Translations under genes and position numbers: made by a program
Part shown: piece by piece, positions 1 to 64,000 of the stretch
Position numbering within the stretch: position 1 is the first letter of the stretch
Layout of the letters: the number at the start of each line of letters is the position of its first letter
Notes under the pieces: model-generated
Told to the model about the DNA's origin: nothing
Databases searched by the model: none
What the model saw: the letters and a program-made list of their open reading frames with translations, nothing else
From: Burkholderiaceae bacterium
Lineage (GTDB): Bacteria > Pseudomonadota > Gammaproteobacteria > Burkholderiales > Burkholderiaceae_E
Direction: 5' to 3'
DNA length: 64,000 bases
NCBI GenBank assembly: GCA_024637395.1
Contig: JAGXFG010000009.1
Span: forward strand, 1,157-65,156

Positions 1-69
1 CCAAGCTGAAGACGCCAACCCGACGCTTGCCGCTAGGACCGCCAATTTCACAAAGACTTTGATGCCCAT
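1..69 (-). CDS. 5' end of a secreted-protein gene running off the left edge (only the signal peptide is visible)
   Basis: The reverse strand reads GGAG-N8-ATG, then MGIKVFVKLAVLAASVGLASSAW..., a typical Sec signal peptide. It is absent from the ORF track because the window edge truncates it. A competing + strand open frame (2..208) has no convincing start or RBS. Confidence 0.35.
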   Translation of the reverse strand, partial: MGIKVFVKLAVLAASVGLASSAW

Positions 70-460
70 GACACTTACTCCATTTAGTCGTTCAATCCAG
101 TCGCCACAGTATAAGCATCAACTGTGCCAGGACAACCATACCATTGAAATCAAACAGATTTTTCCAGGCTGTCGTTGCGACCAGGAAGATTTTGGTCGCT
201 GCCCGTAAGAATCGTCGGCACTAGCATTAGTGAACTTTGGCACAAACTAACCGTGGATCGACCTCTTTTAATCCCGCCCGGCGCGAGCAGTTCCTGTCCG
301 CGCCTGCTGAACGTACCAGTTGCCGTTGTTGAGGCGCACCGATACGCCCCGCGATCGAAGCGGCGGCCCTAGGGCCGAAACGCCTCGATCGTGCCTGCCG
401 AGGAGTCGTCTTTGCACTAAGCATCGGGTAGGGGACCGGGTCACCCCGGTCGCCCTCCCA

Positions 461-494
461 CACCACCGTACGTGCGGTTCCGCATACGGCGGTT
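461..494 (-). ncRNA. Group II intron domain V (catalytic hairpin)
   Basis: The reverse strand reads AACCGCCGUAUGCGGAACCGCACGUACGGUGGUG. The lower helix CCGCCGUAU pairs with GUACGGUGG, including G-U pairs. The upper helix is GCG/CGC with a GAAC loop, and there is a 2-nt AC bulge on the 3' strand. The catalytic triad is CGC, as in class C introns. Confidence 0.8.
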
Positions 495-703
495 CATGAT
501 TGAATCTGCAAGCGCCGGTGAGTATTCACCAGCGACACCAGCCCCATGTGGTCGAAGAACGACTTCTGGAACGCGTGGTTCATGTGGCTGGCCCCGGCAT
601 TCCACCAGGCACCGCGCCCGTTGGTCGCCGAGCGCCACGCGCGCTCCTCGGCCAATCCTCGCTTCATCAGCAGTCTAGGCCGCGGCGCAAACCCGGCCGG
701 CAT
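494..703 (-). pseudogene. C-terminal remnant of the group II intron-encoded protein (maturase/RT tail)
   Basis: The track ORF 494..703 translates as ...RLLMKRGLAEERAWRSATNGRGAWWNAGASHMNHAFQKSFFDHMGLVSLVN.... This follows the pattern typical of bacterial intron-encoded-protein C-termini (RG-x-AW-x-A-x-GRG-W-x-S/A-x-AL/F-x-F-x-GL-x-SL). The stop TGA abuts domain V. No RT domains lie upstream. Confidence 0.65.
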
Positions 704-911
704 GGCATACGGCGGCGAACTGCAGATTCCGGTAATCCTGCGGGAGGCAGGTTACTCCAGTCGTCCTTCCACCACCACGCTTTGGCTGCGCATTCCTCGA
801 GAATCGCAGACGCGCAGAACACCCTTGCCGGTCCGCTAACGTTTCCCACTGCCCGGTCCGTAGTGGACTTCCGCTTCCCGGTGGGTGCTGCTCCCTGTCC
901 GGGGCGCACCC

Positions 912-938
912 AAAAAAAACGCCCCGCATCGCGGGGCG
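912..938 (-). terminator. Rho-independent terminator of the PEP-CTERM gene 959..1783
   Basis: The reverse strand reads GCGCCCCGC-GAT-GCGGGGCG followed by TTTTTTTT, beginning about 20 nt after the stop codon. Confidence 0.85.
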
Positions 939-958
939 CTTTCTATCGTGGATTCAGT

Positions 959-1783
959 TCAGCTGCCGAGGCGACGCCTACGAATCGCGGCCAAACCGAG
1001 CAACCCCAGTCCGACCAAAGCGACGGAGACTGGCTCGGGGACTTGTGTCGGAGGCAGACATTCGCCGAGATCGCCCTTCCTGTCTGAAACGCAGCTCAGG
1101 TACGACCATTCCTCGAAGCCATCGTTATTCGGGAAACCACCCGCACCAACGGGACCACCGTAGCGACTGAACAGTTGGAGATCCGTATCGAGTGCATAGC
1201 CGCTGAACAGAGCGACCGGGATCTTCAGGTACATGTCGACGCCGTTACCGCTGCCGGCCGCCAGGCTGAAATTCAGCTTGATGGAATTGCCGTCTGTAAG
1301 GCTCCAGAGTGGTGTCACACCATCCAGTTGACCAGTAGCAAAACCGGTCAGAGAGCCATCGCCCAAAAAGATGCTGATTTCGTCGACGGTGAGGAACCAC
1401 TCGGGATCGGTCTTTACTTGATTGATATCCAACCGAAAGATTGCGAACCCATCTTGTATCCCGAGCTGACCAATCGTGACCACCTGGTTATCGTTTGGTG
1501 CACTACCCACGTCATTGTCGGCGAGAATTGATCCCGTCGTGTTGTAGTGTTGATAAGTCGGGTCTTGACCGCCAGGCGAGCCCAGGAAAGAGGGGAAAAT
1601 ACCGGTACCGACCGTGCCGCTGTTGGTGTCTGTATTGCAGACGACGGCGCCATCATTGATGCTCGTACAGACCTGCGCTCCTCCCGACCCTAGGGTCGTC
1701 ATGTCGATCTCTGCGGCGCTGGCGCCGCCCGCGCCAAGCAATAAGCCCGTCGCGACTGCCAAGGTGGAAAGCGTTTTTGACAT
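959..1783 (-). CDS. PEP-CTERM sorting-domain secreted protein (exosortase substrate)
   Basis: The C-terminus is ...PTQVPEPVSVALVGLGLLGLAAIRRRRLGS, i.e. a PEP motif, a TM helix and an Arg cluster. The signal peptide is MSKTLSTLAVATGLLLGAGGASA. The start at 1783 was chosen because GGAG lies 6 nt upstream. The track ORF extends to 1825. Confidence 0.9.
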   Translation of the reverse strand: MSKTLSTLAVATGLLLGAGGASAAEIDMTTLGSGGAQVCTSINDGAVVCNTDTNSGTVGTGIFPSFLGSPGGQDPTYQHYNTTGSILADNDVGSAPNDNQVVTIGQLGIQDGFAIFRLDINQVKTDPEWFLTVDEISIFLGDGSLTGFATGQLDGVTPLWSLTDGNSIKLNFSLAAGSGNGVDMYLKIPVALFSGYALDTDLQLFSRYGGPVGAGGFPNNDGFEEWSYLSCVSDRKGDLGECLPPTQVPEPVSVALVGLGLLGLAAIRRRRLGS

Positions 1784-1836
1784 ATTCATCTCCGTCATCG
1801 TTGCCGACTGCGAATGCGCGGTCACGACTTAAGCTC

Positions 1837-1852
1837 AGCAAACTTCGGGCCA
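1837..1852 (-). promoter_or_regulatory. Sigma-54 (-24/-12) promoter for the PEP-CTERM gene
   Basis: The reverse strand reads CTGGCCCGAAGTTTGCT against the consensus YTGGCACGrNNNTTGCW. There is one mismatch and the GG-N10-GC spacing is exact. It lies about 55 nt upstream of the start codon. Confidence 0.6.
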
Positions 1853-2058
1853 GGAAACCTTTCCAGTTAGTAATCAACCACTTAACAGATTCCGTCGGCA
1901 GCGCACCAGGACATTCGTAAAATATTTCGACAGAGCTAATTTTCCAGAAAACGAGACTCCCGCATGAGTTGGACGCTGTTTCTGCGTAACGCTCGTCTTG
2001 ATTACTGCCCGCTACCGCTGATTTCCACCTGGACGTTCTTGAGCGCACCCACGCGCGC

Positions 2059-2088
2059 CATTGAAGAAACGGCGGCCCCAAGGCCGCC
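2059..2088 (-). terminator. Terminator-like hairpin with no assigned gene
   Basis: The reverse strand reads GGCGGCC-TTGG-GGCCGCC followed by GTTTCTTCAATGG. It lies in the long spacer between the N-acyl amino acid synthase gene and the PEP-CTERM gene. Confidence 0.4.
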
Positions 2089-2330
2089 GTCCCATTTGCC
2101 ACAGATTACCGCGTGCGGTTCAGACTTTACGTTGAGAATTCGCCATCTCTTAGTCAAGATCGCCAAGTCTTCCAACCGACCCAAGCTGTCGTTTCGGAGT
2201 GACTCTGGCCCCGCTCTGCCACCCGAGCGCGACGCAAACCAGTCTGCTAGGGCATAGGAGCAGCCCGCGGTAAAGCAAACCGACACTTCCGATCCGGGGT
2301 TGTCACTACGTTGACGGAGAATCCGAACTT

Positions 2331-2363
2331 CGACCCGAAAAGGAAACGGGGCCTAACGGCCCC
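2331..2363 (-). terminator. Terminator-like hairpin ending the N-acyl amino acid synthase / small-ORF transcription unit
   Basis: The reverse strand reads GGGGCC-GTTA-GGCCCC followed by GTTTCCTTTTCGGG. The stop codon of small ORF 2353..2460 sits in the loop. Confidence 0.5.
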
Positions 2364-2681
2364 GAACAGCAAGAGCGTTCCAGGCAAGCGCACTGGCGGG
2401 GGTCATCAGCCAATCGGCGTACGCACCCCCGTTGGTGTGGAATCCGCCAGCGGCGGTCATATTTGTACTGCGGCACACCGCCCCCCAAAGTTGATGTAAT
2501 CCATGCCGGCGGGCTGGTGGGGACAATTCCCGCCAGGGAAGCAGATCCAACGGGGACTCAAAGGCATGGTTTTGACGATGTTTTCGCGGCTCGAAGCCAT
2601 GCCATACCTGGATTTATGCGGTTGAATTTCCTATCCGTATCAACGGAATCGGAGAGAGGGTTTACAGGAATCCAGGGATAT

Positions 2682-3482
2682 TCATCCAAACATTTCGCGG
2701 CTATCTTTGTCCAGGTCCAATAGCCTGTGGGCAATACCCTCCTCCTCGCGTTGGGAGAAAAAATAAGGATACAAGGATTTTTCAGATGCAGGGTGGTCAC
2801 TTGACCCGCCGAATTTCTGGATCTGGTGTTCCGCATAACCAAGTTCAAGCCTTAGCAGAACCGACGGTGCGTTGACGCGCGGGTTGTTCTTTGTTTGCCC
2901 GTGCCGTTTGAAGCCCAGCATTCTTTCATAAAAACGTCGATGCCTCGGATTGACCTCGACGAACAGGTCAGTGTAATTCCGAATGTGCCAAGCGTAGATG
3001 AAAGCGACATGAAAGACCGAAGCGAGAACCAGTTTTGAATGGACGTCGGGGTCGAAGGCGAGCTTGGTGAATTCGCAAATCCTGCTGCCCCCGCTCCTGA
3101 AAATATCGATTTCGTCCTTATAGGTTTCGTCGGCCAGAATTCCTGCGGGGGAGTCGAAAGAGATGGAAATTGTTCCGATCGTCGAGTGGTTTTCCGCGGC
3201 TATCAGGGTTAGCAGGTTGGGGTTTTCCAGCGTTTGGCTGGATGTGGCGTAGCCCCTCCACGAATACATCCGGTCGACGAGCATGTTAGCGGAGTTGCGG
3301 CCTTCATCCGTGTCGGCAAGACGGATGTTGAAGGTCTTGCGGTCTACCGCAGTATTCAGGATCTCGGCGTATGCCTCTTCTCCCTCCGGGGAAGGGGGGT
3401 CCGGCTTGGTGGGGACATAATGAACCTCGGCAATGGTCTTCCCGGTTGTCGTTTTGTCCCAGTCATGGCGAATTTGTGGCAC
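2682..3482 (-). CDS. N-acyl amino acid synthase, PEP-CTERM/exosortase-associated acyltransferase family (GNAT/LuxI-like fold)
   Basis: 266 aa with ...ICEFTKLAFDPDV...VFHVAFIYAWH...LFVEVNPRHRRFYERMLGF..., the hallmark core of FeeM-type long-chain N-acyl amino acid synthases. The GTG start has GGGAG 4 nt upstream. The gene is flanked on both sides by PEP-CTERM genes. Confidence 0.8.
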   Translation of the reverse strand: MPQIRHDWDKTTTGKTIAEVHYVPTKPDPPSPEGEEAYAEILNTAVDRKTFNIRLADTDEGRNSANMLVDRMYSWRGYATSSQTLENPNLLTLIAAENHSTIGTISISFDSPAGILADETYKDEIDIFRSGGSRICEFTKLAFDPDVHSKLVLASVFHVAFIYAWHIRNYTDLFVEVNPRHRRFYERMLGFKRHGQTKNNPRVNAPSVLLRLELGYAEHQIQKFGGSSDHPASEKSLYPYFFSQREEEGIAHRLLDLDKDSREMFG

Positions 3483-3630
3483 TTTGCTCCCACTTGATGC
3501 AAAGCGATTCCTATCCTTGCCTGAACCAGGCTCGGCGCAAACAGGGCCACCACCTTTTGGCCCGTTGCGTCACATGTCCGCCGACCACAGCAACTTCAGC
3601 AAGGATCTTGCCTGCTTGATCTTGGGAACG

Positions 3631-3653
3631 GGCCCTTGGCAGAGCCAAGGGCC
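3631..3653 (-). terminator. Perfect 10-bp stem-loop after the PEP-CTERM gene 3682..4863 (no U-tract)
   Basis: GGCCCTTGGC-aga-GCCAAGGGCC lies about 30 nt downstream of the stop codon. The lack of a T-run makes an intrinsic-terminator function uncertain. Confidence 0.4.
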
Positions 3654-3681
3654 GGATCGGACTTACTTTACTGACAGGTTT

Positions 3682-4863
3682 CTACTTGGGTGAGCGGCGA
3701 CCCCGCGTCGACCAGCCCAGCCCCAGCAATCCGAGCCCCATCAGGGCAATGGTGACAGGCTCGGGAACCTGCCGAGAGGCGACCGCGCCGACGATCCCGA
3801 ACTCCTCGCCACCATTGGTGTTGCAGCCGAGCGATCCCTCACCGCCGATAGGACCGGGACCATCTGTAACGCAGCCGACATTGACGGTGAAGACGAACAG
3901 GTCCGAGGAGTCGAACAGATTCAAATCCATGCCCGGCGCAAAGGCCAGAAAGTCCGGCTTGCCAGACCCCTTGTTGTGGTTAAGGCCCGAGTATTCGTCC
4001 CCATTGGCAGTGACCCCGGCACAACCGGTGCCGGTCAATATGCTGTATGGGCCAGCGGCAGTACAGGCCTCGACGCTGCCGTAAAAGTTCACCGTTCCGT
4101 AGTTGAACGTGGGGTCGGCGATGTTCAACCCACTGCCGTCGGTGCGGTCCAGGTTCCACTGCCCCAACATGGTCGTCTGGGTCTCGTCCCAGATTTGGAT
4201 CATGGCGCTGACCCACAGGGAGTCATCATTGCCCGTCTGGTTGTAGTCCGCATAGAGCACCGGAATGCTCGCCAGCGGGTCGAGGGTCTGCAGATAGGTC
4301 AGGATCTCGCCGACCGTCGAGGTGCCGCCCTGTGCGCTAGCGGGATCGCTATATGACTGCAACGGTGGGGGCGGGGTGGCATATTCGGTATAAATCTGCG
4401 TATTGCCGCCCCATACGCCGGTCCAACCGGGAAGGGTGTCGCTACTGGCCGTATCGACCGGATCCTGGAGACTCACGCCGCTGCCGTTCGGGTTCACGTT
4501 GGTCGCACCACCCGCGTTAGAGGTGAGATTGACTGCGATGGTGCCCGTTCCGACCGAGAAATCGTAAACGCCGAAGGTGGTTACCGGCAGGAAGGTGGTT
4601 TGGGTCGTGTTGCTCTGAATGGCGTTGAGCAGAGGTGCAGAATAGGACCAGTAATCATCGTACTTCAGTGCGATCGGGATGCCGTTCATCATAATGGCAG
4701 CCCGCGTCTCGCCCAACGCATCCAGGTAGGTTCCGTAGGTGGCGTAGGCGTTATTCTCCGGCGTTGGCAATTGGAAGAGAGCTGTTGTTGCAGCTCCCGC
4801 CCCTGCGGAGGCTGCAATGCAGGAAGCTCCAAGCAGTGCAGACATCAACTTCTTCATCTTCAT
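3682..4863 (-). CDS. PEP-CTERM sorting-domain secreted protein (exosortase substrate)
   Basis: The C-terminus is ...SRQVPEPVTIALMGLGLLGLGWSTRGRRSPK. The signal peptide is MKMKKLMSALLGASCIAASAGAGAA. GGGGGA lies 6 nt upstream of the ATG. Confidence 0.9.
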   Translation of the reverse strand: MKMKKLMSALLGASCIAASAGAGAATTALFQLPTPENNAYATYGTYLDALGETRAAIMMNGIPIALKYDDYWSYSAPLLNAIQSNTTQTTFLPVTTFGVYDFSVGTGTIAVNLTSNAGGATNVNPNGSGVSLQDPVDTASSDTLPGWTGVWGGNTQIYTEYATPPPPLQSYSDPASAQGGTSTVGEILTYLQTLDPLASIPVLYADYNQTGNDDSLWVSAMIQIWDETQTTMLGQWNLDRTDGSGLNIADPTFNYGTVNFYGSVEACTAAGPYSILTGTGCAGVTANGDEYSGLNHNKGSGKPDFLAFAPGMDLNLFDSSDLFVFTVNVGCVTDGPGPIGGEGSLGCNTNGGEEFGIVGAVASRQVPEPVTIALMGLGLLGLGWSTRGRRSPK

Positions 4864-4997
4864 GATTTTCCCCCTGACTGAGACGGGCCATCAAATCGCT
4901 TCGACAATTCGAGTGCGCTCTGCAAAATCTACGCATCTATCTGGAAAGTCACGCTGAGCGCTAGAACTTGCAGACTTTGGCACCGCATCTATGGGTA

Positions 4998-5013
4998 AGC
5001 AATTTTCATACCG
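4998..5013 (-). promoter_or_regulatory. Candidate sigma-54 promoter for the PEP-CTERM gene 3682..4863
   Basis: The reverse strand reads CCGGTATGAAAATTGCT. The GG-N10-GC spacing is correct and the -12 element TTGCT is intact, but the -24 element is weak (3 mismatches). It lies about 135 nt upstream of the start. Confidence 0.3.
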
Positions 5014-5158
5014 GCCGCCAGCCAAGCAGGCACAGGCCTATGATAAATAGGGAATTATTTAAGAATACTCTGGTTCGGCCGACCTCTCGGCGGCACTTGT
5101 CGAGCGCCAATGTAAAATTATTCGACACCTGGCCCCGCCTGACTGACCCTTGAGTGCT

Positions 5159-6247
5159 TCATATCCAGGATTCGCCCACTATCAGATCATCCAGGGAAAG
5201 CCGCAGCGAGCGGGACTCGGGCGGTTTTCCGGAGCCGACCCGTCCCATGAACAGCACGCACGCAGGTAGCGTCTCCCCCAGCAAGTGCTGCAGCTGGCCG
5301 GACAGGCGCCGCGCCCGGTCGTGCATGGCGGGGGTCTGGGAAAAGGCAAGCCCCTCACGGATATAGCGACCAAAAATCAGCGGGGTCATCTCCGGCTGCA
5401 GTTGCAGGCCCAGACTTGTGGCAGTGAGCCAGAAACGCTGGACCGCCCGGCCTGCGGCCACGTAATCCTCTATGGTTTCAGGTGCTTGATTGGCCAGGAT
5501 GGCAAAGTGCGCGGCACAGAACAGGCCTGGCAGGAGATCCATTTCGATCCGCGGCACCATGTGCCCGGCAAGATAAGTGTTAAAGAAATCGACACGCTGC
5601 CAACTCGCCATGACCCAGCGCATCAATTTGAGGGTCATCTTATCCAACCCCAAGGCCTGATCGGGTACCTTGTCCTCGCTGTATCGGGTGTTCCACTCGA
5701 TGACGTCACGGTGAACGGGATAGGCTTCGGGCAGGGTAAGCCTGAGCTTGGCATTGTCGAACATCAGTTTGGCCAACTGCCAGCGTTGTGGCCCGCCCTC
5801 GAACCAGCGCACGGTGTAACATTTTCCGCCAGCGCCTTGCAAAGCCTGTTTCTGCGATGCGGTGAGGGGGATGGTACGCATCGGCCGACGCTGCACTGAA
5901 CGCTGCCGGATATGGGGCAGCAGGGGATCGGACGTCACGGCACTGTCCGGGATCAAGTCCACAAGATAGTCGGGGTGAGGATCCGGAGAACCGGGGCGTC
6001 GCCTGAATTCCGCCCGCAGGCCATGCGGGCTGGCGGCTATAGCCAAGGTTTCCAGCAGCGCGCCCAAGGAAGTTTGGCTAGGGTGGCCGTCGAGGTCATA
6101 GACGCAATGGTCGCGGGTATCGAAGGCGTGGACGATCAAATGGCGTTCGTCGATGATCTCAAAGCGCCAGGGCTGGGTGTTGTCGCCGGAGGGCGCCCAG
6201 CGGGCGAGTTCGAGAATATCGGCGATGGGCTGGGGAATCGGCTGCAT
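5159..6247 (-). CDS. Two-lobed nitroreductase-family protein (Acg/SagB-like architecture)
   Basis: The N-terminus ADILELARWAPSGDNTQPWRFEI is the classic nitroreductase motif. At 362 aa it is about twice the size of a single nitroreductase domain. Its start codon directly follows the ThiF stop (TAGATG). Confidence 0.85.
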   Translation of the reverse strand: MQPIPQPIADILELARWAPSGDNTQPWRFEIIDERHLIVHAFDTRDHCVYDLDGHPSQTSLGALLETLAIAASPHGLRAEFRRRPGSPDPHPDYLVDLIPDSAVTSDPLLPHIRQRSVQRRPMRTIPLTASQKQALQGAGGKCYTVRWFEGGPQRWQLAKLMFDNAKLRLTLPEAYPVHRDVIEWNTRYSEDKVPDQALGLDKMTLKLMRWVMASWQRVDFFNTYLAGHMVPRIEMDLLPGLFCAAHFAILANQAPETIEDYVAAGRAVQRFWLTATSLGLQLQPEMTPLIFGRYIREGLAFSQTPAMHDRARRLSGQLQHLLGETLPACVLFMGRVGSGKPPESRSLRLSLDDLIVGESWI

Positions 6248-7129
6248 CTATAGTCCGAGTTTGCGTTTGGCGAGGGCAATGGCGAGACGCTGCAAGGGGT
6301 TGCGGTTGCCGCCGGGTCGCCAGGTCAGCGCCAGCTTGTTGCGGTAGGCATCGAAGTGATAGCCCTTGGGGGCCGTCCGAACCGGGCCGCGGCCGAGGAG
6401 AATTTTCAGGGCTTCGGTTGCCGCCACGCCAGCGCAAAGCTGGCAGGCCATGGTGGTGGACGGGCCCTTGCGATTGGCCAGATCAACTGCGGAGGGGTCG
6501 GCCAAGTAGCCCATTTGCAGGCGGGCAGGCGCAAGCCCCATGAGGAAACGCATGGGCATTTCCTCCTCGGGGCCGTCGTCCAGGCGAAAATAATCACTAA
6601 AACTCATGCCGCCCGGCAAAAAATTGAGCACCGCCGCGCCCATTCCAAGAGGGGCTGCGGTGACGGCGGGGATACCTTTTGCCGCACATGCGGCAAAGAC
6701 CTGCTGGCGAGCCTGAAAAGCGAAGAAATCCAGGCCATCGACGTAGAGGTCCACACCATCCAGAAAGGCATCCAGGTTGTCGCTTGTCACTCCGTCGGCA
6801 AATTCCTTGATTTCAAGCTCGGGATTGATGTCGCGCGCCTGGCGGGTCATGACATCCATCTTGCCCAAGCCCAAGGTGCTGACCATCGCTCCGGCCTGAC
6901 GATTGAAATTCGTCAGATCGAAGGTATCGAACTCGGCCAGATGAAATTTGCCTACGCCCAGCCGACAAAGCGTTAGCAGGTGTATCCCGCCCACGCCACC
7001 CAGCCCGGCAATCGCCACCCGTTTGTGGCGCAACTGTTGCTGCTCCGGCTGGGTCAGCCAGCCGAAGTTGCGGGAAAAAGCTTCATCATAGGTAAAGGAT
7101 TGCATATGATCAAACCATATTGAATGCAT
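6248..7129 (-). CDS. ThiF/MoeB/HesA-family E1-like adenylyltransferase
   Basis: KRVAIAGLGGVGGIHLL (a Rossmann GxGxxG) is followed by NFNRQ and a DGLD motif. No CxxC zinc pairs are present. The start may instead be the second Met at 7105 (MQSFTYDEAFSRNFGW). Confidence 0.85.
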   Translation of the reverse strand: MHSIWFDHMQSFTYDEAFSRNFGWLTQPEQQQLRHKRVAIAGLGGVGGIHLLTLCRLGVGKFHLAEFDTFDLTNFNRQAGAMVSTLGLGKMDVMTRQARDINPELEIKEFADGVTSDNLDAFLDGVDLYVDGLDFFAFQARQQVFAACAAKGIPAVTAAPLGMGAAVLNFLPGGMSFSDYFRLDDGPEEEMPMRFLMGLAPARLQMGYLADPSAVDLANRKGPSTTMACQLCAGVAATEALKILLGRGPVRTAPKGYHFDAYRNKLALTWRPGGNRNPLQRLAIALAKRKLGL

Positions 7130-7575
7130 TCGTTTCGCGCGAGATCTAGAAGGATTCAGCGCATTTTCTTAAACGGCCAAGTACGAATCACGCGTTGGAG
7201 TCCGTGCTGGGCAGCGCCAGAGAACTTGCTATTTGTCAATAAGCCGGCAACATCACCCGCTTTGGCGTGGGTTTCAGTCTTATCTAAACTGTATTGCCAA
7301 CCGCATGAGCGGCCTTAATCAGGGTATCGAGCTAGATGGATAGATTGCCGGGGCGAAGAACAAAGCCGGAATTTTCTTGCTTGAAGGCATGCGAGACTGT
7401 ACCTTTTGTAGTACTTTTAAAATAAAATTATTAATAAGCTTGTACATCGGCAAAGTCTGCTCGGTGTGACGGGCGTAGTCAACCTTTGCACCGGATTGAC
7501 TTGCCTGCCATCATGTTCTGGACACCCCGCTTAAGCCTGTGATTCAGCGCCACCCTTTCTTAAACTAGGCTTGGC

Positions 7576-7722
7576 ATGACGGACGCCACCCACTAACGAA
7601 TTTGCCCCCTGTGCGAAGCCTGCTGTGGGCTGGAGATCAAGGTACAGGACGCTGTTGTCACCAGCGTCAAGGGGGACGCCCAAGACGTCCTCATCCAAGG
7701 CCCCCCCATGGGGTGGCGCTAG
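7576..7722 (+). pseudogene. N-terminal stub of a molybdopterin-dependent oxidoreductase gene (in-frame stop, then truncated)
   Basis: It translates as MTDATH*RICPLCEACCGLEIKVQDAVVTSVKGDAQDV.... This matches the Fe-S N-terminus pattern TH-Y-R-x-C-x-LCEA-x-CGL...V-x-S-I/V-x-GD-x-x-D of this family. TAA sits where Tyr is expected. Similarity ends about 40 codons in, and the rest of the gene is absent. Confidence 0.6.
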
Positions 7723-7729
7723 CGGCGCC

Positions 7730-8499
<770 letters not shown>

Positions 8500-8503
<4 letters not shown>

Positions 8504-9306
8504 GCCACAGCCTCGCTGCCGAGATAGCTCTCGAGCACCTTGGGGTCGGTGGTCACTTCCGCGGGGGTGCCGTTGGCGATGATCTCGCCGTGGTGGAGTA
8601 CGTAGACCCGGCCGGCGAGCGCCATCACGGCGCGCATCACGTGCTCGATCAGCAGGATGGTGACGCCGTGCTCGGCGTTCAGCTTGCGAAACGCCCGCAC
8701 CATGATGTCGGTCTCGGTCGGGCGCAGCCCGGCCATCACCTCGTCGAGCAGCAGCAGGCGCGGCTCGGTGGCGAGCGCGCGGGCGACCTCGAGGCGCTTG
8801 CGATCGGGCAGCGTCAGGCTGGCGGCCGGCCAGTGGCGCAGGCCCCACATGCCCAGCGCCTGCAGCGCCCCTCGGGCGCGCTCCTCGGCCAGGCCGGCAT
8901 CGGTGGTGCCGCGGAATCCGCCCACCATGGCATTTTCCAGCACCGACATGTCGGCAAACGGCTTGACGATCTGGAAGGTGCGCCCGATGCCGAGCGCGCA
9001 AACCTGGTCGGGGCGCAGCCCGGTCAGCTCGCGGCCGTCGAAACGGATGCTGCCGCTGTCGGGCGCAAAGGTTCCCGCCATCAGGTTGAAGAGCGTGGTC
9101 TTGCCCGCGCCATTGGGGCCGATCAGCGCGACGATTTCGCCCTGCGTGACCTCGAGCGAAGCCTTGGCGACGGCCCGCAGCCCGCGAAAGCTTTTCGATA
9201 CCGACGCGACGCGCAGCAGCGGTTCGTTGCCGGTTTCGCTGGCGCGCGGCAGCCCTTGGCCATCGGCCGCCGACTGACCAGGCGCCGGTCGGCGCTCACT
9301 CATCAT
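8500..9306 (-). CDS. Liv-type ABC transporter ATP-binding protein (LivG-like)
   Basis: Motifs are GPNGAGKTT, a LivG-type signature region and LLLLDEVMAG. The start MMSERR at 9306 overlaps the end of the permease gene. Confidence 0.93.
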
Positions 9307-10348
9307 CGCGCCCCCCCTTGGCCTCGAGTTCGGCGCGACTGCGGGCAAAGCCCAGACGGCGGGCCAGCGCCGGCCAGATGCCGTGGGGCATGAACATGAT
9401 CGACAGCGCCAGCGCCACCCCGTAGATGATCTGCTTGACCCCGGGGATCTCGAGATCAAAGGCCTCGAGAAGGTGGGTGATGCCCTCGGAGAGCAGGGTC
9501 AGCAGCGCGGCGCCGAGCACCGGGCCGAACAGGGTGCCGATGCCGCCGATGATCGGCGCCAGGATGATCTCGATCGAACGCGTCATCGAGAAGATCTGCT
9601 CGGGAAACAGGTTGTTGTAGTAGAAGGCGTAGAAGACGCCGGCCAGCGCGGTCAGTCCGGCCGAGATCTGGATCGCGAACATCTTGTAGCGGAAGGTGTT
9701 GACCCCGGCCGCCCGGGCCGCTTCCTCGTTGTCGCGAATGGCCCGGAAGTAGAAGCCGGCGCGGCTGCGCAGCAGCCAGGCCGAGATCAGGAACGCCACC
9801 ACCGCCATTCCGAGCGCGAGGTAGTAGAACATCCAGGGGCCGCCGCGCATGTTGAGCCAGTCGCGAGTTCCGCCCGGGACGACGCGCAGGAAGAACCCGC
9901 CCGACCCGCCGACCCATTGGAAATGATCGAAACCGATCCTGGTGAACTCGGCAAACGCGATGGTCAGCAGCGCGAAATAGGTGCCGCCGATGCCGAACCG
10001 GAATGCCAGCCAGCCGATCACCGAGGCGGCGAGCACGCACACCACCACCGCCGCCAGCATGCCGATCCACGGCACCACCGCGAAATGCTGGTAGAGCGCC
10101 GCGGCGGTGTAGGCGCCCAGCCCGACGTAGAGCGCGTGGCCCAGCGAAAGCTGGCCGCAAAAGCCCATCATGATGTTCCACGCCAGCCCGACGAAGGCCA
10201 GGAACAACACCATGATCATTATCGAGAGCACGTAGCGGTCGGCTACCAGCGGCACCACCGCGAGCAGCGCGAAGAGCGCCAGCAGCGCCAGGCGAGAACG
10301 CGCCGGAGAATCCACCCAGACGGCGCGCAGCGAAGAGCGGATCGCCAT
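9296..10348 (-). CDS. Liv-type ABC transporter permease (LivM-like)
   Basis: 350-aa polytopic membrane protein with the LivM-like core GQLSLGHALYVGLGAY. Confidence 0.92.
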   Translation of the reverse strand: MAIRSSLRAVWVDSPARSRLALLALFALLAVVPLVADRYVLSIMIMVLFLAFVGLAWNIMMGFCGQLSLGHALYVGLGAYTAAALYQHFAVVPWIGMLAAVVVCVLAASVIGWLAFRFGIGGTYFALLTIAFAEFTRIGFDHFQWVGGSGGFFLRVVPGGTRDWLNMRGGPWMFYYLALGMAVVAFLISAWLLRSRAGFYFRAIRDNEEAARAAGVNTFRYKMFAIQISAGLTALAGVFYAFYYNNLFPEQIFSMTRSIEIILAPIIGGIGTLFGPVLGAALLTLLSEGITHLLEAFDLEIPGVKQIIYGVALALSIMFMPHGIWPALARRLGFARSRAELEAKGGRDDE

Positions 10349-10360
10349 TGCCCAGCCCCC

Positions 10361-11230
10361 CTAGCTGCGCTTGCCGAACAGGCCCTGGGGCCTGATCGCC
10401 AGCACCAGGATCAGCAGCGCAAACGACAGCATGCTCTTGGCCGAGGGCGTTATCAGCAGCCCCGCCACCGACTCGGAAACCCCGATCAGCACCCCGCCGG
10501 CCAATGCGCCAACCATCGAGCCCAGCCCGCCGATGATCACGATGACGAACGCGAGCAGCGTGTAGGAAGGGCCCGACGACGGCGTCACATCCACCAGCAG
10601 CGTCAGCAGCACCCCGGCCACCCCGACGCAGGCGGTTCCCAGCCCGAAGGTCAGGCCATAGAGGTGGGGGACGTTGAGCCCGACGATACGGGCGCCTGCG
10701 AGGTTGTCGGCGCAGGCCCGGATGGCCTTGCCGAAACCGGTAAAGCGGAAGATCGCGAACAGCACGGCGCAGGCCCCGAGCGAGACTACCGCGCAGATCA
10801 CCCGCACCTTGTCGACCAGCATCCCGCCAATCTCGTAGGAGTCGAGCGAATAGTCGACCTGGATATTGCGTGCGTCAGGGCCGAAACCGACCAGCAGGAC
10901 GTTAACCAGCACCAGCGCCACGGCCAGCAGCAGCATGAACTGGGAATGTTCGGGCCGATTGATGAAGGGATTGATCAAACCGCGCTGCAGCACATAGCCG
11001 AGCCCGAAGAAGATCAGCGCCACCGGCGCGATCATCCACAAGGGGTCGATGCCGAAAGCGGCAAACGAAACAACCGCCAGATACATGGCCAGGGCCATCA
11101 GTTCGCCGTGGGCGAAGTTGACGATCCGCACCACGCCGAAGATCACCGACAGGCCGAGCGCCATCAGCCCGTAGACCAGGCCGGTCAGGAAGCCGTTGAG
11201 GATGATGTTGAGGACTACTTCAAAGGACAA
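10361..11230 (-). CDS. Liv-type ABC transporter permease (LivH-like)
   Basis: Contains ...ILNGFLTGLVYGLMALGLSVIFG...NFAHGELM. A probable TTG start at 11230 has GAGAG upstream. The track ORF starts at 11269. Confidence 0.9.
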   Translation of the reverse strand: MSFEVVLNIILNGFLTGLVYGLMALGLSVIFGVVRIVNFAHGELMALAMYLAVVSFAAFGIDPLWMIAPVALIFFGLGYVLQRGLINPFINRPEHSQFMLLLAVALVLVNVLLVGFGPDARNIQVDYSLDSYEIGGMLVDKVRVICAVVSLGACAVLFAIFRFTGFGKAIRACADNLAGARIVGLNVPHLYGLTFGLGTACVGVAGVLLTLLVDVTPSSGPSYTLLAFVIVIIGGLGSMVGALAGGVLIGVSESVAGLLITPSAKSMLSFALLILVLAIRPQGLFGKRS

Positions 11231-11349
11231 GGCAGGGCTCTCGTGGTCTGGTGGCGCGCGGCGCCTCAACTCGCCGCGGGAGAGAGCCAGGACTGGCCCC
11301 GGCCCTCTCCGTCAGCTCGATCGTGCGGATTATTGCCTGATCGTCGGCC

Positions 11350-12597
11350 TCAGCGGCGCTTATCCCACGCTGGCACCGGGAATACCGGGGCCTTGAGCGC
11401 CGCCGATTTCGGCAGCACCACTACCGGCAACCCGTCGCGGTTCTGGATGCAGGCCGAGGCGATCTGGGTGTTCTGGCCCTTGGCGTCGAAGCTGATCGGA
11501 CCACCGATCATCATCCGGTCGGCAATGTTGGTCTGGCGAATGGCGTTGGCCAGTGCCGTGCCGTCGGTGCTGCCGGCGCGCTTGAACGCGTCGGCGGCGA
11601 TCATCAGCGCCTCGAAGGTGAAGCCGACGTTGAGCGCATGGAACTGCAGGTTCTCCTTCGGAAACTGCTTCTTGAACGATGCTTCGACGCGCTGGGTGAG
11701 CGCCGCCTTGGGGTTGTACCAGGGGACGTTCGAGATGCAGTAGTCGGAATACCTGTTGCCCAGCGCCTTGAAGAATTGCGCCTCGTACATGCCGGGCGAG
11801 CCCGGGCTGATGATGCCCTGCGGCGACCAGCGCTGCTTGACCAGTTCGCGCACCAGCAGGATGCCATCGTTGAGCCGGCTGACCAGCATGATGAAGTCGG
11901 CGTTGGTCGCCTTGGCCTTGGCCACCTCGACCGAGAGGTCGCGGGCCGCCGGGTCATAGGAGATGGTATCCAACACCTTGAACGGCAGGAAGTCGAGCCG
12001 CGGCAGGATCCCGCCGATGCCGCGCGCCATCGATTGCCCGAAGGTGTCGTTGGCGTGCATGAACACCGCCGTGCGCGGCGCCGTGGCGGTGGCCTGGAAG
12101 AGGTCGCGCATCAGCGCCAGGCCGTTGCGGATCAGCTCGACCGCGGTCGGGAAATTGCGGAAGGTGTACTTGTAGCCCTGCTCGGTGATTTGCGGGGCGG
12201 CGGCGATATTGATGACAAACGGAATCTTGCGCTGCTCGGCCACCTGGGCAATCGCCGACGCCGCGCCCGAGTCGAACGGCCCGATCAGCAGCTGCGCGCC
12301 GTCATTGATCAGCTTCTCGGCCCTTGAGCGCGCCACCTCGACGTTGGTCTCGGTGTCGGCGTTCATCAGTTCGATATCGACTCCGTACATCTCGCGCAAC
12401 GGTCCGGGCGCGATGTCGGCGCCGAGCTGGCAGGACTGGCCGAGAAAGGCCTGGACCCCCGAGCGCGGCAGCAGCACCCCTACTTTCAGCTTCTTGCCCT
12501 GGGCCCGCACAATCGACGGCGCCAGCGCAGCGGTCGCGCCCACTGCGGCGCCACCGGCCGCCAGACGGTTGAACTCCCGACGTGTAAAGTCATTCAT
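11350..12597 (-). CDS. Periplasmic substrate-binding protein, Liv/amide-urea type, with a Tat-like signal
   Basis: MNDFTRREFNRLAAGGAAVGATAALAPSIVRAQG, then KLKVGVLLPRSG. The RBS GAGGAGG lies upstream. The 622-aa track ORF is an artefactual 5' extension. Confidence 0.92.
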   Translation of the reverse strand: MNDFTRREFNRLAAGGAAVGATAALAPSIVRAQGKKLKVGVLLPRSGVQAFLGQSCQLGADIAPGPLREMYGVDIELMNADTETNVEVARSRAEKLINDGAQLLIGPFDSGAASAIAQVAEQRKIPFVINIAAAPQITEQGYKYTFRNFPTAVELIRNGLALMRDLFQATATAPRTAVFMHANDTFGQSMARGIGGILPRLDFLPFKVLDTISYDPAARDLSVEVAKAKATNADFIMLVSRLNDGILLVRELVKQRWSPQGIISPGSPGMYEAQFFKALGNRYSDYCISNVPWYNPKAALTQRVEASFKKQFPKENLQFHALNVGFTFEALMIAADAFKRAGSTDGTALANAIRQTNIADRMMIGGPISFDAKGQNTQIASACIQNRDGLPVVVLPKSAALKAPVFPVPAWDKRR

Positions 12598-12626
12598 GCT
12601 CGTCCCCTCCTCGGTTCTCGGTTTGG

Positions 12627-14135
12627 TTATTTCTGCGTTTGCGCTTCTGCCCTCAATACCCGCTTGAGAATCTTGCCGGTCGCGCTCTTGGGCAACTCTG
12701 CCACAATTTCCACCTGCGCAGGAACCTTGTAGCTGGCGATGTTGCGGCTGCAGTAGTCGATCACCTGCTCCGGCGTCAGGGTTTGACCAGCCTTGACCAC
12801 CACCGCCACCGCGACCTGTTCGCCCTTGACGGGGTGCGGCACCCCATAGACCGCCACTTCCTGCACTCCCGGAATCTTGTAGAGATACTGCTCGACCTCG
12901 GCCGGCCAGACCTTGAAGCCGGAGACGTTGATCATGTCCTTGACCCGGTCGACGATGTAGACGAAGCCATCCTCGTCCATCCGCCCGATGTCGCCCGAGT
13001 GCAGCCAGCCGGTGCGCAGCGCGGCCGCGGTGTCTTGCGGCCGGCCCCAGTAGCCTTGCATCACGCCCGGGCCGCGGATCACGATCTCGCCCCAGGTGCC
13101 GTGCGGAACCGGCTGGTCCTGCTCGTCGAAGATCGACAACTCGAAGCCTTCGATGGCGCGCCCGACCGAGCCGAAGCGGTGCTCGTCGAGGTCGTTGTAG
13201 CAGGCGAAGGGCGAACACTCGGTCAGCCCGTAACCCTCGAAGATCCGGCGGCCGAAGCGCTCGTGCCAGCGCCGCGAAATTTCCTCCGGCATGGTGGCCG
13301 CGGCCGACATCTCGTAGCGCAGGCTGCCCAGATCGTAGCCGGAAAGATCGAGCGAGAGCAGGCCGATGAAGATCGTCGGCACGCCGAAGAACATCGTTAT
13401 GCCCTCTGCGGCGACCGCCTTGAGCACCACATCGGGGATGAAGCGCCGGAACAGCACCAGCGTCGCCCCGGCGAGCACGCAGGCGTTCATGATGTAGTTC
13501 TGCCCATAGACATGGAACAGCGGCAGGAAGCCGGCGAGCCGGTCGTCGGACCGGTAGCCCGAGTAGCGCGCGGCGCTGGCGATATTGGAGTGCAGGTTGG
13601 CCTGGGTCAGCGCGACACCCTTGGGAAAACCGGTGGTGCCCGAGGAATAGAGCAGCGCGGCCGGATCATCCGCCGCCCGCTCGACCAGTTCCGCCTCGCC
13701 ACTGGCGCCGGCGATCCAGTCGTCAAAGCCCGCCGTGCCCGCCGGGCGCGGCCCCGGACCGGCGATCAGGCGCTGCTCCAGCGCCGGACAATCGTCGGGA
13801 ACGAAACCGATCAGCTCGGCGGTGGTGACGACCACCCGCGCCCCCGAATCGTCGAGCAGGTAGCGCACTTCCTCGGTCTTGAAGATCGAGTTGATCGAGA
13901 CCGGGACGGCACCGATCGCCTGGATGCCGTAGTAGGCGATCAGGAACTCGGGGATGTTCGGCAAATAGATCGCCACCCGGTCTCCCGGGGCGATGCCGGC
14001 CGCAGCCAGCGCCGCGCCAAAGCGCCGGGCGCGGCGCGCCAGCTCGCCGTATGTGAGCGTTTCGCCCTCGAATCTAATCGCGGGACGCTCCGGCGTGGCC
14101 CGTGCGTGAGCCACCAGGTATTGCGCGAGATTCAT
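12627..14135 (-). CDS. AMP-dependent acyl-CoA synthetase/ligase
   Basis: Motifs are LLYSSGTTGFPKGV (the AMP-binding motif), GYGLTE and SGDIGRMDEDGF...DR.KD. The start MNLAQYL has GGGGGAGAG upstream. Confidence 0.93.
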   Translation of the reverse strand: MNLAQYLVAHARATPERPAIRFEGETLTYGELARRARRFGAALAAAGIAPGDRVAIYLPNIPEFLIAYYGIQAIGAVPVSINSIFKTEEVRYLLDDSGARVVVTTAELIGFVPDDCPALEQRLIAGPGPRPAGTAGFDDWIAGASGEAELVERAADDPAALLYSSGTTGFPKGVALTQANLHSNIASAARYSGYRSDDRLAGFLPLFHVYGQNYIMNACVLAGATLVLFRRFIPDVVLKAVAAEGITMFFGVPTIFIGLLSLDLSGYDLGSLRYEMSAAATMPEEISRRWHERFGRRIFEGYGLTECSPFACYNDLDEHRFGSVGRAIEGFELSIFDEQDQPVPHGTWGEIVIRGPGVMQGYWGRPQDTAAALRTGWLHSGDIGRMDEDGFVYIVDRVKDMINVSGFKVWPAEVEQYLYKIPGVQEVAVYGVPHPVKGEQVAVAVVVKAGQTLTPEQVIDYCSRNIASYKVPAQVEIVAELPKSATGKILKRVLRAEAQTQK

Positions 14136-14228
14136 CTCTCCCCCATTGGGGCCATTGCGGGTGCTCGCCCGCTGGTTCAACTCTGGGCGCCACCATAACC
14201 GGGAAACCCGGGTTTGCGCCAATCTTTT

Positions 14229-14897
14229 TTAGTCGGCCGTGGCCAGGTGGCCATCGGCAATCAGGCAGGTGCGATCGGCGAATGACCGGGCCAGCTCCTG
14301 GTCGGGGTCGGCCAGCATGAGCGCCATCCCGTCCGAGCGCAATGTGCCCAGCGCGGCGTAGACCAGGTCGCGGGTCGGCTCGGACAGGCCCTGGGTGGGC
14401 TCGTCGAGCAGCAGCAGGCGCGGCACGCTCATCAAGCAGCGTCCGATGGCCAGCAACTGCTGTTCGCCGCCCGAGAGCGTCCCGGCGATCTGGGCGCGCC
14501 GCTCGGCCAGCTTTGGAAAAAGGCTATAGATCCGCTCGTAGAGCGCGCTCGCCTGGGCGCGGGCCCGCGCAATGCTGGCCCCGGCCCTGAGATTGTCGAC
14601 CACGGTGAGCGCGGGAAAGATCTGTCGTCCCTCCGGTACCAGCATGATGCCAAGATTGCAGACCTTGGCCGAGTCGAGCCCGGCGATCTCGGTGCCGTCG
14701 AACCGGATCGTGCCTCCGGCCGGCTTGATCAGGCCCGCGATCGCCGCGAGCAGCGTCGACTTGCCGGCGCCCTCCGCGCCGAACAGCGCCAGCGCCTCGC
14801 CAGCGGCCAGTTCCAGCGAGACATCCTCGAGGACAATGTGACGACCTTGGGCGACGCGCAGCCGGTTCACCACCAGCAGCGCCGCGCGAGCGCTCAC
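14229..14897 (-). CDS. Extra LivF-like ABC ATP-binding protein
   Basis: GAEGAGKST, LSGGEQQLL and LLLLDEPT are present, but LMLADPD replaces the usual LLVEQN motif. The GTG start overlaps the stop of the upstream transglycosylase gene (GTGA). Confidence 0.8.
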   Translation of the reverse strand: MSARAALLVVNRLRVAQGRHIVLEDVSLELAAGEALALFGAEGAGKSTLLAAIAGLIKPAGGTIRFDGTEIAGLDSAKVCNLGIMLVPEGRQIFPALTVVDNLRAGASIARARAQASALYERIYSLFPKLAERRAQIAGTLSGGEQQLLAIGRCLMSVPRLLLLDEPTQGLSEPTRDLVYAALGTLRSDGMALMLADPDQELARSFADRTCLIADGHLATAD

Positions 14898-15544
14898 CGC
14901 GCGGCCGTCCGCAAACTCTGGGGTCGGTATTGCCAGCGTTCCCAGGCACGCTGCACCAAGCGCGGATACTCGGCCCGGCCGAGGCTGCCGTTATAGCGTC
15001 CGAGCGCCCGGAACAGGTTGCCGCCTTCCTGGTCGAGGTAGTGGCGCAGGATCAAACAGCCGTAGCGCAGGTTCGCGGCCTCCTTGAAGAGCGCAGCACG
15101 ATTCCCGTCGCCGATCAGATCGGTCCAGAACGGCATCACCTGCATGTAGCCGCGCGCTCCCGCCGAGGACACCGCGTATTTGCGGAAATTGCTCTCGACC
15201 TCGATCAGTCCGAGCACCAGTTCGGGCTCGAGTCCGGCCCGCTGGGCTTCGTAGCGCACCGCGGTGAGGAACTCGACCCGCTGCCGATAGCTTGGTTTCC
15301 AGCGCCGCGGCAACTTGGCCGACATCTGGCTGAGCCAGTCGACCTTCTCGGTGACCGACGCGAAACGTGGTTCCGGATCGTCTTGCTCGGCGATTGCCGC
15401 TGCCAGCACGCTGCGCACCGACGCCGCCATTGGCTCATAGGCCTGTTCGCCTCCCCAGGCCGCGCCGCTCGCGCCCAGCGCGGCTGCCGCCAACCCGGCC
15501 GCCAGCGCGATGCTGGCGGCGATTGGGCGGGCGCGAGTCAGCAT
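14894..15544 (-). CDS. Lytic transglycosylase (SLT domain), secreted
   Basis: Signal peptide, then LIEVESNFRKYAVSSAGARGYMQVMP (catalytic Glu and the SLT motif). Confidence 0.9.
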   Translation of the reverse strand: MLTRARPIAASIALAAGLAAAALGASGAAWGGEQAYEPMAASVRSVLAAAIAEQDDPEPRFASVTEKVDWLSQMSAKLPRRWKPSYRQRVEFLTAVRYEAQRAGLEPELVLGLIEVESNFRKYAVSSAGARGYMQVMPFWTDLIGDGNRAALFKEAANLRYGCLILRHYLDQEGGNLFRALGRYNGSLGRAEYPRLVQRAWERWQYRPQSLRTAAR

Positions 15545-15557
15545 CGTGGCAACCCTC

Positions 15558-17312
15558 TCAGTGGCTGGGAATCAGTTCGCGCAGCCGCTCCACCACCCGG
15601 GCGGCGACTTCCTCGAGCGGCGCAGTGGTGTTGACCATGCCGCGGCGCTCGAGCACTTCGACCAGGCCTTCCTTGAGGCTGCGCTCGCCAACGGTGATCC
15701 GCAATGGCACGCCAATCAGCTCCCACTCGGCGAACATAACCCCGGGGCGCTCGTCGCGGTCGTCGAGCAGGACGTCGGCGCCGGCGGCGCTCAATTCGGC
15801 GTAGATCCGGTCGGCCGCGGAACGTACCGCCTCGGACTTGCGGTAGCCCAGCGGCACGACCACCACCTCGAAGGGTGCGATCGGCGCCGGCCAGATGATG
15901 CCGCGCTCGTCGTGGTTCTGTTCGATCGCCGCACCCAGCAAACGCGTGACCCCGATCCCGTAGCAGCCCATCTCGAGGAACTTGCTCTTGCCGTCGTCGT
16001 CGACGAAGGTCGCCCCCATCGCCTCGGAATACTTGGTGCCGAGATAGAACACGTGGCCGACCTCGATGCCGCGCTGGATGGCGAGCGTTCCCTTGCCGTC
16101 CGGCGACGGGTCGCCCGAGCGCACGTTGCGGATGTCGGCGACGATCGGTTCGGGGATGTCGCGGCCCCAGTTCGCGCCGGTGTAGTGGAAGTCGTCGGCG
16201 TTGGCGCCGCACACGAAATCGCTCATGTTCGCCACCGTCCGGTCGGCGACCACCGTGACCGGCCGCAGGGTGCCGATCGGCCCCAGATAGCCGGGCGGGC
16301 ACCCGAAGGTTTCGATGATTTCGGCTTCACTCGCAAATCGGAATCCTGCCAGTCCGGGAACCTTGCCGGCCTTGACTTCATTGAGGTCATGATCGCCGCG
16401 CACCAGCAGTAGCCAGATGTCGGTTCCGGCGATGGCTCCCTCTCCGTCCCCGCGATCGACTGCCAGTACCAGGGATTTCACGGTTCGTGCCAGCGGCAGA
16501 CCGAGGAGCTCGGCCACATCTTCGCACTTCGCGCGCCCCGGAGTGGGCGTCTTGGTCAGCTCTGCGCCCGCCGGCGCCCGGGCGGCGACGAGCGGCAGCG
16601 CCTCGGCAAGTTCCACGTTGGCGGCGAAATCCGAGTCCGGGCAATAGGCGAGCGCGTCCTCGCCGGTGTCGGCGATCACCTGGAACTCATGGCTGGCCGA
16701 ACCGCCAATGGCGCCGGTATCGGCGGCCACCGCGCGAAAATCCAGCGCCATGCGCTCGAAAGTGCGCTGGTAGGCTTCAAACATCGCCTGGTAGCTGATG
16801 AGCGCGCTGGCGTGATCCCGATCGAACGAGTAGGCGTCCTTCATCGTGAATTCGCGCCCCCGCATCACCCCGAACCGGGGGCGGCGTTCGTCGCGGAACT
16901 TGGTCTGGATGTGATAGAAATTCTTCGGCATCTGCCGGTAACTGCGAATCTCCTGACGGGCAATATCGGTAATCACCTCCTCCGAGGTCGGCTGGACGAT
17001 GAAGTCGCGGCCGTGACGGTCCTTGACCCGCAGCAGTTCCGGGCCGTATTTCTCCCAGCGCCCCGACTCCATCCACAACTCGGCTGGCTGGACCACCGGC
17101 ATCAGCAACTCGATCCCCCCGGCGCGGTTCATCTCCTCGCGAATGATGCCCTCGATCTTGCGGATCACCCGCAGCCCCATCGGCAGGTAGTTGTAGACCC
17201 CTCCGGCGATGCGCTTGATCATCCCGGCGCGGGTCATCAGCTGATGGCTGACGATTTCGGCGTCGCCGGGAGCTTCCTTGAGGGTGGAAATATGGAACCG
17301 GGATGCTTTCAT
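15558..17312 (-). CDS. proS: Proline--tRNA ligase
   Basis: [34 protein letters not shown].... 584 aa with the bacterial-type editing insertion. Confidence 0.96.
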
Positions 17313-17377
17313 GAGCTGGGTGCGCCTTGCGAGGGTCGTATAATCGAACGAATTCTAAAGTATCAAGGGGTTCGGCC

Positions 17378-17968
17378 ATGCTGGATCGTGACGGCTACCG
17401 ACCCAACGTTGGCATTATTCTGGTTAATGCAAGGAACGAGGTTTTCTGGGGCAAGCGGATAAGGGAGCATTCCTGGCAGTTTCCGCAGGGCGGAATCCAG
17501 CGCGGCGAGTCGCCAGAACAGGCGATGTTCCGCGAGTTGCAGGAGGAAGTCGGGCTGACCAGAGAGCAGGTGCGCATCCTCGGAAGGACGCGTGACTGGT
17601 TGCGCTACGATGTCCCCGAACACTGGGTGCGACGGGAATGGCGCGGCCATTACCGCGGACAGAAACAGATCTGGTTCCTGCTGCAACTGACGGGCCGCGA
17701 CAGCGAGGTTGACTTGCGCGCATCGGGGCACCCGGAGTTTGATGCCTGGCGTTGGAACAACTATTGGGTGCCGCTTGAGGCGGTGATCGAGTTCAAACGC
17801 GACGTCTATCGCAACGTGCTTCAGGAACTGTCGCGCTTTCTGCTCGGTCTCGGGGAAAGCGGCGCTATGTTGCGCCCGAACCGGCGCACCGCCAAGCGGC
17901 AGACGCGGAGCCAGGAAGCTGCTGCCGCGGCAGTGCCCACCGAGAATCTGCCGCCGGAGCATTCATGA
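17378..17968 (+). CDS. rppH: RNA pyrophosphohydrolase (Nudix)
   Basis: [17 protein letters not shown]...[28 protein letters not shown] (Nudix box). The start at 17378 is inside the longer track ORF. Confidence 0.93.
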
Positions 17969-18495
17969 GTATTCACCACTATGGAACCGCGGGCAGCCTT
18001 GCCGCCCAGGCGATGCTCGGGGCCGCGCTGGCCGTCGCGGCAGCGGCACCGGTCAGCGCACAGCCGGTGGTGAGCGCTGCGCTGCCGCAGCCCATGCCGG
18101 CGCCGCCCAAAACGGCCGATCTGGTCGAATTCGATTTCAACACCACGGCGCGCCACCATTTCGCGATCGACCCCCGCAGCCTGCTCCTGCGCGGCAACGA
18201 GATCGCCCAGCTGACCATCGTGGTGACGAGCTCCGGTGGCGCGACCAACATTTCCTATGAGGCCTTCAACTGCCAGCAGGCAACCCATCGCCTGCTCGCC
18301 ATTGGCAGCGCCGACGGCAGCTGGCAGCCGGTCAAGGATTCCTCCTGGCTCACGGTGCAGACTTCCGACCAGGTGCTGCGCCAGCATTACGCGATCTTCA
18401 AGGCCGCCTGCACTGGCGGCTCGTTGAGCGGTGACCGCGACGTCATCTTGCGCCGCCTGGTCAACCCACCCAACGACCTCTACCAGTCGCGGTAA
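17965..18495 (+). CDS. Secreted CNP1-like family protein (function unknown)
   Basis: Signal peptide, then an FDF...IDP.SL...V...T.V..S..GA.N.SYE.F.C motif reminiscent of CNP1-like proteins. ATGA overlap with rppH. The family assignment is from memory. Confidence 0.6.
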
Positions 18496-18547
18496 CGGCC
18501 GCTGCCGGGCGACGGCCAACTGCCGCCCGGCAGGCCCGGGGAGCGCG

Positions 18548-19498
18548 TTACACCTGGGTGATCAGCGGCTGGCCGGCGAAATACGCCGCGACGTTGTCGA
18601 GCACGATCTGGCCCATCGCCGTGCGGGTCGGCACCGTGGCACTCGCCTGGTGCGGCTGCAGCACCACATTCTCGAGCGCGATCAGTGCTGCCGGTACGCG
18701 CGGTTCATCGGCAAAGACATCCAGACCGGCACGCCCCACCGCTCCCGCGGCGAGCAACTCGACGAGCGCGGTCTCGTCGACCACCGAACCGCGGGCAATA
18801 TTGACGAAGACCCCTTGCGGGCCGAGCGCGGTGAGCACGGCGCGCGACACCAGCCCCTTGGTCGCAGGTCCGCCGGGACAAGCTGCGATCAGCACATCGG
18901 CCCAGGTGGCCAGCTCGACCGGATCGGCGAAATACTCGTAGCCGACATCGGCCTTCGGGAATGGGTCGCTATAGCCGAGCACGGTATTGAAGCCGAGGCA
19001 ACGGCGGGCGATCGCGCTGCCGATCCGCCCCAGCCCCAGGATACCCACGCGTTTTCCCTGCAGGCTGGAGGTCAGCGCCATCGAGCCCTTGAGCCAGTGG
19101 CCTTCGCGCACGAAGCGATCGCCAGAGGGAATGCGGCGAATGGTCGCGAGCAGCAGAGCCAGCGCCATGTCGGCGACATCCTCGGTCAGTACCTCGGGGG
19201 TGTTCGTCACGGCGATGCCGCGAGCCCGGGCCCACTCGACGTCAACCGCATCGACGCCGACCGCGAAGCACGACACCAGCTTCAGCTGGGGCAGGGCCTC
19301 CATCACCTCGTTCTCGACGCCGCGCCCGCCCGTGGTCGCGATCACCTCGCAACGCTCGGCGATACCGGCCAGCAGGGCCGGCTTGTCGGTCGCCTCCCAG
19401 TAGCGATGAACCTTATAGCGATCTTCGAGTTCGCGCTGCTTGGGCTCGAAAAACGGTCCCATCAACAAGACTTCCGGTTTCATATTGGTCTCTTCCAT
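18548..19498 (-). CDS. D-isomer-specific 2-hydroxyacid dehydrogenase (glyoxylate/hydroxypyruvate reductase-like)
   Basis: GILGLGRIGSAIARR (NAD-binding motif) and ...NIARGSVVDE...LDVF..EP. The start may be Met6 at 19483, where GGAAGAG lies upstream. Confidence 0.9.
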   Translation of the reverse strand: MEETNMKPEVLLMGPFFEPKQRELEDRYKVHRYWEATDKPALLAGIAERCEVIATTGGRGVENEVMEALPQLKLVSCFAVGVDAVDVEWARARGIAVTNTPEVLTEDVADMALALLLATIRRIPSGDRFVREGHWLKGSMALTSSLQGKRVGILGLGRIGSAIARRCLGFNTVLGYSDPFPKADVGYEYFADPVELATWADVLIAACPGGPATKGLVSRAVLTALGPQGVFVNIARGSVVDETALVELLAAGAVGRAGLDVFADEPRVPAALIALENVVLQPHQASATVPTRTAMGQIVLDNVAAYFAGQPLITQV

Positions 19499-19500
19499 CT

Positions 19501-20349
19501 TCAGCGGGTGAAGCGCACGACCGTCGCACGCTGCTCTCCCAGGCCGGCCACACCCAGCGTCATCACATCACCGGGCTTGAGATAGCTCGGTGGCTTCATC
19601 CCGGCACCGACCCCCGGAGGCGTACCGGTGGTAATGATGTCGCCCGGCATCAGCGTCACGTACTTGCTGATGTAGGAGACCAGCTTGGCGCAGCCAAAGA
19701 TCATCGTCCGGGTGTTGCCGCGCTGGCGCTTCTCGCCGTTGACGTCGAGCCAGAGATCGAGCCGCTGGGGATTCGCCACCTCGTCAGCGGTGAGCAGCCA
19801 TGGGCCAATCGGGCCGAAGGTGTCGCAGCCCTTGCCCTTGTCCCAGGTGCCGCTGCTGCGCAACTGAAAATGGCGCTCCGAGATGTCGTTGACCAGCACG
19901 TAGCCGGCCACGTAGCTCAACGCATCCTTGAGGCTGACATAGCGCGCCCGGGTGCCGATCACGATGCCCAGTTCCACTTCCCAGTCGGTTTCCTTCGAGC
20001 CCTGCGGCAGCATGACGTCGTCGTTGGGTCCCTGGATCGAACTGATCGCCTTCATGAACACTACCGGCTCGGCGGGAACGGGCGCATTGATTTCGGCGGC
20101 GTGGTCGGAGTAGTTGAGCCCCACCCCGATGAACTTCGAGGTGCCGGTTAACGGCGGGCCCAGGCGCGGATTGCCGCGCACCGCCGGCAGCTTGTCCGGG
20201 TTCAATTTGGCGATCCGCGCCAGCACCGCTGGCGCAAGTTGCGCCGGCCCAATGTCGGGCAACGCCTTCGAGAGGTCGCGCAGCTTACCGGCGTCGTCAA
20301 TCAGGCCCGGTTTTTCCTTGCCTGGTCTTCCGTAACGAACTAGTTTCAT
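19501..20349 (-). CDS. Fumarylacetoacetate hydrolase family protein
   Basis: MKLVRYG...KFIGVGLNYSDHAAE...VFMK...WEVELGIVIG...GDIITTGTPPGVG. The start at 20349 has GGGAGAA upstream. Confidence 0.92.
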   Translation of the reverse strand: MKLVRYGRPGKEKPGLIDDAGKLRDLSKALPDIGPAQLAPAVLARIAKLNPDKLPAVRGNPRLGPPLTGTSKFIGVGLNYSDHAAEINAPVPAEPVVFMKAISSIQGPNDDVMLPQGSKETDWEVELGIVIGTRARYVSLKDALSYVAGYVLVNDISERHFQLRSSGTWDKGKGCDTFGPIGPWLLTADEVANPQRLDLWLDVNGEKRQRGNTRTMIFGCAKLVSYISKYVTLMPGDIITTGTPPGVGAGMKPPSYLKPGDVMTLGVAGLGEQRATVVRFTR

Positions 20350-20380
20350 CAGTTTCTCCCTGGTGGAATTGAGGTTTGGT

Positions 20381-22189
20381 TCAGTTGTCGCCGCCGCCCG
20401 GACGCAAATCGAACTGTAGCGCGGCCAGCCGCGCGTAGAGCCCGCCGCGGCCGAGCAACTCGGCGTGGGTGCCAACATCGACGATCCGCCCGCGATCGAG
20501 CACTACGATCCGGTCGGCGCCCACCACCGTCGCAAGACGATGGGCGATTACTATGGTGGTGCGATTGCGCATCGCGCCGGCAAGCGCCTGCTGGACGGCG
20601 CGCTCGCTCTCGGCATCGAGCGCGCTGGTCGCTTCGTCGAGCAGCAACAGCGGCGCGTCCTTGAGCAGCGCGCGCGCGATTGCGATCCGCTGGCGCTGTC
20701 CGCCCGAGAGTCGCACGCCGCGCTCGCCGAGAAAACTCTGGTAGCCCTGCGGCAGTTCCGCGATGAATTCATGGGCCCGCGCGGCGCGCGCCGCCGCCAT
20801 CACTTCCTCGTCGCTGGCATCGAGCCGGCCGTAACGGATGTTCTCGATCGCATTGGCAGAAAATATCACGCTGTCCTGCGACACCACAGCGATCGAGCCC
20901 CGCAACGCGGCCAGGTCCATTTCCCGCAGGTCGACCCCTTCCAGCATGATCGCGCCCGAATCCGGGTCGTGAAAGCGCAGCAACAACTGAAACAGGGTCG
21001 ATTTGCCAGCCCCGGACGGCCCGACCAGCGCCACGGTCTCACCCGCGACAACCTTGAGATCGATCCGGTCGAGAGCCCGCTCCTGCGGGCGCGAGGGATA
21101 ACTGAAGGCGACTTCGGCCAGCTCGACGGTGGCGCCGCCCGGCGCCGGCCGGGGTTGGAGCGCATCCGGGCCGGAGACTATGCCTGGTTCGGCCTCGAGC
21201 AAGTCGAGCAGCCGCTCGGTAGCGCCGGCGGCACGCTGCACATCGCCCAGCACTTCGGCGATCGCCCCGGTCGATCCGGCGACCAGCGCCGCATAGAGGA
21301 TGAACTGGGTCAGCAAACCGGCGGTCATCCGCCCTTCCAGCACCATGTTGGCGCCAAGCCAGAGCACGAACACGATCGCTCCGAACACCAGTACGATCGC
21401 CAGCGCAGTCAGCCGCGCGCGCGCCAGCGTGCGCACCACCGCCGCCGAGAAGGCGGCATCGGTCGCCGCGGTGTAGCGCGACACCTCGAGCGGCTCGCGC
21501 ACATAGGCCTGCACAACCTGGACCGCGTTGAGGGTCTCGCCCGCCAGCGCGCCGGTGTCGGCGAGCCGATCCTGGCTGGCGCGCGACAGGCTCCGCACCT
21601 TGCGTCCAACGACCATGATCGGCAACACCACGAGCGCCAGCAGGCCGACGATGACCAGTGCCAGTTGCGGCGTGGTCACGATCATCATCGTGACACTGCC
21701 GATGAACAGCAGCAGGTTGCGCAACCCGAGCGAGATGCTGGTCCCGATCAGCGTCTGGATCAGCGTCGTGTCGGTGCTCAGCCTTGAGAGCACCTCGCCG
21801 GTGCGCAGCGTTTCGAAGAACGCCGAATCCTGGCACAGCACCTTGCGGTAGATGGCGTTGCGCAGGTCCGTGGTCACCCGCTCGCCGAGCCACGAAACGC
21901 AATAGAAACGCACCGCGCTGCTGATGGCGAGCACCACCGATACCCCGAACAGGGCCAGGAAGACGAGATTGACATGACCACTGTCGCCGCGAGTTGCGGT
22001 CCCGGCAAAACCGAGGTCGATCAGGTAGCGAAACGCCGCCGGGACCGCCAGCGTGGCGGCGGCGGCGACCAGCAACGCCACTGCGGCAAACACCATCCGC
22101 AGCCGATAGCGCATGAGAAACGGCACCAGGCTGCGCAGCACGGTCAAGGCGCCCCGCTGGGCGCTGGGCGCCAGTTTGGGATCGCTCAT
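20381..22189 (-). CDS. ABCB-type exporter (fused TMD-NBD, MsbA/Atm1-like)
   Basis: 602 aa with six TM helices, then GPSGAGKST, LSGGQRQRIAIARA and LLLLDEATSALD. ATGA overlap with the upstream GntR gene. Confidence 0.92.
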   Translation of the reverse strand: MSDPKLAPSAQRGALTVLRSLVPFLMRYRLRMVFAAVALLVAAAATLAVPAAFRYLIDLGFAGTATRGDSGHVNLVFLALFGVSVVLAISSAVRFYCVSWLGERVTTDLRNAIYRKVLCQDSAFFETLRTGEVLSRLSTDTTLIQTLIGTSISLGLRNLLLFIGSVTMMIVTTPQLALVIVGLLALVVLPIMVVGRKVRSLSRASQDRLADTGALAGETLNAVQVVQAYVREPLEVSRYTAATDAAFSAAVVRTLARARLTALAIVLVFGAIVFVLWLGANMVLEGRMTAGLLTQFILYAALVAGSTGAIAEVLGDVQRAAGATERLLDLLEAEPGIVSGPDALQPRPAPGGATVELAEVAFSYPSRPQERALDRIDLKVVAGETVALVGPSGAGKSTLFQLLLRFHDPDSGAIMLEGVDLREMDLAALRGSIAVVSQDSVIFSANAIENIRYGRLDASDEEVMAAARAARAHEFIAELPQGYQSFLGERGVRLSGGQRQRIAIARALLKDAPLLLLDEATSALDAESERAVQQALAGAMRNRTTIVIAHRLATVVGADRIVVLDRGRIVDVGTHAELLGRGGLYARLAALQFDLRPGGGDN

Positions 22190-22893
22190 TTTGCCGGTTT
22201 CAGACCGTCGAAATAGTCCTGATTGATCTTGGAGACGCTTTCGATGGCGTGCAGGATCGAGTTCAGGTGTTCGCTCATTGCCAAAGCGGCCCCGGGGCCA
22301 TCGCCGGCGCAGACCCGCTCGACGATTGCTCGGTGCTCGATAAGCCGCTTGCGCTGGCGCTCAGGATCGACGAGCGCGAGGCGGCGCAAGCGGTCGAGTT
22401 GCGCCTTGGCCTCGTGGATGATGGCCCAGGTGCGGGCATGACCGGCAATCTTCGCGAGCAACTCGTGCATGTTCTCGTCGGCACGAAAGAAACCCGCCGA
22501 GTCATTGGCCTCGCTCGCGGCGTTCTGGCGCAACAGAACCGCCACCAGCTGGGAGCGCTGGGCCGGCCGGATCCGCGCCGCCGCCAGTTCCACGATGCGG
22601 CACTCGAGGGTCTCGCGGATGAACTGGCTGTCGCGCACCGCATCGAGATCGATGCGGGCCACGAATGATCCGACCTTGGGAACGACCTCGAGCAACCCCT
22701 CTTCCTCGAGGCGCTTGAAGGCTTCGCGCACCGGAGTCCTGCTTACCCCGTAGTCCTGCGCAATCCGCACTTCGGAGAGCAATTCACCCGGCACCAGCGA
22801 CACTGAAACGATCCGCTCGCGCAGGTCGAAATAGATCTGCGGAGCCACCAAGCGGCCGCGCCGAACCGGATTGCGTCGCGCAACTGAGATCAT
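22186..22893 (-). CDS. GntR-family transcriptional regulator (FadR/FCD-type C-terminal domain)
   Basis: LLSEVRIAQDYGVSRTPVREAFKRLEEEGLLEVVPKVGSFV (winged HTH). The start MISVARR at 22893 is inside the longer track ORF. Confidence 0.9.
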   Translation of the reverse strand: MISVARRNPVRRGRLVAPQIYFDLRERIVSVSLVPGELLSEVRIAQDYGVSRTPVREAFKRLEEEGLLEVVPKVGSFVARIDLDAVRDSQFIRETLECRIVELAAARIRPAQRSQLVAVLLRQNAASEANDSAGFFRADENMHELLAKIAGHARTWAIIHEAKAQLDRLRRLALVDPERQRKRLIEHRAIVERVCAGDGPGAALAMSEHLNSILHAIESVSKINQDYFDGLKPAK

Positions 22894-22908
22894 GCATACT
22901 AGTATACA
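22893..22908. promoter_or_regulatory. Candidate GntR operator (imperfect 16-bp palindrome)
   Basis: TGCATACTAGTATACA is self-complementary at 14 of 16 positions. It contains GT-N-AC cores typical of GntR/FadR operators. It overlaps the gntR start codon and lies in the divergent region toward 22946. Confidence 0.45.
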
Positions 22909-22945
22909 AGAGGTGTGCGACTGATCACTTCGGCCGGAAAGCCCC

Positions 22946-24484
22946 ATGCCAAGCCAACCCGTTCCCCTGATCCGAGCCCAAGCGCTGCGCCTGCACAGCG
23001 CTGACGACGTGCTCATTGCCGTCCGGGCGCTTGCTGCCGGAACCCGCATTGCCGGCGAGGGTATCGCCTGCGTCGACGCGATCCCGGCCGGCCACAAGGT
23101 GGCCGCGCGGGACCTGCCCGGTGGCCATGCGGTGCGCCGCTACAACCAGATCATCGGCTTCGCGACCGAGAGCATTCCCGCCGGAGCACACGTTCACACC
23201 CACAACCTCGCTTTCGAGGCCTTCGAGCGCGACTACGCGATTGGCGCCGACGTCCGCCAGCAGCCGGTGCCGGCAGCGCTGGCCAGCTTCCAGGGCATCG
23301 TGCGCGCCGACGGGCGGATTGCGACGCGCAACTACATCGGGGTGATGGCCACCGTCAACTGCTCGGCATCAGTTTCCAGGTTCGTCGCACGCCATTTCAC
23401 CAGGGAAGTGCTCGCCCCCTGGCCCAATGTCGACGGCGTACTGGCAATCACCCATGGCAGCGGTTGCGGAATGGACACGGCGGGCGAAGGCATGGCGCTG
23501 ATACGCCGGACGATGGCTGGCTACGCGCGCCACCCCAACTTTGCCGGCATGGTGGTGATAGCGCTGGGCTGCGAGGCAAACCAGATAACCGACCTGTTCA
23601 GCACCCAAGGGCTCGCGGAATCGCCGCTGCTGCGCCCGCTGGTGATTCAGGCTGCCGGCGGCACCCGGCAGTGCGTCGCCGCGGGCATCGCCGCGGTGAA
23701 GGAAATGCTGGCCCCGGCCAATGCCGTCGAGCGCGTTGCGGTGCCGGCCAGCCACCTGACGGTGGCGCTGCAGTGCGGCGGCTCGGACGGCTACTCGGGG
23801 ATCACGGCCAACCCCTCTCTGGGCGCGGCCTGCGACCTGCTGGTGGCCCACGGCGGGACGGTGGTGCTCGCGGAAACCCCCGAAATCTACGGTGCCGAGC
23901 ATCTGCTGACGCGGCGCGCGGTCAGCCAGGAGGTCGCCGAAAAGCTGATCCGCAGGATCAAGTGGTGGGAAGACTACACCGCACGCAACCGGGGCAGCAT
24001 GGACAACAATCCGACTCCCGGCAACAAGGCCGGCGGACTGACCACCATCCTCGAAAAATCGCTCGGCGCGGTTGCCAAGGGCGGCACGACCAACCTGGTC
24101 GACGTCTACGAGTACGCGGAACCGATCGTTGCCAAGGGATTCGTGTTCATGGACTCCCCCGGCTACGATCCGGTGTCGATCACCGGTGAGGTGGCGGGCG
24201 GCGCCAATCTGGTCGCGTTCACCACCGGGCGCGGCTCGGTCTACGGCTGCAAGCCGGCGCCAAGCATCAAGATCGCAACCAACACTGCGCTCTACCAGCG
24301 GATGCGCGACGACATGGACGTCGACGCCGGCGGTATCCTCGATGGCAGCGCCACCGTGGCGCAAAAGGGCCAGGAGATCTTCGATCTCTGGTTGCGGGTC
24401 GCCTCCGGAGAGCAGAGCCGCAGCGAAGTACTGGGGATCGGCGACGAGGAATTCGTGCCCTGGCAGATTGGCGCGGTAATGTAG
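22946..24484 (+). CDS. UxaA-family sugar-acid dehydratase (altronate/galactarate dehydratase-like)
   Basis: N-terminal SAF domain (...IPAGHKVAARDLPGGHAVRRYNQIIGFATESIPAGAHVHTHN), then a large C-terminal dehydratase domain. 512 aa. Confidence 0.9.
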   Translation: MPSQPVPLIRAQALRLHSADDVLIAVRALAAGTRIAGEGIACVDAIPAGHKVAARDLPGGHAVRRYNQIIGFATESIPAGAHVHTHNLAFEAFERDYAIGADVRQQPVPAALASFQGIVRADGRIATRNYIGVMATVNCSASVSRFVARHFTREVLAPWPNVDGVLAITHGSGCGMDTAGEGMALIRRTMAGYARHPNFAGMVVIALGCEANQITDLFSTQGLAESPLLRPLVIQAAGGTRQCVAAGIAAVKEMLAPANAVERVAVPASHLTVALQCGGSDGYSGITANPSLGAACDLLVAHGGTVVLAETPEIYGAEHLLTRRAVSQEVAEKLIRRIKWWEDYTARNRGSMDNNPTPGNKAGGLTTILEKSLGAVAKGGTTNLVDVYEYAEPIVAKGFVFMDSPGYDPVSITGEVAGGANLVAFTTGRGSVYGCKPAPSIKIATNTALYQRMRDDMDVDAGGILDGSATVAQKGQEIFDLWLRVASGEQSRSEVLGIGDEEFVPWQIGAVM

Positions 24485-24489
24485 GGCCG

Positions 24490-25437
24490 ATGCGGGCGGG
24501 GGCTGGAATGACGGGTGAATCAGGAAGCGACGGCAAGGTGCTGGGACCCAACGCACGGGTGGCCGCGGCACTCAACGAGGCGGCGACGATCCTCGAGACC
24601 CAGGGCGCCAACCCGTTCCGGATCGCCGCCTATCGCCATGCCGCCGAGACCCTCGAGCACCTGCCGCGCAACATCGCGACCGCGTTCGCGCTGCACGGAC
24701 CGGAGGCGTTGACCGAACTCCCCGGCATCGGCACCGGGATCTCGAGCGCGATTGCCGAAATGCTGCTCACCGGCCGCTGGGCCCAGCTCGAGCGCCTGCG
24801 CGGCGACATCGATCCGGTGGCGGTATTCCGGGCCGTTCCGGGAATCGGCGCCGAACTCGCCGAACGCATCCACGCCACCCTGCACATCGACACTCTCGAG
24901 TCGCTCGAGAGCGCGCTCGAGAGCGGCGAACTGCGTGCCGTCGAGGGCATAGGACCGCGACTCGAAGAGGCGATCGGGGCCGAACTCGCCCCGCTGCTCG
25001 ACCGTCGGCGAGTGCGTCGTCCCGAGCAACCGCCGGCGGGGGCGACAGAACTGCCCAGCGTCGCGATGCTGCTCGACGTCGACCGCGAATATCGCGGCAA
25101 GGCCCGCCTCGGCCACCTCAAGACCGTCGCGCCCAAACGCAACAACCCTTCCGGAGAATCCTGGCTGCCGCTGCTTCAGACCAGCCGCGGCGCCTGGCAT
25201 TTCACCGCCCTGTTCTCGAACACCGCCCAGGCCCACCAGATCGGCCGCACCAGGGACTGGGTCGTGATCTACTTCTACGACGACCAGCACCTCGAACGCC
25301 AGTGCACGGTCGTCACCGAGACCCATGGTCCGATGCTGGCCCGGCGCGTGCTGCGCGGGCGCGAGACCGAATGCCGCCTCCATTACCAGGCTACCGACCC
25401 GTTCTTTGGCCACCAACCAGGACCCGAGCAAGCATGA
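24490..25437 (+). CDS. Helix-hairpin-helix protein resembling the N-terminal 8-kDa/fingers part of family X DNA polymerases; no palm DxD or PHP domain
   Basis: GANPFRIAAYRHAAETL, then the HhH motifs LTELPGIGTGISSAI, AVPGIGAELAERI and VEGIGPRLEEAI. The C-terminal about 120 aa are unrelated to a polymerase palm. The start could be 24508. Confidence 0.75.
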   Translation: MRAGAGMTGESGSDGKVLGPNARVAAALNEAATILETQGANPFRIAAYRHAAETLEHLPRNIATAFALHGPEALTELPGIGTGISSAIAEMLLTGRWAQLERLRGDIDPVAVFRAVPGIGAELAERIHATLHIDTLESLESALESGELRAVEGIGPRLEEAIGAELAPLLDRRRVRRPEQPPAGATELPSVAMLLDVDREYRGKARLGHLKTVAPKRNNPSGESWLPLLQTSRGAWHFTALFSNTAQAHQIGRTRDWVVIYFYDDQHLERQCTVVTETHGPMLARRVLRGRETECRLHYQATDPFFGHQPGPEQA

Positions 25438-26525
25438 TTGCACTGACCAGCGACACCGAAACCCGTCCCACCGCAGCCATGCGCGCCGCGATCGCGGCCG
25501 CCGAGGTAGGTGACGAACAGCGCCGCGAAGACCCCACGGTAAACCTGCTGCTGGAGCGCGTTGCCGAGCTGCTCGGCAAGGAAGCGGCCTTGTTCCTGCC
25601 CACCGGCACGATGTGCAACCTGGTCGCGGTCAAGACCCACACCCGCGCCGGCGACCTGATGCTGGCCGAGCGCGACGCCCATGTGCTGCGCGCCGAAGCG
25701 GGCGGTGCCGGGCTGGTCTCGGGAGTGCTTACCGAGCCCCTTTTGGGCGGACCCGGAACCGCCCGGCCTGCCGCCGGGAGCAACCAGGGCGGCGGCGATG
25801 CCAGGATTCCCGGCACCTTCACCGCAGCAGAGCTGAGTGACGCGCTCGATCGGATCAGCGCCATGCCCTCGCCCTATGCGCCCCCGCCCACGCTGCTGTG
25901 CGTCGAGCAGACGCACAATTTCGGCGGCGGTTCGATCTGGCCGCGCGAGCGGCTCGCCGCGGTGTGCGACCGGGCCCGTGACCGGGGACTGGCGATCCAC
26001 ATGGATGGCGCGCGGCTGCTCAATGCTGCCGTGGCCTCGGGAGTGACGGCCAGCGATTGGTGCTCCCACGTCGACTCGGCGTGGATCGATTTCACCAAGG
26101 GCCTGGGCGCCCCGATCGGATCGGTGCTCGCCGGTTCGCGCGAATTCATCGCCCGGGCTTACCGCTACAAATATGCTTTCGGCGGGGCCATGCGCCAGGC
26201 CGGGATCGCTGCGGCCGGCTGCCTGTACGCGCTCGACCACCACATCGAGCGCCTCGCCGATGACCATGCCAATGCGACGCTGCTCGCCGCCGGCATCGCC
26301 GCACTCCCCGGGTTGCGGCTGGTCTATGGCATGCCGCAGACCAACATCGTGTTCTTCGAAACCGAACCGGACACGGTTACGGCTGCCGAACTGGCACGGC
26401 GCTGTCTCGAGCGCGGACTGCGCATCGGCACCATCGGCGGAAAGATCCGCGCGGTCACCCACCTCGACGTCAGCCGCGCACAGGTCGACGAGGCTATCCA
26501 GATCATCGCCGACGTATTGCGCTGA
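25434..26525 (+). CDS. ltaE: Low-specificity L-threonine aldolase (beta-eliminating lyase family)
   Basis: MIALTSDTETRPT..MRAAIA...GDEQRREDPTVN.L...LFLPTGTMCNL...DFTKGLGAPIGS (PLP Lys)...VTHLDVSRAQV. ATGA overlap with the preceding gene. Carries an insertion of about 20 aa rich in Gly and Pro. Confidence 0.88.
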   Translation: MIALTSDTETRPTAAMRAAIAAAEVGDEQRREDPTVNLLLERVAELLGKEAALFLPTGTMCNLVAVKTHTRAGDLMLAERDAHVLRAEAGGAGLVSGVLTEPLLGGPGTARPAAGSNQGGGDARIPGTFTAAELSDALDRISAMPSPYAPPPTLLCVEQTHNFGGGSIWPRERLAAVCDRARDRGLAIHMDGARLLNAAVASGVTASDWCSHVDSAWIDFTKGLGAPIGSVLAGSREFIARAYRYKYAFGGAMRQAGIAAAGCLYALDHHIERLADDHANATLLAAGIAALPGLRLVYGMPQTNIVFFETEPDTVTAAELARRCLERGLRIGTIGGKIRAVTHLDVSRAQVDEAIQIIADVLR

Positions 26526-26536
26526 CCAGGTTCAGT

Positions 26537-29236
26537 TCAGCGGCGAACGCTGCGCCGCGCCTTGGGAGCGACGAGCGCCCGGCGCGCCGCGGTCGCGATG
26601 CTTGCGGCATCGACCCCGAAGAACTCGCGCAACGCCGCGCGGGTGTCGCTGCGGCCGAAACCGTCGGTGCCGAGCGTGACGTAGCGGCGCTGGTCGGGGA
26701 TGAACTCCCGAATGCTCTCGGGCACTGCCCGCACGTAGTCGCTGGCCGCGATGACCGGGCCGGCGGTGGCGCGCAACAGCTCGCCGATCCAGGGCTCGCG
26801 CGCCAGCGCCTGCTTGCCCGGCGCGGGTTGCTCGCAGGCCATGCCGTCGCGGGCCAGCTCGCTCCAGCTGGTGACGCTCAGCACATCGACCGCGATGCCG
26901 GCACCGGCCAGGTCGCGGGCGGCCGCCCTGGCTTCGGGCAGGATGGCGCCGGAAGCGAGCAGGGTCACGTGTCCGGCTGAACCATTGCCGTCCAGGCGCT
27001 CGAGCAGGTAGGCGCCGCGAATCACCTCGGCGGCACGCTCCGGGGGCAGGTCCGGCTGGGCGTAGTTCTCGTTCATCACCGTCACGTAGTAGAAGACGTC
27101 GCGCTGCTCCTCGAGCATCTCGCGCATCCCATGATCGATGATCACCGCCAACTCACCGGCGAAGGCCGGATCCCAGGCGCGACAGTTGGGGATCGTCGCC
27201 GCCCACAGATGGCTGCTGCCGTCCTGATGCTGCAGGCCTTCGCCGCCAAGCGTGGTCCGCCCCGAAGTAGCGCCGAGCAGGAAACCCCGTGGGCGCTGGT
27301 CCGCGGCCGCCCAGATCTGGTCGCCGACCCGCTGGAACCCGAACATCGAGTAGTAGATGTAGAACGGCAGCATCGCCACGCCGTGCACGCTGTAGCTGGT
27401 GGCCGCGGCGGTCCAGCTCGCCATGGCTCCGGCCTCGTTGATGCCTTCCTCGATGATCTGCCCCTCGCGCGCCTCGCGATAGCTCAGCACCGAACCGATA
27501 TCCTCGGGCGCATAGCGCTGGCCGACGCTCGAATAGATGCCGACCTGCTTGAACAGGTTGGCCATCCCGAAGGTGCGCGCCTCGTCGGCCACGATCGGCA
27601 CGATGCGCGGCCCCAGCACCGGATCCTTGAGCAGCGCGCCGAGCATGCGCACGAAGGCCATCGTCGTGCTCATTTCGCGCGCGCCGGTCACCAGCGCGAA
27701 CTGGGCATATTTACTGGTTGGCGGCACTGCGACCGGCTCGCAGTCGGTCCGGCGCGCCGGCAGATAACCGCCGAGGCGCTGGCGCTGCTGGTGCAGGTAG
27801 CGCAACTCGGCGGAGTCGGCCGCCGGCCGGAAGAAAGACAGGGTCCGCACCTGCTCGTCGCTCAGCGGCAGATCGAAGCGGTTGCGAAACGCGATCAGGT
27901 CGGTTTCCTCCAGGCTCTTCTGGGAGTGGGTGGTCATCCGCCCCTGCGCGGCCGGCCCCATCCCGTAGCCCTTCTTGGTCTGGGCCAGCACCACGCTGGG
28001 CTGCCCGGTGTGGGCCGCGGCGGCGGCATAGGCGGCGTGGATCTTGACGATGTCATGGCCGCCGCGCTTGAGGCGGTCGATCTGTTCGTCGGTCATCCCC
28101 TGCGCCAGCCTGGCCAGTTCCGGATCCTGGCCGAAGAAATTCTCGCGGTTGTAGCGGCCATCGCGGGCCGCGAAGGTCTGCATCTGGCCATCGACAGTGC
28201 CGGCAAACGCCCGCACCAGGGCGCCGTTGCGGTCGCGCGCGAACAGCCCGTCCCAGTCGCTGCCCCAAACCAGCTTGATCACGTTCCAGCCCGCGCCGGC
28301 GAACAGTTTTTCGAGCTCGTCGATGATCCGGCCGTTGCCGCGCACCGGCCCGTCGAGCCGCTGCAGGTTGCAGTTGATCACCCAGACCAGGTTGTCGAGA
28401 CCCTCACGCGCTGCCAGCGTCAGCGCGCTCATCGACTCCGGTTCGTCCATTTCGCCGTCGCCGAAGATCCCCCAGACCTTGCGGCCGGTGCAGTCGAGCA
28501 GCCTGCGATGGGTCAGATAGCGCATGAACCGGGCGTGGAAGATCGAGCTGATCGGTCCGATCCCCATCGAGCCGGTGGGAAACTGCCAGAAATCGGGCAT
28601 CAGGTAGGGATGGGGGTAACTGCTCAGTCCCCGGGCGCCGTGCTTGGGTGCGCTCAGCTCCTGGCGATAGAAGCCCAGGTCACGCTCCTCGAGCCGCCCC
28701 TCGAGGTATGCCCTGGCGTACACGCCCGGTGCGCTGTGCGGTTGCAGGAACACCAGGTCCCCGTGCCGCGCTCCGGCCGGGGGGGAGTTCTCGCCGCCCG
28801 GGGCTGCCGCATCTTCTCCCCCGTCGCCGCGAAAGAAGTGATTGAAGCCGGTCTCGAACAGGTCGGCGGCACTGGCATAGCTCGCGATGTGACCGCCGAG
28901 ATCGCCGTAGCTCTGGTTGGCCCGGGCCACCATCGCCAGCGCGTTCCAGCGCATCAGCGCCGCGAGTCGCTCCTCGAGCGCCAGATCGCCGGGGAACACC
29001 GGCTGCTCGGCGACGTCGATGGTGTTCACATACGGGGTGGCAAGCTCGGGACGCCAGCCGACCCGGCGCTCACGGGCAACTCGCACCAGTTCGTCGAGAA
29101 TCCAGTTGGCCCGCGCCGCGCCGTGGGCATCGACGAGCGCCTCAAAGGCCTCGCGCCATTCGCTGGTTTCCTGCGGGTCAGGGTCTTCGACCCCGCCCGC
29201 TGTGCTCTGCTCTTCGCTCACCACTTCCCCCGGCAT
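26537..29236 (-). CDS. aceE: Pyruvate dehydrogenase E1 component, homodimeric type
   Basis: 899 aa. ...ETSEWREAFEALV...WILDEL...; a TPP-binding region; GTDGFGRSDTR near the C-terminus. Confidence 0.93.
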   Translation of the reverse strand: MPGEVVSEEQSTAGGVEDPDPQETSEWREAFEALVDAHGAARANWILDELVRVARERRVGWRPELATPYVNTIDVAEQPVFPGDLALEERLAALMRWNALAMVARANQSYGDLGGHIASYASAADLFETGFNHFFRGDGGEDAAAPGGENSPPAGARHGDLVFLQPHSAPGVYARAYLEGRLEERDLGFYRQELSAPKHGARGLSSYPHPYLMPDFWQFPTGSMGIGPISSIFHARFMRYLTHRRLLDCTGRKVWGIFGDGEMDEPESMSALTLAAREGLDNLVWVINCNLQRLDGPVRGNGRIIDELEKLFAGAGWNVIKLVWGSDWDGLFARDRNGALVRAFAGTVDGQMQTFAARDGRYNRENFFGQDPELARLAQGMTDEQIDRLKRGGHDIVKIHAAYAAAAAHTGQPSVVLAQTKKGYGMGPAAQGRMTTHSQKSLEETDLIAFRNRFDLPLSDEQVRTLSFFRPAADSAELRYLHQQRQRLGGYLPARRTDCEPVAVPPTSKYAQFALVTGAREMSTTMAFVRMLGALLKDPVLGPRIVPIVADEARTFGMANLFKQVGIYSSVGQRYAPEDIGSVLSYREAREGQIIEEGINEAGAMASWTAAATSYSVHGVAMLPFYIYYSMFGFQRVGDQIWAAADQRPRGFLLGATSGRTTLGGEGLQHQDGSSHLWAATIPNCRAWDPAFAGELAVIIDHGMREMLEEQRDVFYYVTVMNENYAQPDLPPERAAEVIRGAYLLERLDGNGSAGHVTLLASGAILPEARAAARDLAGAGIAVDVLSVTSWSELARDGMACEQPAPGKQALAREPWIGELLRATAGPVIAASDYVRAVPESIREFIPDQRRYVTLGTDGFGRSDTRAALREFFGVDAASIATAARRALVAPKARRSVRR

Positions 29237-29318
29237 GATTGGCGCGCACTGCGCACACCCCCGAGATTACACTTGGTCGGCATTGCCAGCCTACCCACCA
29301 CTTAGCGAGGCCCTCACC

Positions 29319-30014
29319 ATGACCCTCCGAGTTACCCTCTTCGCCCTGGCGCTGCTGGCGCCGACAATTCCGCCGGCGCTGGCCGAACCGGCCACCGCCC
29401 CGGCCGAGCCGGTCCTGCGCCTGAGCGCCGAAGCTGTGCGCAGCGTCAATCTCGACGAGATGACGGTAGTGCTCGCCAGCGAGCGCTCCGGCGAGGCGCC
29501 CGGCGCACTCAACGCGCAGGTGCTCGCGGAACTCGACGCCACCCTCGCCGAGGCCCGCGGCACCCCAGGGATCGTAGCCCGACTGGGCAGTCTCCAGACC
29601 CAGCCGGCAGCGCGCGGCCGACCCGGCCCATGGCAGGTGCGCGGCGAAATCGTCCTCGAGGCGCGCGACTTCCGGGTGCTGGGGGACCTCGCCGGGCGGC
29701 TCGCACAACGGCTGCAAATCAGCGCGGTCCGTTTTGGCCTCTCCGGCGAAAAGCGCCGCTCAGTGGAGCGGGAATTGCTCGCCGAGGCCGCCGCCTCATT
29801 CCAGGACAAGGCCAGCGCCGCGGCGCGGGCTTTCGGTTTTGCGCACTACCGCATCGGCGAAATTACCCTCGGCACCTCAGGACCGCGCCCGGGACCGCTG
29901 ATGATGCGCATGGCAGCGAGCGCCGAAGCGGCGATCGGTGTTCCGAGCGAGGGCGGCGAGACCGACGTCCAGGTGCGGGTCGAGGGCACGGTGCTGTTGC
30001 TGGCGGCGCGCTAG
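29319..30014 (+). CDS. SIMPL/DUF541-like periplasmic protein
   Basis: Signal peptide MTLRVTLFALALLAPTIPPALA, then a layout like YggE/SIMPL proteins (...RELLAEAAASFQDKASAAARAFGF...V.V.V.GTV.L). The track ORF is over-extended at the 5' end. Confidence 0.7.
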   Translation: MTLRVTLFALALLAPTIPPALAEPATAPAEPVLRLSAEAVRSVNLDEMTVVLASERSGEAPGALNAQVLAELDATLAEARGTPGIVARLGSLQTQPAARGRPGPWQVRGEIVLEARDFRVLGDLAGRLAQRLQISAVRFGLSGEKRRSVERELLAEAAASFQDKASAAARAFGFAHYRIGEITLGTSGPRPGPLMMRMAASAEAAIGVPSEGGETDVQVRVEGTVLLLAAR

Positions 30015-30098
30015 CATGGTCCGGCCCGGACCCGACGCCGGGCGCAGCGCGAGACGGCTAGAATGACCCGAACATCAGACCCCACGAGGAGCCAGATC

Positions 30099-30728
30099 AT
30101 GAGCATCGAGCTATTCACCTTCGACACCCCCAATGGCCGCAAGATCAGCGTTGCGCTCGAGGAAATGGGTCTGCCCTACAGCGTGAAAGTGGTCGACATC
30201 CGCAAGGGGGACCAGTTCAGCGAAGACTTCCTGAAGATCAGTCCCAACAACAAGATCCCGGCGATCATCGACTCTGACGGACCAGGCGGAGCCCCGATCA
30301 GCGTGTTCGAGTCGGGAGCGATCCTGCTCTATCTCGGCGAAAAGACCGGCAAGTTCCTGCCGCCCGACCTGCGGGCGCGGGTTCCGGTGCTGGAGTGGCT
30401 GAATTTCCAGGTGGGCGGATTCGGTCCGGCACCTGGCCAGGTCCACCATTTCGCCGGTCTGGAGAACGAGACCGACCAGCGCTATGGACTCGAGCGCTTC
30501 TCCCAGGAGACCAGACGGCTCTACGGGGTCATGGACCGCCGGCTGGCGCAGCACGAGTTCTTCGCTGACGAGATCTCGATTGCCGATTTCGCCATCATCG
30601 GCTGGGCCTGGCGTCATCAGCGCCACCGGATCGACCTGGCCGATTTCCCGAACGTGGGCCGCTGGTATGAGCTGATGATGGCGCGCCCGGGTGTGCAGCG
30701 CGGCTTCAAGGTCAAGCTCAGCCCGTAA
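30099..30728 (+). CDS. Glutathione S-transferase (Nu/YfcG-like)
   Basis: MSIELFTFDTPNGRKISVALEEMGLPY...ISPNNKIPAIID...VFESGAILLYL. The RBS GAGGAG lies upstream of 30099. Confidence 0.9.
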   Translation: MSIELFTFDTPNGRKISVALEEMGLPYSVKVVDIRKGDQFSEDFLKISPNNKIPAIIDSDGPGGAPISVFESGAILLYLGEKTGKFLPPDLRARVPVLEWLNFQVGGFGPAPGQVHHFAGLENETDQRYGLERFSQETRRLYGVMDRRLAQHEFFADEISIADFAIIGWAWRHQRHRIDLADFPNVGRWYELMMARPGVQRGFKVKLSP

Positions 30729-30770
30729 GCGCAGGCAGCGCGGCGCCAGCCTCAGGAATCGGCTGACCGG

Positions 30771-30790
30771 CGGGGCGGGGCGGGGCGGGG
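30771..30790 (+). repeat. (CGGGG)x4 pentanucleotide tandem repeat / G-quadruplex motif
   Basis: ccgg-CGGGG-CGGGG-CGGGG-CGGGG-cggtg, i.e. four G4 runs separated by single C residues, in the GST-potF intergenic region. Confidence 0.9.
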
Positions 30791-30918
30791 CGGTGATAAC
30801 CTCACGCCTTTGACCTGCCATTGATTTTCTGGCGGCGAATTGGGGTACCATGCCGCCGCGCCCGGGCGGACCACGCCAGCGGCCACGCTGCCATTGACAT
30901 TTCGTGGAGGCCACAAAC

Positions 30919-32061
30919 ATGAACAAGACCTTGCTCGTCACTGTCGTGGGTGCCGTTTTGCTCGCGTCGTGCGGAAAGAACGAGCCGCCCAAGGCTGGCG
31001 CGGAGAAAGCTGCCGGCGCCGCGGCGGTGGCCGAGGAGAAGCTGCTCAACGTCTACAACTGGCCCGACTACATCGCCCAGGACATGTTGGCGGACTTCAC
31101 CAAGGAGACCGGGATCAAGGTCAACTACCAGACTTTCGAGAACAACGAGAGCCTGCAGGCCAAGCTGGTGGCCGGCAATTCCGGCTACGACATCGTCGTT
31201 CCCGGCGCCGTCTTTGCGAAGTCGCAAATCGAGGCCGGCCTGCTGAGGAAACTAGACAAGTCCCGGATCCCCAATCTCGCCAATCTCGACCCGGCGATCA
31301 TGGCCAAGCTGGACAAGGTCGACCCCGGCAACCAGTACCTGGTGCCCTGGGCGTGGAGTTTCACTACGGTCGGAATCAACAAGACCAAGGCGCTCAAGGC
31401 GCTGGGTGATCTGCCCCTGCCCGACAATGCCTGGGACCTGGTGTTCAACCCCACCTACACTGCCCGTCTGGCGTCCTGCGGCATCGCTTTCCTGGACTCC
31501 CCGACCGAGATCCTGCCGCCGGCGCTGCATTACATCGGCAAGGACGCCTATTCCGACGACCCGGCCGATCACCAGGCCGCCGGCGAAATGCTGGCCAAGG
31601 TCCGCAAGGACATCCGCTTCTTCTCGAGCACCATGATCGATGACATCGCCACCGGCAGGGCCTGCGTCGTGCTGGGCTGGGCGGGAGACATCAACATCGC
31701 CCGCACCCGCGCAATCGAGAACCAGAGCGGCTTCGAAATCGAGGCGCTGGTGCCCAAGACCGGAGCGCCGATCTTCTTCGACAGCCTGGCGGTCCCGAAG
31801 GATGCGGGGCATCCCAACAACGCCATGGCATTCATCGACTTCTTCCTGCGCCCGGCAATCTCGGCGGCACTGACCAATGAATTGAGCTACCCGAGCGCCA
31901 ACAAGGCCAGTGTTGCGCTGGTCCAGCCGGAGGTGGCCCAGAACAAATCCGTCTTCCTCAGCGAGCAGGCGCTCGGCACGATGGTTCCGCCGTCGAGCCT
32001 GAGCAACTCGGCCCGCGCTTCGATGACCAGTGTCTACACCAACTTCAAGAAGGGCAGCTAG
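30919..32061 (+). CDS. potF: Putrescine-binding periplasmic lipoprotein
   Basis: MNKTLLVTVVGAVLLASCG (lipobox), then LNVYNWPDYIAQDML..F.KETGIKV.Y. GGAGG lies upstream. Confidence 0.92.
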   Translation: MNKTLLVTVVGAVLLASCGKNEPPKAGAEKAAGAAAVAEEKLLNVYNWPDYIAQDMLADFTKETGIKVNYQTFENNESLQAKLVAGNSGYDIVVPGAVFAKSQIEAGLLRKLDKSRIPNLANLDPAIMAKLDKVDPGNQYLVPWAWSFTTVGINKTKALKALGDLPLPDNAWDLVFNPTYTARLASCGIAFLDSPTEILPPALHYIGKDAYSDDPADHQAAGEMLAKVRKDIRFFSSTMIDDIATGRACVVLGWAGDINIARTRAIENQSGFEIEALVPKTGAPIFFDSLAVPKDAGHPNNAMAFIDFFLRPAISAALTNELSYPSANKASVALVQPEVAQNKSVFLSEQALGTMVPPSSLSNSARASMTSVYTNFKKGS

Positions 32062-32144
32062 CGACAGCCACGGTAAGTTGTCGAGCTATGGCACGCGGCT
32101 GGGGCGTCCCGGCGCACGATTGGTTCTGAAGGCGAGACGAGTCG

Positions 32145-33245
32145 ATGGTCGGTGATCCTGGTGAATCGGCAAGCTATCTGAGAATTGACGGCCTCTCCAA
32201 GAGGTTCGACAGTGTCCTGGCCGTCGACAATGTCTGCCTGGATATTCCCCAGGGGCAAATCTTTGCCCTGCTCGGCAGTTCCGGCTGCGGGAAGTCGACG
32301 CTGCTGCGGATGCTCGCCGGATTCGAAACGCCGAGCGCCGGGAGGATTCTGCTGGGGGGGCGCGACATCGCCACGTTGCCGCCCTACGAGCGCCCGATCA
32401 ACATGATGTTCCAGTCCTACGCCCTGTTCCCGCACCTGAGCGTCTGGGAGAACGTCGCGTTCGGGCTCAAGCGCATGGCAATGCCCAGGGAGCAGATCGC
32501 AACCCGGGTGGCGCAGATGCTCGACCTGGTCCAGATGGGGAGCCTCGCCAACCGCAAGCCCAGCACCCTTTCGGGCGGCCAGCAGCAGCGGGTCGCGCTG
32601 GCCCGCAGCCTGGCCAGAAACCCGCAACTGCTGCTGCTCGACGAGCCGCTGGGGGCGCTCGACAAGAAGCTGCGCCAGCAGACCCAGTTCGAGTTGAGCC
32701 GGATCATCGGCTCGGTCGCAGTGACCTGCGTCATGGTGACCCACGACCAGGAAGAGGCCATGACCATGGCCTCGCGGATCGCGGTGATGAGCGAAGGACG
32801 AATTCTGCAGGTCGGCACTCCCAGCGAGATATACGAGTTCCCGAACTGCCGTTTCGTCGCCGATTTCATCGGCAATGTGAATCTGCTCGATGGCACCCTC
32901 GCCGGCCAGCAGGAGGGGCTGCGCAAGATCAGCGTCGGGACCGCGGCAATCGTGGCGCCCTCGGGCGACGGCGCGGTTGGGGAACCGATGGCGGTCGCGA
33001 TTCGTCCGGAGAAGATCCGGATCGGCAAGGCCCCGCCCACCGGGGCGGCCAATGTGCTGGCCGGCGTGGTCGAGGAAATCGCCTACCTCGGCAGCTTCAG
33101 CACCTACGTGGTGGCAGTTCCCGGCCAGCCCGCCCTGCGGGTGACCGAGGTCAACCGTTCGCACCAGGCGCAGAGTCCGATCGCGCGCGGCGACCAGGTC
33201 TGGTGCTGGTGGGATCCGCAGGCGTCGCTGGTCCTGACCTCATGA
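32145..33245 (+). CDS. potG: Putrescine ABC transporter ATP-binding protein
   Basis: GSSGCGKSTLLRMLAGFE, LSGGQQQRVALARSLA, LLLLDEPLGALD, and a C-terminal TOBE-like region. Confidence 0.93.
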   Translation: MVGDPGESASYLRIDGLSKRFDSVLAVDNVCLDIPQGQIFALLGSSGCGKSTLLRMLAGFETPSAGRILLGGRDIATLPPYERPINMMFQSYALFPHLSVWENVAFGLKRMAMPREQIATRVAQMLDLVQMGSLANRKPSTLSGGQQQRVALARSLARNPQLLLLDEPLGALDKKLRQQTQFELSRIIGSVAVTCVMVTHDQEEAMTMASRIAVMSEGRILQVGTPSEIYEFPNCRFVADFIGNVNLLDGTLAGQQEGLRKISVGTAAIVAPSGDGAVGEPMAVAIRPEKIRIGKAPPTGAANVLAGVVEEIAYLGSFSTYVVAVPGQPALRVTEVNRSHQAQSPIARGDQVWCWWDPQASLVLTS

Positions 33246-34186
33246 GCGCGGTTGCGTCCGGACCTCTTCTGCGGCGCTTCGCGATCAGGGGGCGCGACGC
33301 CGTGCTGGGCGTGCCCTTCGGGTGGTTGATCATCTTCTTTGCGGTCCCGTTCGTGATCCTGCTGCGGATCAGCATCACCGACGTCGGCGAGCAGCTCGAT
33401 CCGTTCGCGCCGCTCATCGCAGTCCAGGACGGCAGCTGGCAGTTGTTGTGGAAACCGGAGAATTTCTTCTCGCTGGTGCGCGACGCGCAAGGGCCGTGGA
33501 GCCCGACGCTCTACATCGAGTCGTACCTGCTGTCGATCAAGTACGCCGCCTGGACCACCGCGCTGTGCCTGTTGATCGGCTACCCCTTCGCGTATTTCAT
33601 CGCCCGCACCAGGCCGCTGCTGCGCTCACTGCTGCTGCTGATGATCATGCTGCCCTTCTGGACTTCGTTCCTGTTGCGGGTCTACGCCTGGAAGGGAATC
33701 CTGGCCGACCAGGGGGTCGTAAACCAGGTCTTCCTCGCCATCGGATTGGTCGACCAGCCGATCCAGATGCTCTACACCGACGTTTCGATGCTGGTGGGGA
33801 TGACCTATGTCTACCTGCCGTTCATGGTGCTGCCCCTGTACGCCAACCTGGTCAAGATGGACCTCCGGCTGATCGAGGCTTCGCAGGACCTGGGAGCCAG
33901 CGCGTGGAAGACGTTCTGGCTGCTCACGGTGCCGCTGAGCCGGGCTGGAATCCTGGCCGGATCGCTGCTGGTGTTCGTCCCGAGCATGGGTGAATTCGTC
34001 ATCCCGTCGCTGCTCGGGGGCGCGGAAAATCTGATGATCGGCCGCGTCGTCTGGGACGAGATGTTCAGCAGCAACAACTGGCCGCGCGCGAGCGCGCTGG
34101 CGATCACGATGATCGTCCTGGTGGTGCTGCCGCTGGCCCTCTACAACCAGCGCGTCGCCCGCAAGGTGCAAGGAGAGGCCCTGTGA
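33242..34186 (+). CDS. potH: Putrescine ABC transporter permease
   Basis: Polytopic protein with the EAA loop ...LIEASQDLGAS.WKTF..LTVPLS. ATGA overlap with potG. Confidence 0.92.
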   Translation: MSAVASGPLLRRFAIRGRDAVLGVPFGWLIIFFAVPFVILLRISITDVGEQLDPFAPLIAVQDGSWQLLWKPENFFSLVRDAQGPWSPTLYIESYLLSIKYAAWTTALCLLIGYPFAYFIARTRPLLRSLLLLMIMLPFWTSFLLRVYAWKGILADQGVVNQVFLAIGLVDQPIQMLYTDVSMLVGMTYVYLPFMVLPLYANLVKMDLRLIEASQDLGASAWKTFWLLTVPLSRAGILAGSLLVFVPSMGEFVIPSLLGGAENLMIGRVVWDEMFSSNNWPRASALAITMIVLVVLPLALYNQRVARKVQGEAL

Positions 34187-35016
34187 GCGCGCTCGCGCGC
34201 TGGGTGAGCGCCAACCTCTCGAAGATCTGGATGGCGGCGGTGTTTGCCTTCCTGTACATGCCGCTCGCCTTCCTGGTCATCTTTTCTTTCAACAGCACCC
34301 GCCAGGACAGCGTCTTCACCGGCTTTTCGTTGCGCTGGTACCAGGCGCTGGTCGACGACGTGCGCATCGTCGAGGGCTTCGCGCTGTCGCTGCGGGTCGC
34401 CCTGGTCAGCGCGACCATGGCCACAGTACTGGCCACGCTGGCCGCCTACGCGCTGGTGCGCTTCGGGCGCTTCCGCGCCCGGCCGGTCTTCGCGGCGATG
34501 CTCAATGCGCCGCTGGTGATGCCGGAGGTGATCGTCGGCCTCTCGCTGCTGCTGCTGTTCGTCGGCGCGCAGCGGCTCATCGGCTGGCCGGACCGCGGCG
34601 CCATCACCATCGTGCTCGGTCACACCCTGCTGGGCATGGCCTATGCAACGGTGGTCGTGCAGTCCCGCCTGCAGGAGATGGACCCGGCGATGGAGGAGGC
34701 CGCGATGGACCTCGGCTGCCGGCCGGCACAGGTCTTCTTCCTGGTCACGCTGCCCAATATTTCGCAGGCGCTGGTGGCGGCATGGCTGCTGACTTTCACG
34801 CTCTCGTTCGACGACGTCGTGGTCTCCGAGTTCCTCTCCGGCCCCGGGGTCACCACCCTGCCCCAGGTGATATTCAGTTATGCCCGGCGCGGGGTCAACC
34901 CGTCGATCTACGCTGCCGCCACGCTGCTGATGGCGGCGGTCACCCTGGCGGTGGTGGTCTATGGAGTGCGGGCCTCGCGGCGCGCCCGCGCGCTGGCCGC
35001 GGCCGCGGCCGCCTGA
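34183..35016 (+). CDS. potI: Putrescine ABC transporter permease
   Basis: Contains ...EEAAMDLGCRPAQVFFLVTLP.... The GTG start overlaps the potH stop. Confidence 0.92.
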   Translation: MSALARWVSANLSKIWMAAVFAFLYMPLAFLVIFSFNSTRQDSVFTGFSLRWYQALVDDVRIVEGFALSLRVALVSATMATVLATLAAYALVRFGRFRARPVFAAMLNAPLVMPEVIVGLSLLLLFVGAQRLIGWPDRGAITIVLGHTLLGMAYATVVVQSRLQEMDPAMEEAAMDLGCRPAQVFFLVTLPNISQALVAAWLLTFTLSFDDVVVSEFLSGPGVTTLPQVIFSYARRGVNPSIYAAATLLMAAVTLAVVVYGVRASRRARALAAAAAA

Positions 35017-35022
35017 GTGGTT

Positions 35023-35454
35023 TCAGTCGCGCACGACCGGCCGGCCGTCGCCAATCCATCCCACCATCCCCCGGGAGACGTTGTAGACCCGGGTGTAGCC
35101 GAGCTTCTCGACCAGATAGCGTGACAGCACGCTTGAGCGGTTTCCCGAGCGGCAGACCAGGATCACAGGTGCGTCCTTGCCCACGGCCGACGTTAACCGT
35201 GGCAGGAAGTCGGGCGGGACCTGGCCGGCAGCGTCGACGAAGGTCAGGCGCCGGCTGCCCGCGATCACCCCGGTTTGTTGCCATTCGTCCGGCCGGCGCA
35301 GGTCGTAGAGCGGAACGCCGCTGACGAGCAGCGCCCTTACCTGCTCGTTGCCAATCTCCGTGACCCCTGCCGCACCTGCGCCGGTCACCGCCAGCGAGAA
35401 CAGCAGAGCACCGATCAAGCGCAGAAATACCCTTCGCATCTTCATACCCATCAT
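35023..35454 (-). CDS. Periplasmic single-domain rhodanese (sulfurtransferase)
   Basis: Signal peptide, then ...LYDLRRPDEW..G.I.GS......PVILVCRSGNRS (active-site Cys loop). The start was chosen among four clustered ATGs. Confidence 0.85.
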   Translation of the reverse strand: MMGMKMRRVFLRLIGALLFSLAVTGAGAAGVTEIGNEQVRALLVSGVPLYDLRRPDEWQQTGVIAGSRRLTFVDAAGQVPPDFLPRLTSAVGKDAPVILVCRSGNRSSVLSRYLVEKLGYTRVYNVSRGMVGWIGDGRPVVRD

Positions 35455-35506
35455 TGCCCCATTCCTTCGATAAGATCCCGACCAACCAGGCGCATCGCCA
35501 ACTGCC

Positions 35507-36787
35507 CTACCCCGGGACGTTCCGTACCTGGACCCCCAGGGCCAGGGTCTCGACACTCAGGTCCACTGGCTCGGTTACTTCGGGCCAGTACCGCCGCACC
35601 ACCATCCAGGCGACCAGCCCGAACAGCAGCATGGCGAGCGACGCAGTCGCCAGCCAGACCGTCGAGTACATCACCAGCGGCGCGACCACCCCGGCGACCA
35701 GCCCGTTGGCCGCGCTCCCGATGAACGCCTGCAATGACGACAGCATCCCGCGGCGCTGCGGATTGAGGTCGAGCACCATGATCGTGACCACCGGGATTAC
35801 CAGCGCCCACCCGTAGGCGAACACGGCGACCGGCAGCACCGCCCATGAGACATGGGCGGTGAACAGCAGGTTGGCAACCAGATTCACGCCGGCCGCGGCC
35901 GACATCAGCACGAAGCCGACGCGGGCCTGGCGCCGCGGCGCGAACCGTCCCGCCATCCGCCCGCTGGTCCAGGCGCCGAGCATGATTCCGGAAATCGTCA
36001 TGGTGAAGAACCACCAGAACTGGGTGGGCGCCAGGCCGAGGTGCTCGCCGAGAAAGACCGGCGCCGCCAGGACATAGAGGAACATGCCGTTGAACGGCAG
36101 ACCGCTGGCAAGCGCCAGCAGCACGAAGCGGGGATCGGTGATCAGCTTGCGATAGCCGCGCCAGAGAGTGCGGGCGTCGAACGGCTGCGCATGGTCGCGG
36201 TGCAGCGTCTCCGGCAGCAACCGGAAGTTGGCAATCCACAGCGCCGTGCCCACCGCTGCCAGGAACCAGAAGATGCTCTGCCAGCCGAGGTGGACGAACA
36301 GCGAGCCGCCGATGATCGGGGCAATTGCCGGTGCCACCCCGAAGTAGATCGTCACCTGGGACATCACCCGCTGCGCATCCTGGGGCGGAAACATGTCGCG
36401 GATGATCGCCCGCGACACCACCATCCCGGCTCCGGTTGACAGGCCCTGGATGGTGCGAAAGATCACCAGCTGGCCGATGGTCGTGGACAACGCGCAGCCG
36501 ACCGAGGCCAGGGTGAAGATTGCAACCCCGACCAGCACCACCGGGCGCCGTCCGAAGCTGTCGGAGAGTGCGCCGTGGAACAGGTTCATCAGCGCAAAGC
36601 CGAACAGGTACGCCGACAGCGTCTGCTGCATCTGCACCGGGGTGGCGCCGATCGCATCGCCAATTCCGGCGAATGCCGGCAGGTAGGTGTCGATTGCAAA
36701 CGGCCCCAGCATGCCCAGCAATGCCAGCAGCAGAGCGAGCGCCCAGCGCGGCGCGCGCCAGAGTTCCTTGGCGTCGGGATTGATCAT
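35507..36787 (-). CDS. MFS transporter, Bcr/CflA drug-resistance subfamily
   Basis: MINPDAKELW...LGPFAIDTYLPAF..I...GATP..MQQTLSAYL.GFA...LF.G.LSD.FGRRP. The real start at 36787 is inside the 691-aa track ORF. Confidence 0.9.
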   Translation of the reverse strand: MINPDAKELWRAPRWALALLLALLGMLGPFAIDTYLPAFAGIGDAIGATPVQMQQTLSAYLFGFALMNLFHGALSDSFGRRPVVLVGVAIFTLASVGCALSTTIGQLVIFRTIQGLSTGAGMVVSRAIIRDMFPPQDAQRVMSQVTIYFGVAPAIAPIIGGSLFVHLGWQSIFWFLAAVGTALWIANFRLLPETLHRDHAQPFDARTLWRGYRKLITDPRFVLLALASGLPFNGMFLYVLAAPVFLGEHLGLAPTQFWWFFTMTISGIMLGAWTSGRMAGRFAPRRQARVGFVLMSAAAGVNLVANLLFTAHVSWAVLPVAVFAYGWALVIPVVTIMVLDLNPQRRGMLSSLQAFIGSAANGLVAGVVAPLVMYSTVWLATASLAMLLFGLVAWMVVRRYWPEVTEPVDLSVETLALGVQVRNVPG

Positions 36788-36840
36788 GGATCCGCAAGGG
36801 TAGCCGAAATCGCGACCGTCGCGCAGCGCTCCGCGGCGCC

Positions 36841-37653
36841 CTAGGGCCGCGAGTTGATCTCGGCCCGCATGCGCCGCACCATCGTGCGCTCGTACCAGCG
36901 CGGCGCGAGCCGCGACACCAGCCATGCCAGCCACGCCACCCGCCCCACCAGCAACAGCTGCCGGCGTTGTTCGACTGCCTTGACGACGCGGCGCGCCACC
37001 AACGCCGGCGCGAGTGCCTCGCCGACCACGGTACGGGGCCCTTGCGCACTGCTCCCGTCGCCACCCAGATGGGCGGCCGCGATTGCCGTCGCGATGAAGC
37101 CCGGACAGACCAGCAGCACGTCGAGCCCGCGATCGCCGTATTCGGCGCGGATGGTCTCGAACAGCCCGTGGAGCGCGTGCTTGCTCGCGGCATAGCCGGA
37201 GCGGGCCGCCAGGGGGGCGAACCCCGCCACGCTCGAGATCGCGACCACGGTTCCGTGGCGCTCGAGCAGCGCCGGGAGCGCCGCATGGGTGGCATTGACG
37301 GCGCCGAAGAAGTTCACCTCCATCACGCGCCTGATGACCGCGGGATCGGTCTGGGCGAACAGGCTGCGATGGCTGATCCCGGCGTTGTTGACCAGCACGT
37401 CGATGCCGCCCCAGCGCTGCACGACCTCGGCCAGCGCAGCACTGCACTGCTGCTGGTCGGAGAGGTCGCAGCGCAAGGCGAGCAGTTCCGGGAGCGCGAG
37501 TTCGCGCTGCAAGCGCTCCAGTGCCGGCTGATCGACGTCCAGCGCCGCGATCCGGGCGCCGCGCGCCGCGAAGGCAACGCACAGTTCGCGGCCGAGCCCG
37601 CCGGCCGCACCGGTTACCACCACTACCCGCGAATCGAGCTCACGCGCCTTCAT
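36841..37653 (-). CDS. Short-chain dehydrogenase/reductase
   Basis: VVVVTGAAGGLGRE, NNAG and SSVAG...YAASK. The start MKAREL at 37653 overlaps the end of the upstream gene by 14 nt. Confidence 0.9.
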   Translation of the reverse strand: MKARELDSRVVVVTGAAGGLGRELCVAFAARGARIAALDVDQPALERLQRELALPELLALRCDLSDQQQCSAALAEVVQRWGGIDVLVNNAGISHRSLFAQTDPAVIRRVMEVNFFGAVNATHAALPALLERHGTVVAISSVAGFAPLAARSGYAASKHALHGLFETIRAEYGDRGLDVLLVCPGFIATAIAAAHLGGDGSSAQGPRTVVGEALAPALVARRVVKAVEQRRQLLLVGRVAWLAWLVSRLAPRWYERTMVRRMRAEINSRP

Positions 37654-38698
37654 CCTGCCCCCGCAGCTGTCCGCCAGAGCTGCCGCGACCGTCATCGTCG
37701 CCAGCGGTGGCCGCGCCGTCCGCGCGCCCGCTGCGCGCGGCCAGGAACTGCTCGAACGCGGCCCGCGATCCCAATCCGGGAACAAACCCGAAAACCACCT
37801 TGAGTTTCGTGTTGTCCAGCACCGGGCGATAACGCAGGAAGTTGACCTGTTCCGGTCCGTACTGGGTCAGGCGCAACCGGCCCAGCACCGCGAGCGCGGC
37901 GGCGAGCAGCCACGCCGGCAGTTCGAGGCAGGGCTTGCCCAGCAGCGCTGCGATCTCCGGCATCGTGACGCTGCCGTCCCCGGCGAGGTTGTAGATGCCC
38001 GGCGGACCGGCAGCGACCGCGCGGGTCAGGCACGCCACCACGTCGCCATCCCAGACGAAGCTGAACGGGCTGGCCGCGCCGCGCACTGCCAGCAGCAGTC
38101 TCCGGTCGAACAGGTCGGTGATCTGGTTGCGGGTAGTGTTGCCCAGCACCGTGCACAGCCGCAGCACCACCTGCTCGAGGGCGGGATGTTCGCTTCTGGC
38201 CTGCGCGAGCAGCTCCTCGACCTGCCGCTTGTGGTCGGAGTAGGCGAATTCCGGATTGCCGCGCAGCGGCTGATCCTCGCCGATGCTGGCGGGATTGTCG
38301 GCATGGTAGCCATAGGCCGCCCCGCTGGAGGTGACGACGATCCGGCGAACGCCAGCTGCGACGCAGGCCCCGAGCACGCGGCGGGTGCCTTCGACGTCGA
38401 CCTGGTAGAGGCGCTCCCTGGTAGTGCCGGGCGGCGGCGAGACCATCGCCGCCAGGTGAACCACCACTTCGGGCGCCGCCGCCCGGATGAGTTCCCCGGT
38501 GCGCTGCTCGCAGATGTCAGCGACCTCGTAGCGCACCCCCGGGTGGCGCCTTTGCGCGGGCACGGCGCGCACATCGAGCGCGACCACGCCACGACAGGCT
38601 CCGGGTGTGGCAGCGAGCGCCGCGACCAGCTGCGCGCCGAGGTAACCGTCCGCACCGGTGACCAGCACCAACGGCAGCTTTGCCTTCGCCCCGCTCAT
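37640..38698 (-). CDS. NAD-dependent epimerase/dehydratase (extended SDR)
   Basis: VLVTGADGYLGAQLV, ...SSGAAYG..., Y.DHK. The low-complexity Gly/Asp/Arg tail overlaps the next gene. Confidence 0.88.
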   Translation of the reverse strand: MSGAKAKLPLVLVTGADGYLGAQLVAALAATPGACRGVVALDVRAVPAQRRHPGVRYEVADICEQRTGELIRAAAPEVVVHLAAMVSPPPGTTRERLYQVDVEGTRRVLGACVAAGVRRIVVTSSGAAYGYHADNPASIGEDQPLRGNPEFAYSDHKRQVEELLAQARSEHPALEQVVLRLCTVLGNTTRNQITDLFDRRLLLAVRGAASPFSFVWDGDVVACLTRAVAAGPPGIYNLAGDGSVTMPEIAALLGKPCLELPAWLLAAALAVLGRLRLTQYGPEQVNFLRYRPVLDNTKLKVVFGFVPGLGSRAAFEQFLAARSGRADGAATAGDDDGRGSSGGQLRGQDEGA

Positions 38699-38717
38699 CG
38701 GGTTGACCCCGAAAAGT

Positions 38718-39629
38718 TCATGTCCGTGCCGACTGGGGCTCGCGGCGCGACCACCAGGTGGCGATGCTCAGGCCCGAGACCAGGTGCCACACCCCCCACC
38801 ACGCGGTGACGATTGCCATGCCGCCGAGACCGTCGAAGAAATTGAAGACCAGGATCAATCCGAGAGCCGAGTTCTGGATTCCGACCTCGATCGAGACCGC
38901 GCGCCGGTCGCGCTCAGGCAGTCCGGCCAGGCGGGCTGCGGTATAACCGGTGGCCAGCGCCAGCGCGTTGTGCAGGAACACGGCGGCGACGACAAAGCCC
39001 ACGTAGTCCAGAAAGTAGCGCCAGTTGGCGGCCAGAGCTCCAACCACGAAACCGACGAAGACCACCAGCGAGAAGATCCGGATCGGCCGCCGCAGCCGCT
39101 GGGCAAAGCGCGGCAGATGGTGCGCCGTGACCATGCCGACGACCATCGGAACCCCGAGCAGCACCAGCACCGTCAACAGCATCTGGAGCGGATCGAGCGC
39201 CACCGACCGGAGAATGGAACTGGTCTGCGGATCGAGCCTGGCCCAGAATGACAGGTTCAGCGGCGTCATCACGATCGCCACGATCGTCGACACCGCGGTC
39301 ATCGAAATCGACAGCGCGGTGTTGCCGCGGGCGTAGTGGGTCAGGAAATTCGAGATGTTGCCGCCGGGGCACGCCGCGACCAGCATCATGCCCAGCGCAA
39401 TGCTGGGGGCGGGGCGAATCGCAAGTATGAGCAGGAAGGTGAAGGCCGGCAGCAGCAGAAACTGCCCGACCAGCCCGATCAGCACCGGCCGGCGCGACGT
39501 CAGCACCGCCCGGAAATCGGCGATGCGCAGATCGAGCGCGACGCCGAACATGACCAGGCCCAGGATGATGTTCAGCGCAATTAGCGACTGCGGATTGAAG
39601 TTGAGTCGGACCAGGTCGATTTCGCCCAT
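38718..39629 (-). CDS. Bile acid:sodium symporter (BASS) family transporter
   Basis: ...ILGLVMFGVALDL...GLVGQFLLLP...GMMLVAACPGGNISNF..., the BASS signature. 303 aa. Confidence 0.88.
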   Translation of the reverse strand: MGEIDLVRLNFNPQSLIALNIILGLVMFGVALDLRIADFRAVLTSRRPVLIGLVGQFLLLPAFTFLLILAIRPAPSIALGMMLVAACPGGNISNFLTHYARGNTALSISMTAVSTIVAIVMTPLNLSFWARLDPQTSSILRSVALDPLQMLLTVLVLLGVPMVVGMVTAHHLPRFAQRLRRPIRIFSLVVFVGFVVGALAANWRYFLDYVGFVVAAVFLHNALALATGYTAARLAGLPERDRRAVSIEVGIQNSALGLILVFNFFDGLGGMAIVTAWWGVWHLVSGLSIATWWSRREPQSART

Positions 39630-39644
39630 CGCTTCCTCTGCTCT

Positions 39645-41411
39645 TCAGGCCCCCTTGGGCTCTTCGTGCATCTTCTTGAAGTGGATCAGGCCCGGAGCCC
39701 ACATGTGCTTGACCGGATCGACGTCGACATGGACCACGGCACAGCGCCCGCTCGCCAGCGCCCGTTCGAGCGCGGGACGCAATTCGCGCGGGTCGGCGAC
39801 GCGCTCGCCGTGCGCTCCCATGCTGCGCGCCAGATCGTCGAAGGCAATCTCGCCGAGATCGGCCTTGATCGTCTCATGCGGCTCGAGGTGCTTGAACAGC
39901 ATGGTCTTGAAGGGCCGCAGCATGAACTGCTGGTTCATCTTGACCATGCCCCATTGCCGGTCACAGAGCACGATGTAGATCACCTGCGCATTGTTGCGCA
40001 CCGCGGTCTCGATCTCCTGGGGATGGAATCCGAATGCGCCGTCGCCGATGATGCAGCACACCGCTTTCCCGGGACGCGCGATTGCCGCCGCGATCGCCTG
40101 CGCCATCCCGGCGCCGAGCATGCCGAACTTGAAAGTCGAGATCACGGTATTGGGAACCGTGACGCGGTGGTAGAACATCGCCCAGATGGTCGCGTTGCCG
40201 CCATCGGCGACCAGGACCGTGTCCTCGGGAAAAACCGCCTGGCAGGCGGTGGCCACGTGGGCCGGGTGAGTGGGCGTCGCCATGTCGTCGAGCGCCTTGT
40301 CCCAGCCGGCACGGTCCTTTTGCATCGTCCGACCGTAGCCCGCGACGCGCTTGCGACGTGCCGCGAAACCGCTCGCCTGGGCGCCCTCCGCCTGGGCGCG
40401 CTCGAGCTCGTCGGCGAGCATGGCCAGGAAGCGGCCGACGTCGGCGACGATGGCCACGTCCGCCGGGCGGTTGAGCCCGATCATGCTGCCATCGATGTCC
40501 ACCTGGATAGTCTTCTGTTCCGCCGGGTTGCGCCAGTAGGGCATCTTTCCCCACCAATCGGTTTCGCCGACTCGCGAGCCGAGAATCAGTGCGACATCGG
40601 CGTCATTGCGTACTTTGTGGTTGAGCTTGACGTGCGGCATCGGAATCGCCAGTTCCGAGGTCTCGGGCAACACGCCGCGCGCCGCCCAGCTGGTGGTCAC
40701 CGGCGCATGCAGCAATTCGGCGACGCGGCGCAGCGCATCGTAGGCCCCGGCATGAATGACGCCGCTGCCGGCGTGGATCATCGGCGCCTCGGCTGCCACC
40801 AGCAAGCGCGCGGCCTCGGCAACCTGCCCGGTGGTCGGCGACAGCGCGGTGACATTGCGATACTGGTGCGGTTCCCAGTACCCCACGGCGGCCTTCGCCT
40901 TGGAGTTCATGATGTTCTCGGGAACATCGAGGTGCACGACTCCCGGGCGCCCCTCGTAGCTCTCGCGCAAGGCCTTGCGGGTCAGTTCCGGAACCCGCTC
41001 GAAGGAAGAGACCGCCGCGCTCCACTTCGCGATCCGGGCGATCACGCCGCTCTGGTCGAAGCACTGGTAGCTGCCGCCGCGATCGGGATACATGATGCCG
41101 GGACGCCGGGCGCTGGTGATCGCCAGCACGCGGTTGCCTTCGGCCTGCTCGACCACCAGCCCCGGCAACAGGTTGGCCACCCCGGGGCCGTTGCTGGCCA
41201 TGCACACGCCGAGTCGCCCAGTGAGCCGGGCATAGGCACCGGCCATGTGGGCCGCCGAGGTCTCGTGGCGGGGCGTGACGATCTCGATGCCCAGGCGGTG
41301 CAGCGCCGAATAGAACCCGAAGTAGGTGCCGTCGATGATCCCGAAGACCTTCTCGACACCCTCGCGCTGCAACATCCGGGCAATGACCTCGCCACCGCTG
41401 ACTTCCGCCAT
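39645..41411 (-). CDS. Thiamine diphosphate-dependent enzyme, acetolactate synthase-like
   Basis: ...GIIDGTYFG...HETSAAHMAGAYARLTG...NGPGVANL..., then IGDGAFGF...E..T.VRNN (TPP-binding motif). 588 aa. Confidence 0.9.
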   Translation of the reverse strand: MAEVSGGEVIARMLQREGVEKVFGIIDGTYFGFYSALHRLGIEIVTPRHETSAAHMAGAYARLTGRLGVCMASNGPGVANLLPGLVVEQAEGNRVLAITSARRPGIMYPDRGGSYQCFDQSGVIARIAKWSAAVSSFERVPELTRKALRESYEGRPGVVHLDVPENIMNSKAKAAVGYWEPHQYRNVTALSPTTGQVAEAARLLVAAEAPMIHAGSGVIHAGAYDALRRVAELLHAPVTTSWAARGVLPETSELAIPMPHVKLNHKVRNDADVALILGSRVGETDWWGKMPYWRNPAEQKTIQVDIDGSMIGLNRPADVAIVADVGRFLAMLADELERAQAEGAQASGFAARRKRVAGYGRTMQKDRAGWDKALDDMATPTHPAHVATACQAVFPEDTVLVADGGNATIWAMFYHRVTVPNTVISTFKFGMLGAGMAQAIAAAIARPGKAVCCIIGDGAFGFHPQEIETAVRNNAQVIYIVLCDRQWGMVKMNQQFMLRPFKTMLFKHLEPHETIKADLGEIAFDDLARSMGAHGERVADPRELRPALERALASGRCAVVHVDVDPVKHMWAPGLIHFKKMHEEPKGA

Positions 41412-41555
41412 TTCGGCATCTCCGATGCTCTTGGGGACATCGGCGCCGCGCGGCGCCGCGTTGGCGCATTCTCCCGCCGCTGGCCCGCGATGGCAACGAC
41501 CGTTCAGTAATGGTTCGGCGCGCGGACCGCTCCGGTCAGCGCAAAGCGTGCGCGC

Positions 41556-41963
41556 TCAGAGGCGAAACCCGGTTCCCCTGCGCGTGGCGATCCCCAGCGA
41601 CGGTTCGTCACCGACGACGCCTGTATTGGCATCGCGGTTTGCGGGATTTATCTTGACCAGGGTGGGGATGATCCGTTGGTGATAATAATTCCGCAGTTCC
41701 GAAAGTTCGACCACCACGGCCAGCGGGAAGCCCTGTCGGCTGTCGCGATCGCTGAGCAGCAGTTTGTCGAAGATGCCATTGACCCGCGTCGGCTCACTCC
41801 AGACCGCCGCCAGGTTGTTGACGACATGGGGGTAATCGCGCGCCACTGTGGGCAGCATCGCCAGCACCTCGGAATTATTGAGCAATTCGCGACCGATATC
41901 GGACAGCGTCTCGGGAGCCCCGGAACCCCGGCGTGCTCGGCTGTTGTGGTCAGCAGGTTTCAT
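41556..41963 (-). CDS. Hypothetical protein (no family recognised)
   Basis: 135-aa ORF in a visibly lower-GC patch. It has no signal peptide or TM segment. Conserved-looking core FDKLLLSDRDSRQGFPLAVVVELSELRNYY. Confidence 0.55.
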   Translation of the reverse strand: MKPADHNSRARRGSGAPETLSDIGRELLNNSEVLAMLPTVARDYPHVVNNLAAVWSEPTRVNGIFDKLLLSDRDSRQGFPLAVVVELSELRNYYHQRIIPTLVKINPANRDANTGVVGDEPSLGIATRRGTGFRL

Positions 41964-42207
41964 GTGTTTTCTCGGCTAGAAGTCACTGCGCCGATGATGC
42001 CACCGCGCCGCGCCGGAGGCACTAGCGATGGCGCCGGTTAGCGCCGCCAGCCGACGACCGGGGCGCTGAGCACGACCGCTGGCACCCGCGCCATTGCCTG
42101 GGGCCCGATTTTGCCCACCACCGTTGTGCGTTTCCCACACCAGTTGATGCTGATTCACTCCGTCCTGGCGGGCGGCCGGCAAGCGCGCGCCTGAGCGGCT
42201 GTCTGCC

Positions 42208-43062
42208 CTAGGACTGTTCGTAGATGAAATTCAGGCGCGTCGTCTCGCGCCGCCGATAGCCGGTATCGCGCAGCAACTGCTCGAGAGGCCCCGCTGTCTC
42301 GGCCTTGAATTCGGTGATCAGGACGCCCGGGCGCAGGGACGCCGGCGCGTGGGCAAGGAAGTGACGCAGCACTGGGGGCTCATGCCCTTCGATATCGATC
42401 TTCAGGGCGTCCACGCGCTCGACGCCGCGCGACTGAAGCAGATGGAGCAGCGTGTCCACCGGCACGTCGAGCAGCATGCGGCTGCCGCCGGCCCGCTCGG
42501 CCTCGCCGGCTTCCAGCGTGTTCTGGCCACGTTGCCGGGGGTCGATTTGCAGCACGGCGCTGCCCGCGTGGTCGCTCAGTGCGATCGGACAGATCTCGAT
42601 GTCGCCCAGCGAATTGGTCCGGCAATTGAACTCCAGCCGCCGGCGCATTTCGGGATCGGGTTCGACGCTGACGATCCGCCCTTGCCCCTGCATGCAGCGG
42701 TGGGCCCAGAAGCTGTAGACACCGGCGTTGGCACCAATATCGACGAACGTGCTGCCCGGCCCCAGGCGAGCGGCCAGCAACTGGAGCTCTTCCGGATCGA
42801 AGAATTGCGGGGCGGAGATCAGCTTCTGCTCCGACATGTTCCCGCGCGGCAGGAGCCGCAGCTTCAGGCCCCAAATCGTCAGGTCGAGTGGAACGTTGAC
42901 GTGGTACTTGACCGGGCGACGGAACAACTTCACCAGCGGCGCCAGGGCGCGCGGCGTGTGGTGAGCAAGGCCTAGCAGTATGGCAACAGCGCTGGTGGGG
43001 GCGTAGGTGCCCCAGGGGGCGACGTCGTCGAATGCGGGGGCGGCGGATCGGGGTTGCGCCAT
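42208..43062 (-). CDS. FkbM-family SAM-dependent methyltransferase
   Basis: FVDIGANAGVYSFWA...V.VEP.P......N......I....ALSD..G........DALKIDIEGHE, the typical FkbM layout. Confidence 0.85.
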   Translation of the reverse strand: MAQPRSAAPAFDDVAPWGTYAPTSAVAILLGLAHHTPRALAPLVKLFRRPVKYHVNVPLDLTIWGLKLRLLPRGNMSEQKLISAPQFFDPEELQLLAARLGPGSTFVDIGANAGVYSFWAHRCMQGQGRIVSVEPDPEMRRRLEFNCRTNSLGDIEICPIALSDHAGSAVLQIDPRQRGQNTLEAGEAERAGGSRMLLDVPVDTLLHLLQSRGVERVDALKIDIEGHEPPVLRHFLAHAPASLRPGVLITEFKAETAGPLEQLLRDTGYRRRETTRLNFIYEQS

Positions 43063-43064
43063 GT

Positions 43065-43841
43065 TCAGCCGATCCAGGCCTGGCGCAGCCAGTCAACGTT
43101 GCCAATCCTGCGATGCAGGCGATGCCCGCCACCAGCGAAGACCTCGGACATCTTGGGGCTTCCGGCAAAGACGACGATGTGGGCACCGGCCGGAAGTGAC
43201 GGACTGGCGAAATAACTGCGCAGGTGCCGCGGAACGCAATCGTTCTTGAAGCTGACGCACCAGCCGCGCGGCCAGTACTCGAGGTTCCCATGCGCGGCGA
43301 GCTGGGCACTCTGGAACTGCTGCGAGATGCTGTAGTTGCGGGTGGCGCCCGCGGGGTCTGCAAGGTACGCATCGAGGATGTAAGCGTGCTCCCCGATCTC
43401 GTAGCGAAAGACCGAAGAATTGCCCACGCTGTGCAGGAAGCGGTCGCGCTCGGTATTCAGGCCGCGCAGGGGTTTGCGGCGAAAGAGATCGTCGTCGCGG
43501 ATGATGAGGAATCGGCCGGGATGCTCGAAGAAGGGCTCGAGCGAATCCACGATCACCAGATCCAGGTCAAGAAAGAGTGTCGTTCCGCGGAGATCAGCCA
43601 GATCGCGCCGAAATACCGCAAGCTTCTGCCAGCGCCGGTCGTTGTGACCGCTCGGCAGTCCCAGCGGCGGCAGCGGCATCGCCTCCACGGCCGGCGACAA
43701 TCCGGTAGGGTCGTCGGTGAAGCAGACAAACCTGAAAGGGCGCTTCAGGTGGCGCGCCACGCCCTCCTGCAGGCGATTCACATATTCCGGGCCGTACATG
43801 ACGCCCCACTTCATGCAGATGATGTTGACCGCAAGCTTCAT
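43065..43841 (-). CDS. Putative glycosyltransferase-like protein (DxD-containing, uncharacterised family)
   Basis: MKLAVNIICMKWGVMYGPEYVNRL..GV.RHL..PFRFVCFTDD and FLDLDLVIV (DxD-like). It lies 2 nt upstream of the FkbM gene. Confidence 0.6.
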   Translation of the reverse strand: MKLAVNIICMKWGVMYGPEYVNRLQEGVARHLKRPFRFVCFTDDPTGLSPAVEAMPLPPLGLPSGHNDRRWQKLAVFRRDLADLRGTTLFLDLDLVIVDSLEPFFEHPGRFLIIRDDDLFRRKPLRGLNTERDRFLHSVGNSSVFRYEIGEHAYILDAYLADPAGATRNYSISQQFQSAQLAAHGNLEYWPRGWCVSFKNDCVPRHLRSYFASPSLPAGAHIVVFAGSPKMSEVFAGGGHRLHRRIGNVDWLRQAWIG

Positions 43842-43962
43842 GTGGATCGTTTCCGCAATTCGACAGCATGGTTTACCGCCAGGTTACATCGGCGTTGCCG
43901 CGTAACCGGCGCAGCGACCGCACAGTCGGTATTCCAGCGGCACGTTCCGCCGCGCTGGCCGC

Positions 43963-44865
43963 TCAGTTGAGCTGCTGCAAACCTGCCAGCAACCAGCCAC
44001 CCCGGCCATCGACGGGCTTGGTCAGGTTCCAGACCTCGTCAAAATCCTCCGCCGCGGCATTTTCGTCCTCGCGAATCAGGCCATGAAAGCGCAGGCTCGC
44101 GATGTACTCGGTGGCGGTGGTCTCGATTCCCAGCAGCTCGGCCTCCAGCGCGACGACGTCGGTGCGATTGGCAGCGCCGCTTCGTTCCCTGACCTGGCGG
44201 CGCAGTTCGGTGAACATTTCAGGGGTGGCGAATTCGCTCAGTTGATTGAGGTCGGCGGCGTCGAATGCACCCTGGAGGCGCACGAACTGGGCCCTGGCGT
44301 TGTGCAGGAAACCGGCCACGTCGAAGTCATCAGGAATGCGCCAGCCCGGTTCCGGCGCGATCGCTTCTGCCGGAGCTGATGCTGGCGGCACATGGCGCGC
44401 GTCAGCCGCTTCGCGCAGGAATTGCGGGACCGAGGCCTCGCCGCCGAGCCCTTCCTGCGAGTAGCTGGCTCCAGCCCACGCGGGGGAGCGCGGCGCCGCT
44501 GGCACCAGCACCCGACGCAGGATGGCGATAACCGGCACTGCCAGCAGCGCCAACAGCAGGAGAGCGCCGAGTTCCTCGCCCACGCCGAGATGGCCGAACA
44601 AGGTGGCCAGCCCGAGACCTGCAGCCAGTCCGGTCAACGGCGCCAGCCAGCGGTTGCCGGCCGTCGGCGGTTGCGCTCCAGGCTGGCTGGTCGCCGCGCC
44701 GGGTGCAGGAGCAGGAGCAGTCGCACGCTGGAGAACCTTGGGCGCCTGCCGGCCCAGTGAACCGCCACCGCCCAGGCGCCTCGCCTCCGCATCGTCCGCG
44801 CCCAGCAGCACCAGCGACGTGACCGCAGCCAGCGCCAGTGCCAGGACCCTCGAACCGAATTTCAT
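43963..44865 (-). CDS. Tim44-like domain membrane protein
   Basis: Signal/TM segment, a Pro/Ala/Gly-rich linker and a second TM segment. The C-terminal Tim44-like domain reads ...FDAADLNQLSEFATPEMF...WNLTKP..G.GGWLLAG.QQ. The start at 44865 has GGAGCAGGAG upstream. Confidence 0.85.
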   Translation of the reverse strand: MKFGSRVLALALAAVTSLVLLGADDAEARRLGGGGSLGRQAPKVLQRATAPAPAPGAATSQPGAQPPTAGNRWLAPLTGLAAGLGLATLFGHLGVGEELGALLLLALLAVPVIAILRRVLVPAAPRSPAWAGASYSQEGLGGEASVPQFLREAADARHVPPASAPAEAIAPEPGWRIPDDFDVAGFLHNARAQFVRLQGAFDAADLNQLSEFATPEMFTELRRQVRERSGAANRTDVVALEAELLGIETTATEYIASLRFHGLIREDENAAAEDFDEVWNLTKPVDGRGGWLLAGLQQLN

Positions 44866-44941
44866 CTCCTGCTCCGAATGAATAGCCGACGTCCGATCAT
44901 ACTGATCCGGGCGAGGGACCCGGCCAAAAACCACTGCGCCT

Positions 44942-45694
44942 TCAGACCTTCCAGCCCTCGTGCAATGCCGCCACTCCGGCGGTCAGGTTGAAGTAGCGCA
45001 CGCGCGCCAACCCCGAGTGCTCCATCATGGTCTTGAGCGTTTCCTGATCCGGGTGCATCCGGATCGACTCCGCCAGGTAGCGATAGCTCTCGGAATCGCC
45101 CGCGATGCGCTGGCCCAGCCACGGCAGGACCCCGAAGGAATAGGCATCGTAGACCGGTGCGAGCGGTTTCCAGACGCGCGAAAACTCCAGCACCAACAAT
45201 TTGCCGCCGGGCTTGAGCACCCGCGCCATTTCCGCCAGAGCCAGATCCTTGTGGGTCATGTTGCGCAGCCCAAAGGCCACCGTCACACGATCGAAATAGC
45301 CGTCCGGAAACGGCAGCCGTTCAGCGTCGCACTGGGCACTCGGCGACACCAGCCCGTCGTCGAGCATTCGGTCGCGGCCCACCGCGAGCATCGACGCATT
45401 GATGTCGGTGAGCCAGACCTCGCCGCTCGGCCCCACCCGGCGCGCAAAGGCGCGGGCGAGATCGGCGGTGCCGCCGGCAACATCGAGCACCTTCATCCCG
45501 GACCTCACTCCCGCCTGGCCAATCGTGAAGGATTTCCAGATCCGATGCAGTCCCGCCGACATCAGGTCGTTCATCACGTCGTAGCGCTGCGCCACCGAGT
45601 GAAAGACATCGGCAACCCGGCCTTGCTTTTCTTCCTCCGCGACCTTGCGGTATCCGAAATCGGTGGTCTTGGGCTCGTTCATCGCTTGGTCCAT
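44942..45694 (-). CDS. ubiE: Ubiquinone/menaquinone biosynthesis C-methyltransferase
   Basis: [11 protein letters not shown]...V..VF.SVA.RYD.MNDLMS.G.HR.WK...; [11 protein letters not shown]. Confidence 0.95.
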
Positions 45695-45735
45695 CTGCAG
45701 TGATGCGCCACTGGAATGCGCACGGACTTGGCCGC

Positions 45736-46173
45736 TCAGGACTTCGGGCGGCGCAATTCGGTGGCCCGCGGCGCTGGCGAGCCCTCGTCGGGGCTGTCCC
45801 CGTCGCCCCGGCTTTCACCGGCAGCGGCCAGGTTCTCGAGGTATTGCAGCCAGAGGTCGGGCTGGTTTGCGCCGAGCCAGTAGAGGTAGTCCCAAGAGTA
45901 GATTCCGCTGTCGTGACCGTCCGAGAAACAGGGTTGGATCGCGTACTGTCCAACCGGTTCGACCCGGTCGACGACGACGTCGCGCTTGCCGACCTGCAGC
46001 ACCTCCTGGCCAGGACCATGTCCGCGGACCTCGGCCGAGGGCGAGTTGACCCGCAGGAATTCGAACGGAAAACGAAATATCCGGCCATCGTTGAACTCGA
46101 CCTCGAGCGCGCGCGACACCGAGTGGACGACAATTTTCGTCGGCAGTGGCGTATCTTTTTCCAGTCCGGCCAT
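45736..46173 (-). CDS. DUF971 (gamma-butyrobetaine hydroxylase-like N-terminal domain) protein
   Basis: ...[27 protein letters not shown]......[28 protein letters not shown]. Confidence 0.85.
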
Positions 46174-46257
46174 CGAGCATCAATCCTCAAAGACAAGGAT
46201 AGATGGTAGCCGAAAAAGATTGTGCCCCCGCAAGCGGCAGCGCTGGCTGCCCGCAGC

Positions 46258-47889
46258 TCAGAAGGAACTGGAAATCGCCTGCAACTGATAGCCGGGACCA
46301 TAGCCGACACGGGCGAACGCGAATACCCGGGATTCGTCGGCCCCCTCTCTCAGGCTGATCCGGGCGCCCTTGGGCACTTCTCCGGAACGCATGGCCAGGA
46401 CAGTGGGGATGCCCTCGGAGCTGCGCAGCAGGAAGGCATCGGAGTATTCCAGTTCGTCGAGCACCCGGACTCCGACCGGAACCGGACGACCGGGCAACGT
46501 CCGCACGCCAACCCGGTGGGTCGGCGACTTGTCGCCGGACAATTCGGCAAATTGCTGCAAGGAGACGACCCGACCCAGCACGAATCGCGAGCGCCCGGCC
46601 CAGACAGAGCCATTTTCACCGTCCACCGGCAGCAAGGCGACGATATCGCCCAGGCTCGAAGACGGCGTCGGGCTGTGCCGATCGAACACGATGAGGTCCT
46701 CTTCGACCCGGTGGATCCGCTCGGTCTGGCCCTCGGCCATCAGCGCCGTGACCGGATCGCGCGCCGAGGCCACGCTGCCGAGCGCCCGATGGAGGACCGA
46801 GTCCGCTTCCCAGATGCCGCTGCGATAGGTCGCAACCGACAGTCCCGACCAGCCCCGATCCTCGCCCAGCCCAAGTTCGGTGTGTGCGCCCCAGAAGGCC
46901 GGCAGGCCGAAACGCACCCGCAGTGTGGCGCCGATTGGCCGGGCCGCAACGTCGCAGCTCGCCTCCGGGCCCCAGGCGACATCGAGGTGATCGAGCAATT
47001 CGGTGAGTGCCGGGGTGTCCAGGCCGAGGGCTGCCCGCCCGACGCGGCGCTCGTCCGAGAGCCACTCGGTGCGCCGGGTCTCGAGCGTTCGCAACAGCTT
47101 GTCGGTGAGGAGCCGCAACCGCGGCCCGACTCCGGTGATCAGCAGCGGGCCAGGCTCCCTTGCCGAGTGCGCCTGGAGCGATTCGTAACCGAAACCCACG
47201 CGCGTGGCCCAGCGCCGCGCCAGCTTGTCGATCAGGGCGCGTTCCGCGGCCGGAAAGCCTTCGCAGCCGGCAAAAAGCAGCAGCAGTGGATAGGTGAATG
47301 CGCCGCGCGCGGTGTTGGGCTGGGTCAGCGCCGCGCGGTCGGGCAGCGACTGGTCGAGAAAGGTCGTGCGGCGCATGTGTTGCGCCATCAGGCCGAGCTC
47401 GTCCCAGGCCTGCGGACCAACCATGGTGCGGCAGCGCAGCAGCAGCGCCATCGCGCGCGACTGGGCATCGAGCGCCCGCGCCAGCGGCAATACCACCCGC
47501 AGGGCATTGGTGGCCCCCGGAATCACCGAGCGGGTGTCGAGGCTGCGGGCGTCGCTCATGCGCGCGTAGACCCGCTTGAAAGCATCGCGCAACGCCAGGA
47601 GCGCGCCATGAAGTTCGTTGAGCGCGCTGCGTTGCTCAGGCACAAAGGGAATCGGTGCCACCTGCAGCGGCCGCACCGCATCCTCGATCGCGACCAGCAG
47701 TTCCACGCGGGTTAGTTCCAGGCATTCGAAGCAGGGGTCGGGAGCGACGTCGCCGCGCAGCAGGCGTTCGAGCAATACCGAGATCGCCGCGATCCGGTCG
47801 CGGGGCGCGGGTGCAAGGGTATCGAGCCACGCCTGGCAACTCGGCGCGTCCTTGACGCGCATGGTCGGTTTTTGGGCTGAGGATGCCAT
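46258..47889 (-). CDS. Large conserved-looking hypothetical protein, possibly with a degenerate PilZ-like C-terminal barrel
   Basis: 543-aa ORF with no TM segment or signal peptide and no catalytic motif that I recognise. Near the C-terminus, THRVGVR (RxxxR) is followed about 25 aa later by LLRSSEG (xxSxxG). Confidence 0.6.
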   Translation of the reverse strand: MASSAQKPTMRVKDAPSCQAWLDTLAPAPRDRIAAISVLLERLLRGDVAPDPCFECLELTRVELLVAIEDAVRPLQVAPIPFVPEQRSALNELHGALLALRDAFKRVYARMSDARSLDTRSVIPGATNALRVVLPLARALDAQSRAMALLLRCRTMVGPQAWDELGLMAQHMRRTTFLDQSLPDRAALTQPNTARGAFTYPLLLLFAGCEGFPAAERALIDKLARRWATRVGFGYESLQAHSAREPGPLLITGVGPRLRLLTDKLLRTLETRRTEWLSDERRVGRAALGLDTPALTELLDHLDVAWGPEASCDVAARPIGATLRVRFGLPAFWGAHTELGLGEDRGWSGLSVATYRSGIWEADSVLHRALGSVASARDPVTALMAEGQTERIHRVEEDLIVFDRHSPTPSSSLGDIVALLPVDGENGSVWAGRSRFVLGRVVSLQQFAELSGDKSPTHRVGVRTLPGRPVPVGVRVLDELEYSDAFLLRSSEGIPTVLAMRSGEVPKGARISLREGADESRVFAFARVGYGPGYQLQAISSSF

Positions 47890-48048
47890 TTCTTGCGCTT
47901 CCTGCGGGTTCAGCAGGTCCTTAAGGCGCGAGTTTGCCGCCGTTTCAGGGCCAGCGGGGGAATGGCCGGATACGAGGCGACCAACGGCGCCAGAGCTGCG
48001 ACAAGAGGGCGGCCAGGGCGTTTCGGCCCTGCCCTGCCGCGCCTGGAT

Positions 48049-48489
48049 TCAGCCCGCGACCAGAGCGTCCAGCCGCGCCGCCAGGGCGTCGCGATAGACG
48101 GCGAGCAGAGGGCTGGACTTGGTCAGCCGCGCCGCGCCGTCACGCTCTGCGCCAGCCCAGACCGGCGCCGGGAAATGACTGTCGTCACGCCAGCGCGGAA
48201 TGACGTGCCAGTGCAGGTGGGGAACCACGTTGCCGAGGCTCGCGAGATTGATCTTGTCCGGGCACAGCAGATCACGCTGGACCTGCTCGACACACCACAC
48301 CAGCGCCATCAGCCCAGCGCGCTCAGCGGGGACCAAATCGGTCATCTCCGCTCGGTGTGCCGCCCAGATCACCCGGGTGAAACCAGGGAACTGGGGCTCA
48401 TCGGCCAGCACCACCCGGGCACTCTTGCCGCGCCAGACGAGCTCGCCGCCGTCATCGGTGCAGAGCGGGCATTGAGGATGCGCGGTCAT
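48049..48489 (-). CDS. HIT-family nucleotide hydrolase/transferase
   Basis: NVVPHLHWHVIPR (histidine triad), and an N-terminal CPLC. Confidence 0.9.
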   Translation of the reverse strand: MTAHPQCPLCTDDGGELVWRGKSARVVLADEPQFPGFTRVIWAAHRAEMTDLVPAERAGLMALVWCVEQVQRDLLCPDKINLASLGNVVPHLHWHVIPRWRDDSHFPAPVWAGAERDGAARLTKSSPLLAVYRDALAARLDALVAG

Positions 48490-49706
48490 CGCGGTCCGGG
48501 CGGGGCAGCATCAGGAACAGCCTTCGATGCCGCGGGCGCGGCGATCTGGTGGCGTACGAACCCTCCCAGCGATGGCTGAGCCGGCGAGACCCACAACTCG
48601 CGGGTCACGAGATTCATGATCACGCTGGCGACCGTCTCGACCCGCGAGGCCGCCGGGACGGCCGGATTAGGAAAGCGGCAGATCGAGTCGAATCCCGCCC
48701 GGCCATCGCTGAGCACCATCTGCGCTGCAGCAAGATTCATCGGCTCCGAATCCGCTCCGAGCAGCTCACTGGCGGCGCCAAACCGTGCGATGGTGGAATT
48801 GTTGCCGACCAGATTGGCGTCGAAACCGGCCTGCTCCTGGTCGAGAAAGTGGTTGGTATGCCATAACCTGCCCTGCGCGGGCTCTAACACCCGCACTGCG
48901 CGCGGCGAACATTCCAGGCTGGCCACCGCTCCGCCGGCGTCGGCCATCAGCACGTTGCTCGATGAGGTGTAGTGGGGCTGCAAGCGCGAGAACTCGAGCG
49001 CCTGCGCCACCGAATCGCAGGCGAGCAGCGCGCGCAGCAGGATATGAACCGGCAGCCCCGGCAGCTGGCCGTCGTCGAAAGAGCGCAGGATGTTGAGCGT
49101 CACCCCCAGACCATGCTGGTTGCAGCCGATCTTGGCGAGCATCCCGGCTTCCGTCACCGTCAGGTAACGCGGTCCGTCGTCCGGTGTCACGTCGAGCAGC
49201 ACCAGGGCATCGCGCTGGCCGCCGAGCCAGTCCCAGTTCTGGGCCAGCCATACCGCCGGCACGCTCGCCTGGGAACCTCCCGCCCCGGCCCCCGGCGCGG
49301 ACGCCGCCATCGATGGCGCCACCGCAAACGAAGTGCACTCGTTGACGGCGCCAGTGGCAGATGGGGCGGCACCGGCGAGCGCGGCAACCCGTGCGTGATA
49401 GTCGGGCGGCAGCAACTCGGTGCGCGCATTGAGCGCGAGCAGCGTCCCGAAGGGCACTCCCGAGCCTTCGGCGATGCCGTGGATCTCCTCGAGCGCCTGC
49501 GGAAAGGCGCGCTCGATCACGGCTTCGAAGGGCCTCGCCCGCTCCGCGACCTGCTGCCAGTTCATGCCGCAGACCGCAAACATCTTTCCGTAGGAAGAGA
49601 GCGACACGGCGATCTGCGCACCGGCGGCTTCGCCATAGCGCCGGCCCCGCGAGCGCGCGCCGCCGCCCAGTTCGATTCGCGCTACTGGCGGCTGGCTGGC
49701 TGTCAT
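48486..49706 (-). CDS. Peptidase C45 / acyl-CoA:6-aminopenicillanic-acid acyltransferase family protein
   Basis: ...NECTSF (the autoproteolytic nucleophile Cys context)...AQNWDW...TEAGMLAKIG.N..GLGV.LN.L. ATGA overlap with the HIT gene. Confidence 0.8.
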   Translation of the reverse strand: MTASQPPVARIELGGGARSRGRRYGEAAGAQIAVSLSSYGKMFAVCGMNWQQVAERARPFEAVIERAFPQALEEIHGIAEGSGVPFGTLLALNARTELLPPDYHARVAALAGAAPSATGAVNECTSFAVAPSMAASAPGAGAGGSQASVPAVWLAQNWDWLGGQRDALVLLDVTPDDGPRYLTVTEAGMLAKIGCNQHGLGVTLNILRSFDDGQLPGLPVHILLRALLACDSVAQALEFSRLQPHYTSSSNVLMADAGGAVASLECSPRAVRVLEPAQGRLWHTNHFLDQEQAGFDANLVGNNSTIARFGAASELLGADSEPMNLAAAQMVLSDGRAGFDSICRFPNPAVPAASRVETVASVIMNLVTRELWVSPAQPSLGGFVRHQIAAPAASKAVPDAAPPGPR

Positions 49707-49745
49707 CGGTTCAATGCTCCGATCATCCTTTCCCCTGTGCCGTTG

Positions 49746-52700
49746 CTACAGCAGCACCCGCTCGATGCCGCCATCATTGGCGCGCCGGACGTAATCGCCC
49801 AGCCAGTCCGCGCCGAGCAGGTTCCTGGCGAGTTCCACCACGATATAGTCGGCCTCGGCACCGATGTCGTCGTTGTAGCGCGACAGTCCCTGCAGGCACG
49901 AGGGGCACGAGGTCAGCACCTTGACCGGTCCGTCGAATGGCTGGCCGTCGGCCAGGGCGCGCTCGCGCACCGCGGCCGTGTCACGCCGCAGTTCCTCCTC
50001 CTTGCGAAATCGCACCTGGGTGGCCACGTCGGGCCGGGCAACCCCCAGTGTTCCGGACTCGCCGCAGCAGCGGTCGGTCCGCTCGACCCTGCCATTGATG
50101 CCGTCGTTGATCAACTCGTTGACCACCTTCAGCGGGGCGTAGTGCTTGATCGGGCTGTGGCAGGGGTCGTGGTAGACGTAGCGCGTGCCGGTTACCTCGC
50201 CGAGCTTGACCCCCCGCTCCATCAGGAATTCGTGAATGTCCACGATCCGGCTGCCGGGGAAGATCTTCTCGAATTCGTAGCCCTGGAGCTGATCCTGGCA
50301 GGTGCCGCAGGACACGACCACGGTCTTGATGTCGAGGTAGTTGAGGGTATTGGCGACGCGGTGGAACAGCACCCGATTGTCGGTGATCAGCTTCTCGGCC
50401 TTGTCGAACTGCCCCGAGCCGCGCTGCGGATAGCCACAACAAAGGTAGCCGGGGGGCAGCACGGTCTGAACGCCGACTTCCCAGAGCATCGCCTGGGTCG
50501 CCAGCCCCACCTGCGAGAACAGCCGCTCGGAGCCGCAGCCCGGGAAGTAGAACACGGCTTCGGCATCGACCGTGGTGGCCTTGGGGTCGCGGATGATCGG
50601 AACGTAGCGACTGTCCTCGACGTCGAGCAACGCCCGCGCCGTCTTGCTCGGCAGCTTGGCCGGCATCTTCTTGTTGACGAAGTGAACGACCTGCTCGCGC
50701 AGCGGCGCTCGCCCGATGCTCAACGGCGGCTTGCGCGTCTGCGCGCGGCCAAACCGCGCCAGCAGCCGGCTCGCGAAGCGCTGCGCCTTGAAACCGAACC
50801 CGACCATCAGCGTGCGCGCTGCCCTGATCGTCTGCGGATCGGTGGCGTTCAACATGAACATCGCCGCGGCGCTGCCGGCGTTGAACTTCTTCTTGCCCAT
50901 CTTGCGCAGCAAGTCGCGCATGTTCATCGACACGTCGCCGAAATCGATGTCCACCGGACAGGGGTTGAGGCACTTGTGACAAATCGTGCAGTGATCGGCA
51001 ACGTCGGAGAATTCTTCCCAGTGGGCCAGCGAGACCCCGCGCCGGGTCTGCTCCTCGTAGAGGAAGGCCTCGATCAGCAGAGAGGTGGCGAGGATCTTGT
51101 CGCGGGGCGAATAGAGCAGGTTGGCGCGCGGCACGTGGGTGGCGCAAACCGGCTTGCACTTGCCGCAGCGCAGGCAGTCCGACACCGAATCGGCGATCGA
51201 GCCGAGATCCGATTGCTTGAGCAGCAGCGACTCGGCGCCCATCAGGCCGAACGACGGCGTGTAGGCGTTGCGCAGATCGCCGCCGGGCAACAGCTTGCCG
51301 CGGTTGAATCGCCCCTGGGGATCGACCCGCTCCTTGTAACCGCGAAACTCGGCCGTCTCCTCGTCGGTCAGGAACTCGAGCTTGGTGATTCCGATCCCGT
51401 GTTCGCCCGAGATCACGCCGTCGAGCGCGCGCGCCAACGCCATGATCCGCACCACCGCCGACTGGGCCTGATGGAGCATCGCGTAGTCGTCGGAGTTGAC
51501 CGGGATGTTGGTGTGCACGTTGCCGTCGCCGGCGTGCATATGCAGCGCGATGAACACCCGGCTGCGCAATACCCGCTGGTGAACGGCATCGACGGCGTCG
51601 ATCACCGGGGCAAAAGTCTGGCCGGTGAAAATCCGGGCCATCGCGGCCCGCACCTCGGTCTTCCATGACACCCTGATCGTGCGGTCCTGCAGCATGTCAA
51701 AGAGCGTCTGCCCGGCGCCAGCCGCGACGCGGGCGTCGAGTTCGGGCAGGAACGATTCGAGTCCGACCTCGACCAGCCCGGCACGCACTTCCGGCAGCGG
51801 CTGGTCAATGCTCTCGAGCAGGAATTGCCAGCGCGCCCGGATCGCCGAGTGACACTCCGCCGCTGCCAGCAGCCGCTGCGCCAGCAGCGCCTCGTCGGTC
51901 ACCGGCTGGTCGCTGTCGCCACCCTGGGGGCGGCCGAGCACCAGCGGCCCGGCCAGCAGTTCCTCGAGACCATCGAGCATCGCCAGCTTGTTGCCGATCG
52001 AGTACTCGATGTTCAGGCGCTCGATGCCATCGGTGTACTCGCCCATGCGGGGCAGCGGGATGACCACGTCCTCGTTGATCTTGAATGCATTGGTGTGGCG
52101 CGAGATCGCGGCGGTGCGCGCGCGATCCAGCCAGAACGCCTTGCGGGCCTCGGGGGAAACGGCCACGAAGCCCTCTCCCGTGCGCGCGTTGGCGATCCGG
52201 ACCACCTGCGCGGCGGCACGCGCCACGGCGTCATCGTCCTCACCGACGATGTCGCCGAACAGCACCATCTTGGGCAGACCACCGCGGCGAGATTTGGTCG
52301 TATAGCCAACCGCCCGCAGGTAGCGTTCGTCGAGATGCTCGAGTCCGGCCAGCGTCGCATTGACCGCCGGATCGTCGAGATAATCCTTGATCTCGACGAT
52401 CGAGGGCACCGCGTCCTTGGCCTGGCCGAAGAATTCCAGGCAGACCGTGCGCACCTGCGGCGGCATCCGGTGCAGGACCCAGCGGGCGGCAGTGATCAGC
52501 CCGTCGCAGCCCTCCTTCTGCACCCCGGGGAGCCCCGCCAGGAACTTGTCGGTGACGTCCTTGCCCAGGCCGGCCTTGCGAAAACGCCGCCCCTCGACCT
52601 CGAGGCGCTCGCTGCGCACCGGGTTGCCGTGCATCGTGCCGTCGGGCTGAAGTTGCGCGGGCTTGTACCACTTCAGCTCGAAACGCACCAACTCGACGTC

Positions 52701-53699
52701 GTGGATCTTGCCGCGGTTGTGTTCGAGCCGGGTGACCTCGAGCCACTGCCCCTGCGGATCGACCATCCGCCACCAGGCCAGGTTGTCGAGCGCCGTGCCC
52801 CAGAGCACGGCCTTCTTGCCGCCGGCGTTCATCGCGACGTTGCCGCCGACCGTGCAGGCGTCGGCCGAGGTCGGGTCGACCGCGAACACCAGGCCGGCCG
52901 CCTCGGCGGCCTCGGCCACCCGGCGGGTGACGACGCCGGCCTCGCTGAAGATCGTCGGCACCTGCCCCGCGACCCCGGGAAGGTCGGTCATCTCGACCGG
53001 GCCGAGCCGCTCGAGCTTCTCGAGGTTGATGACCGCCGAGCGCGGCGTCAGCGGTACGGCTCCGCCGGTATAGCCGGTGCCGCCGCCGCGCGGGATGATG
53101 GTCAGCCCGAGTTCGAAACAATCGGCCACCATCCGCCCGACCTCGCGCTCGCGATCGGGTGCCAGCACCACGAACGGGTACTCGACCCGCCAGTCGGTGG
53201 CGTCGGTGACATGGGACACTCGCGACATCGCATCGAAGCGGACGTTGTTGCGATTGGTATGGCGCAGGAAGCGGCGCTGGCTCTTGGCGCGCAACGCGCC
53301 GACGCGGCCGAAGTCGTGCTCGAAGCGCTCGGCAGCCTCCTTGGTGCTGGCCAGCAGTGCGCTGACCTTGGCGCTGCGAGCGGCCGCCTGCTCGTCAACC
53401 GAATCGCGCAGGTCGTGCTGGCGCCGCTTCTCGATCTCCGCCACCCGGTGGTGCAGCGCTTCGACCAGCAGCCGGCTGCGCTTCGGGTTCGCGAGCAGGT
53501 CGTCCTGGAGATAGGGGTTGCGCTGCACCGCCCAGATGTCGCCCAGGACCTCGTAGAGCATTCGCGCCGAACGGCCGGTGCGCCGTTCCGAACGCAACTC
53601 TTCGAGGATCGCCCAAGCGTCCTCGCCCAGCAGCCGGATAACGATCTCGCGATCGGCGAACGACGTGTAGTTATAGGGAATCTCGCGCAGACGCGGCAC
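49746..53699 (-). CDS. Giant fused oxidoreductase: N-terminal DUF3683-like region, FAD-linked oxidase (GlcD-like), and 4Fe-4S/CCG cysteine-rich domain (GlcF-like)
   Basis: 1317 aa. [20 protein letters not shown] at the N-terminus. [16 protein letters not shown] (FAD-binding PCMH motif). [11 protein letters not shown] and [12 protein letters not shown] (ferredoxin-type clusters). C-terminal CCG motifs. Confidence 0.9.
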
Positions 53700-53740
53700 G
53701 CCAACCCCTCGAAGGAAAAGAATATCTTACCGCCAGGCGT

Positions 53741-54235
53741 TCACAAACCCGCAATCGGCTTGAGCAGGCTCACCCACCAGGCATCGGGAACCCACAACAA
53801 CAAAGCGGTCATCACCGAATAGCGCGTCAGCTTGCCCAGGGCCATCCAGAACACCGACGGCCAGAACGGCAGCTTCAGCCAGCCGGCTACCGCGCACAGC
53901 GGGTCTCCAACCAACGGCAGCCAGGCCATCACCAGCGCCTTCGGGCCAAGCCGCTTGAACCATTTCAGATAGTGGGTTTCGCGGTGAGGGGCAACCACGC
54001 TCTTGGCGCCGAAGCCCATCCAGTAGTCGACCGCGCCGCCCAGCGTGTTGCCCACCGTCGCCACGAGCACCGTGATCCAGAACTGGTCGGGATTCAGTTT
54101 GACGTACCCGAACACTGCCGGTTCCGAGCCCAGGGGGAGCAGAGTTGCCGAAACGAACGCGATGACAAACACCGACGTCAGGCCGTGGCGGGGAAGCGCA
54201 AACCAGGCGAGGCTCGCGTACACCATTCTTTCCAT
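53741..54235 (-). CDS. YqaA/DedA-related (SNARE-associated) inner-membrane protein
   Basis: MERMVYASL...VFVIAFVSATLLPLGSEP.....V........LVATVGNTLGG..DYW.G...LP.VGDPL. The start at 54235 is inside the track ORF. Confidence 0.8.
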   Translation of the reverse strand: MERMVYASLAWFALPRHGLTSVFVIAFVSATLLPLGSEPAVFGYVKLNPDQFWITVLVATVGNTLGGAVDYWMGFGAKSVVAPHRETHYLKWFKRLGPKALVMAWLPLVGDPLCAVAGWLKLPFWPSVFWMALGKLTRYSVMTALLLWVPDAWWVSLLKPIAGL

Positions 54236-54299
54236 GGGCGGGCAGTGTACCCCCCAGGATGCGCGTCCGCTCGAGTAGACCGCTAAAATACCCGCTGCC

Positions 54300-55811
54300 A
54301 TGCACACCGACTATCTCAAGAGAATCCTCAACGCCAAGGTCTACGACGTCGCCCAGGAGACACCGCTGGAGCTGGCGCCGGTGCTCTCGGCGCGGCTCGA
54401 CAACCACGTGCTGCTCAAGCGCGAGGACCTGCAGTCGGTGTTCTCGTTCAAGTTGCGCGGCGCATACAACAAGATGGCCCACCTGTCGGCGGCCGAACTC
54501 GCCCGCGGTGTCATTGCCGCTTCGGCCGGCAACCACGCCCAGGGGGTGGCACTGGCCGCCATGAAGCTCGGCTGCCGGGCAGTGATCGTGATGCCGGTGA
54601 CGACCCCGGCGGTCAAGGTGAACGCGGTGCGCGCCCGGGGCGCCGAAGTAGTCATCAGCGGCGACTCGTACAGCGAGGCGCACGACCATGCGCTCGAGCT
54701 GCAACAGGCCCATGGGTTGACCTTCGTGCATCCGTTCGACGACCCCGACGTCATTGCCGGACAAGGCACGATCGGCATGGAGATCCTGCGCCAGCACCAG
54801 GGGCCGATCGACGCGATCTTCGTGGCGATTGGCGGCGGCGGTCTGATCGCCGGAATCGCGACCTACGTCAAGCAGTTGCGCCCCGAGGTGCGGATCATCG
54901 GCGTGCAGACCACCGACTCGGACGCGATGGCCCGCTCGTTGCGGGCCGGGCGGCGCATCGAGCTGCGCGAGGTCGGCCTGTTCTCCGACGGGACGGCCGT
55001 CAAGAAGGTCGGGGCGGAGACCTTCCGTCTCGCCCGCGAATTCGTCGATGAAATCATCCTGGTCGACACCGATGCCACCTGCGCGGCGATCAAGGACGTC
55101 TTCGAGGACACCCGCGCCATTCTCGAGCCCGCCGGGGCCCTGGCGATCGCCGGGGCCAAGGCCTGGGTTGCCCGTGAGGGAATCCGCGGCGCAACCCTGA
55201 TCGCGGTCGCCTGCGGCGCCAACATGAATTTCGACCGCCTGCGCTTCGTCTCGGAGCGCGCCGAGATCGGCGAGCAGCGCGAAGCCGTTTTTGCCGTGAC
55301 GATTCCCGAGGAGCGCGGCAGTTTTCGCCGCTTCTGTGAGGCAATCGGACCGCGCAACGTCACCGAGTTCAACTACCGGATTGCCGACTCGAAAGAGGCG
55401 CACCTGTTCGTCGGAATCCAGATTCCAGCCCGCGCCGAAGCCCACGTCATCGCCGCCGACCTGGCGCAGGCCGGTTTCACGGCGGTCGACCTGACCGACG
55501 ACGAACTGGCCAAGGTGCACCTGCGCCACCTCGTGGGCGGGCGCTCGCCGCTGTCCAAGGGCGAACTGATCTACCGGTTCGAGTTCCCCGAGCGCCCCGG
55601 CGCGCTGATGATGTTCCTCTCGAGCATGCACCCGAGCTGGAACATCACGCTGTTTCACTACCGCAACCACGGCGCCGACTACGGCCGGATTCTGGTCGGA
55701 CTGCAGGTGCCGCGGGCCGAACGTGCCGAGTTCAACGCGGTGCTCGCGTCGCTCAGCTACCGCCACGTCGACGAGACCAGGAACCCGGCCTACCGGCTAT
55801 TCCTTTCCTGA
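54300..55811 (+). CDS. ilvA: Biosynthetic threonine ammonia-lyase (with tandem ACT-like regulatory domains)
   Basis: YLKRILNAKVYDVAQETPLE....LS.RL.N.VLLKREDLQSVFSFKLRGAYN (PLP Lys). 503 aa. Confidence 0.96.
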   Translation: MHTDYLKRILNAKVYDVAQETPLELAPVLSARLDNHVLLKREDLQSVFSFKLRGAYNKMAHLSAAELARGVIAASAGNHAQGVALAAMKLGCRAVIVMPVTTPAVKVNAVRARGAEVVISGDSYSEAHDHALELQQAHGLTFVHPFDDPDVIAGQGTIGMEILRQHQGPIDAIFVAIGGGGLIAGIATYVKQLRPEVRIIGVQTTDSDAMARSLRAGRRIELREVGLFSDGTAVKKVGAETFRLAREFVDEIILVDTDATCAAIKDVFEDTRAILEPAGALAIAGAKAWVAREGIRGATLIAVACGANMNFDRLRFVSERAEIGEQREAVFAVTIPEERGSFRRFCEAIGPRNVTEFNYRIADSKEAHLFVGIQIPARAEAHVIAADLAQAGFTAVDLTDDELAKVHLRHLVGGRSPLSKGELIYRFEFPERPGALMMFLSSMHPSWNITLFHYRNHGADYGRILVGLQVPRAERAEFNAVLASLSYRHVDETRNPAYRLFLS

Positions 55812-55886
55812 AACGTTACTGAAGCTAGTGGTGACGTCGGCAAGCTAGCTGTGCGGACGATATAATTCGAGCAAATTCAAACGTTT

Positions 55887-57212
55887 ATGAACCTCTTCAC
55901 GCTCGGACTCAACCATACGACCGCGCCGCTCGCGCTGCGGGAGCAGTTGGCGTTCCCGGCCGAGACGCTGGGCGCGGCGCTGGACGAGTTCGGGGTGGGA
56001 TTGCGCTCACTGTCGGCGGAAACCGCGATTCTGTCGACCTGCAATCGCACCGAAATCTATTGCGCGACGATGGCTCCGGAGCGGATCCGGCCGGCGGTTA
56101 CCGACTGGCTTGCGAACTACCGCGGGGTGCCCGCCGCCCAGCTCGACGAACACCTCTACGCGCTGCCCGACAACAGCGCGGTGCGCCACGCCTTTCGCGT
56201 CGCCTCGGGCCTGGACTCGATGGTGCTCGGCGAGCCCCAGATCCTGGGCCAGATGAAGGAAGCGGTGCGCATCGCCCAGGACGCCGGCGCGCTCGGCACT
56301 CATCTCCACCAACTGTTCCAGCGCAGCTTCGCGGTCGCCAAGGAAGTGCGCTCGAGCACCGAGGTCGGCGCCCATTCGGTCTCGCTCGCCGCGGCGTCGG
56401 TGCGGCTGGCGCGGCGCATCTTCGAGGATCTGCGCGAGTGCTCGGTGCTGTTCGTCGGTGCCGGCGAGATGATCGAACTGGCCGCCACCCATTTCGCCGC
56501 CCAGCACCCCAAGCGCATCGTGGTGGCCAACCGCACGCTGGAACGGGCCCAGCGCCTGGCCCAGCGCTTCAACGCGGAGACCATGCGCCTCGGCGATCTG
56601 CCCGAAACTCTCGAAGAGTTCGACATCGTGGTCTCCTGCACCGCCAGCTCGTTGCCGATCATCGGGCTGGGCATGGTCGAGCGCGCCACCAAGGCGCGGC
56701 TGCGCCGACCGATGTTCATGGTCGACCTGGCCGTGCCGCGCGACATCGAACCCGAAATCGGCCGCCTCGATGACGTTTTCCTCTACACCATCGACGACCT
56801 CGGGCGCGTCGTGCAAACCGGTGTCGCCAATCGGCGCGCCGCAGTTGCGCAAGCCGAGGCCATCATCGAGACCCGCGTCGACGCCTTCATGCAGTGGATC
56901 GCGGCGCGCCGCACGGTGCCGGCGATCCGTGAACTCCATGCCCGCGGTGACGCGGTCCGGAACATCGAGCTCGAACGGGCGCGCAAGGCGCTGGCCCGGG
57001 GCGACGATCCCAATGCGGTGCTCGAGGGCCTGGCGCGAGGAATCGCGGCCAAGTTCCTGCACGGCCCGACCACGCTGCTGACTGGCCCGGAGGAATCGCG
57101 CCAGGCGTTCCTCAAGCTGTTTGACCACCTGCTACCCGATGTCAGCGCGCACGCCCCCAAGGCGGAACGCGACCACAAGCCAGGGCCGGACTCAGACAAG
57201 CAGAGCTCATGA
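55887..57212 (+). CDS. hemA: Glutamyl-tRNA reductase
   Basis: [19 protein letters not shown]...[10 protein letters not shown]...[15 protein letters not shown]. Confidence 0.96.
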
Positions 57213-58294
57213 AGCCCTCGATGCGCGCGCGGCTCGAGCAGCTCGCGCTCAGGCTTTCCGACCTCAATACCCTGCTGTCCTCACCCGACTCCAGCCGCGA
57301 CGCGGCCGAGTTCAGGCGCCTGCACCAGGAGCATGCCGAACTCACCCAGGCCGTCGATCACTACGACAGTTACCGGCGCGCCCAGAGCGATCTCGTGGCC
57401 GCCGAACAGATGCTCTCGGATCCGGAACTGGCCGAATTCGCTGCCGAGGAATGTGCCCGCGCCAGCGAGCGCAGTAGCACCGAGGTCGCCACGCTGGAGC
57501 GACTGTTGCTGCCCAAGGACCCCAACGACAGCCGGAACGTCTTCCTCGAAATCCGCGCCGGCACTGGCGGCGACGAATCGGCGCTCTTTGCCGGCGATCT
57601 GCTGCGCATGTACACCCGCTACGCCGAGTTGCAGGGCTGGAAGGTGGAGCTGGTCTCCGAGAGTGCGTCCGAGCTCGGCGGCTATCGCGAGGTGATCGTG
57701 CGCATCGCCGGCGACTCGGTCTACGAGAAGCTGAAGTTCGAGTCCGGCGTGCACCGCGTGCAGCGCGTCCCCGAGACCGAGGCGCAGGGGCGCATTCACA
57801 CCTCGGCGTGCACCGTCGCGGTCTTGCCGGAAGCTGACGAAGTCGGCGACATCGACATCGACCCCGACGAACTGCGCATCGATGTCTATCGCTCCTCCGG
57901 TGCCGGCGGACAGCACGTCAACAAGACCGAATCGGCGGTGCGCATCACCCATCTGCCCACCGGCATCGTGGTCGAGTGCCAGGACGACCGCTCCCAGCAC
58001 CGCAACCGCGATCGGGCGATGACAGTGCTGCGGGCGCGGCTGCTCGATCGGCGCACCAGTGAAGCCCACGAGAAGGAAGCGGCCCATCGCAAGTCGCTGG
58101 TTGGCTCGGGCGACCGTTCCGAGCGCATCCGCACCTACAACTTTCCTCAGGGCCGGGTAACCGACCACCGGGTCAATCTGACGCTCTACAAGATCGACCG
58201 GATCATCGGCGGCGAACTCGACGAAATCATCGACGGCCTGACCAACGCGCACCAGGCAGAACTGCTGGCCGAACTCGATGACGTCCGCGCCTGA
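57209..58294 (+). CDS. prfA: Peptide chain release factor 1
   Basis: Contains ...[26 protein letters not shown] (GGQ motif). The track translation ...CTVAVLPEA has no literal PxT at the expected site. The RF1 call (rather than RF2) rests on the absence of a frameshift site and on the hemA-prfA-prmC context. ATGA overlap with hemA. Confidence 0.96.
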
Positions 58295-59147
58295 GCAGGG
58301 ACCGCAGTCGCCGCTCACCCACGACCAACTGATTCGGGACTGCCAACTGCCGCGGTTGGAGGCCAGGGCGTTGCTGGAGTGCGCCAGCGGGCGACGCCGC
58401 GAGTGGCTGATCGCCCACGGCGACGAACCGGCGCCGGCGCCGGTCGTGGCCGCCTTTGCCGCGCTGGCGCAACGCCGCCGGGACGGCGAACCGCTGGCCT
58501 ATCTGGTCGGCGGGTGCGAATTCCGCGGCCACCACTTCGCCGTCGACCCGGCAGTGCTGATCCCGCGCACCGATACCGAGACCATCGTCGACTGGGCGCT
58601 CGAACTGGCGCCACCATCGGCACGGGTGATCGACCTGGGCACCGGCAGCGGGGCGATCGCGATCACGCTCGCGCTGGCGCGCCCGGACCTTGAAATATGG
58701 GCAACCGACATCTCGACCGAGGCCCTCACGCTGGCCGCCAGCAACGCCGCCCGGCTGCTGAGCGCTCCCGCCAAAGGGGCCGATTCGATCGTCTGGCGCC
58801 ATGGCCCGTGGTGGGCGGCGGTCGAACCGGACACGCGTTTCGACCTGGTGGTCTCGAATCCGCCCTACATCCGGGCGGCCGACCACCACCTCGCCCTGGG
58901 CGACCTGCGGTTCGAGCCGCAAGCGGCGCTCACGCCTGGCCCCGAGGGCACCGAAGCGATCGACATCCTGATTGGCGATGCCCCCGCCCACCTCGCCGGT
59001 GGCGCCTGGCTGATCGTCGAACACGGTTTCGACCAGGCCGAAGCGGTCCGGGCACGCCTGCTGGCGTGCGGCTTTGAAGCGGTCCAGTCCCGGCGCGACA
59101 CGGCCGGTCACGAACGAGTCTCGGGCGGCCGATGGCCTTGCGTTTGA
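58278..59147 (+). CDS. prmC: Release-factor glutamine N5-methyltransferase
   Basis: [13 protein letters not shown] and VSNPPYI (NPPY). Overlaps the end of prfA. Confidence 0.93.
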
Positions 59148-59188
59148 CGGCATCGACCCGAGGTTCCTAGAATCAGAGTTCACAGGGG

Positions 59189-59521
59189 ATGCCCAAGATG
59201 GAAGTTAAGGAATTCATCCAGCGCACGGTCAGCGACAACCCGATCGTGCTGTTCATGAAAGGCTCGGCCCAGGCTCCGCAGTGCGGATTCTCGGCGCGCA
59301 CCGTTCAGATACTCGACGCCTGCGGGGTCAACAACCTCGTCACCGTCAACGTGCTCGAAGATGACGAGGTCCGCCAGGGCGTCAAGGATTACTCGAACTG
59401 GCCAACGATTCCGCAGCTCTACATCGGCGGCGAATTCGTGGGCGGCTCGGACATCGTCTACGAGATGTACCAGAGCGGAGAGCTGCAGAAGCTTCTCGCC
59501 AGCACCACGCCTGCATCCTGA
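59189..59521 (+). CDS. grxD: Monothiol glutaredoxin (Grx4 family)
   Basis: [18 protein letters not shown] (CGFS active site)...[18 protein letters not shown]. Confidence 0.95.
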
Positions 59522-59586
59522 GAATTGCCGAGCTGCCGGGTCGGTTTCCCGGCACTCGTCCCTTTTGCTGCCGGCGCCTGGCCTGT

Positions 59587-61374
59587 CTAGGTGCCAGCAG
59601 TGGCGCGCCCGGGTTCGCCGGACGCCGCCGATTCTCGTGAGGCCAGGCTCATAAAGGCCGCGTGGGTCGACGGGAATGGCGCGCCGCCGGAGGTGGCCGT
59701 GACCGCCGCGAACAGCGCGGTGCCACGCAACTTGTCGAGCACCGGACCGCGCATCTGCGCGAAGTGCAGCTCCCAGCCCTGCGACCGAACGTAGTGGTTG
59801 AGGCCTTCAAGCATCATGAGCGCGGTGGCATCGATGTGAACCACCGACGAAAGTTCAAGAACCAGATGACGGGCCAGCGGATGATGCGCGATCTCGGCGC
59901 GGATGCGCTCGTCGATCGGCACCACGTTGCCGAAATGCAGGTTATCGTCGACCCGCAAGGCCAGGATGGTGTCGTCGGTCTCGACCTGATGGCGGGCGAC
60001 ATTGCGGAAATGCTCGGTCCCGGGAACGCGCCCGACGACAGCGATGTGCGGGCGGCTGCTACGCCATAGCAGCGCCGCCAGGGTGAGCCCGATTCCGATC
60101 GAGAGTCCCGCTTCCACTCCCAGCAGGATCACGCCGAGCGCAGTTCCCAGCCAGGCAAGTCCGTCGGCACGGTCGTATTTCCAGTCGTGCCGCAGTGCCT
60201 TGAGATCAATCAGCGACAACACCGCGATGATGATCGTGGCGGCCAGCGCCGTGCGGGGCACACGTTCGAATACCACCGTGAAGCCGACCACGATCAGGGC
60301 GGTGATCCCCGCCCTGACCACGCCGGCGAGCGGGGTGCGGGCGCCGGCACTGAAGCTCGCGGCCGATTGCGACATGCTGCCGGCAACCGGAAACGCCCCC
60401 GACAGGGCGCTGGCGAGATTGGCCACACCCAGCGCGCGCAATTCGGCGTTGGGATCGATCCGTTCCATCCGGAGCCGGGCCAGTGACTGGGCAACCGACA
60501 CGCTCACCACGAACCCCATCAGCCCGATCACCAGCGCCGACATCATCAGCCTGGCGGTATTCGCGACCGATGGCAGTGCGAGATGCAGCACCGGGAATCC
60601 CTCAGGGATATTGCCGACCACCGCCACCCCTTCGCCGTGGTCGAGATCAAAGACGACCACCGCGAGGGTCGCCAGCAGCAGTACCATCAGCGGCACCAGC
60701 CGGGTCAACAGTTCAGCCAGAGGCAAACGCATTCCGGCCCTTTCCAGCCAGCGCGCCATGGAACGGCGCGCCCACCACAGCAGCGGCAGGGACAGCCCGC
60801 CCAGCAGCAGCGTCGCCGGGTTGAACTGGCCAACCTGCTCCACCAGCGACGTTCCCAGGTCGAAGGCGGTCTGCCCATACGGGGTGATCCCGATCAACGG
60901 CCCCAGCTGGCCGACCAGGATCAGCAGCGCCGCGCCAGACACGAAGCCGCTGATCACCGGTTCGCTCAGCAGTTGCGCCAGGAAACCCAGCCGCAGCAGC
61001 CCCAGCGTGAGCAGCGCCACGCCCGAGAGCAGGGCCAGAATTACCGCGAGCGCGATGTATTCGGGGCTCCCAGGCGCTGCCAGCGGGCCAATGGCGCTGG
61101 CGGTCAACAGGGCGACCACTGCCACCGGTCCAATCGCCAGCGTCATGCTCGAGCCGAGCAGGGCGTACGCCAGCAGCGGCAGGATGCTGGCGTAGAGCCC
61201 CAGCTGGGCTGGCAGTCCGGCCAGCACCGCGTAGGCGAGGCATTGCGGCACCACCATCAGCGTCACCACCAGACCGGCGAGCGCGTCCTGAGCCAGCCAC
61301 GCGCGCTGGTAGCCGCTCATCCAGTCCGGCAGCAGTCCTCTGCCCAGCGCCAGAATTTGTCTTGGTTTGTACAC
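59587..61374 (-). CDS. SulP-family anion transporter with a C-terminal STAS domain
   Basis: 595 aa. ...GYQRAWL..D..AGL.V....VPQ..AYA.LAGLP...GLY...; a STAS-like tail. Confidence 0.92.
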   Translation of the reverse strand: MYKPRQILALGRGLLPDWMSGYQRAWLAQDALAGLVVTLMVVPQCLAYAVLAGLPAQLGLYASILPLLAYALLGSSMTLAIGPVAVVALLTASAIGPLAAPGSPEYIALAVILALLSGVALLTLGLLRLGFLAQLLSEPVISGFVSGAALLILVGQLGPLIGITPYGQTAFDLGTSLVEQVGQFNPATLLLGGLSLPLLWWARRSMARWLERAGMRLPLAELLTRLVPLMVLLLATLAVVVFDLDHGEGVAVVGNIPEGFPVLHLALPSVANTARLMMSALVIGLMGFVVSVSVAQSLARLRMERIDPNAELRALGVANLASALSGAFPVAGSMSQSAASFSAGARTPLAGVVRAGITALIVVGFTVVFERVPRTALAATIIIAVLSLIDLKALRHDWKYDRADGLAWLGTALGVILLGVEAGLSIGIGLTLAALLWRSSRPHIAVVGRVPGTEHFRNVARHQVETDDTILALRVDDNLHFGNVVPIDERIRAEIAHHPLARHLVLELSSVVHIDATALMMLEGLNHYVRSQGWELHFAQMRGPVLDKLRGTALFAAVTATSGGAPFPSTHAAFMSLASRESAASGEPGRATAGT

Positions 61375-61421
61375 AGCGCCAAGTATAGGGACGGTTGGCC
61401 CCCGACCGGTACAATTGGCTC

Positions 61422-62027
61422 ATGGGACCGCGCCGATTGATCCTGGCAATTTCCGGAGCCTCGGGGGCTTCGTATGGGGTGCGCCTGCTCGAATTGCTCC
61501 ACCAACAGCCGGTTGAAACCCATCTCGTCGTTTCGCCGTCGGGCTGGATCAACATCGACCATGAAACCGGTCGCGACCGCGCGGCACTCGAGGCCCTGGC
61601 CGAATTCGTCCACGACCCGCGCGACATTGGCGCCACCATTGCCTCGGGTTCCTTCGGCGCTGCCGGGATGATCGTCGCGCCCTGCTCGATGAAGACCCTG
61701 GCTTCGATCGCACATGGCTTCGCCGACAATCTCATCGCGCGCGCCGCCGACGTCACGCTCAAGGAGCGGCGCCGCCTGGTGCTGATGGTGCGCGAAACCC
61801 CGCTGCACCTTGGGCACCTGCGCAACATGACCGCCGCCACCGAGATAGGCGCGATAGTCTTCCCGCCAGTCCCGGCCCTTTACCACCGACCGCAGACGAT
61901 CGCCGAGATGATTGACCACAGCTGTGCCCGGGTGCTGGCCTTGCTGGATATCGAGGTTGCCGCCGCGGCACATTGGGGCGGGCTGCCAGACGCCGGCGAA
62001 GGGCCTGCCACCGGAGGGAAAGCATGA
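61422..62027 (+). CDS. ubiX: Flavin prenyltransferase
   Basis: RRLILAISGASGASYGVRLLE.L...; ...APCSMKTLA.IA.G.ADNL..RAADV.LKERR.LVL..RETPL. The start at 61422 is inside the track ORF. Confidence 0.93.
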   Translation: MGPRRLILAISGASGASYGVRLLELLHQQPVETHLVVSPSGWINIDHETGRDRAALEALAEFVHDPRDIGATIASGSFGAAGMIVAPCSMKTLASIAHGFADNLIARAADVTLKERRRLVLMVRETPLHLGHLRNMTAATEIGAIVFPPVPALYHRPQTIAEMIDHSCARVLALLDIEVAAAAHWGGLPDAGEGPATGGKA

Positions 62028-62452
62028 AAATACTGGTCGGGATCGACGGCTCCAGGAACGCGTTGCGGGCACTGCGCTTCGCCATCCGGCTGCTGCGCCG
62101 AATGGATGGCCACAACCGCTCGCTGACCCTGCTGAGCGTCCACGACGACACCGCATTGCGCTCGGCCAGCCATTTTGTCGGCCGTGAAGCGGTCGATGAC
62201 TACCTCAGCGATCTGTCTCAGGCTGATCTCGCGCCGGCGATCGCGCTGGCCGCCAAATCAGGTCTGAGCTACGAGGCAATCGAGGGCCGGGGCCCGATCT
62301 CGGCCATCATCACGGACACCGCCAGGGATGGCAAGTTCGACCTGATCGTGCTGGGATCCAAGGGCAGCTCCGGCATCAGGAGCATCCTGCTGGGTTCCAT
62401 AGCCCAGCGCGTGGCGACCCTTTCCGACGTCCCGGTGACGCTGATCAAATAG
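62024..62452 (+). CDS. Universal stress protein (UspA family)
   Basis: MKILVGIDGS..........DLIVLGSKG.SGI....LGS.A..V......PV.LIK. ATGA overlap with ubiX. GGAGGG RBS. Confidence 0.9.
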   Translation: MKILVGIDGSRNALRALRFAIRLLRRMDGHNRSLTLLSVHDDTALRSASHFVGREAVDDYLSDLSQADLAPAIALAAKSGLSYEAIEGRGPISAIITDTARDGKFDLIVLGSKGSSGIRSILLGSIAQRVATLSDVPVTLIK

Positions 62453-62489
62453 CTCCGCCAACAACAACTACCGGTGAGAAGACACAAGC

Positions 62490-62861
62490 ATGATGCGAAT
62501 TCTATTGGTGTGGGGCATCAACGCGGGCAGCCTGCTGCTGTTGCCGATGATCATGCCTGCCGTGCAGGTCGCGAGCTTCGGCACCGCGCTGGTGGTCGCC
62601 GTGGTGCTGGGGCTGCTCAACGCCGTGCTACGCCCGGTGCTGATCCTGCTCACGCTGCCGATCAACCTGCTGACACTGGGACTGTTCATCCTGGTGATCA
62701 ACGGCCTGATGTTCTGGCTGGCCGCCAACTTCCTCGAGGGCTTCACGGTCAGCAGCTTCGGCTGGGCCATTGGCGCCGCCCTGCTCTATAGCGTTATCAG
62801 CTGGGCGCTCAGCTCGCTGCTGATGCCGCGCCCGCCGCCGGTCCAGCGCAGGCGCGACTAG
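62490..62861 (+). CDS. DUF360 / phage-holin-4-like small membrane protein
   Basis: 123 aa with 3-4 TM helices. ...FGTALVVAVVLGLLNAVLRPVLILLTLPINLLTLGLF..VING. Confidence 0.8.
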   Translation: MMRILLVWGINAGSLLLLPMIMPAVQVASFGTALVVAVVLGLLNAVLRPVLILLTLPINLLTLGLFILVINGLMFWLAANFLEGFTVSSFGWAIGAALLYSVISWALSSLLMPRPPPVQRRRD

Positions 62862-64000
62862 AAGCCGACCGCCTGGCCGTCGCGGCGGTGGTCGGACCCG
62901 GCCGCATAACCGTCAGCCAGATTCTCCGATAGCCGGGCTATCGCCTGCGCACTGCCGAAATCGAGGCTGTCAGCCGGCATCACGGTGACTTCGTGGCCAA
63001 GCGCCTCGAGGCCCCTGACGGTTGCCTCCGGCACCCCTGCCTCGACGGTCAAGACGCCGTTGTCGTTGATCCGCCAGCGCGGCCCGTCAGAGCAAGCCTG
63101 GACGTTGTTGCCGTCGTCGATGAAACGCATCGCCACCTGCAAATGGCCCTGTGGCTGCATATTGCCGCCCATCACCCCAAAGGCCATCACCGGCTCGCCG
63201 TCGCGGCTGATGAACGCCGGGATGATGGTATGAAAAGGACGCTTGCGCGGCCCCACCTGGTTGGGGTGGCCGCTCGCCAGCGAAAACCCCGAGCCGCGGT
63301 TGTGCAACGCGATCCCGGTGCCGGGCACCACCACGCCCGAGCCGAAGCCCTTGAAATTCGACTGGATCATCGAGACCATCCGCCCCTGGGCATCGGCCGC
63401 ACAGAGGTAGACCGTCCCGCCGCTCGGCGGCGCCCCCGCCCCGTAGCTCCCGGCACGCCGGCTATCGATAAGCCGCGCGCGCTGCACCAGGTAGCCGTCA
63501 TCGAGCAGCGCCCCGGGGGACACGCGCATGTGGGCAGAATCGGCGACGTGGGCGGCGCCATCGGCAATGGCCAGCCGCATCGCCTCGACCTGCAGGTGCA
63601 ATCGCTCGGCGGAATCCGGCTGTGTTGCCGCCACAGGCAGATGGGCCAGCATCCCCAATGCCATCAATGCCGTGATCCCGGCGCCATTGGGCGGAATCTC
63701 GTGCAGCGTGTAGCCGCGATACTGGTGAGCCAGCGGCTCGACCCAGTCGACACAATGGCTGGCCAGGTCATCCTGATCGAGCGCGCCACCGGTCTGGCGA
63801 GCGTACTCGGCGATCAGCCGGGCCAGCCGGCCGCGATAGAAGGATTCGCCGCGCGTTAGCGCGATGTCCTCAAGCGTGTCTGCCTGGTCGCCAAAGCGCC
63901 AGCTCATTCCCGCCCGCAGCGCTTCGCCATTGGGCAGGAAAGCCTCGGCAAAGCCGGGCTGGCCGCGCAACTGCGGTGCCGCGTTCTGCCACTGCCGCGC
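62858..64000 (-). CDS. ggt: Gamma-glutamyltransferase (C-terminal about 380 aa; the 5' end lies beyond the right edge)
   Basis: ...GGTVYLCAADAQGRMVSMIQS (autoprocessing Thr context)...PRKRPFHTIIPAF...FGVMGG.MQPQGH.Q. The frame stays open to position 64000. Confidence 0.9.
   Translation of the reverse strand, partial: ARQWQNAAPQLRGQPGFAEAFLPNGEALRAGMSWRFGDQADTLEDIALTRGESFYRGRLARLIAEYARQTGGALDQDDLASHCVDWVEPLAHQYRGYTLHEIPPNGAGITALMALGMLAHLPVAATQPDSAERLHLQVEAMRLAIADGAAHVADSAHMRVSPGALLDDGYLVQRARLIDSRRAGSYGAGAPPSGGTVYLCAADAQGRMVSMIQSNFKGFGSGVVVPGTGIALHNRGSGFSLASGHPNQVGPRKRPFHTIIPAFISRDGEPVMAFGVMGGNMQPQGHLQVAMRFIDDGNNVQACSDGPRWRINDNGVLTVEAGVPEATVRGLEALGHEVTVMPADSLDFGSAQAIARLSENLADGYAAGSDHRRDGQAVGF

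Follow-up and report, generated by a model that had tools for sequence, protein, structure and literature searches.

What is a ThiF-family (E1-like) enzyme, paired with a nitroreductase, doing among PEP-CTERM genes at one end of a 64,000-nt window (the whole stretch of DNA analysed) from a metagenome contig? A sequence-only reading of the locus took the combination to be undescribed and suggested an ATP-dependent activation and redox chemistry tied to exosortase biology. We consider it probable that the locus is a single foreign block in which an acyl-oxazolone pathway and PEP-CTERM genes have come together.

A low-GC, co-directional block

Positions 1-7729 form a compositionally distinct, co-directional block (Table 1). 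As first read, the minus strand encodes all five genes of 959-7105 as well as the gene start at 1-69. GC content is 57.7% in 1-7729 versus 66.7% in 7730-64000; outside the island, 1-kb windows vary with a standard deviation of 2.0% and never fall below 60.9%. GC3 is 0.64-0.75 in the island genes versus 0.81-0.90 in the 25 highest-GC3 long ORFs outside it. The block, of at least 7.7 kb, is foreign by composition, lower than its flank in both GC and GC3; an initial estimate by eye (45-55% versus about 70%) was right about the direction but overstated the gap. GC is 0.68-0.70 from 7700 onward, and Pfam confirmed LivG and LivM beside livF. A Pfam scan of the ~40 ORFs in the remaining window found no exosortase, PrsK, PrsR or PrsT, in agreement with the first reading.

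Table 1 Features of the block and its borders, from left to right.
Feature	Position	Strand	Evidence
Signal-peptide protein gene, 5' end, cut by window edge	1..69	-	Translation MGIKVFVKLAVLAASVGLASSAW; any PEP-CTERM domain would lie outside window
Sigma-54-type promoter-like site TGGCACAGTTGATGCT, 45 nt upstream of left-edge gene	114..129	-	Consensus match alone
Group II intron remnant, internally deleted, about 485 nt	423..909	-	RF00029 match
Intrinsic terminator of 288-aa PEP-CTERM gene, G+C-rich hairpin then T-run	920..938	-	gcgccccgcgatgcggggcg then tttttttt, minus-strand reading
PEP-CTERM protein, 288 aa from GTG	959..1825	-	PF07589, 23.8 bits (cut-off 20.7); TIGR02595, 20.7 bits (cut-off 16)
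Sigma-54-type promoter-like site TGGCCCGAAGTTTGCT, upstream of 288-aa PEP-CTERM gene	1837..1852	-	Consensus match alone, one mismatch
FeeM/OxzA/TyzA-type N-acyl amino acid synthase (NAS), 266 aa	2682..3482	-	PF21926, E=1.5e-49
PEP-CTERM protein, 393 aa	3682..4863	-	PF07589, 27.5 bits (cut-off 20.7)
Two-lobed nitroreductase-superfamily flavin oxidase, TyzC / OxzB C-domain type, 362 aa	5159..6247	-	NCBIfam and OxzB homology
ThiF-family ATP-dependent cyclase, TyzB / OxzB N-domain type, 285 aa	6248..7105	-	NF006077 match
Non-coding AT-rich right border	7106..7575		GC and blastn
Molybdopterin oxidoreductase N-terminus remnant, Fe4S4 motif, in-frame stop, cut off at livF end	7576..7722	+	PF04879
livF-type ABC ATPase, first gene of high-GC host flank	7730..8503	-	ORF and translation

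Three enzymes of acyl-oxazolone type

The ThiF-like protein scores 465 bits against NF006077 (cut-off 266). Of two candidate starts, 7105 and an alternative ATG at 7129, we prefer 7105, which fits the 285-aa length of homologues. The protein aligns without gaps, at 68% identity, to the ThiF domain of a fused protein, the putative OxzB of Undibacterium pigrum, and its nearest solved structure is the cyclodehydratase TcdA. The nitroreductase ATG abuts the ThiF stop codon, and its product shares 52% identity over 352 aa with the C-terminal part of the same fused protein, with further NCBIfam matches to the Acg family (124 bits), the Rv1355c family (109 bits) and PRK14851 (81 bits). The last is a fusion model that joins ThiF and nitroreductase domains, and a second model, PRK14852, adds a FeeM-like domain in front; at the level of family architecture, these models tie the three domains together.

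A PEP-CTERM gene separates the synthase from this pair. The synthase matches the FeeM structure 2g0b (E=9e-13) and is 42% identical to the putative U. pigrum OxzA. It has no match to a TIGR03694 model even at E<=10. With 76% identity to the upstream member of a tandem NAS gene pair in Sulfuricella (84% at the nucleotide level over 2651-3628) and 41-55% to the OxzA type found next to ThiF, it is a Sulfuricella-type paralogue. Reading of the translations revealed no signal peptide in the island enzymes. All ORFs of the island are intact.

Since an NAS, a ThiF-like cyclase and a nitroreductase-family oxidase make up the published acyl-oxazolone pathway, the combination is not undescribed: OxzAB, TyzABC, TrzAS (PMC12856293) and a Stieleria cluster are all in the literature. 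OxzAB is known from Pseudoalteromonas rubra, U. pigrum and others, and the U. pigrum genes yielded oxazolones in E. coli (de Rond, Asay & Moore, bioRxiv 10.1101/2020.06.11.147165). To judge by species and architecture, U. pigrum locus L047, used for the identities above, is presumably the gene pair these authors expressed, although their text does not say so. The window shares with OxzAB its N-acyltransferase, ThiF-type and nitroreductase-type units, but has two abutting genes where OxzB is one fused protein; oxzA, normally directly upstream, is absent, and the paralogue found instead is on the downstream side, past a PEP-CTERM gene. The shared units would be expected to carry out the OxzAB chemistry, an ATP-dependent cyclisation together with an oxidation.

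TyzABC of M. tuberculosis (Rv2336, Rv2338c and Rv2337c; Grigg et al. 2023, PMC10404671) resembles the window in combining an NAS with separate genes for TyzB, a ThiF-like cyclase, and TyzC, a monomeric two-lobed, Acg-like oxidase of the nitroreductase family; the matches of the window nitroreductase to the Acg-family and Rv1355c-family models are a further likeness to TyzC. The relationship, judged at the level of family models, is distant (the Rv1355c family model gives only 76-109 bits), and the Tyz host is an actinobacterium without a PEP-CTERM system, in which the neighbouring genes are cysK, cysE and mmpL9. Also on record are the stieleriacine cluster of Stieleria maiorica Mal15 and the kyonggic and thalassotalic acid clusters (PMC7293339, PMC12479983). 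By published gene content, these clusters unite NAS genes with ThiF-family and nitroreductase genes and, in S. maiorica, with a PEP-CTERM gene as well; the products are N-acyl dehydrotyrosines, and the authors propose a link to exopolysaccharide and biofilm formation. Unlike the window, the Stieleria cluster belongs to a planctomycete, includes a methyltransferase gene and holds as many as four NAS genes.

Origin and integrity of the block

The host is a Burkholderiales bacterium, and the flanking ProS is closest to those of Zeimonas and Quisquiliibacterium (78-81%). Yet the ThiF-nitroreductase block is 90.5% identical to Sulfuricella at the nucleotide level (91% at the amino acid level for the ThiF-like gene), which points to horizontal transfer, with a Sulfuricella-like lineage most likely the source and the Burkholderiales host the recipient. 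The upstream gene that precedes or overlaps ThiF in relatives is gone here, and the block was probably rearranged in transit, with the usual upstream synthase lost and a paralogous synthase placed two genes downstream.

At its borders the block has the remains of an intron and a gene that has been cut short. On the left, where a retroelement remnant had been suspected, RF00029 (group II intron domain V/VI) scores 48.5 bits (gathering score 40) at 423-494 on the minus strand, and a GUGCG 5' intron end lies at 909-905, directly after the hairpin and T-run of the 288-aa gene terminator; both findings support the suspicion. We read the 69-aa ORF at 494-703 as the C-terminal tail of a maturase, and no RT domain was detected. 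On the right, GC falls to 22% at 7400-7449, the AT-rich patch noticed at the outset. The adjoining oxidoreductase fragment is real (PF04879, 23.9 bits, cut-off 22.7, E=4e-5) but lies on the plus strand. Its N-terminal head is kept and its body is gone, so 'truncated' describes it better than 'decapitated'.

Such remnants on both sides of the block would also suit decaying cargo, which lost its synthase gene and promoter in transfer and is now unexpressed or useless in the host. Blastn homology to all 80 related loci (described below) does not extend past 7117, only 12 nt ahead of the ThiF start, the region beyond is AT-rich and unique, and no convincing promoter was found upstream of the ThiF-like gene. 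We nevertheless consider decay rather unlikely: every ORF is intact, the synthase paralogue has been kept and is identical in an independent contig from another sample (L092), and dN/dS between lineages sharing the rearranged layout is 0.12-0.28 (0.12-0.17 for the ThiF-like gene; 0.28 for the nitroreductase against independent contig L090).

We also judge it unlikely that an assembler misjoined a Sulfuricella-like piece to a Burkholderiales contig and that the host has no island. The source is a 74-kb contig, the block sits at one end of the window at 90% nucleotide identity to Sulfuricella, and no independent contig spanning the island/host junction at 7353-7729 was found. However, the block is no copy of Sulfuricella, from which it differs in gene order, PEP-CTERM genes and the absent upstream synthase, and contigs from other samples carry the rearranged layout too, with 94-96% identity (L090 matches 7106-7353 at 93%). 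The junction itself has no repeat that could mislead an assembler, and shows a gene remnant and a graded change in GC.

Conserved pairing with PEP-CTERM genes

Across 80 loci from species-representative genomes, the nitroreductase adjoins or is fused to ThiF in 72, and an NAS gene lies directly upstream of ThiF in 42 of the 77 with room. A PEP-CTERM ORF directly follows the pair in 32 of the 62 loci with room, versus about 2.4 expected from background PEP-CTERM density. One family accounts for 24 of these 32 ORFs; its T. denitrificans member, the sole one scored, passes the PepA model NF033554 (85.4 bits, cut-off 80), and 25 of the 33 matches within the 80 loci to an HMM of the PepA-like family body lie directly after the pair. 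PrsT is found within 10 kb in 22/80 loci, and PrsK, PrsR or EpsB2 at some. Downstream of the T. denitrificans cassette lie the PepA-model protein, two PrsT genes and PrsR. These results show that in Betaproteobacteria the cassette has a real and conserved association with genes for PEP-CTERM proteins, PepA-like proteins and PrsT. The tie of the ThiF/nitroreductase pair to NAS and PEP-CTERM genes, first proposed from this window, recurs in many genomes and is not confined to it.

The 393-aa PEP-CTERM protein of the window clusters with those directly after the pair in Sulfuricella (L005, L010, L012 and L038) and with the second one after the pair in L070, and the start of its gene also lies downstream of the nitroreductase in L090. 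The 288-aa gene probably has its true start near 1783-1798. Against NF033554 the two proteins score 32.8 and 26.8 bits, respectively, and neither matches the PepA-like family HMM; judged by these models, both are outside the PepA family. Scored against TGGCAC-N5-TTGCW, the promoter-like site of the left-edge gene has one mismatch and canonical GG/GC spacing.

The floc-formation locus pepA-prsT of Aquincola tertiaricarbonis and Zoogloea resiniphila, where RpoN-dependent PEP-CTERM genes adjoin prsT (PMC9850573), is similar to the T. denitrificans arrangement; the window differs in that its PEP-CTERM proteins do not reach the PepA cut-off and that it lacks prs genes. The Aquincola paper mentions no acyl-, ThiF or nitroreductase genes, neither 'exosortase' nor 'PEP-CTERM' occurs in the main text of the OxzAB preprint, and the literature found contains no systematic survey tying the cassette to PepA or PrsT. 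An independent study (Craig, Cherry & Brady 2011, J Bacteriol 193:5707) is reported to have linked NAS genes to PEP-CTERM/exosortase systems, a linkage associated with TIGR03694, a model that the window synthase does not match.

Oxazolone and PEP-CTERM genes might be functionally unrelated occupants of one variable region, given that the PEP-CTERM proteins beside the pair fall into several unrelated families, that those of the window have their own sigma-54-like sites, and that de Rond et al. obtained unchanged products on adding neighbouring genes. Coincidence is very unlikely in view of the excess of adjacency over expectation, the near-restriction of the PepA-like family in these loci to the position directly after the pair, the proximity of PrsT, the same co-location in a planctomycete and the separately reported NAS-exosortase link.

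Proposed substrate and pathway

In McbBCD-type microcin machinery, an E1-like protein, a YcaO protein and a nitroreductase-fold FMN dehydrogenase give an oxidised five-membered heterocycle. The window has a comparable E1/ThiF-like partner and nitroreductase-fold enzyme, but neither YcaO nor a precursor peptide; the ThiF-like protein is the presumed catalyst, and the substrate would be a small N-acyl amino acid. That the pair instead works on the exosortase substrates, the ThiF-like enzyme adenylating a PEP-CTERM C-terminus and the nitroreductase modifying it, is highly improbable. In its favour, the usual targets of ThiF/E1 enzymes are protein or peptide C-termini (the PDB matches include MccB and PaaA), PEP-CTERM genes adjoin the pair far above chance, and Aquincola PepA gives unexplained extra bands suggestive of modification (PMC9850573). 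Against it, the enzymes are 68% and 52% identical to a member of a family shown to act on free N-acyl tyrosine, have relatives naturally fused to an NAS domain (PRK14852), appear from their translations to lack signal peptides when PEP-CTERM proteins are exported, and occur in many loci as a set of three with no adjacent PEP-CTERM gene.

From homology to the known systems, we infer the following substrate and product for the acyl-oxazolone cassette. The FeeM-type synthase would N-acylate an amino acid, probably an aromatic one, from acyl-CoA or acyl-ACP; the nitroreductase-family flavoenzyme would desaturate the acylated product with O2; and the ThiF-like enzyme would adenylate the carboxylate and close the oxazolone ring. 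The predicted product is a labile yellow azlactone that would hydrolyse to an N-acyl dehydro-amino acid. In parallel, at least two PEP-CTERM proteins would be exported and processed by an exosortase encoded elsewhere. The activation and redox chemistry first proposed was thus right in kind, but its target is most likely a small N-acyl amino acid, not the exosortase substrates. The region would represent a further example of the already known three-enzyme acyl-oxazolone pathway, here interleaved with PEP-CTERM genes, and the cassette may be functionally coupled to floc or surface biology.

The block carries the three-domain combination of the acyl-oxazolone pathway

The left end of the window (1-7729) is a run of minus-strand genes with a GC content of 57.7%, compared with 66.7% in the remainder of the window, where no 1-kb window outside the block falls below 60.9%. 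The third-position GC content (GC3) of the five block genes is 0.64-0.75, versus 0.81-0.90 in the 25 long ORFs with the highest GC3 elsewhere in the window. Because both GC and GC3 differ from the flank, the low-GC, co-directional block proposed in the sequence-only reading is real, although the GC figures estimated there by eye overstated the contrast. Within the block, an upstream ATG of the ThiF gene at 7129 is probably unused, and the ORF listing places the nitroreductase ATG at 6247 so that it abuts the ThiF stop codon (6248-6250). Both PEP-CTERM proteins match PF07589 and TIGR02595, which describe a C-terminal PEP motif, a hydrophobic helix and a basic tail. The 856 bp between the synthase gene and the 288-aa gene (1826-2681) lack a convincing ORF, and no homology to this stretch was found in any of the fetched related loci. 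A Pfam scan of about 40 ORFs in the rest of the window revealed no exosortase or prs gene, so the window's PEP-CTERM proteins must depend on genes elsewhere, as had been claimed from the sequence. The flank also encodes a 1326-aa protein with DUF3683, FAD-oxidase, 4Fe-4S, CCG and DUF3400 domains that is unrelated to the block (49749-53726, minus strand) and, amid housekeeping genes, a small protein of the Phage_holin_4_2 family with four transmembrane segments (62478-62858, plus strand).

Genes of the low-GC block at the left end of the window
Feature	Position	Strand	Evidence
ThiF-family protein	6248-7105	minus	intact ORF; profile match; homologues 285 aa
Two-lobed nitroreductase, 362 aa	5159-6247	minus	intact ORF; profile match
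PEP-CTERM protein, 393 aa	3682-4863	minus	PF07589 27.5 bits (cut-off 20.7); TIGR02595 19.2 bits (cut-off 16)
FeeM-type N-acyl amino acid synthase, 266 aa	2682-3482	minus	PF21926, E=1.5e-49
PEP-CTERM protein, 288 aa	959-1825	minus	PF07589 23.8 bits (cut-off 20.7); TIGR02595 20.7 bits (cut-off 16)
Signal-peptide protein, first 23 codons	69-1	minus	translation; window edge

Profile searches place the ThiF-like protein in a defined enzyme group. It passes the stand-alone NCBIfam model NF006077 (465 bits, cut-off 266) and aligns over its full length to PRK14851, a ThiF-nitroreductase fusion (319 bits); its GxGxxG motif (GLGGVGG) and acidic DGLD motif are invariant in relatives, and its nearest solved relative is the cyclodehydratase TcdA. 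The N-acyl amino acid synthase (NAS) matches the FeeM structure, and the synthase, ThiF and nitroreductase proteins align to successive parts of PRK14852, a 989-residue fusion of FeeM-like, ThiF and nitroreductase domains. A search of NCBIfam release 20, which may lack the model, gave no TIGR03694 match at E<=10 for the synthase of the window, Thiobacillus denitrificans or U. pigrum.

This domain combination has characterized counterparts. The N-acyltransferase OxzA and the ThiF-nitroreductase di-domain protein OxzB, which needs ATP, produce tyrazolones and phenazolones, and oxzAB from Undibacterium pigrum makes oxazolones (de Rond et al., bioRxiv 10.1101/2020.06.11.147165). The U. pigrum genome L047 has one fused ThiF-nitroreductase gene with a FeeM-like gene ahead of it, and from species and architecture we infer that this is the gene pair those authors expressed. 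Relative to these inferred U. pigrum proteins, the window's ThiF-like protein is 68% identical to the ThiF domain of OxzB (284 aa, no gaps), the nitroreductase is 52% identical to its C-domain (352 aa) and the synthase is 42% identical to OxzA (247 aa). In Mycobacterium tuberculosis, the ThiF homologue TyzB, alongside the acyltransferase TyzA, carries out ATP-dependent cyclization, and TyzC, an oxidase of the nitroreductase superfamily, carries out O2-dependent desaturation (PMC10404671); the chemistry is thus divided between TyzB and TyzC, whereas OxzB fuses both domains. According to Kleetz et al., ThiF genes of this cluster are in general fused or adjacent to such an oxidase, with an acyltransferase alongside. 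The synthase, ThiF and nitroreductase of the block make up the three-domain combination of the published acyl-oxazolone pathway. The sequence-only reading had guessed at ATP-dependent activation and redox chemistry, which is the right kind.

The cassette recurs beside PEP-CTERM genes in Betaproteobacteria

A scan of one genome per species with the ThiF alignment as query yielded 322 confirmed matches. We surveyed the best 80 of these (64-91% identity, nearly all annotated as Betaproteobacteria) with 10-kb flanks, using six-frame ORFs, BLASTP with the window proteins and a PEP-CTERM tail pattern. Among these best 80 of 322, a nitroreductase adjoins or is fused to ThiF in 72 loci (fused in 10), and 42 of the 77 loci with room for one have a FeeM-like gene immediately upstream in the same orientation. 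A PEP-CTERM ORF starts within 1.5 kb past the pair in 32 of the 62 loci with room, and 24 of these share the strand of the pair; at the density seen in the remainder of those loci (0.025 such ORFs per kb), about 2.4 would be expected. Pfam confirmed a PEP-CTERM domain in each of the six tails checked. A PrsT gene is present within 10 kb in 22 of the 80 loci. Because co-location recurs in this survey, the link that had been drawn between the ThiF/nitroreductase pair and the PEP-CTERM/NAS genes holds well beyond the window, and the window is clearly not its only instance.

In the surveyed 80 of 322 loci, 24 of the pair-adjacent proteins form one family, whose T. denitrificans member passes NF033554, the model of the flocculation protein PepA (85.4 bits, cut-off 80). 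An HMM of this PepA-like family built without the sorting signal found 33 ORFs in the loci, 25 of them exactly at the position after the pair. The 393-aa protein of the window belongs to a second family, which has six members, among them the PEP-CTERM protein next to the pair in Sulfuricella. The window's own PEP-CTERM proteins were rejected as PepA (32.8 and 26.8 bits against the NF033554 cut-off of 80), and the HMM of PepA-like bodies matched neither. In Sulfuricella, the gene order is PrsK - EpsB2 - protease - transglycosylase - PrsT - NAS - NAS - ThiF - nitroreductase - PEP-CTERM, and in T. denitrificans it is NAS - ThiF - nitroreductase - PepA - methyltransferase - PrsT - PrsT - PrsR. The wider setting of the cassette is the XrtA/PEP-CTERM regulatory locus.

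Several loci depart from the common arrangement. U. pigrum DSM 19792 (L047, L076) has two ThiF-nitroreductase copies, one fused and one split, and each is preceded by a FeeM-like gene of its own. In five loci (L036, L060, L062, L072, L081), a ThiF 65-69% identical to that of the window is followed by a nitroreductase only 24-29% identical, which suggests that these loci recruited an alternative oxidase partner. Four Nitrosospira/Nitrosovibrio loci show another rearranged layout, with the pair lacking an adjacent synthase: L019, L023 and L025 have a FeeM-like gene on the opposite strand, 9-10 kb downstream, none was detected in L022, and all four have PEP-CTERM genes at a distance of 6-9 kb downstream.

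Borders and candidate regulatory sites of the block

Homology to related loci ends at 7117 in every case, 12 nt upstream of the ThiF start. The usual position of the synthase gene is directly upstream of the pair, and because homology stops at 7117 that copy is absent here; the synthase of the window sits 1.7 kb downstream of the pair, beyond the PEP-CTERM gene. The right border contains a unique AT-rich stretch (22% GC at 7400-7449) and, at 7576-7722 on the plus strand, a fragment that encodes the N-terminal Fe4S4 motif of a molybdopterin oxidoreductase (PF04879, 23.9 bits, cut-off 22.7). This fragment has an in-frame stop, is cut off at the end of livF and is seen only on the plus strand, the minus-strand ORF 7531-7709 having no Pfam match. 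The high-GC flank begins with livF at 7730, which places the right end of the block between 7117 and 7729; the left end lies beyond the window. Searches for an integration site revealed no tRNA and no integrase, and the direct or inverted repeats flanking the block were only short, chance-level matches.

The block also contains a retroelement remnant. Rfam identified a group II intron domain V/VI on the minus strand at 423-494 (48.5 bits, gathering score 40), and a GUGCG intron 5' end lies on the same strand at 909-905, directly after the hairpin and T-run that terminate the 288-aa PEP-CTERM gene. Some group II introns insert after terminators, a position typical of the terminator-targeting (class C) group. 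We read ORF 494-703 as the C-terminal tail of an intron maturase; minus-strand ORFs of the intron region had no Pfam match. Because no reverse transcriptase or maturase domain is detectable there and the element spans a mere 485 nt or so, 423-909 is an internally deleted group II intron, a remnant rather than a functional intron.

Two sigma-54-type sites, each with one mismatch and identified as consensus matches only, precede the left-edge gene (114-129) and the 288-aa gene (1837-1852); none was found upstream of the 393-aa gene within two mismatches. Aquincola pepA is RpoN dependent (PMC9850573), and the two predicted sites fit this published dependence. Another sigma-54-like site with one mismatch, TGGCGCAACTGTTGCT, lies on the plus strand at 7026-7041, inside the ThiF gene on the opposite strand, and is probably due to chance. 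Two direct repeats were also observed. One of 26 nt (218-243 and 4958-4983, 73% identical; minus strand GTGCCAAAGT...) precedes the left-edge gene and the 393-aa PEP-CTERM gene, in each case by about 100-150 nt, and could be a shared regulator site or chance. The other, of 44 nt (334-377 and 2043-2086, 70% identical), holds a GGCCCTAGGGCC palindrome; one copy precedes the left-edge gene and the other the 288-aa PEP-CTERM gene.

Probable horizontal acquisition and rearrangement of the block

Cargo and flank are phylogenetically incongruent. The flanking prolyl-tRNA synthetase ProS is closest to those of Zeimonas and Quisquiliibacterium (78-81%), which we take to be Burkholderiales, and ThiF is nearest that of Sulfuricella, with 91% amino acid identity compared with 64-71% to Burkholderiales-type loci. 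At the nucleotide level, the ThiF-nitroreductase block is 90.5% identical to a Sulfuricella metagenome-assembled genome over 1754 nt, and the Sulfuricella locus has a GC content like that of the block (56.5%). Sulfuricella-type loci carry two tandem FeeM-like synthase genes upstream of ThiF (L001/L005, 8239-9972; L085, 554-2444). The synthase region of the window shares 84% identity with the first of these two genes in Sulfuricella; the window retains only this orthologue of the distal synthase, and the ThiF-adjacent one is gone. The layout also differs from that of Sulfuricella in that the window has its paralogous synthase on the downstream side of the 393-aa gene and PEP-CTERM genes that are only distant relatives of those in Sulfuricella.

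Short, independent contigs from other samples reproduce this rearranged layout. Identity to the window is 94% for L090 (over 7353-4763) and 96% for L091 (over 7239-5596). L092 has an identical synthase, and ahead of it the last 301 residues of a gene that we take to be the 393-aa gene. Comparison of the window with the independent contigs gave dN/dS values of 0.12-0.17 for ThiF and 0.28 for the nitroreductase, and these low values indicate that both genes are under purifying selection. We found no contig spanning 7353-7729, so a chimeric assembly joining unrelated sequences, instead of a true island, keeps a small probability; we consider it improbable. In a metagenome scan with LivF, the best among the matches listed was only 71% identical, and the remaining window sequence had no blastn match in any of the fetched loci. 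Queries for exact copies of the window's ThiF, nitroreductase and LivF retrieved no entry. The origin of the block is best read as horizontal acquisition with subsequent rearrangement.

Relation to known clusters and a proposed role

The sequence-only reading had taken this gene combination to be undescribed. That view does not hold, given that the OxzAB/TyzABC pathway is published and that a Stieleria cluster already has a PEP-CTERM gene. In Stieleria maiorica, the stieleriacine cluster groups NAS genes with a methyltransferase, a ThiF-family gene, a PEP-CTERM gene and a nitroreductase gene, and its authors suggested a link of the compounds with exopolysaccharide and biofilm; producers of kyonggic and thalassotalic acids have NAS, ThiF and nitroreductase clusters whose tailoring enzymes have been likened to TyzB and TyzC (PMC7293339, PMC12479983). 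A link between NAS and exosortases was reported in 2011 (Craig et al., J Bacteriol 193:5707, as cited in later papers). The Aquincola pepA paper mentions no ThiF, nitroreductase or acyl genes in its main text or supplement (PMC9850573). In full-text searches, we found no paper joining exosortase or PEP-CTERM to oxazolone, OxzB, TyzB, or ThiF plus nitroreductase, so the systematic association of the cassette with PepA-like genes and prsT in Betaproteobacteria may have gone unremarked. This pairing extends links that were already known and does not amount to a new kind of system.

By analogy with the characterized homologues, the synthase would N-acylate an (aromatic) amino acid, the flavoenzyme would desaturate the N-acyl amino acid with O2, and the ThiF-like enzyme would adenylate the carboxylate and close the oxazolone ring, giving a product that would hydrolyze over hours to an N-acyl dehydro-amino acid. 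The pathway would, by the same analogy, act on a small molecule. Gene context points to a possible role for the product in PEP-CTERM/exosortase-dependent surface or floc biology. It is conceivable, if on balance doubtful, that in Betaproteobacteria, and perhaps beyond them as the Stieleria cluster hints, the pathway serves the XrtA/PEP-CTERM flocculation system as a dedicated accessory. As such an accessory, it might make a small molecule that is sensed by, or feeds into, PrsK/PrsR, or a reactive azlactone that covalently acylates the neighboring PEP-CTERM protein or the matrix.

The window itself adds one more rearranged, probably transferred copy of a known pathway, and its enzymes are not new. 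The main interest is the strong, testable association of the cassette with PepA/PrsT loci: in many Betaproteobacteria it lies directly upstream of PepA-like, sigma-54-type PEP-CTERM genes and also close to prsT, prsK and prsR, a regularity that may matter. The pairing makes two questions testable, namely the role of oxazolones, left unassigned by the discovery papers, and why NAS accompany exosortase systems. If true, the accessory reading would assign a biological role to the oxazolones as well as to the link between NAS and exosortases described in 2011.

Follow-up and report, generated by a model that had tools for sequence, protein, structure and literature searches.

Behind the terminator of a PEP-CTERM gene in a Burkholderiaceae bacterium lies a short element that has the beginning and the end of a group IIC intron and lacks its interior. 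The preliminary description of this locus took the element as one intron shortened by an internal deletion, possibly still able to splice or to be mobilised in trans. The question raised is whether the two ends belong to the same intron at all, and whether what is left of them could still work. The window referred to below is the whole 64-kb stretch of DNA that was analysed. The element occupies 909..423 on the minus strand (909-423+1 = 487 nt), with domain V starting 415 nt past the GTGCG, and both lengths are as first described.

The terminator and the intron start

The gene for the PEP-CTERM sorting-domain protein is an ORF at 1825..959 (minus), with a match to Pfam PF07589 at residues 261-284 and further matches to the NCBIfam PEP-CTERM models. 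The gene is context only, while its terminator is the docking site of the intron. This intrinsic terminator begins 20 nt past the stop codon and extends over 939..912 (minus). It consists of the arms GCGCCCCGC (939..931) and GCGGGGCG (927..920), the loop GAT (930..928) and a run of eight T residues (919..912), and its 9/8-bp G+C stem, 3-nt loop and T8 are those of a Rho-independent terminator. The hairpin folds at -22.9 kcal/mol (z = -4.67 versus shuffles) and the stem was also found as an inverted repeat. Other weak Rfam matches in 1..2500 (asX2 and others) were rejected as a mere reflection of this hairpin.

Two bases past the T8, GTGCGCCCCGGACAGGGAGCAG starts at 909 (minus). The arrangement of a terminator with GTGCG two bases later was therefore confirmed (939..912 and 909, z = -4.7). 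The two bases in between, GG at 911..910, form the short 5′-exon stretch where IIC introns have IBS1. Insertion just past a hairpin and T-run is a habit of class C introns (PMC1702495, PMC4424553). Their IBS1 is short, at 3-4 nt. The order of hairpin, T8, GG and then GTGCG at 909 is that of a IIC site.

The relatives of the element were collected by scanning its protein tail against one genome per species, which yielded 80 loci. Approximately 45 of these carry an uninterrupted intron of ~1.88 kb. Nearly all relatives with a 5′ flank show a hairpin, a T-rich run and then (T/G)G directly before the intron start GTGCGCCCGGCAGGG. The docking geometry at 909 is the same as in more than 40 full-length relatives, and the homing of class C introns to sites behind terminators, as named in the preliminary description, applies to this locus. 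The intron protein of one relative (L034, 425 aa) was recognised by TIGR04416, the model for group II intron reverse transcriptase/maturase, with 414 bits.

A nucleotide profile of 1880 positions was built for nhmmer from 34 full-length relatives of 1.9 kb, and a consensus structure and domain map were drawn from 15 diverse relatives (56 pairs with compensatory changes). The profile matches in the whole 64-kb window are to positions 1-127 (909..778) and to positions ~1600/1620-1880 (703/683..423), with a weak extra match at 1838-1872. For profile positions 128-1600, nothing was found by nhmmer in the 64-kb window, and the window holds no second intron copy. The origin from a group IIC intron, as first proposed, is upheld by the profile, domain V and the geometry of the site. 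An empty orthologous site was also sought; the PEP-CTERM protein has no homologue closer than 66% identity, and hence there was no usable ortholog by which to order the events.

Some features of the surroundings may be recorded here. At 114-129 of the window (minus), TGGCACAGTTGATGCT fits the spacing of a sigma-54 promoter, with GG and GC 12 bases apart, and lies ~45 bases upstream of the next minus-strand ORF (ATG at 69). This match is unique in the window, yet 27 of 100 shuffles yield at least one. Between two PEP-CTERM genes, at 2682-7129 (minus), there are three adjacent genes. They encode a 266-aa protein, a 362-aa protein like the Acg-family FMN oxidoreductases and a 293-aa ThiF/E1-like protein (PRK08223, 465 bits). 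The three match successive parts of the long fused model PRK14852, and the set looks like a split version of a multidomain protein.

Divergence of the two intron ends

The 3′ part of the element, piece D (703..423, minus), is a young IIC copy that is truncated at its 5′ end. It corresponds to intron positions ~1600-1880 and was matched by nhmmer with 245.2 bits (E = 3.9e-75; aligned 683..423, envelope to 703). Domain V lies at 493..462 and domain VI at 460..425 (both minus), and the intron 3′ end is at 423. The check by RF00029 (domains V-VI), which had been suggested at the outset, gave a match over the full model length at 494..423, scoring 48.5 bits where the gathering threshold is 40; no other Rfam hit occurs in the 64-kb window. 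The fold of domains V/VI has -48.1 kcal/mol (z = -5.2), and none of 200 shuffles was as good.

The domain V of IIC introns has a CGC instead of an AGC triad and a distal stem that is 2 bp shorter (PMC1702495). In piece D, CGC stands opposite the Rfam consensus AGC, and four consensus positions are deleted at the distal stem/loop. Domain VI is the hairpin GACCGGG-GTGA-CCCGGTC, with an unpaired A seven bases from the GAU end. The CGC triad and the domain VI hairpin with its unpaired A had been read correctly before. An ORF of 69 aa (703..494, minus) ends just before domain V, and its last ~60 aa correspond to the C-termini of intron proteins. When the 425-aa protein of a relative was used in tblastn, residues 361-422 only were found in the window. 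The element shows no reverse-transcriptase motifs, and of the RT/maturase of a IIC intron, a protein that has no endonuclease domain, it keeps just the final ~60 residues, in agreement with the ~60 codons of protein tail that had been described. The Pfam and NCBIfam models found nothing in the 69-aa ORF.

The closest copies of this 3′ part are in Rubrivivax and Burkholderiaceae MAGs. Another protein encoded nearby in the window also groups with Burkholderiaceae sequences, and the host probably belongs to the Burkholderiales. Piece D is 94.8% identical to the copy of a Rubrivivax MAG (L001) by blastn, or 93% with gaps counted, and the protein tails are 92% identical. In the Rubrivivax copy, the intron protein is split into two overlapping frames (2527-3585 and 3290-4180). 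This split reflects either a frameshift or a sequencing error, and the copy itself may be inactive. An independent 5′-truncated copy (L003, ~1272) starts at profile position 1596, near the start of piece D (~703, profile ~1600). The shared start lies in the variable linker before the conserved protein tail, and reverse transcription may preferentially stop or break off at profile ~1596-1600.

The 5′ part, piece A (909..778, minus), is a decayed stump of a IIC intron that covers positions 1-127 (nhmmer 58.6 bits, E = 7e-19 in the window). The GTGCG end is thus homologous to domain I, a point on which the preliminary description had allowed for the opposite outcome. Piece A contains the GUGCG start, the 5′ strands of helices I(i) and I(ii), the subdomains IA, IB and IC and the AGGAA motif. 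It has, in other words, the GUGYG start and a IIC-type domain I with the AGGAA bulge motif, and GAGGAA lies within the profile alignment of positions 1-127. Its structure has eroded: 18 of 29 conserved local pairs are kept and 11 are broken, against 28-29 kept in all 15 diverse relatives. The GNRA loop of IC1 is gone, and the fold is no better than that of shuffles (z = -0.3). A metagenome collection was scanned for the variant 5′ end with the exact pattern GTGCGCCCCGGACAGGG-N18-30-GAAGTCC, in which only exact matches count, and no intron was found. The lone match (L081) lies in G+C-rich coding sequence where Rfam sees no intron signal, and was discarded as chance.

The two ends differ strongly in divergence. 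No relative is more than 71% identical to piece A, whereas piece D is 93% identical to the Rubrivivax copy. Out of 561 pairs of relatives, those with a D-region identity of 90% or more have a mean A-region identity of 96.3% and a minimum of 86.6%. No two of the relatives, a set spanning several phyla, are less than 74.8% identical in the A region, and piece A falls below even this value. Since equal neutral decay cannot yield such a contrast, the 5′ piece would be much older than the 3′ piece. Judged by this divergence, the two ends derive from copies of very different age.

It is at this point that the reading of a single intron copy, now dead after one internal deletion, has to be weighed. 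Both ends are indeed present, in the right order and orientation behind the terminator, and clean cases of this kind occur among the relatives. In one of them (L061, 645 nt), positions 1-247 are joined to 1482-1876. For the present element this origin is nonetheless very unlikely: one end is 71% and the other 93% identical, the helices of piece A are broken whereas domains V/VI and the ORF tail of piece D are intact, an extra 3′ end lies in between, and ~75 intervening bases cannot be matched to either side of a simple junction. The statement that both ends are retained while the interior is missing stands, and the further step to one intron with one internal deletion does not. The decayed second 3′ end in the middle of the element and the very unequal divergence of the ends had both been missed.

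The material between the ends and the order of events

The second 3′ end is piece B (780..735, minus), a decayed relic of the last ~47 bases of the intron, to which the weak extra profile match at positions 1838-1872 belongs. Its sequence, GCGTGGTGGTGGAAGGACGACTGGAGTAACCTGCCTCCCGCAGGAT, aligns end to end with the last ~47 bases of the relatives, from the end of the domain V 3′ strand through domain VI to the terminal GAT. Piece B begins exactly where the domain I homology ends (~778) and is joined directly to piece A. Against the last 75 nt of the relatives it reaches a local score of 23, where the null is 10.1 +/- 1.6 and none of 100 shuffles comes up to it. Piece B is ~79% identical to its best relative, or ~61-68% with gaps counted, a divergence like that of piece A, and its hairpin is no longer stable (z = -0.4).

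Piece B could also resemble an intron end by chance. An old 5′ stump, made of piece A and unrecognisable DNA up to ~704, would then be abutted by the younger truncated piece D; the element would still be composite and dead, and would include no relic reduced to its ends. The nhmmer score of piece B, at about -2 bits when taken alone, and a longer version of the shuffle test, in which 1 of 300 shuffles reached the observed score, are in keeping with this, as is a weak alternative placement. In that placement, made with MAFFT, piece B was tried as a collinear continuation of domain I or as a fragment of domain II. The scores were 11 against a null of 12.1 and 19 against 15.5, which is at or near chance, and the assignment to the 3′ end was preferred. 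A chance resemblance is unlikely, given the score of 23 with its null, the alignment that runs end to end to the terminal GAT and the start exactly where the homology to domain I stops.

Piece B is followed by a spacer of 31 bases, piece C (734..704, minus), which has no significant match to any part of the relatives. Within it, 715..705 repeats exactly 11 bases of the domain V 5′ strand, CCGCCGTATGC (492..482), and this direct repeat extends one base into the neighbour of the spacer. A hairpin target was looked for in front of piece D, and none was found above shuffles. The downstream flank (422..290) was also tried as a source of copies of the terminator/GTGCGCC junction and of piece B, and was rejected, as the best local score of 13 against a null mean of 13.8 is chance.

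Group II reverse transcriptases are known for template switching. A single abortive retrohoming event with several such switches, moving from the 3′ part through a piece of domain V and another RNA's 3′ end to the 5′ part of domain I, could have left a scrambled mini-copy. The exact domain V copy in the spacer and the two 3′ ends in tandem would both be explained in this way. One event predicts equal divergence throughout, however, and pieces A and B are at ~60-71% where piece D is at 93%. The many uncompensated broken pairs of piece A would moreover mean that the template was already a dead intron. Such an event is quite unlikely as the source of the element.

The explanation that is favoured, with fair but limited confidence and for the 64 kb of genome examined, is that 909..423 is non-functional debris of at least two IIC insertions at one intergenic spot behind the PEP-CTERM terminator. 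On the best reading, 909..735 (pieces A and B) is one old intron cut down to its ends, ~175 nt in all. The first intron would have inserted in the manner of IIC introns past the terminator hairpin and T-run, an event to which the preserved site points. Its interior would then have been lost between position ~127 of domain I and the last ~47 bases, and point mutations would have turned the remainder into the present pieces A and B. Much later, a Rubrivivax-like copy would have landed ~31 bases downstream. It may have been 5′-truncated on arrival, which is the usual product of incomplete reverse transcription, or truncated afterwards, giving piece D. What remained after this second step would be domains V and VI, both intact, and the final ~60 codons of the intron protein. 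The spacer, with its 11-base copy of domain V, may be junction filler.

Two observations count against this favoured explanation. A newer IIC insertion at the same terminator is expected upstream of the older relic, yet piece D lies downstream of it, and with no hairpin target above chance in front. In addition, piece B is short (~47 nt), scores weakly in nhmmer when alone and has the weaker collinear MAFFT placement mentioned above (19 versus a null of 15.5). The position of the young copy just 3′ of the old ends-only relic, and not at the terminator itself, has led to the idea that the 3′ hairpins of remnants already in place can serve IIC introns for secondary docking. A companion idea is that the 175-nt ends-only relic is a bacterial counterpart of the Euglena group III mini-introns, excised by a helper RNP. 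That either holds is highly improbable.

Loss of the catalytic core

According to the domain map, the element lacks subdomain ID, the 3′ strands of I(i) and I(ii), domains II and III, J2/3 and the start of domain IV, and so falls short of a complete ribozyme of six domains (I-VI). The Rfam group-II-D1D4 models, whose use had been proposed at the outset, gave no match at E <= 10 in a permissive scan of 1..2500. The missing parts were mapped with the profile of 34 relatives and the structure of 15. A ribozyme without the exon-binding subdomain, domains II/III and J2/3 cannot recognise exons or build a catalytic core. In IIC introns, EBS1 and EBS3 sit in subdomain ID (PMC1702495). This subdomain (alignment columns 126-302) lies beyond the end of the homology at position 127, and the element therefore has neither EBS1 nor EBS3.

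The suggestion that the element is still spliceable or mobilisable in trans did not survive this comparison. Without subdomain ID and the helices that close domain I, and with J2/3, domains II and III and the reverse transcriptase lost as well, neither splicing nor trans mobilisation is credible, and 909..423 cannot act as a ribozyme or a retroelement. The element is probably little transcribed, as it is downstream of an intact terminator. Most likely, it has no present function.

A working non-autonomous mini-intron would have to be spliced or mobilised by a helper intron protein or RNP from elsewhere in the genome. Domains V and VI are intact and the 5′ GUGCG is correct. The ORF-less introns of Thermosynechococcus are mobilised in trans, and in Euglena, group III introns function with no more than domain I-like and VI-like parts (both in PMC2882425, the latter as a mention). 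Against these precedents stand the loss of the exon-binding subdomain ID, of the helices closing domain I, of domains II and III and of J2/3, and the 11 of 29 retained pairs that are broken, where 15 relatives have 0-1 broken. There is also no second copy in the window, the exact scan of the metagenomes gave no intron bearing the variant 5′ end, and the junctions of other shortened relatives all differ. A working mini-intron is thus exceedingly improbable. Both the single deletion and the active mini-intron are disfavoured by the contrast in divergence and the missing core.

Known systems and the remnants of relatives

The element shares with the IIC introns that follow terminators, such as B.h.I1 of Bacillus halodurans and O.i.I1 of Oceanobacillus iheyensis (PMC1702495, PMC4424553), the GUGCG start, AGGAA, a CGC domain V with a short distal stem, a domain VI with a bulged A and a hairpin/T-run site. 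The protein tail at 703..494 is homologous to that of relatives whose full proteins match TIGR04416, as in IIC introns. It differs from introns of the B.h.I1/O.i.I1 type in that only ~127 nt at the 5′ end and ~280 nt at the 3′ end survive, with no EBS, domain II, domain III or RT, and in the unequal age of the ends.

Dead intergenic leftovers of group II introns have been described in Sinorhizobium, where the RmInt1-like remnant FRE652 and an internally deleted RmInt1 copy are found (PMC4181065). Both 5′-truncation and internal deletion occur there as well. Here, by contrast, two remnants of unequal age lie head to tail at one terminator, and one of them consists of ends only. The ORF-less introns of Thermosynechococcus elongatus (PMC2882425) resemble the element in their internal deletion with protein-coding remnants and in keeping both intron ends. 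In T. elongatus, only the ORF inside domain IV is lost, the ribozyme stays intact and the same break-points recur in 17 copies, whereas here the loss goes beyond domain IV: it takes away the core, with domains II and III entirely and domain I for the most part. The relic formed by pieces A and B is superficially like the group III introns of Euglena chloroplasts (as in PMC2882425), with domain I-like and VI-like parts and no domain V. Its helices are decayed, however, it lies outside any gene and nothing suggests splicing.

The majority of bacterial group II copies have been truncated or inactivated, and introns that are truly ORF-less are rare (PMC4424553). Intron remnants persist and drift in genomes (PMC4181065). 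Seven of the 80 loci are derivatives that lack the interior (L009, L031, L057, L060, L061, L069 and L080), six of which have the 5′ start, and their junctions are all different. The 5′-truncated copies include L003, L006, L074 and L076. Two copies are split by ~2.5 kb of foreign DNA at profile positions ~950 and ~1485, namely L015 (3-797 and 3317-4248) and L028 (1-1232 and 3849-4248); the inserts are probably insertion sequences. The best 60 database matches to the protein tail (P0002-P0060) are all short ORFs of 56-120 aa, many of them on long contigs, and in P0056 the YADD motif of the RT is immediately followed by the tail. Remnants of this clade that keep only the tail or have lost their interior seem to be very widespread.

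The element is thus a composite fossil of an ordinary kind, and another instance of the known truncated copies. It carries little weight for biology, as one more fossil of IIC introns that repeatedly hit terminator-adjacent sites and then erode, and it illustrates truncation, internal deletion and point decay as routes of erosion. For annotation, it means that domains V/VI and a GUGCG behind a terminator prove neither a single nor an active element. Comparison of the divergence of both ends with full-length relatives exposes such composites. The 69-codon ORF at 703..494 should be annotated as a pseudogene tail, not as a gene.

Two further observations were made among the relatives. The MAG CAWDTD01 (uncultured delta proteobacterium MFD03726.bin.2.121) has at least ten intron loci (L019-L028), most of them nearly identical, full-length and with the same scores. 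Not all of their 5′ flanks, which vary, are clear terminators, and the set looks like a recent burst of proliferation. In a Hydrogenophilus MAG (L008), domain I has an insertion of 57 bases at ~2435-2495 (alignment columns 142-198), which contains the inverted repeat GCGACTTAGCGC...GCGCTTAGTCG.

What the first reader, a model, noticed from the sequence alone, without database searches (positions are those of the whole stretch)
5159..7129. Abutted ThiF-like adenylyltransferase and double-domain nitroreductase: an unassigned two-enzyme module
The ThiF-like ORF has the Rossmann GLGGVGG and NFNRQ nucleotide-binding motifs. It lacks the CxxC zinc pairs and any obvious partner with a C-terminal Gly-Gly (no ThiS/MoaD-like gene nearby).

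Its stop codon is immediately followed by the start of a 362-aa nitroreductase-superfamily protein (TAGATG). That protein is about twice the normal domain length, like Acg- or SagB-type proteins.

As far as I recall, the same two domains are fused in mycobacterial MoeY (Rv1355c), whose function is unknown. E1-like plus flavin-dehydrogenase combinations have been proposed in the literature to modify peptides or small metabolites.

The substrate here is unknown. A 23-codon ORF (7319..7390, minus strand, MPSSKKIPALFFAPAIYPSSSIP) lies in the long leader upstream. It is a very weak precursor-peptide candidate.
Basis: partly seen in the sequence, partly recalled or inferred. Interest (0 to 1): 0.7.

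Follow-up and report, generated by a model that had tools for sequence, protein, structure and literature searches.

The report
Split acyl-oxazolone lipid synthesis gene cluster
The abutted ThiF-like and double-size nitroreductase genes are real, but they are the two halves of an already characterised enzyme system that, with a nearby N-acyl amino acid synthase gene, makes N-acyl oxazolone or dehydro-amino-acid lipids; the only fresh angle is its recurrent placement next to PEP-CTERM surface-protein genes.

Summary
A ThiF-like ORF (6248..7129, minus strand) and a 362-aa nitroreductase-superfamily ORF (5159..6247, minus strand) abut as TAG|ATG.

The "unassigned module" reading is out of date. 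The same two domains, with an N-acyltransferase, form the oxazolone synthetase systems OxzAB (Pseudoalteromonas), TyzACB and TrzAS (Rv1355c "MoeY") of M. tuberculosis. Split NAS-ThiF-nitroreductase operons are also known behind N-acyl-dehydrotyrosine lipids.

An NCBIfam triple-fusion model matches all three window proteins in that order.

The ThiF adenylation residues are intact (D134 aligns with E. coli ThiF D127). The nitroreductase models at pLDDT 97 as an Acg-like flavin oxidase. In related genomes ThiF is followed directly by this oxidase in 33 of 33 Nitrosomonadales and Burkholderiales loci.

The 23-codon "precursor" ORF is a deletion remnant of a larger ORF.

The cluster sits in a low-GC island, probably acquired from a Sulfuricella-like donor, and is interleaved with two PEP-CTERM protein genes. 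That association recurs in other lineages and appears unreported.

Verdict: a new member of a known kind, of modest interest.

The parts
6248..7129 (-). ThiF-type ATP-dependent cyclase (TyzB-like, or the N-terminal half of OxzB/TrzS). The probable true start is M9 at window 7105.
   Evidence: NCBIfam PRK08223 equivalog scores 465 bits against a cut-off of 266. It also aligns with the ThiF segments of the fusion models PRK14851, PRK14852 and PRK07877 (Rv1355c family). Pfam ThiF scores 1e-42. It is 54-67% identical to the N-terminal halves of 29 of 29 ThiF-oxidase fusion proteins. D134 aligns with E. coli ThiF D127, and the adenylation residues are at least 97% conserved in 70 members. The closest solved relative is TcdA, the t6A cyclodehydratase.
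5159..6247 (-). Flavin-dependent oxidase of the nitroreductase superfamily (FDO; TyzC-like, or the C-terminal half of OxzB/TrzS). Predicted to desaturate the C-alpha-C-beta bond.
   Evidence: The Rv1355c-family model aligns over residues 8-354 (profile 377-716, E 1.5e-31). The Acg family scores 124 bits, below its cut-off of 199. The AlphaFold model has pLDDT 97.1 and pTM 0.95. The best PDB fold is 2YMV, the Acg homologue, with TM 0.66/0.72. Invariant Arg, Gln and Trp residues are listed. An FDO follows ThiF directly in 33 of 33 non-Ectothiorhodospiraceae loci.
2682..3482 (-). FeeM-type N-acyl amino acid synthase (OxzA/TyzA/NasY-like). Predicted to make the N-acyl amino acid substrate.
   Evidence: Pfam FeeM scores 1.5e-49. 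PDB FeeM 2G0B scores 9e-13. It aligns with the N-terminal segment (32-225) of the triple-fusion model PRK14852. It is 41% identical to the FeeM gene that directly precedes ThiF in Sulfuricella. Its DNA is 84% identical to a second FeeM paralogue in Sulfuricella sp. L004.
3682..4863 (-). PEP-CTERM surface or secreted protein (393 aa), encoded between the oxidase and the acyltransferase.
   Evidence: Pfam PEP-CTERM scores 3.1e-06 and the tail reads VPEPVTIALMGLGLLGLGWSTRGRRSPK. A homologue also follows the oxidase in the close relative L052.
959..1825 (-). Second PEP-CTERM protein (288 aa) at the distal end of the island.
   Evidence: Pfam PEP-CTERM scores 4.4e-05 and the tail reads VPEPVSVALVGLGLLGLAAIRRRRLGS. 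There is a weak sub-threshold match to the flocculation protein PepA.
2347..2364 (-). Terminator-like GC hairpin with a T-run, downstream of the FeeM-type gene. Possibly the end of a ThiF-FDO-PEP-FeeM transcription unit.
   Evidence: This is a consensus match only, and the number of such sites in the region is no higher than in shuffled sequence.
7319..7390 (-). The 23-codon ORF. It is a deletion remnant of a 75-codon ORF (weakly Gp49/HigB-toxin-like), not a precursor peptide.
   Evidence: In L052 the same start, MPSSKKIPALFFA, continues for 75 codons, and the window lacks about 200 bp of it. Pfam Gp49 scores E 0.0031, below threshold. The leader has no match in the 47 related loci then in hand.

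Best explanation
The two abutted genes are the split form of an oxazolone synthetase. With the FeeM-type gene 1.7 kb downstream they form a three-enzyme pathway for an N-acylated, alpha,beta-dehydro amino-acid lipid.

Step 1 (inferred from homology): the FeeM-type synthase transfers a fatty acyl group from acyl-CoA or acyl-ACP to the amino group of an amino acid. In characterised systems the amino acid is aromatic.

Step 2 (inferred; catalytic residues shown to be intact): the ThiF-type enzyme adenylates the free carboxylate with ATP/Mg2+. The amide oxygen then attacks, closing a 5(4H)-oxazolone ring.

Step 3 (inferred; fold and conserved residues shown): the Acg-like FMN oxidase uses O2 to desaturate the C-alpha-C-beta bond, giving a 4-alkylidene or arylidene oxazolone. 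The order of steps 2 and 3 may be interchangeable, as in TyzBC.

The oxazolone is hydrolytically labile, so the stable product may be the ring-opened N-acyl-dehydroamino acid.

Here the cluster is a horizontally acquired, rearranged copy in an uncultured Burkholderiales genome, interleaved with two PEP-CTERM protein genes. The amino acid, the acyl chain and the physiological role are not determined.
For: - Domain and family: all three window proteins align, in order, with the NCBIfam triple-fusion model PRK14852 (FeeM 32-225, ThiF 312-586, oxidase 623-777). The ThiF and oxidase align with the di-domain models PRK14851 and PRK07877, the 'Rv1355c family'.
- Rosetta stone: 29 of 29 fusion proteins of 650-724 aa, found with the oxidase, carry an N-terminal domain 54-67% identical to the window ThiF.
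- Biochemistry of homologues: OxzAB (bioRxiv 10.1101/2020.06.11.147165), TyzACB (PMC10404671), TrzAS/Rv1355c (PMC12856293), and split NAS-ThiF-nitroreductase operons in Thalassotalea, Massilia and Stieleria (PMC12479983). Grigg et al. state that TyzC's subcluster contains Betaproteobacteria and Hydrogenophilalia members that mostly sit next to a ThiF gene.
- Catalytic competence of ThiF: D134 aligns with E. coli ThiF D127, the residue on which the TrzS D217A mutant was modelled. R77 and K90 are also retained, and these residues are at least 97% conserved in 70 members.
- Oxidase: the model has pLDDT 97 and its nearest fold is 2YMV, the same nearest structure reported for the TrzS desaturase domain.
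- Context: the oxidase directly follows ThiF in 25/25 Nitrosomonadales-type and 8/8 Burkholderiales loci. An acyltransferase lies immediately upstream in 15/24 and 7/8 of these.
- The nearest solved relative of the ThiF is TcdA, which performs an ATP-dependent cyclodehydration.
Against: - No product chemistry can be tested here.
- I could not obtain the TyzB, TyzC, OxzB or TrzS sequences, so direct pairwise identity and SSN placement are untested.
- The equivalents of TrzS R540 and Q651 (probably R169 and Q284) are inferred only from HMM coordinate offsets.
- The window lacks the FeeM paralogue that normally sits directly upstream of ThiF. It keeps only the more distal paralogue type, 41% identical. 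That gene is separated from the oxidase by a PEP-CTERM gene, so pathway completeness in this host is not certain.
- The island shows decay: a Gp49-like remnant and a group II intron fragment.
- For thalassotalic and kyonggic acids and stieleriacines, no oxazolone has been observed and the role of ThiF is called enigmatic (PMC12479983), so the end product may not be an oxazolone.
Confidence: 0.8

Rival explanations
1. [quoted passage not shown] The reactive acyl-oxazolone, or its dehydro-N-acyl amino acid, would be a lipid used in processing, anchoring or regulating PEP-CTERM proteins, and not a free secondary metabolite. This extends the best explanation and does not replace it.
For: - Two PEP-CTERM genes are interleaved with the cluster in the window.
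- A PEP-CTERM ORF starts within 1.5 kb downstream of the module in 16 of 41 loci. These ORFs belong to at least 7 unrelated protein families in three lineages.
- Nitrosospira clusters also carry a TIGR03694 'PEP-CTERM/exosortase system-associated acyltransferase' (263 bits), and Sulfuricella clusters an EDSAP-1 PEP-CTERM protein.
- Lol-like ABC, LolA-like and DUF1302 genes are conserved neighbours, which suggests envelope lipid trafficking.
- N-acyl amino acid synthases were previously linked to this system (Craig et al. 2011, cited in PMC11072679).
Against: - The evidence is purely associative.
- There is no exosortase gene among the 10 largest ORFs checked in the window.
- The mycobacterial, Pseudoalteromonas and planctomycete systems work without PEP-CTERM genes.
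- The loci are phylogenetically non-independent.
- PEP-CTERM genes are numerous in these genomes, and their background density was not measured.
Confidence: 0.15
2. The pair is a peptide-modifying (RiPP or TOMM-like) E1 plus dehydrogenase acting on a small precursor encoded in the upstream leader.
For: E1-like proteins (MccB, PaaA) and nitroreductase-fold dehydrogenases (SagB/McbC) do modify peptides. MccB and PaaA appear as weak PDB matches, with E about 1e-6.
Against: - The 23-codon ORF is a deletion remnant of a 75-codon ORF.
- The leader is absent from the 47 related loci then in hand, where an acyltransferase gene usually sits directly upstream instead.
- The oxidase gives no SagB-type (TIGR03605) hit at E<=0.01.
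- All five island ORFs are otherwise accounted for, and none is YcaO-like.
- The family's characterised members act on small molecules.
Confidence: 0.02
3. The ThiF-like protein is a MoeB/ThiF/MoeZ-type sulfur-carrier-protein adenylyltransferase for Moco or thiamine, with its partner encoded elsewhere, as many database names imply ('MoeY', 'molybdopterin/thiamine biosynthesis adenylyltransferase').
For: Database names of homologues. Generic ThiF superfamily similarity.
Against: - Scores against every MoeB, ThiF and MoeZ equivalog are far below cut-off, for example ThiF TIGR02356 at 84.9 against 275.
- The protein has no zinc CxxC pairs, no crossover-loop Cys and no rhodanese domain.
- There is no ThiS/MoaD-like ORF nearby.
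- The genetic linkage is to an oxidase and an acyltransferase, not to Moco or thiamine genes.
- Grigg et al. concluded that 'MoeW' (TyzB) is an oxazolone cyclase.
Confidence: 0.02
4. The copy in this window is a decaying, non-functional passenger on a horizontally acquired island.
For: - The segment has lower GC (0.57-0.59 against 0.65-0.69).
- It carries a Gp49-like remnant with an internal deletion and a group II intron domain V/VI fragment.
- The operon-type FeeM is lost, and the Lol-like, DUF1302 and GT neighbours are absent from all 64 kb.
Against: - All five ORFs are intact and full length.
- ThiF and the oxidase are 90-100% identical to database homologues with all conserved residues retained.
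- The same ThiF-oxidase-PEP layout occurs in an independent sample, L052.
Confidence: 0.1

Closest known systems
TyzA/TyzB/TyzC of Mycobacterium tuberculosis (Rv2336 / Rv2338c 'MoeW' / Rv2337c); N-acyl tyrazolone biosynthesis (Grigg et al. 2023, PMC10404671)
   Same: The architecture is the same: a separate ThiF-type ATP-dependent cyclase and a separate Acg-like flavin-dependent oxidase of about 360-370 aa in one operon, plus a FeeM/AHL-synthase-fold N-acyltransferase nearby. The paper states that TyzC's subcluster (FDO-A23) includes Betaproteobacteria and Hydrogenophilalia members that mostly sit next to a ThiF gene.
   Different: In the window the acyltransferase is on the same strand but separated from the oxidase by a PEP-CTERM gene. 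The host is a Gram-negative Burkholderiales bacterium. There is no mmpL or cys neighbourhood. The substrate is unknown.
OxzA/OxzB oxazolone synthetase of Pseudoalteromonas rubra and other proteobacteria (de Rond, Asay & Moore; bioRxiv 10.1101/2020.06.11.147165)
   Same: The domains and predicted chemistry are the same: N-acylation, ThiF-type cyclisation and nitroreductase-type oxidation. The window ThiF is 54-67% identical, and the oxidase 37-50% identical, to proteobacterial ThiF-oxidase fusion proteins of 650-724 aa.
   Different: OxzB is a single di-domain protein, whereas here the two halves are separate but translationally abutted genes. I could not confirm that the fusion proteins retrieved include OxzB itself.
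TrzA/TrzS (Rv1356c / Rv1355c 'MoeY'); N-acyl tryptazolone biosynthesis (Kleetz et al. 2025, PMC12856293)
   Same: NCBIfam's 'Rv1355c family' model aligns with both window proteins: ThiF at E 2.5e-21, and the oxidase over its whole length at E 1.5e-31. The catalytic Asp is conserved. The nearest solved structure for the oxidase domain is the same (2YMV).
   Different: Scores are far below the equivalog cut-off (75.6 and 109 bits against 476), so the window proteins are not members of that subfamily. TrzS is fused and has an obligate order of cyclisation then desaturation.
[quoted passage not shown]
   Same: These are split three-gene NAS-ThiF-nitroreductase operons in Pseudomonadota, with overlapping or nearly abutting genes. 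The products are N-acyl-2,3-dehydrotyrosines, plausibly ring-opened oxazolones.
   Different: No sequence comparison was done here. Those clusters are not reported to be associated with PEP-CTERM genes.
PEP-CTERM/exosortase-associated N-acyl amino acid synthases (TIGR03694; Craig, Cherry & Brady 2011, cited in PMC11072679)
   Same: [quoted passage not shown] Related Nitrosospira clusters carry a true TIGR03694 member beside the ThiF-oxidase pair.
   Different: The window's acyltransferase is FeeM-type and does not match TIGR03694 at E<=0.01. As far as I could search, the ThiF-oxidase pair has not been discussed in that context. The 2011 paper itself could not be read.

Membership tests
Oxazolone synthetase systems (OxzAB / TyzACB / TrzAS) | ThiF-type domain with an intact ATP/Mg adenylation site (the Asp equivalent to TrzS D217 / E. 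coli ThiF D127) | tested here: met
   D134 aligns with ThiF D127. G42xGGxxG48, D68, N76-R77-Q78, K90 and D131 are also present and are at least 97% conserved in 70 stand-alone and fused members.
Oxazolone synthetase systems (OxzAB / TyzACB / TrzAS) | Acg-like flavin-dependent oxidase (FDO-A type) fused to, or directly adjacent to, the ThiF domain | tested here: met
   The genes abut as TAG|ATG. The AlphaFold model has pLDDT 97 and its best fold match is 2YMV. The Rv1355c-family HMM aligns across residues 8-354. All 29 fusion proteins match both halves.
Oxazolone synthetase systems (OxzAB / TyzACB / TrzAS) | FMN-site residues equivalent to TrzS(Msmeg) R540 and Q651 | tested here: inconclusive
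   The TrzS sequence was not obtainable. By HMM coordinate offset the equivalents are about residues 171 and 282. R169 and Q284 are at least 90% conserved in 83 sequences. This is inference only.
Oxazolone synthetase systems (OxzAB / TyzACB / TrzAS) | FeeM/AHL-synthase-fold N-acyltransferase encoded in the same cluster | tested here: met
   ORF 2682..3482 scores Pfam FeeM 1.5e-49 and PDB 2G0B 9e-13. It matches the N-terminal segment of the triple-fusion model PRK14852. It is on the same strand, 1.7 kb downstream, and not adjacent.
Oxazolone synthetase systems (OxzAB / TyzACB / TrzAS) | ATP- and O2-dependent formation of an acyl-oxazolone product | not testable with these tools
   This requires heterologous expression or in vitro assay with LC-MS.
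Oxazolone synthetase systems (OxzAB / TyzACB / TrzAS) | Placement in the same SSN or phylogenetic clade as TyzB/OxzB (ThiF subcluster 2) and TyzC (FDO-A23) | not tested
   The reference sequences could not be retrieved. The only support is the published statement that FDO-A23 includes Betaproteobacteria and Hydrogenophilalia.
NCBIfam PRK08223 (NF006077; ThiF-like 'hypothetical protein' equivalog) | Score above the curated cut-off over the full length | tested here: met
   465 bits against a cut-off of 266; residues 9-291 align with profile positions 2-285 of 296.
NCBIfam Rv1355c family (PRK07877) and di-domain PRK14851 | Score above the curated cut-off (a single fused protein) | tested here: not met
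   For PRK07877 the scores are 75.6 and 109.4 bits against 476. For PRK14851 they are 319 and 80.6 bits against 1170. The window proteins are homologous, but split and of a different subfamily.
Acg family FMN-binding oxidoreductase (NF047509) | Score above the curated cut-off | tested here: not met
   124.3 bits against 199. The protein is structurally Acg-like but not a member of that subfamily, consistent with the published FDO-A versus FDO-B split.
MoeB/ThiF/MoeZ sulfur-carrier adenylyltransferases | Equivalog HMM score, two CxxC zinc pairs, and a ThiS/MoaD partner with C-terminal Gly-Gly | tested here: not met
   All such models score far below cut-off. The only CxxC is CQLC at 229-232, in the region preceding the conserved C-terminal ALK helix. 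No Cys aligns with the ThiF zinc or crossover cysteines. No GG-ending small ORF lies in window 1..14000.
TOMM / azoline RiPP machinery (SagB-SagC-SagD) | SagB-type dehydrogenase domain, YcaO cyclodehydratase and a precursor peptide | tested here: not met
   The oxidase gives no TIGR03605 (SagB-type) hit at E<=0.01. The five island ORFs are all otherwise assigned. The candidate precursor ORF is a deletion remnant.
PEP-CTERM/exosortase system-associated acyltransferase (TIGR03694) | HMM score above cut-off for the acyltransferase | tested here: not met
   The window's FeeM-type protein has no TIGR03694 hit at E<=0.01. A Nitrosospira neighbour of the same ThiF-oxidase pair does (263 bits against 112).
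Anti-phage E1/E2 (Cap2-like) systems | A specific PADLOC model match with partner genes | tested here: not met
   There are only partial Rossmann-region matches of 44 bits or less to E1-E2 models, and no hits for the four other proteins.

The most novel reading that the evidence does not exclude
The most novel reading not excluded is this. In Nitrosomonadales, Burkholderiales and related bacteria the acyl-oxazolone module is an accessory of the PEP-CTERM/exosortase system. Its electrophilic azlactone, or the derived dehydro-N-acyl amino acid, would be exported by the co-conserved Lol-like, LolA-like and DUF1302 machinery. It would then serve as a lipid partner (acyl donor, anchor or acceptor) or as a signal for exosortase-sorted surface proteins. 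That would assign a cellular role both to oxazolone lipids and to the long-unexplained PEP-CTERM-linked N-acyl amino acid synthases.
Probability: 0.12. Interest if true: 0.7.

Novelty: new member of a known kind. Interest (0 to 1): 0.3.

Why it matters
- Annotation: the result corrects a widespread mis-annotation. Homologues are named "MoeY", "molybdopterin/thiamine biosynthesis adenylyltransferase" or "hypothetical protein", and the NCBIfam models PRK08223, PRK14851 and PRK14852 are still labelled hypothetical.
- Distribution: the oxazolone / N-acyl-dehydroamino-acid lipid pathway, so far studied in Pseudoalteromonas, mycobacteria and a few natural-product producers, turns out to be very tightly conserved (72-91% identity) across ammonia-, nitrite- and sulfur-oxidising Nitrosomonadales. 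It can also move horizontally into Burkholderiales.
- Open question: the physiological role of oxazolone lipids is unknown in every system studied. Their recurrent placement beside PEP-CTERM genes and Lol-like lipid-trafficking genes offers a concrete, testable hypothesis linked to floc and biofilm biology.
- For the finding as stated (an unassigned two-enzyme module with a possible precursor peptide), the answer is ordinary: the pathway is already characterised.

Tried and rejected
- Retrieving the TyzB, TyzC, OxzB or TrzS sequences failed. Name look-ups for ten representatives of matching length gave only metagenomic or unrelated names. No solved structure of these proteins is in the PDB. 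Direct identity and SSN placement were therefore not computed.
- The window's own 74-kb contig could not be fetched with four exact-sequence look-ups. What lies beyond window position 1 is unknown, including whether Lol-like or DUF1302 genes are there.
- Craig et al. 2011 (the NAS and PEP-CTERM paper) is not held. I cannot say whether it mentioned ThiF or nitroreductase neighbours.
- The precursor-peptide idea is rejected.
- The defence-system reading is rejected.
- The sulfur-carrier reading is rejected.
- The promoter and terminator scan gave no more sites than shuffled sequence, so operon structure remains inferred from strand and spacing.
- The supplement of PMC10404671 lists no taxa for the FDO-A23 subcluster.


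Full report
**1. The observation**

The two ORFs are real. ORF 6248..7129 (-) encodes a 293-aa ThiF-like protein, and ORF 5159..6247 (-) encodes a 362-aa nitroreductase-superfamily protein. The stop and start codons abut as TAG|ATG.

GLGGVGG (residue 42) and NFNRQ (residue 74) are present. Pfam gives ThiF at 1e-42 and Nitroreductase at 1.8e-10.

A 100%-identical database entry and almost all homologues are 285 aa long. The true start is therefore probably the second Met, at window 7105.

The protein has four cysteines. Two of them form a single C229-Q-L-C232. By alignment with TcdA this motif lies in the region preceding the conserved C-terminal ALK helix, not at the MoeB/ThiF zinc sites. The stretch that aligns with E. 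coli ThiF's zinc and crossover-loop cysteines has no Cys.

No ORF of 40-130 aa ending in Gly-Gly lies within window 1..14000.

**2. What the pair is**

NCBIfam places the ThiF protein in the equivalog PRK08223 (465 bits, cut-off 266, labelled "hypothetical protein").

Both proteins also align with fusion models:
- PRK14851, 679 aa, ThiF plus nitroreductase.
- PRK07877, the "Rv1355c family protein". The oxidase aligns over residues 8-354 to profile positions 377-716, at E 1.5e-31.
- PRK14852, 989 aa.

The N-terminal segment of PRK14852 (positions 32-225) matches a third window ORF, 2682..3482 (-). That ORF scores Pfam FeeM, N-acyl amino acid synthase, at 1.5e-49 and matches the FeeM structure 2G0B at 9e-13.

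So a three-domain Rosetta stone links an N-acyltransferase, the ThiF and the nitroreductase.

An exhaustive search with the nitroreductase found 2,980 representatives. They are a mix of stand-alone proteins of about 360 aa and fusions of 650-724 aa. All 29 fusions examined carry an N-terminal domain 54-67% identical to the window ThiF over its full length.

**3. The pathway is characterised**

- de Rond, Asay and Moore showed that OxzA (N-acyltransferase) and OxzB (a ThiF-nitroreductase di-domain protein) from Pseudoalteromonas rubra and other proteobacteria make N-acyl tyrazolones and phenazolones (bioRxiv 10.1101/2020.06.11.147165).
[quoted passage not shown] They noted that TyzC's subcluster contains Betaproteobacteria and Hydrogenophilalia sequences, mostly adjacent to a ThiF gene (PMC10404671).
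The D217A variant (ThiF ATP site) lost cyclase activity, and the R540A and Q651A variants (FMN site) were impaired in desaturation (PMC12856293).
- A 2025 study describes split NAS-ThiF-nitroreductase operons in Thalassotalea, Massilia and Stieleria, linked to N-acyl-2,3-dehydrotyrosine lipids (PMC12479983).

**4. Tests of catalytic competence**

*ThiF.* In the alignment with E. coli ThiF (1ZUD/1ZFN), window D134 aligns with D127, the residue on which the TrzS D217A mutant was modelled. R77 aligns with R70 and K90 with K83. Across 70 diverse stand-alone and fused members, G42, G44, G45, G47, G48, D68, N76, R77, Q78, K90, D131 and D134 are at least 97% conserved.

The nearest solved relative is TcdA (4e-16), an E1-like enzyme that performs an ATP-dependent cyclodehydration of t6A. 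From established knowledge, that chemistry is analogous to oxazolone ring closure.

*Oxidase.* A model built on an 83-sequence alignment has pLDDT 97.1 and pTM 0.95. Its best PDB match is 2YMV, the M. smegmatis Acg homologue (E 2e-12, TM 0.66/0.72). Ordinary dimeric nitroreductases cover only half of the model. 2YMV is also the nearest structure reported for the TrzS desaturase domain.

Invariant residues are Q25, W27, G62, R116, R120, G266, W273, L274, R336, G338, R346 and R349. R169 and Q284 are at least 90% conserved and lie at the offsets expected for TrzS R540 and Q651. That mapping is inference, because I could not obtain the TrzS sequence.

**5. Genomic context elsewhere**

Forty-four related genome loci, plus context look-ups, were analysed with ORF calling and phmmer/hmmsearch.

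| Lineage | Oxidase directly after ThiF | Acyltransferase directly upstream |
|---|---|---|
| Nitrosomonadales-type (Sulfuricella, Nitrosospira, Nitrosovibrio, Nitrotoga, Thiobacillus, Sulfuriferula) | 25/25; in 17 the start codon immediately follows the stop | 15/24 (present somewhere in the locus in 22/26) |
| Piscinibacter/Burkholderiales | 8/8 (a divergent oxidase) | 7/8 |
| Thioalkalivibrio/Ectothiorhodospira | 0/12 within 10 kb | 9/13 (present in the locus in 13/13) |

The Nitrosomonadales-type loci also share a conserved neighbourhood: DUF1302, two LolC/E-like FtsX permeases, an ABC ATPase, a LolA-like (TP_0789-like) protein, a macrolide-type glycosyltransferase, a hexapeptide acyltransferase and PEP-CTERM proteins. 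These PEP-CTERM proteins include the named EDSAP-1 family. Nitrosospira also carries a bona fide TIGR03694 "PEP-CTERM/exosortase system-associated acyltransferase".

Family conservation is striking. ThiF is 83-91% identical and the oxidase 72-87% identical across these genera.

**6. The window's version**

The order is ThiF, oxidase, PEP-CTERM protein (3682..4863), FeeM-type synthase (2682..3482) and a second PEP-CTERM protein (959..1825), all on the minus strand. A terminator-like hairpin lies after the FeeM-type gene.

The window lacks the FeeM paralogue that normally sits directly upstream of ThiF. It keeps the second paralogue type, which is 41% identical in protein. Its DNA is 84% identical to the distal FeeM of Sulfuricella sp. 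L004.

No DUF1302, FtsX, LolA-like or GT homologues occur anywhere in the 64 kb.

The segment 1..~7700 has GC 0.57-0.59, against 0.65-0.69 for the rest of the window. Its ThiF-oxidase DNA is 90% identical to Sulfuricella. The flanking core gene proS is closest to Burkholderiales, at 81% identity to Zeimonas and Burkholderiaceae. The remaining large ORFs sampled are housekeeping genes.

Together these point to a horizontally acquired island. A group II intron domain V/VI match lies at 423..494 (-), with 48.5 bits against a gathering score of 40.

**7. The 23-codon ORF**

L052 is an independent metagenomic contig whose oxidase is 96% identical. It shares the leader and the ThiF-oxidase-PEP layout at 94% DNA identity.

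There, the same start (MPSSKKIPALFFA...) opens a 75-codon ORF with a weak, sub-threshold Gp49/HigB-toxin-like match (E 0.0031). The window has lost about 200 bp from inside that ORF.

The leader matches none of the 47 related loci then in hand.

The ORF is therefore a deletion remnant and not a precursor peptide.

**8. Rivals**

- A sulfur-carrier role fails on HMM cut-offs, zinc and crossover cysteines, partner genes and context.
- A TOMM or RiPP role fails on the absence of SagB-type and YcaO features and of a conserved precursor.
- A defence E1 role fails, because only generic Rossmann matches of 44 bits or less were found.
- A decaying passenger cannot be excluded, but all ORFs are intact with conserved residues.

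**9. What may be new**

A PEP-CTERM ORF begins within 1.5 kb downstream of the module in 16 of 41 loci with enough sequence. These proteins fall into at least 7 families that are unrelated outside the sorting tail, across three lineages.

N-acyl amino acid synthases were already linked to PEP-CTERM/exosortase systems (Craig et al. 2011, cited in PMC11072679).

I found no paper that holds ThiF, nitroreductase and exosortase together. The only paper holding both "oxazolone" and "PEP-CTERM" mentions them in unrelated passages.

The link is associative. PEP-CTERM background density was not measured, and no exosortase gene was seen in the window.

**10. Verdict**

The locus is a new, horizontally acquired and rearranged member of the known acyl-oxazolone / N-acyl-dehydroamino-acid lipid pathway.

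Interest is modest (0.3). Most of it comes from the annotation correction, from the tight conservation in nitrifiers and sulfur oxidisers, and from the PEP-CTERM and Lol-like association as a lead to the unknown function of oxazolone lipids.

Noticed in passing
window 423..494 (-): Rfam RF00029 group II intron (domain V/VI) match, 48.5 bits against a gathering score of 40, E 2.5e-7, full model length. It lies about 460 bp downstream of the second PEP-CTERM gene. No reverse-transcriptase ORF is evident in 1..958, so it is probably an ORF-less or truncated intron remnant at the edge of the island.
   Followed up: partly
window 1..~7700 versus the rest: A low-GC segment (0.57-0.59 against 0.65-0.69). 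Its ThiF-oxidase DNA is 90% identical to Sulfuricella (Nitrosomonadales), while the flanking proS is Burkholiales-like at 81% identity to Zeimonas. This indicates a horizontally acquired island next to liv ABC-transporter genes.
   Followed up: partly
window 7319..7532 (-); L052 145..372: The leader upstream of ThiF holds the remnant of a 75-codon ORF, weakly Gp49/HigB-toxin-like (Pfam E 0.0031, below threshold). The window copy has an internal deletion of about 200 bp. This is possibly a decayed toxin-antitoxin gene of the mobile island.
   Followed up: partly
L001, L002, L004-L020, L043, L045 (about 10 kb around ThiF): In Nitrosomonadales the FeeM-ThiF-oxidase genes sit in a conserved neighbourhood: DUF1302, two LolC/E-like permeases, an ABC ATPase, a LolA-like (TP_0789-like) protein, a macrolide-type glycosyltransferase, a hexapeptide acyltransferase and an EDSAP-1 PEP-CTERM protein. 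This suggests export, and perhaps glycosylation or acetylation, of the lipid. None of these genes is in the window.
   Followed up: partly
L004, L005, L010, L023-L026, L033, L036-L039, L041, L046, L047 and window 3682..4863: A PEP-CTERM ORF starts within 1.5 kb downstream of the ThiF(-oxidase) module in 16 of 41 loci. The proteins belong to at least 7 families with unrelated mature domains. The association is therefore with the sorting-signal class, not with one protein.
   Followed up: partly
L024-L031, L034, L035, L040, L042, L044 (Thioalkalivibrio / Ectothiorhodospira): A close ThiF homologue (62-69% identical) is preceded by one or two acyltransferase-like genes but has no oxidase within 10 kb, even with a profile search. 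This could be a ThiF-only variant making a saturated oxazolone. Ectothiorhodospira also encodes a separate 669-aa ThiF-oxidase fusion.
   Followed up: no
L004 8191..9990; L006 8036..9986; window 2682..3482: There are two FeeM paralogue types, about 41% identical to each other. Sulfuricella sp. has both in tandem upstream of ThiF. Nitrosospira has one about 9 kb away plus a TIGR03694 enzyme. The window retains only the distal type.
   Followed up: partly
homologues listed: The ThiF (83-91% identity) and the oxidase (72-87%) are unusually well conserved across different genera of nitrifiers and sulfur oxidisers for a 'secondary metabolite' pathway. Many are mis-named MoeY or molybdopterin/thiamine adenylyltransferase. 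The NCBIfam models PRK08223, PRK14851 and PRK14852 are still labelled 'hypothetical protein'.
   Followed up: no
L043 9120..19524: In this MAG contig nearly every gene of the cluster (FeeM, ThiF, oxidase, ABC, LolA-like, FtsX, GT) is split into two ORFs. This is more likely frameshift sequencing or assembly error than genuine pseudogenisation.
   Followed up: no
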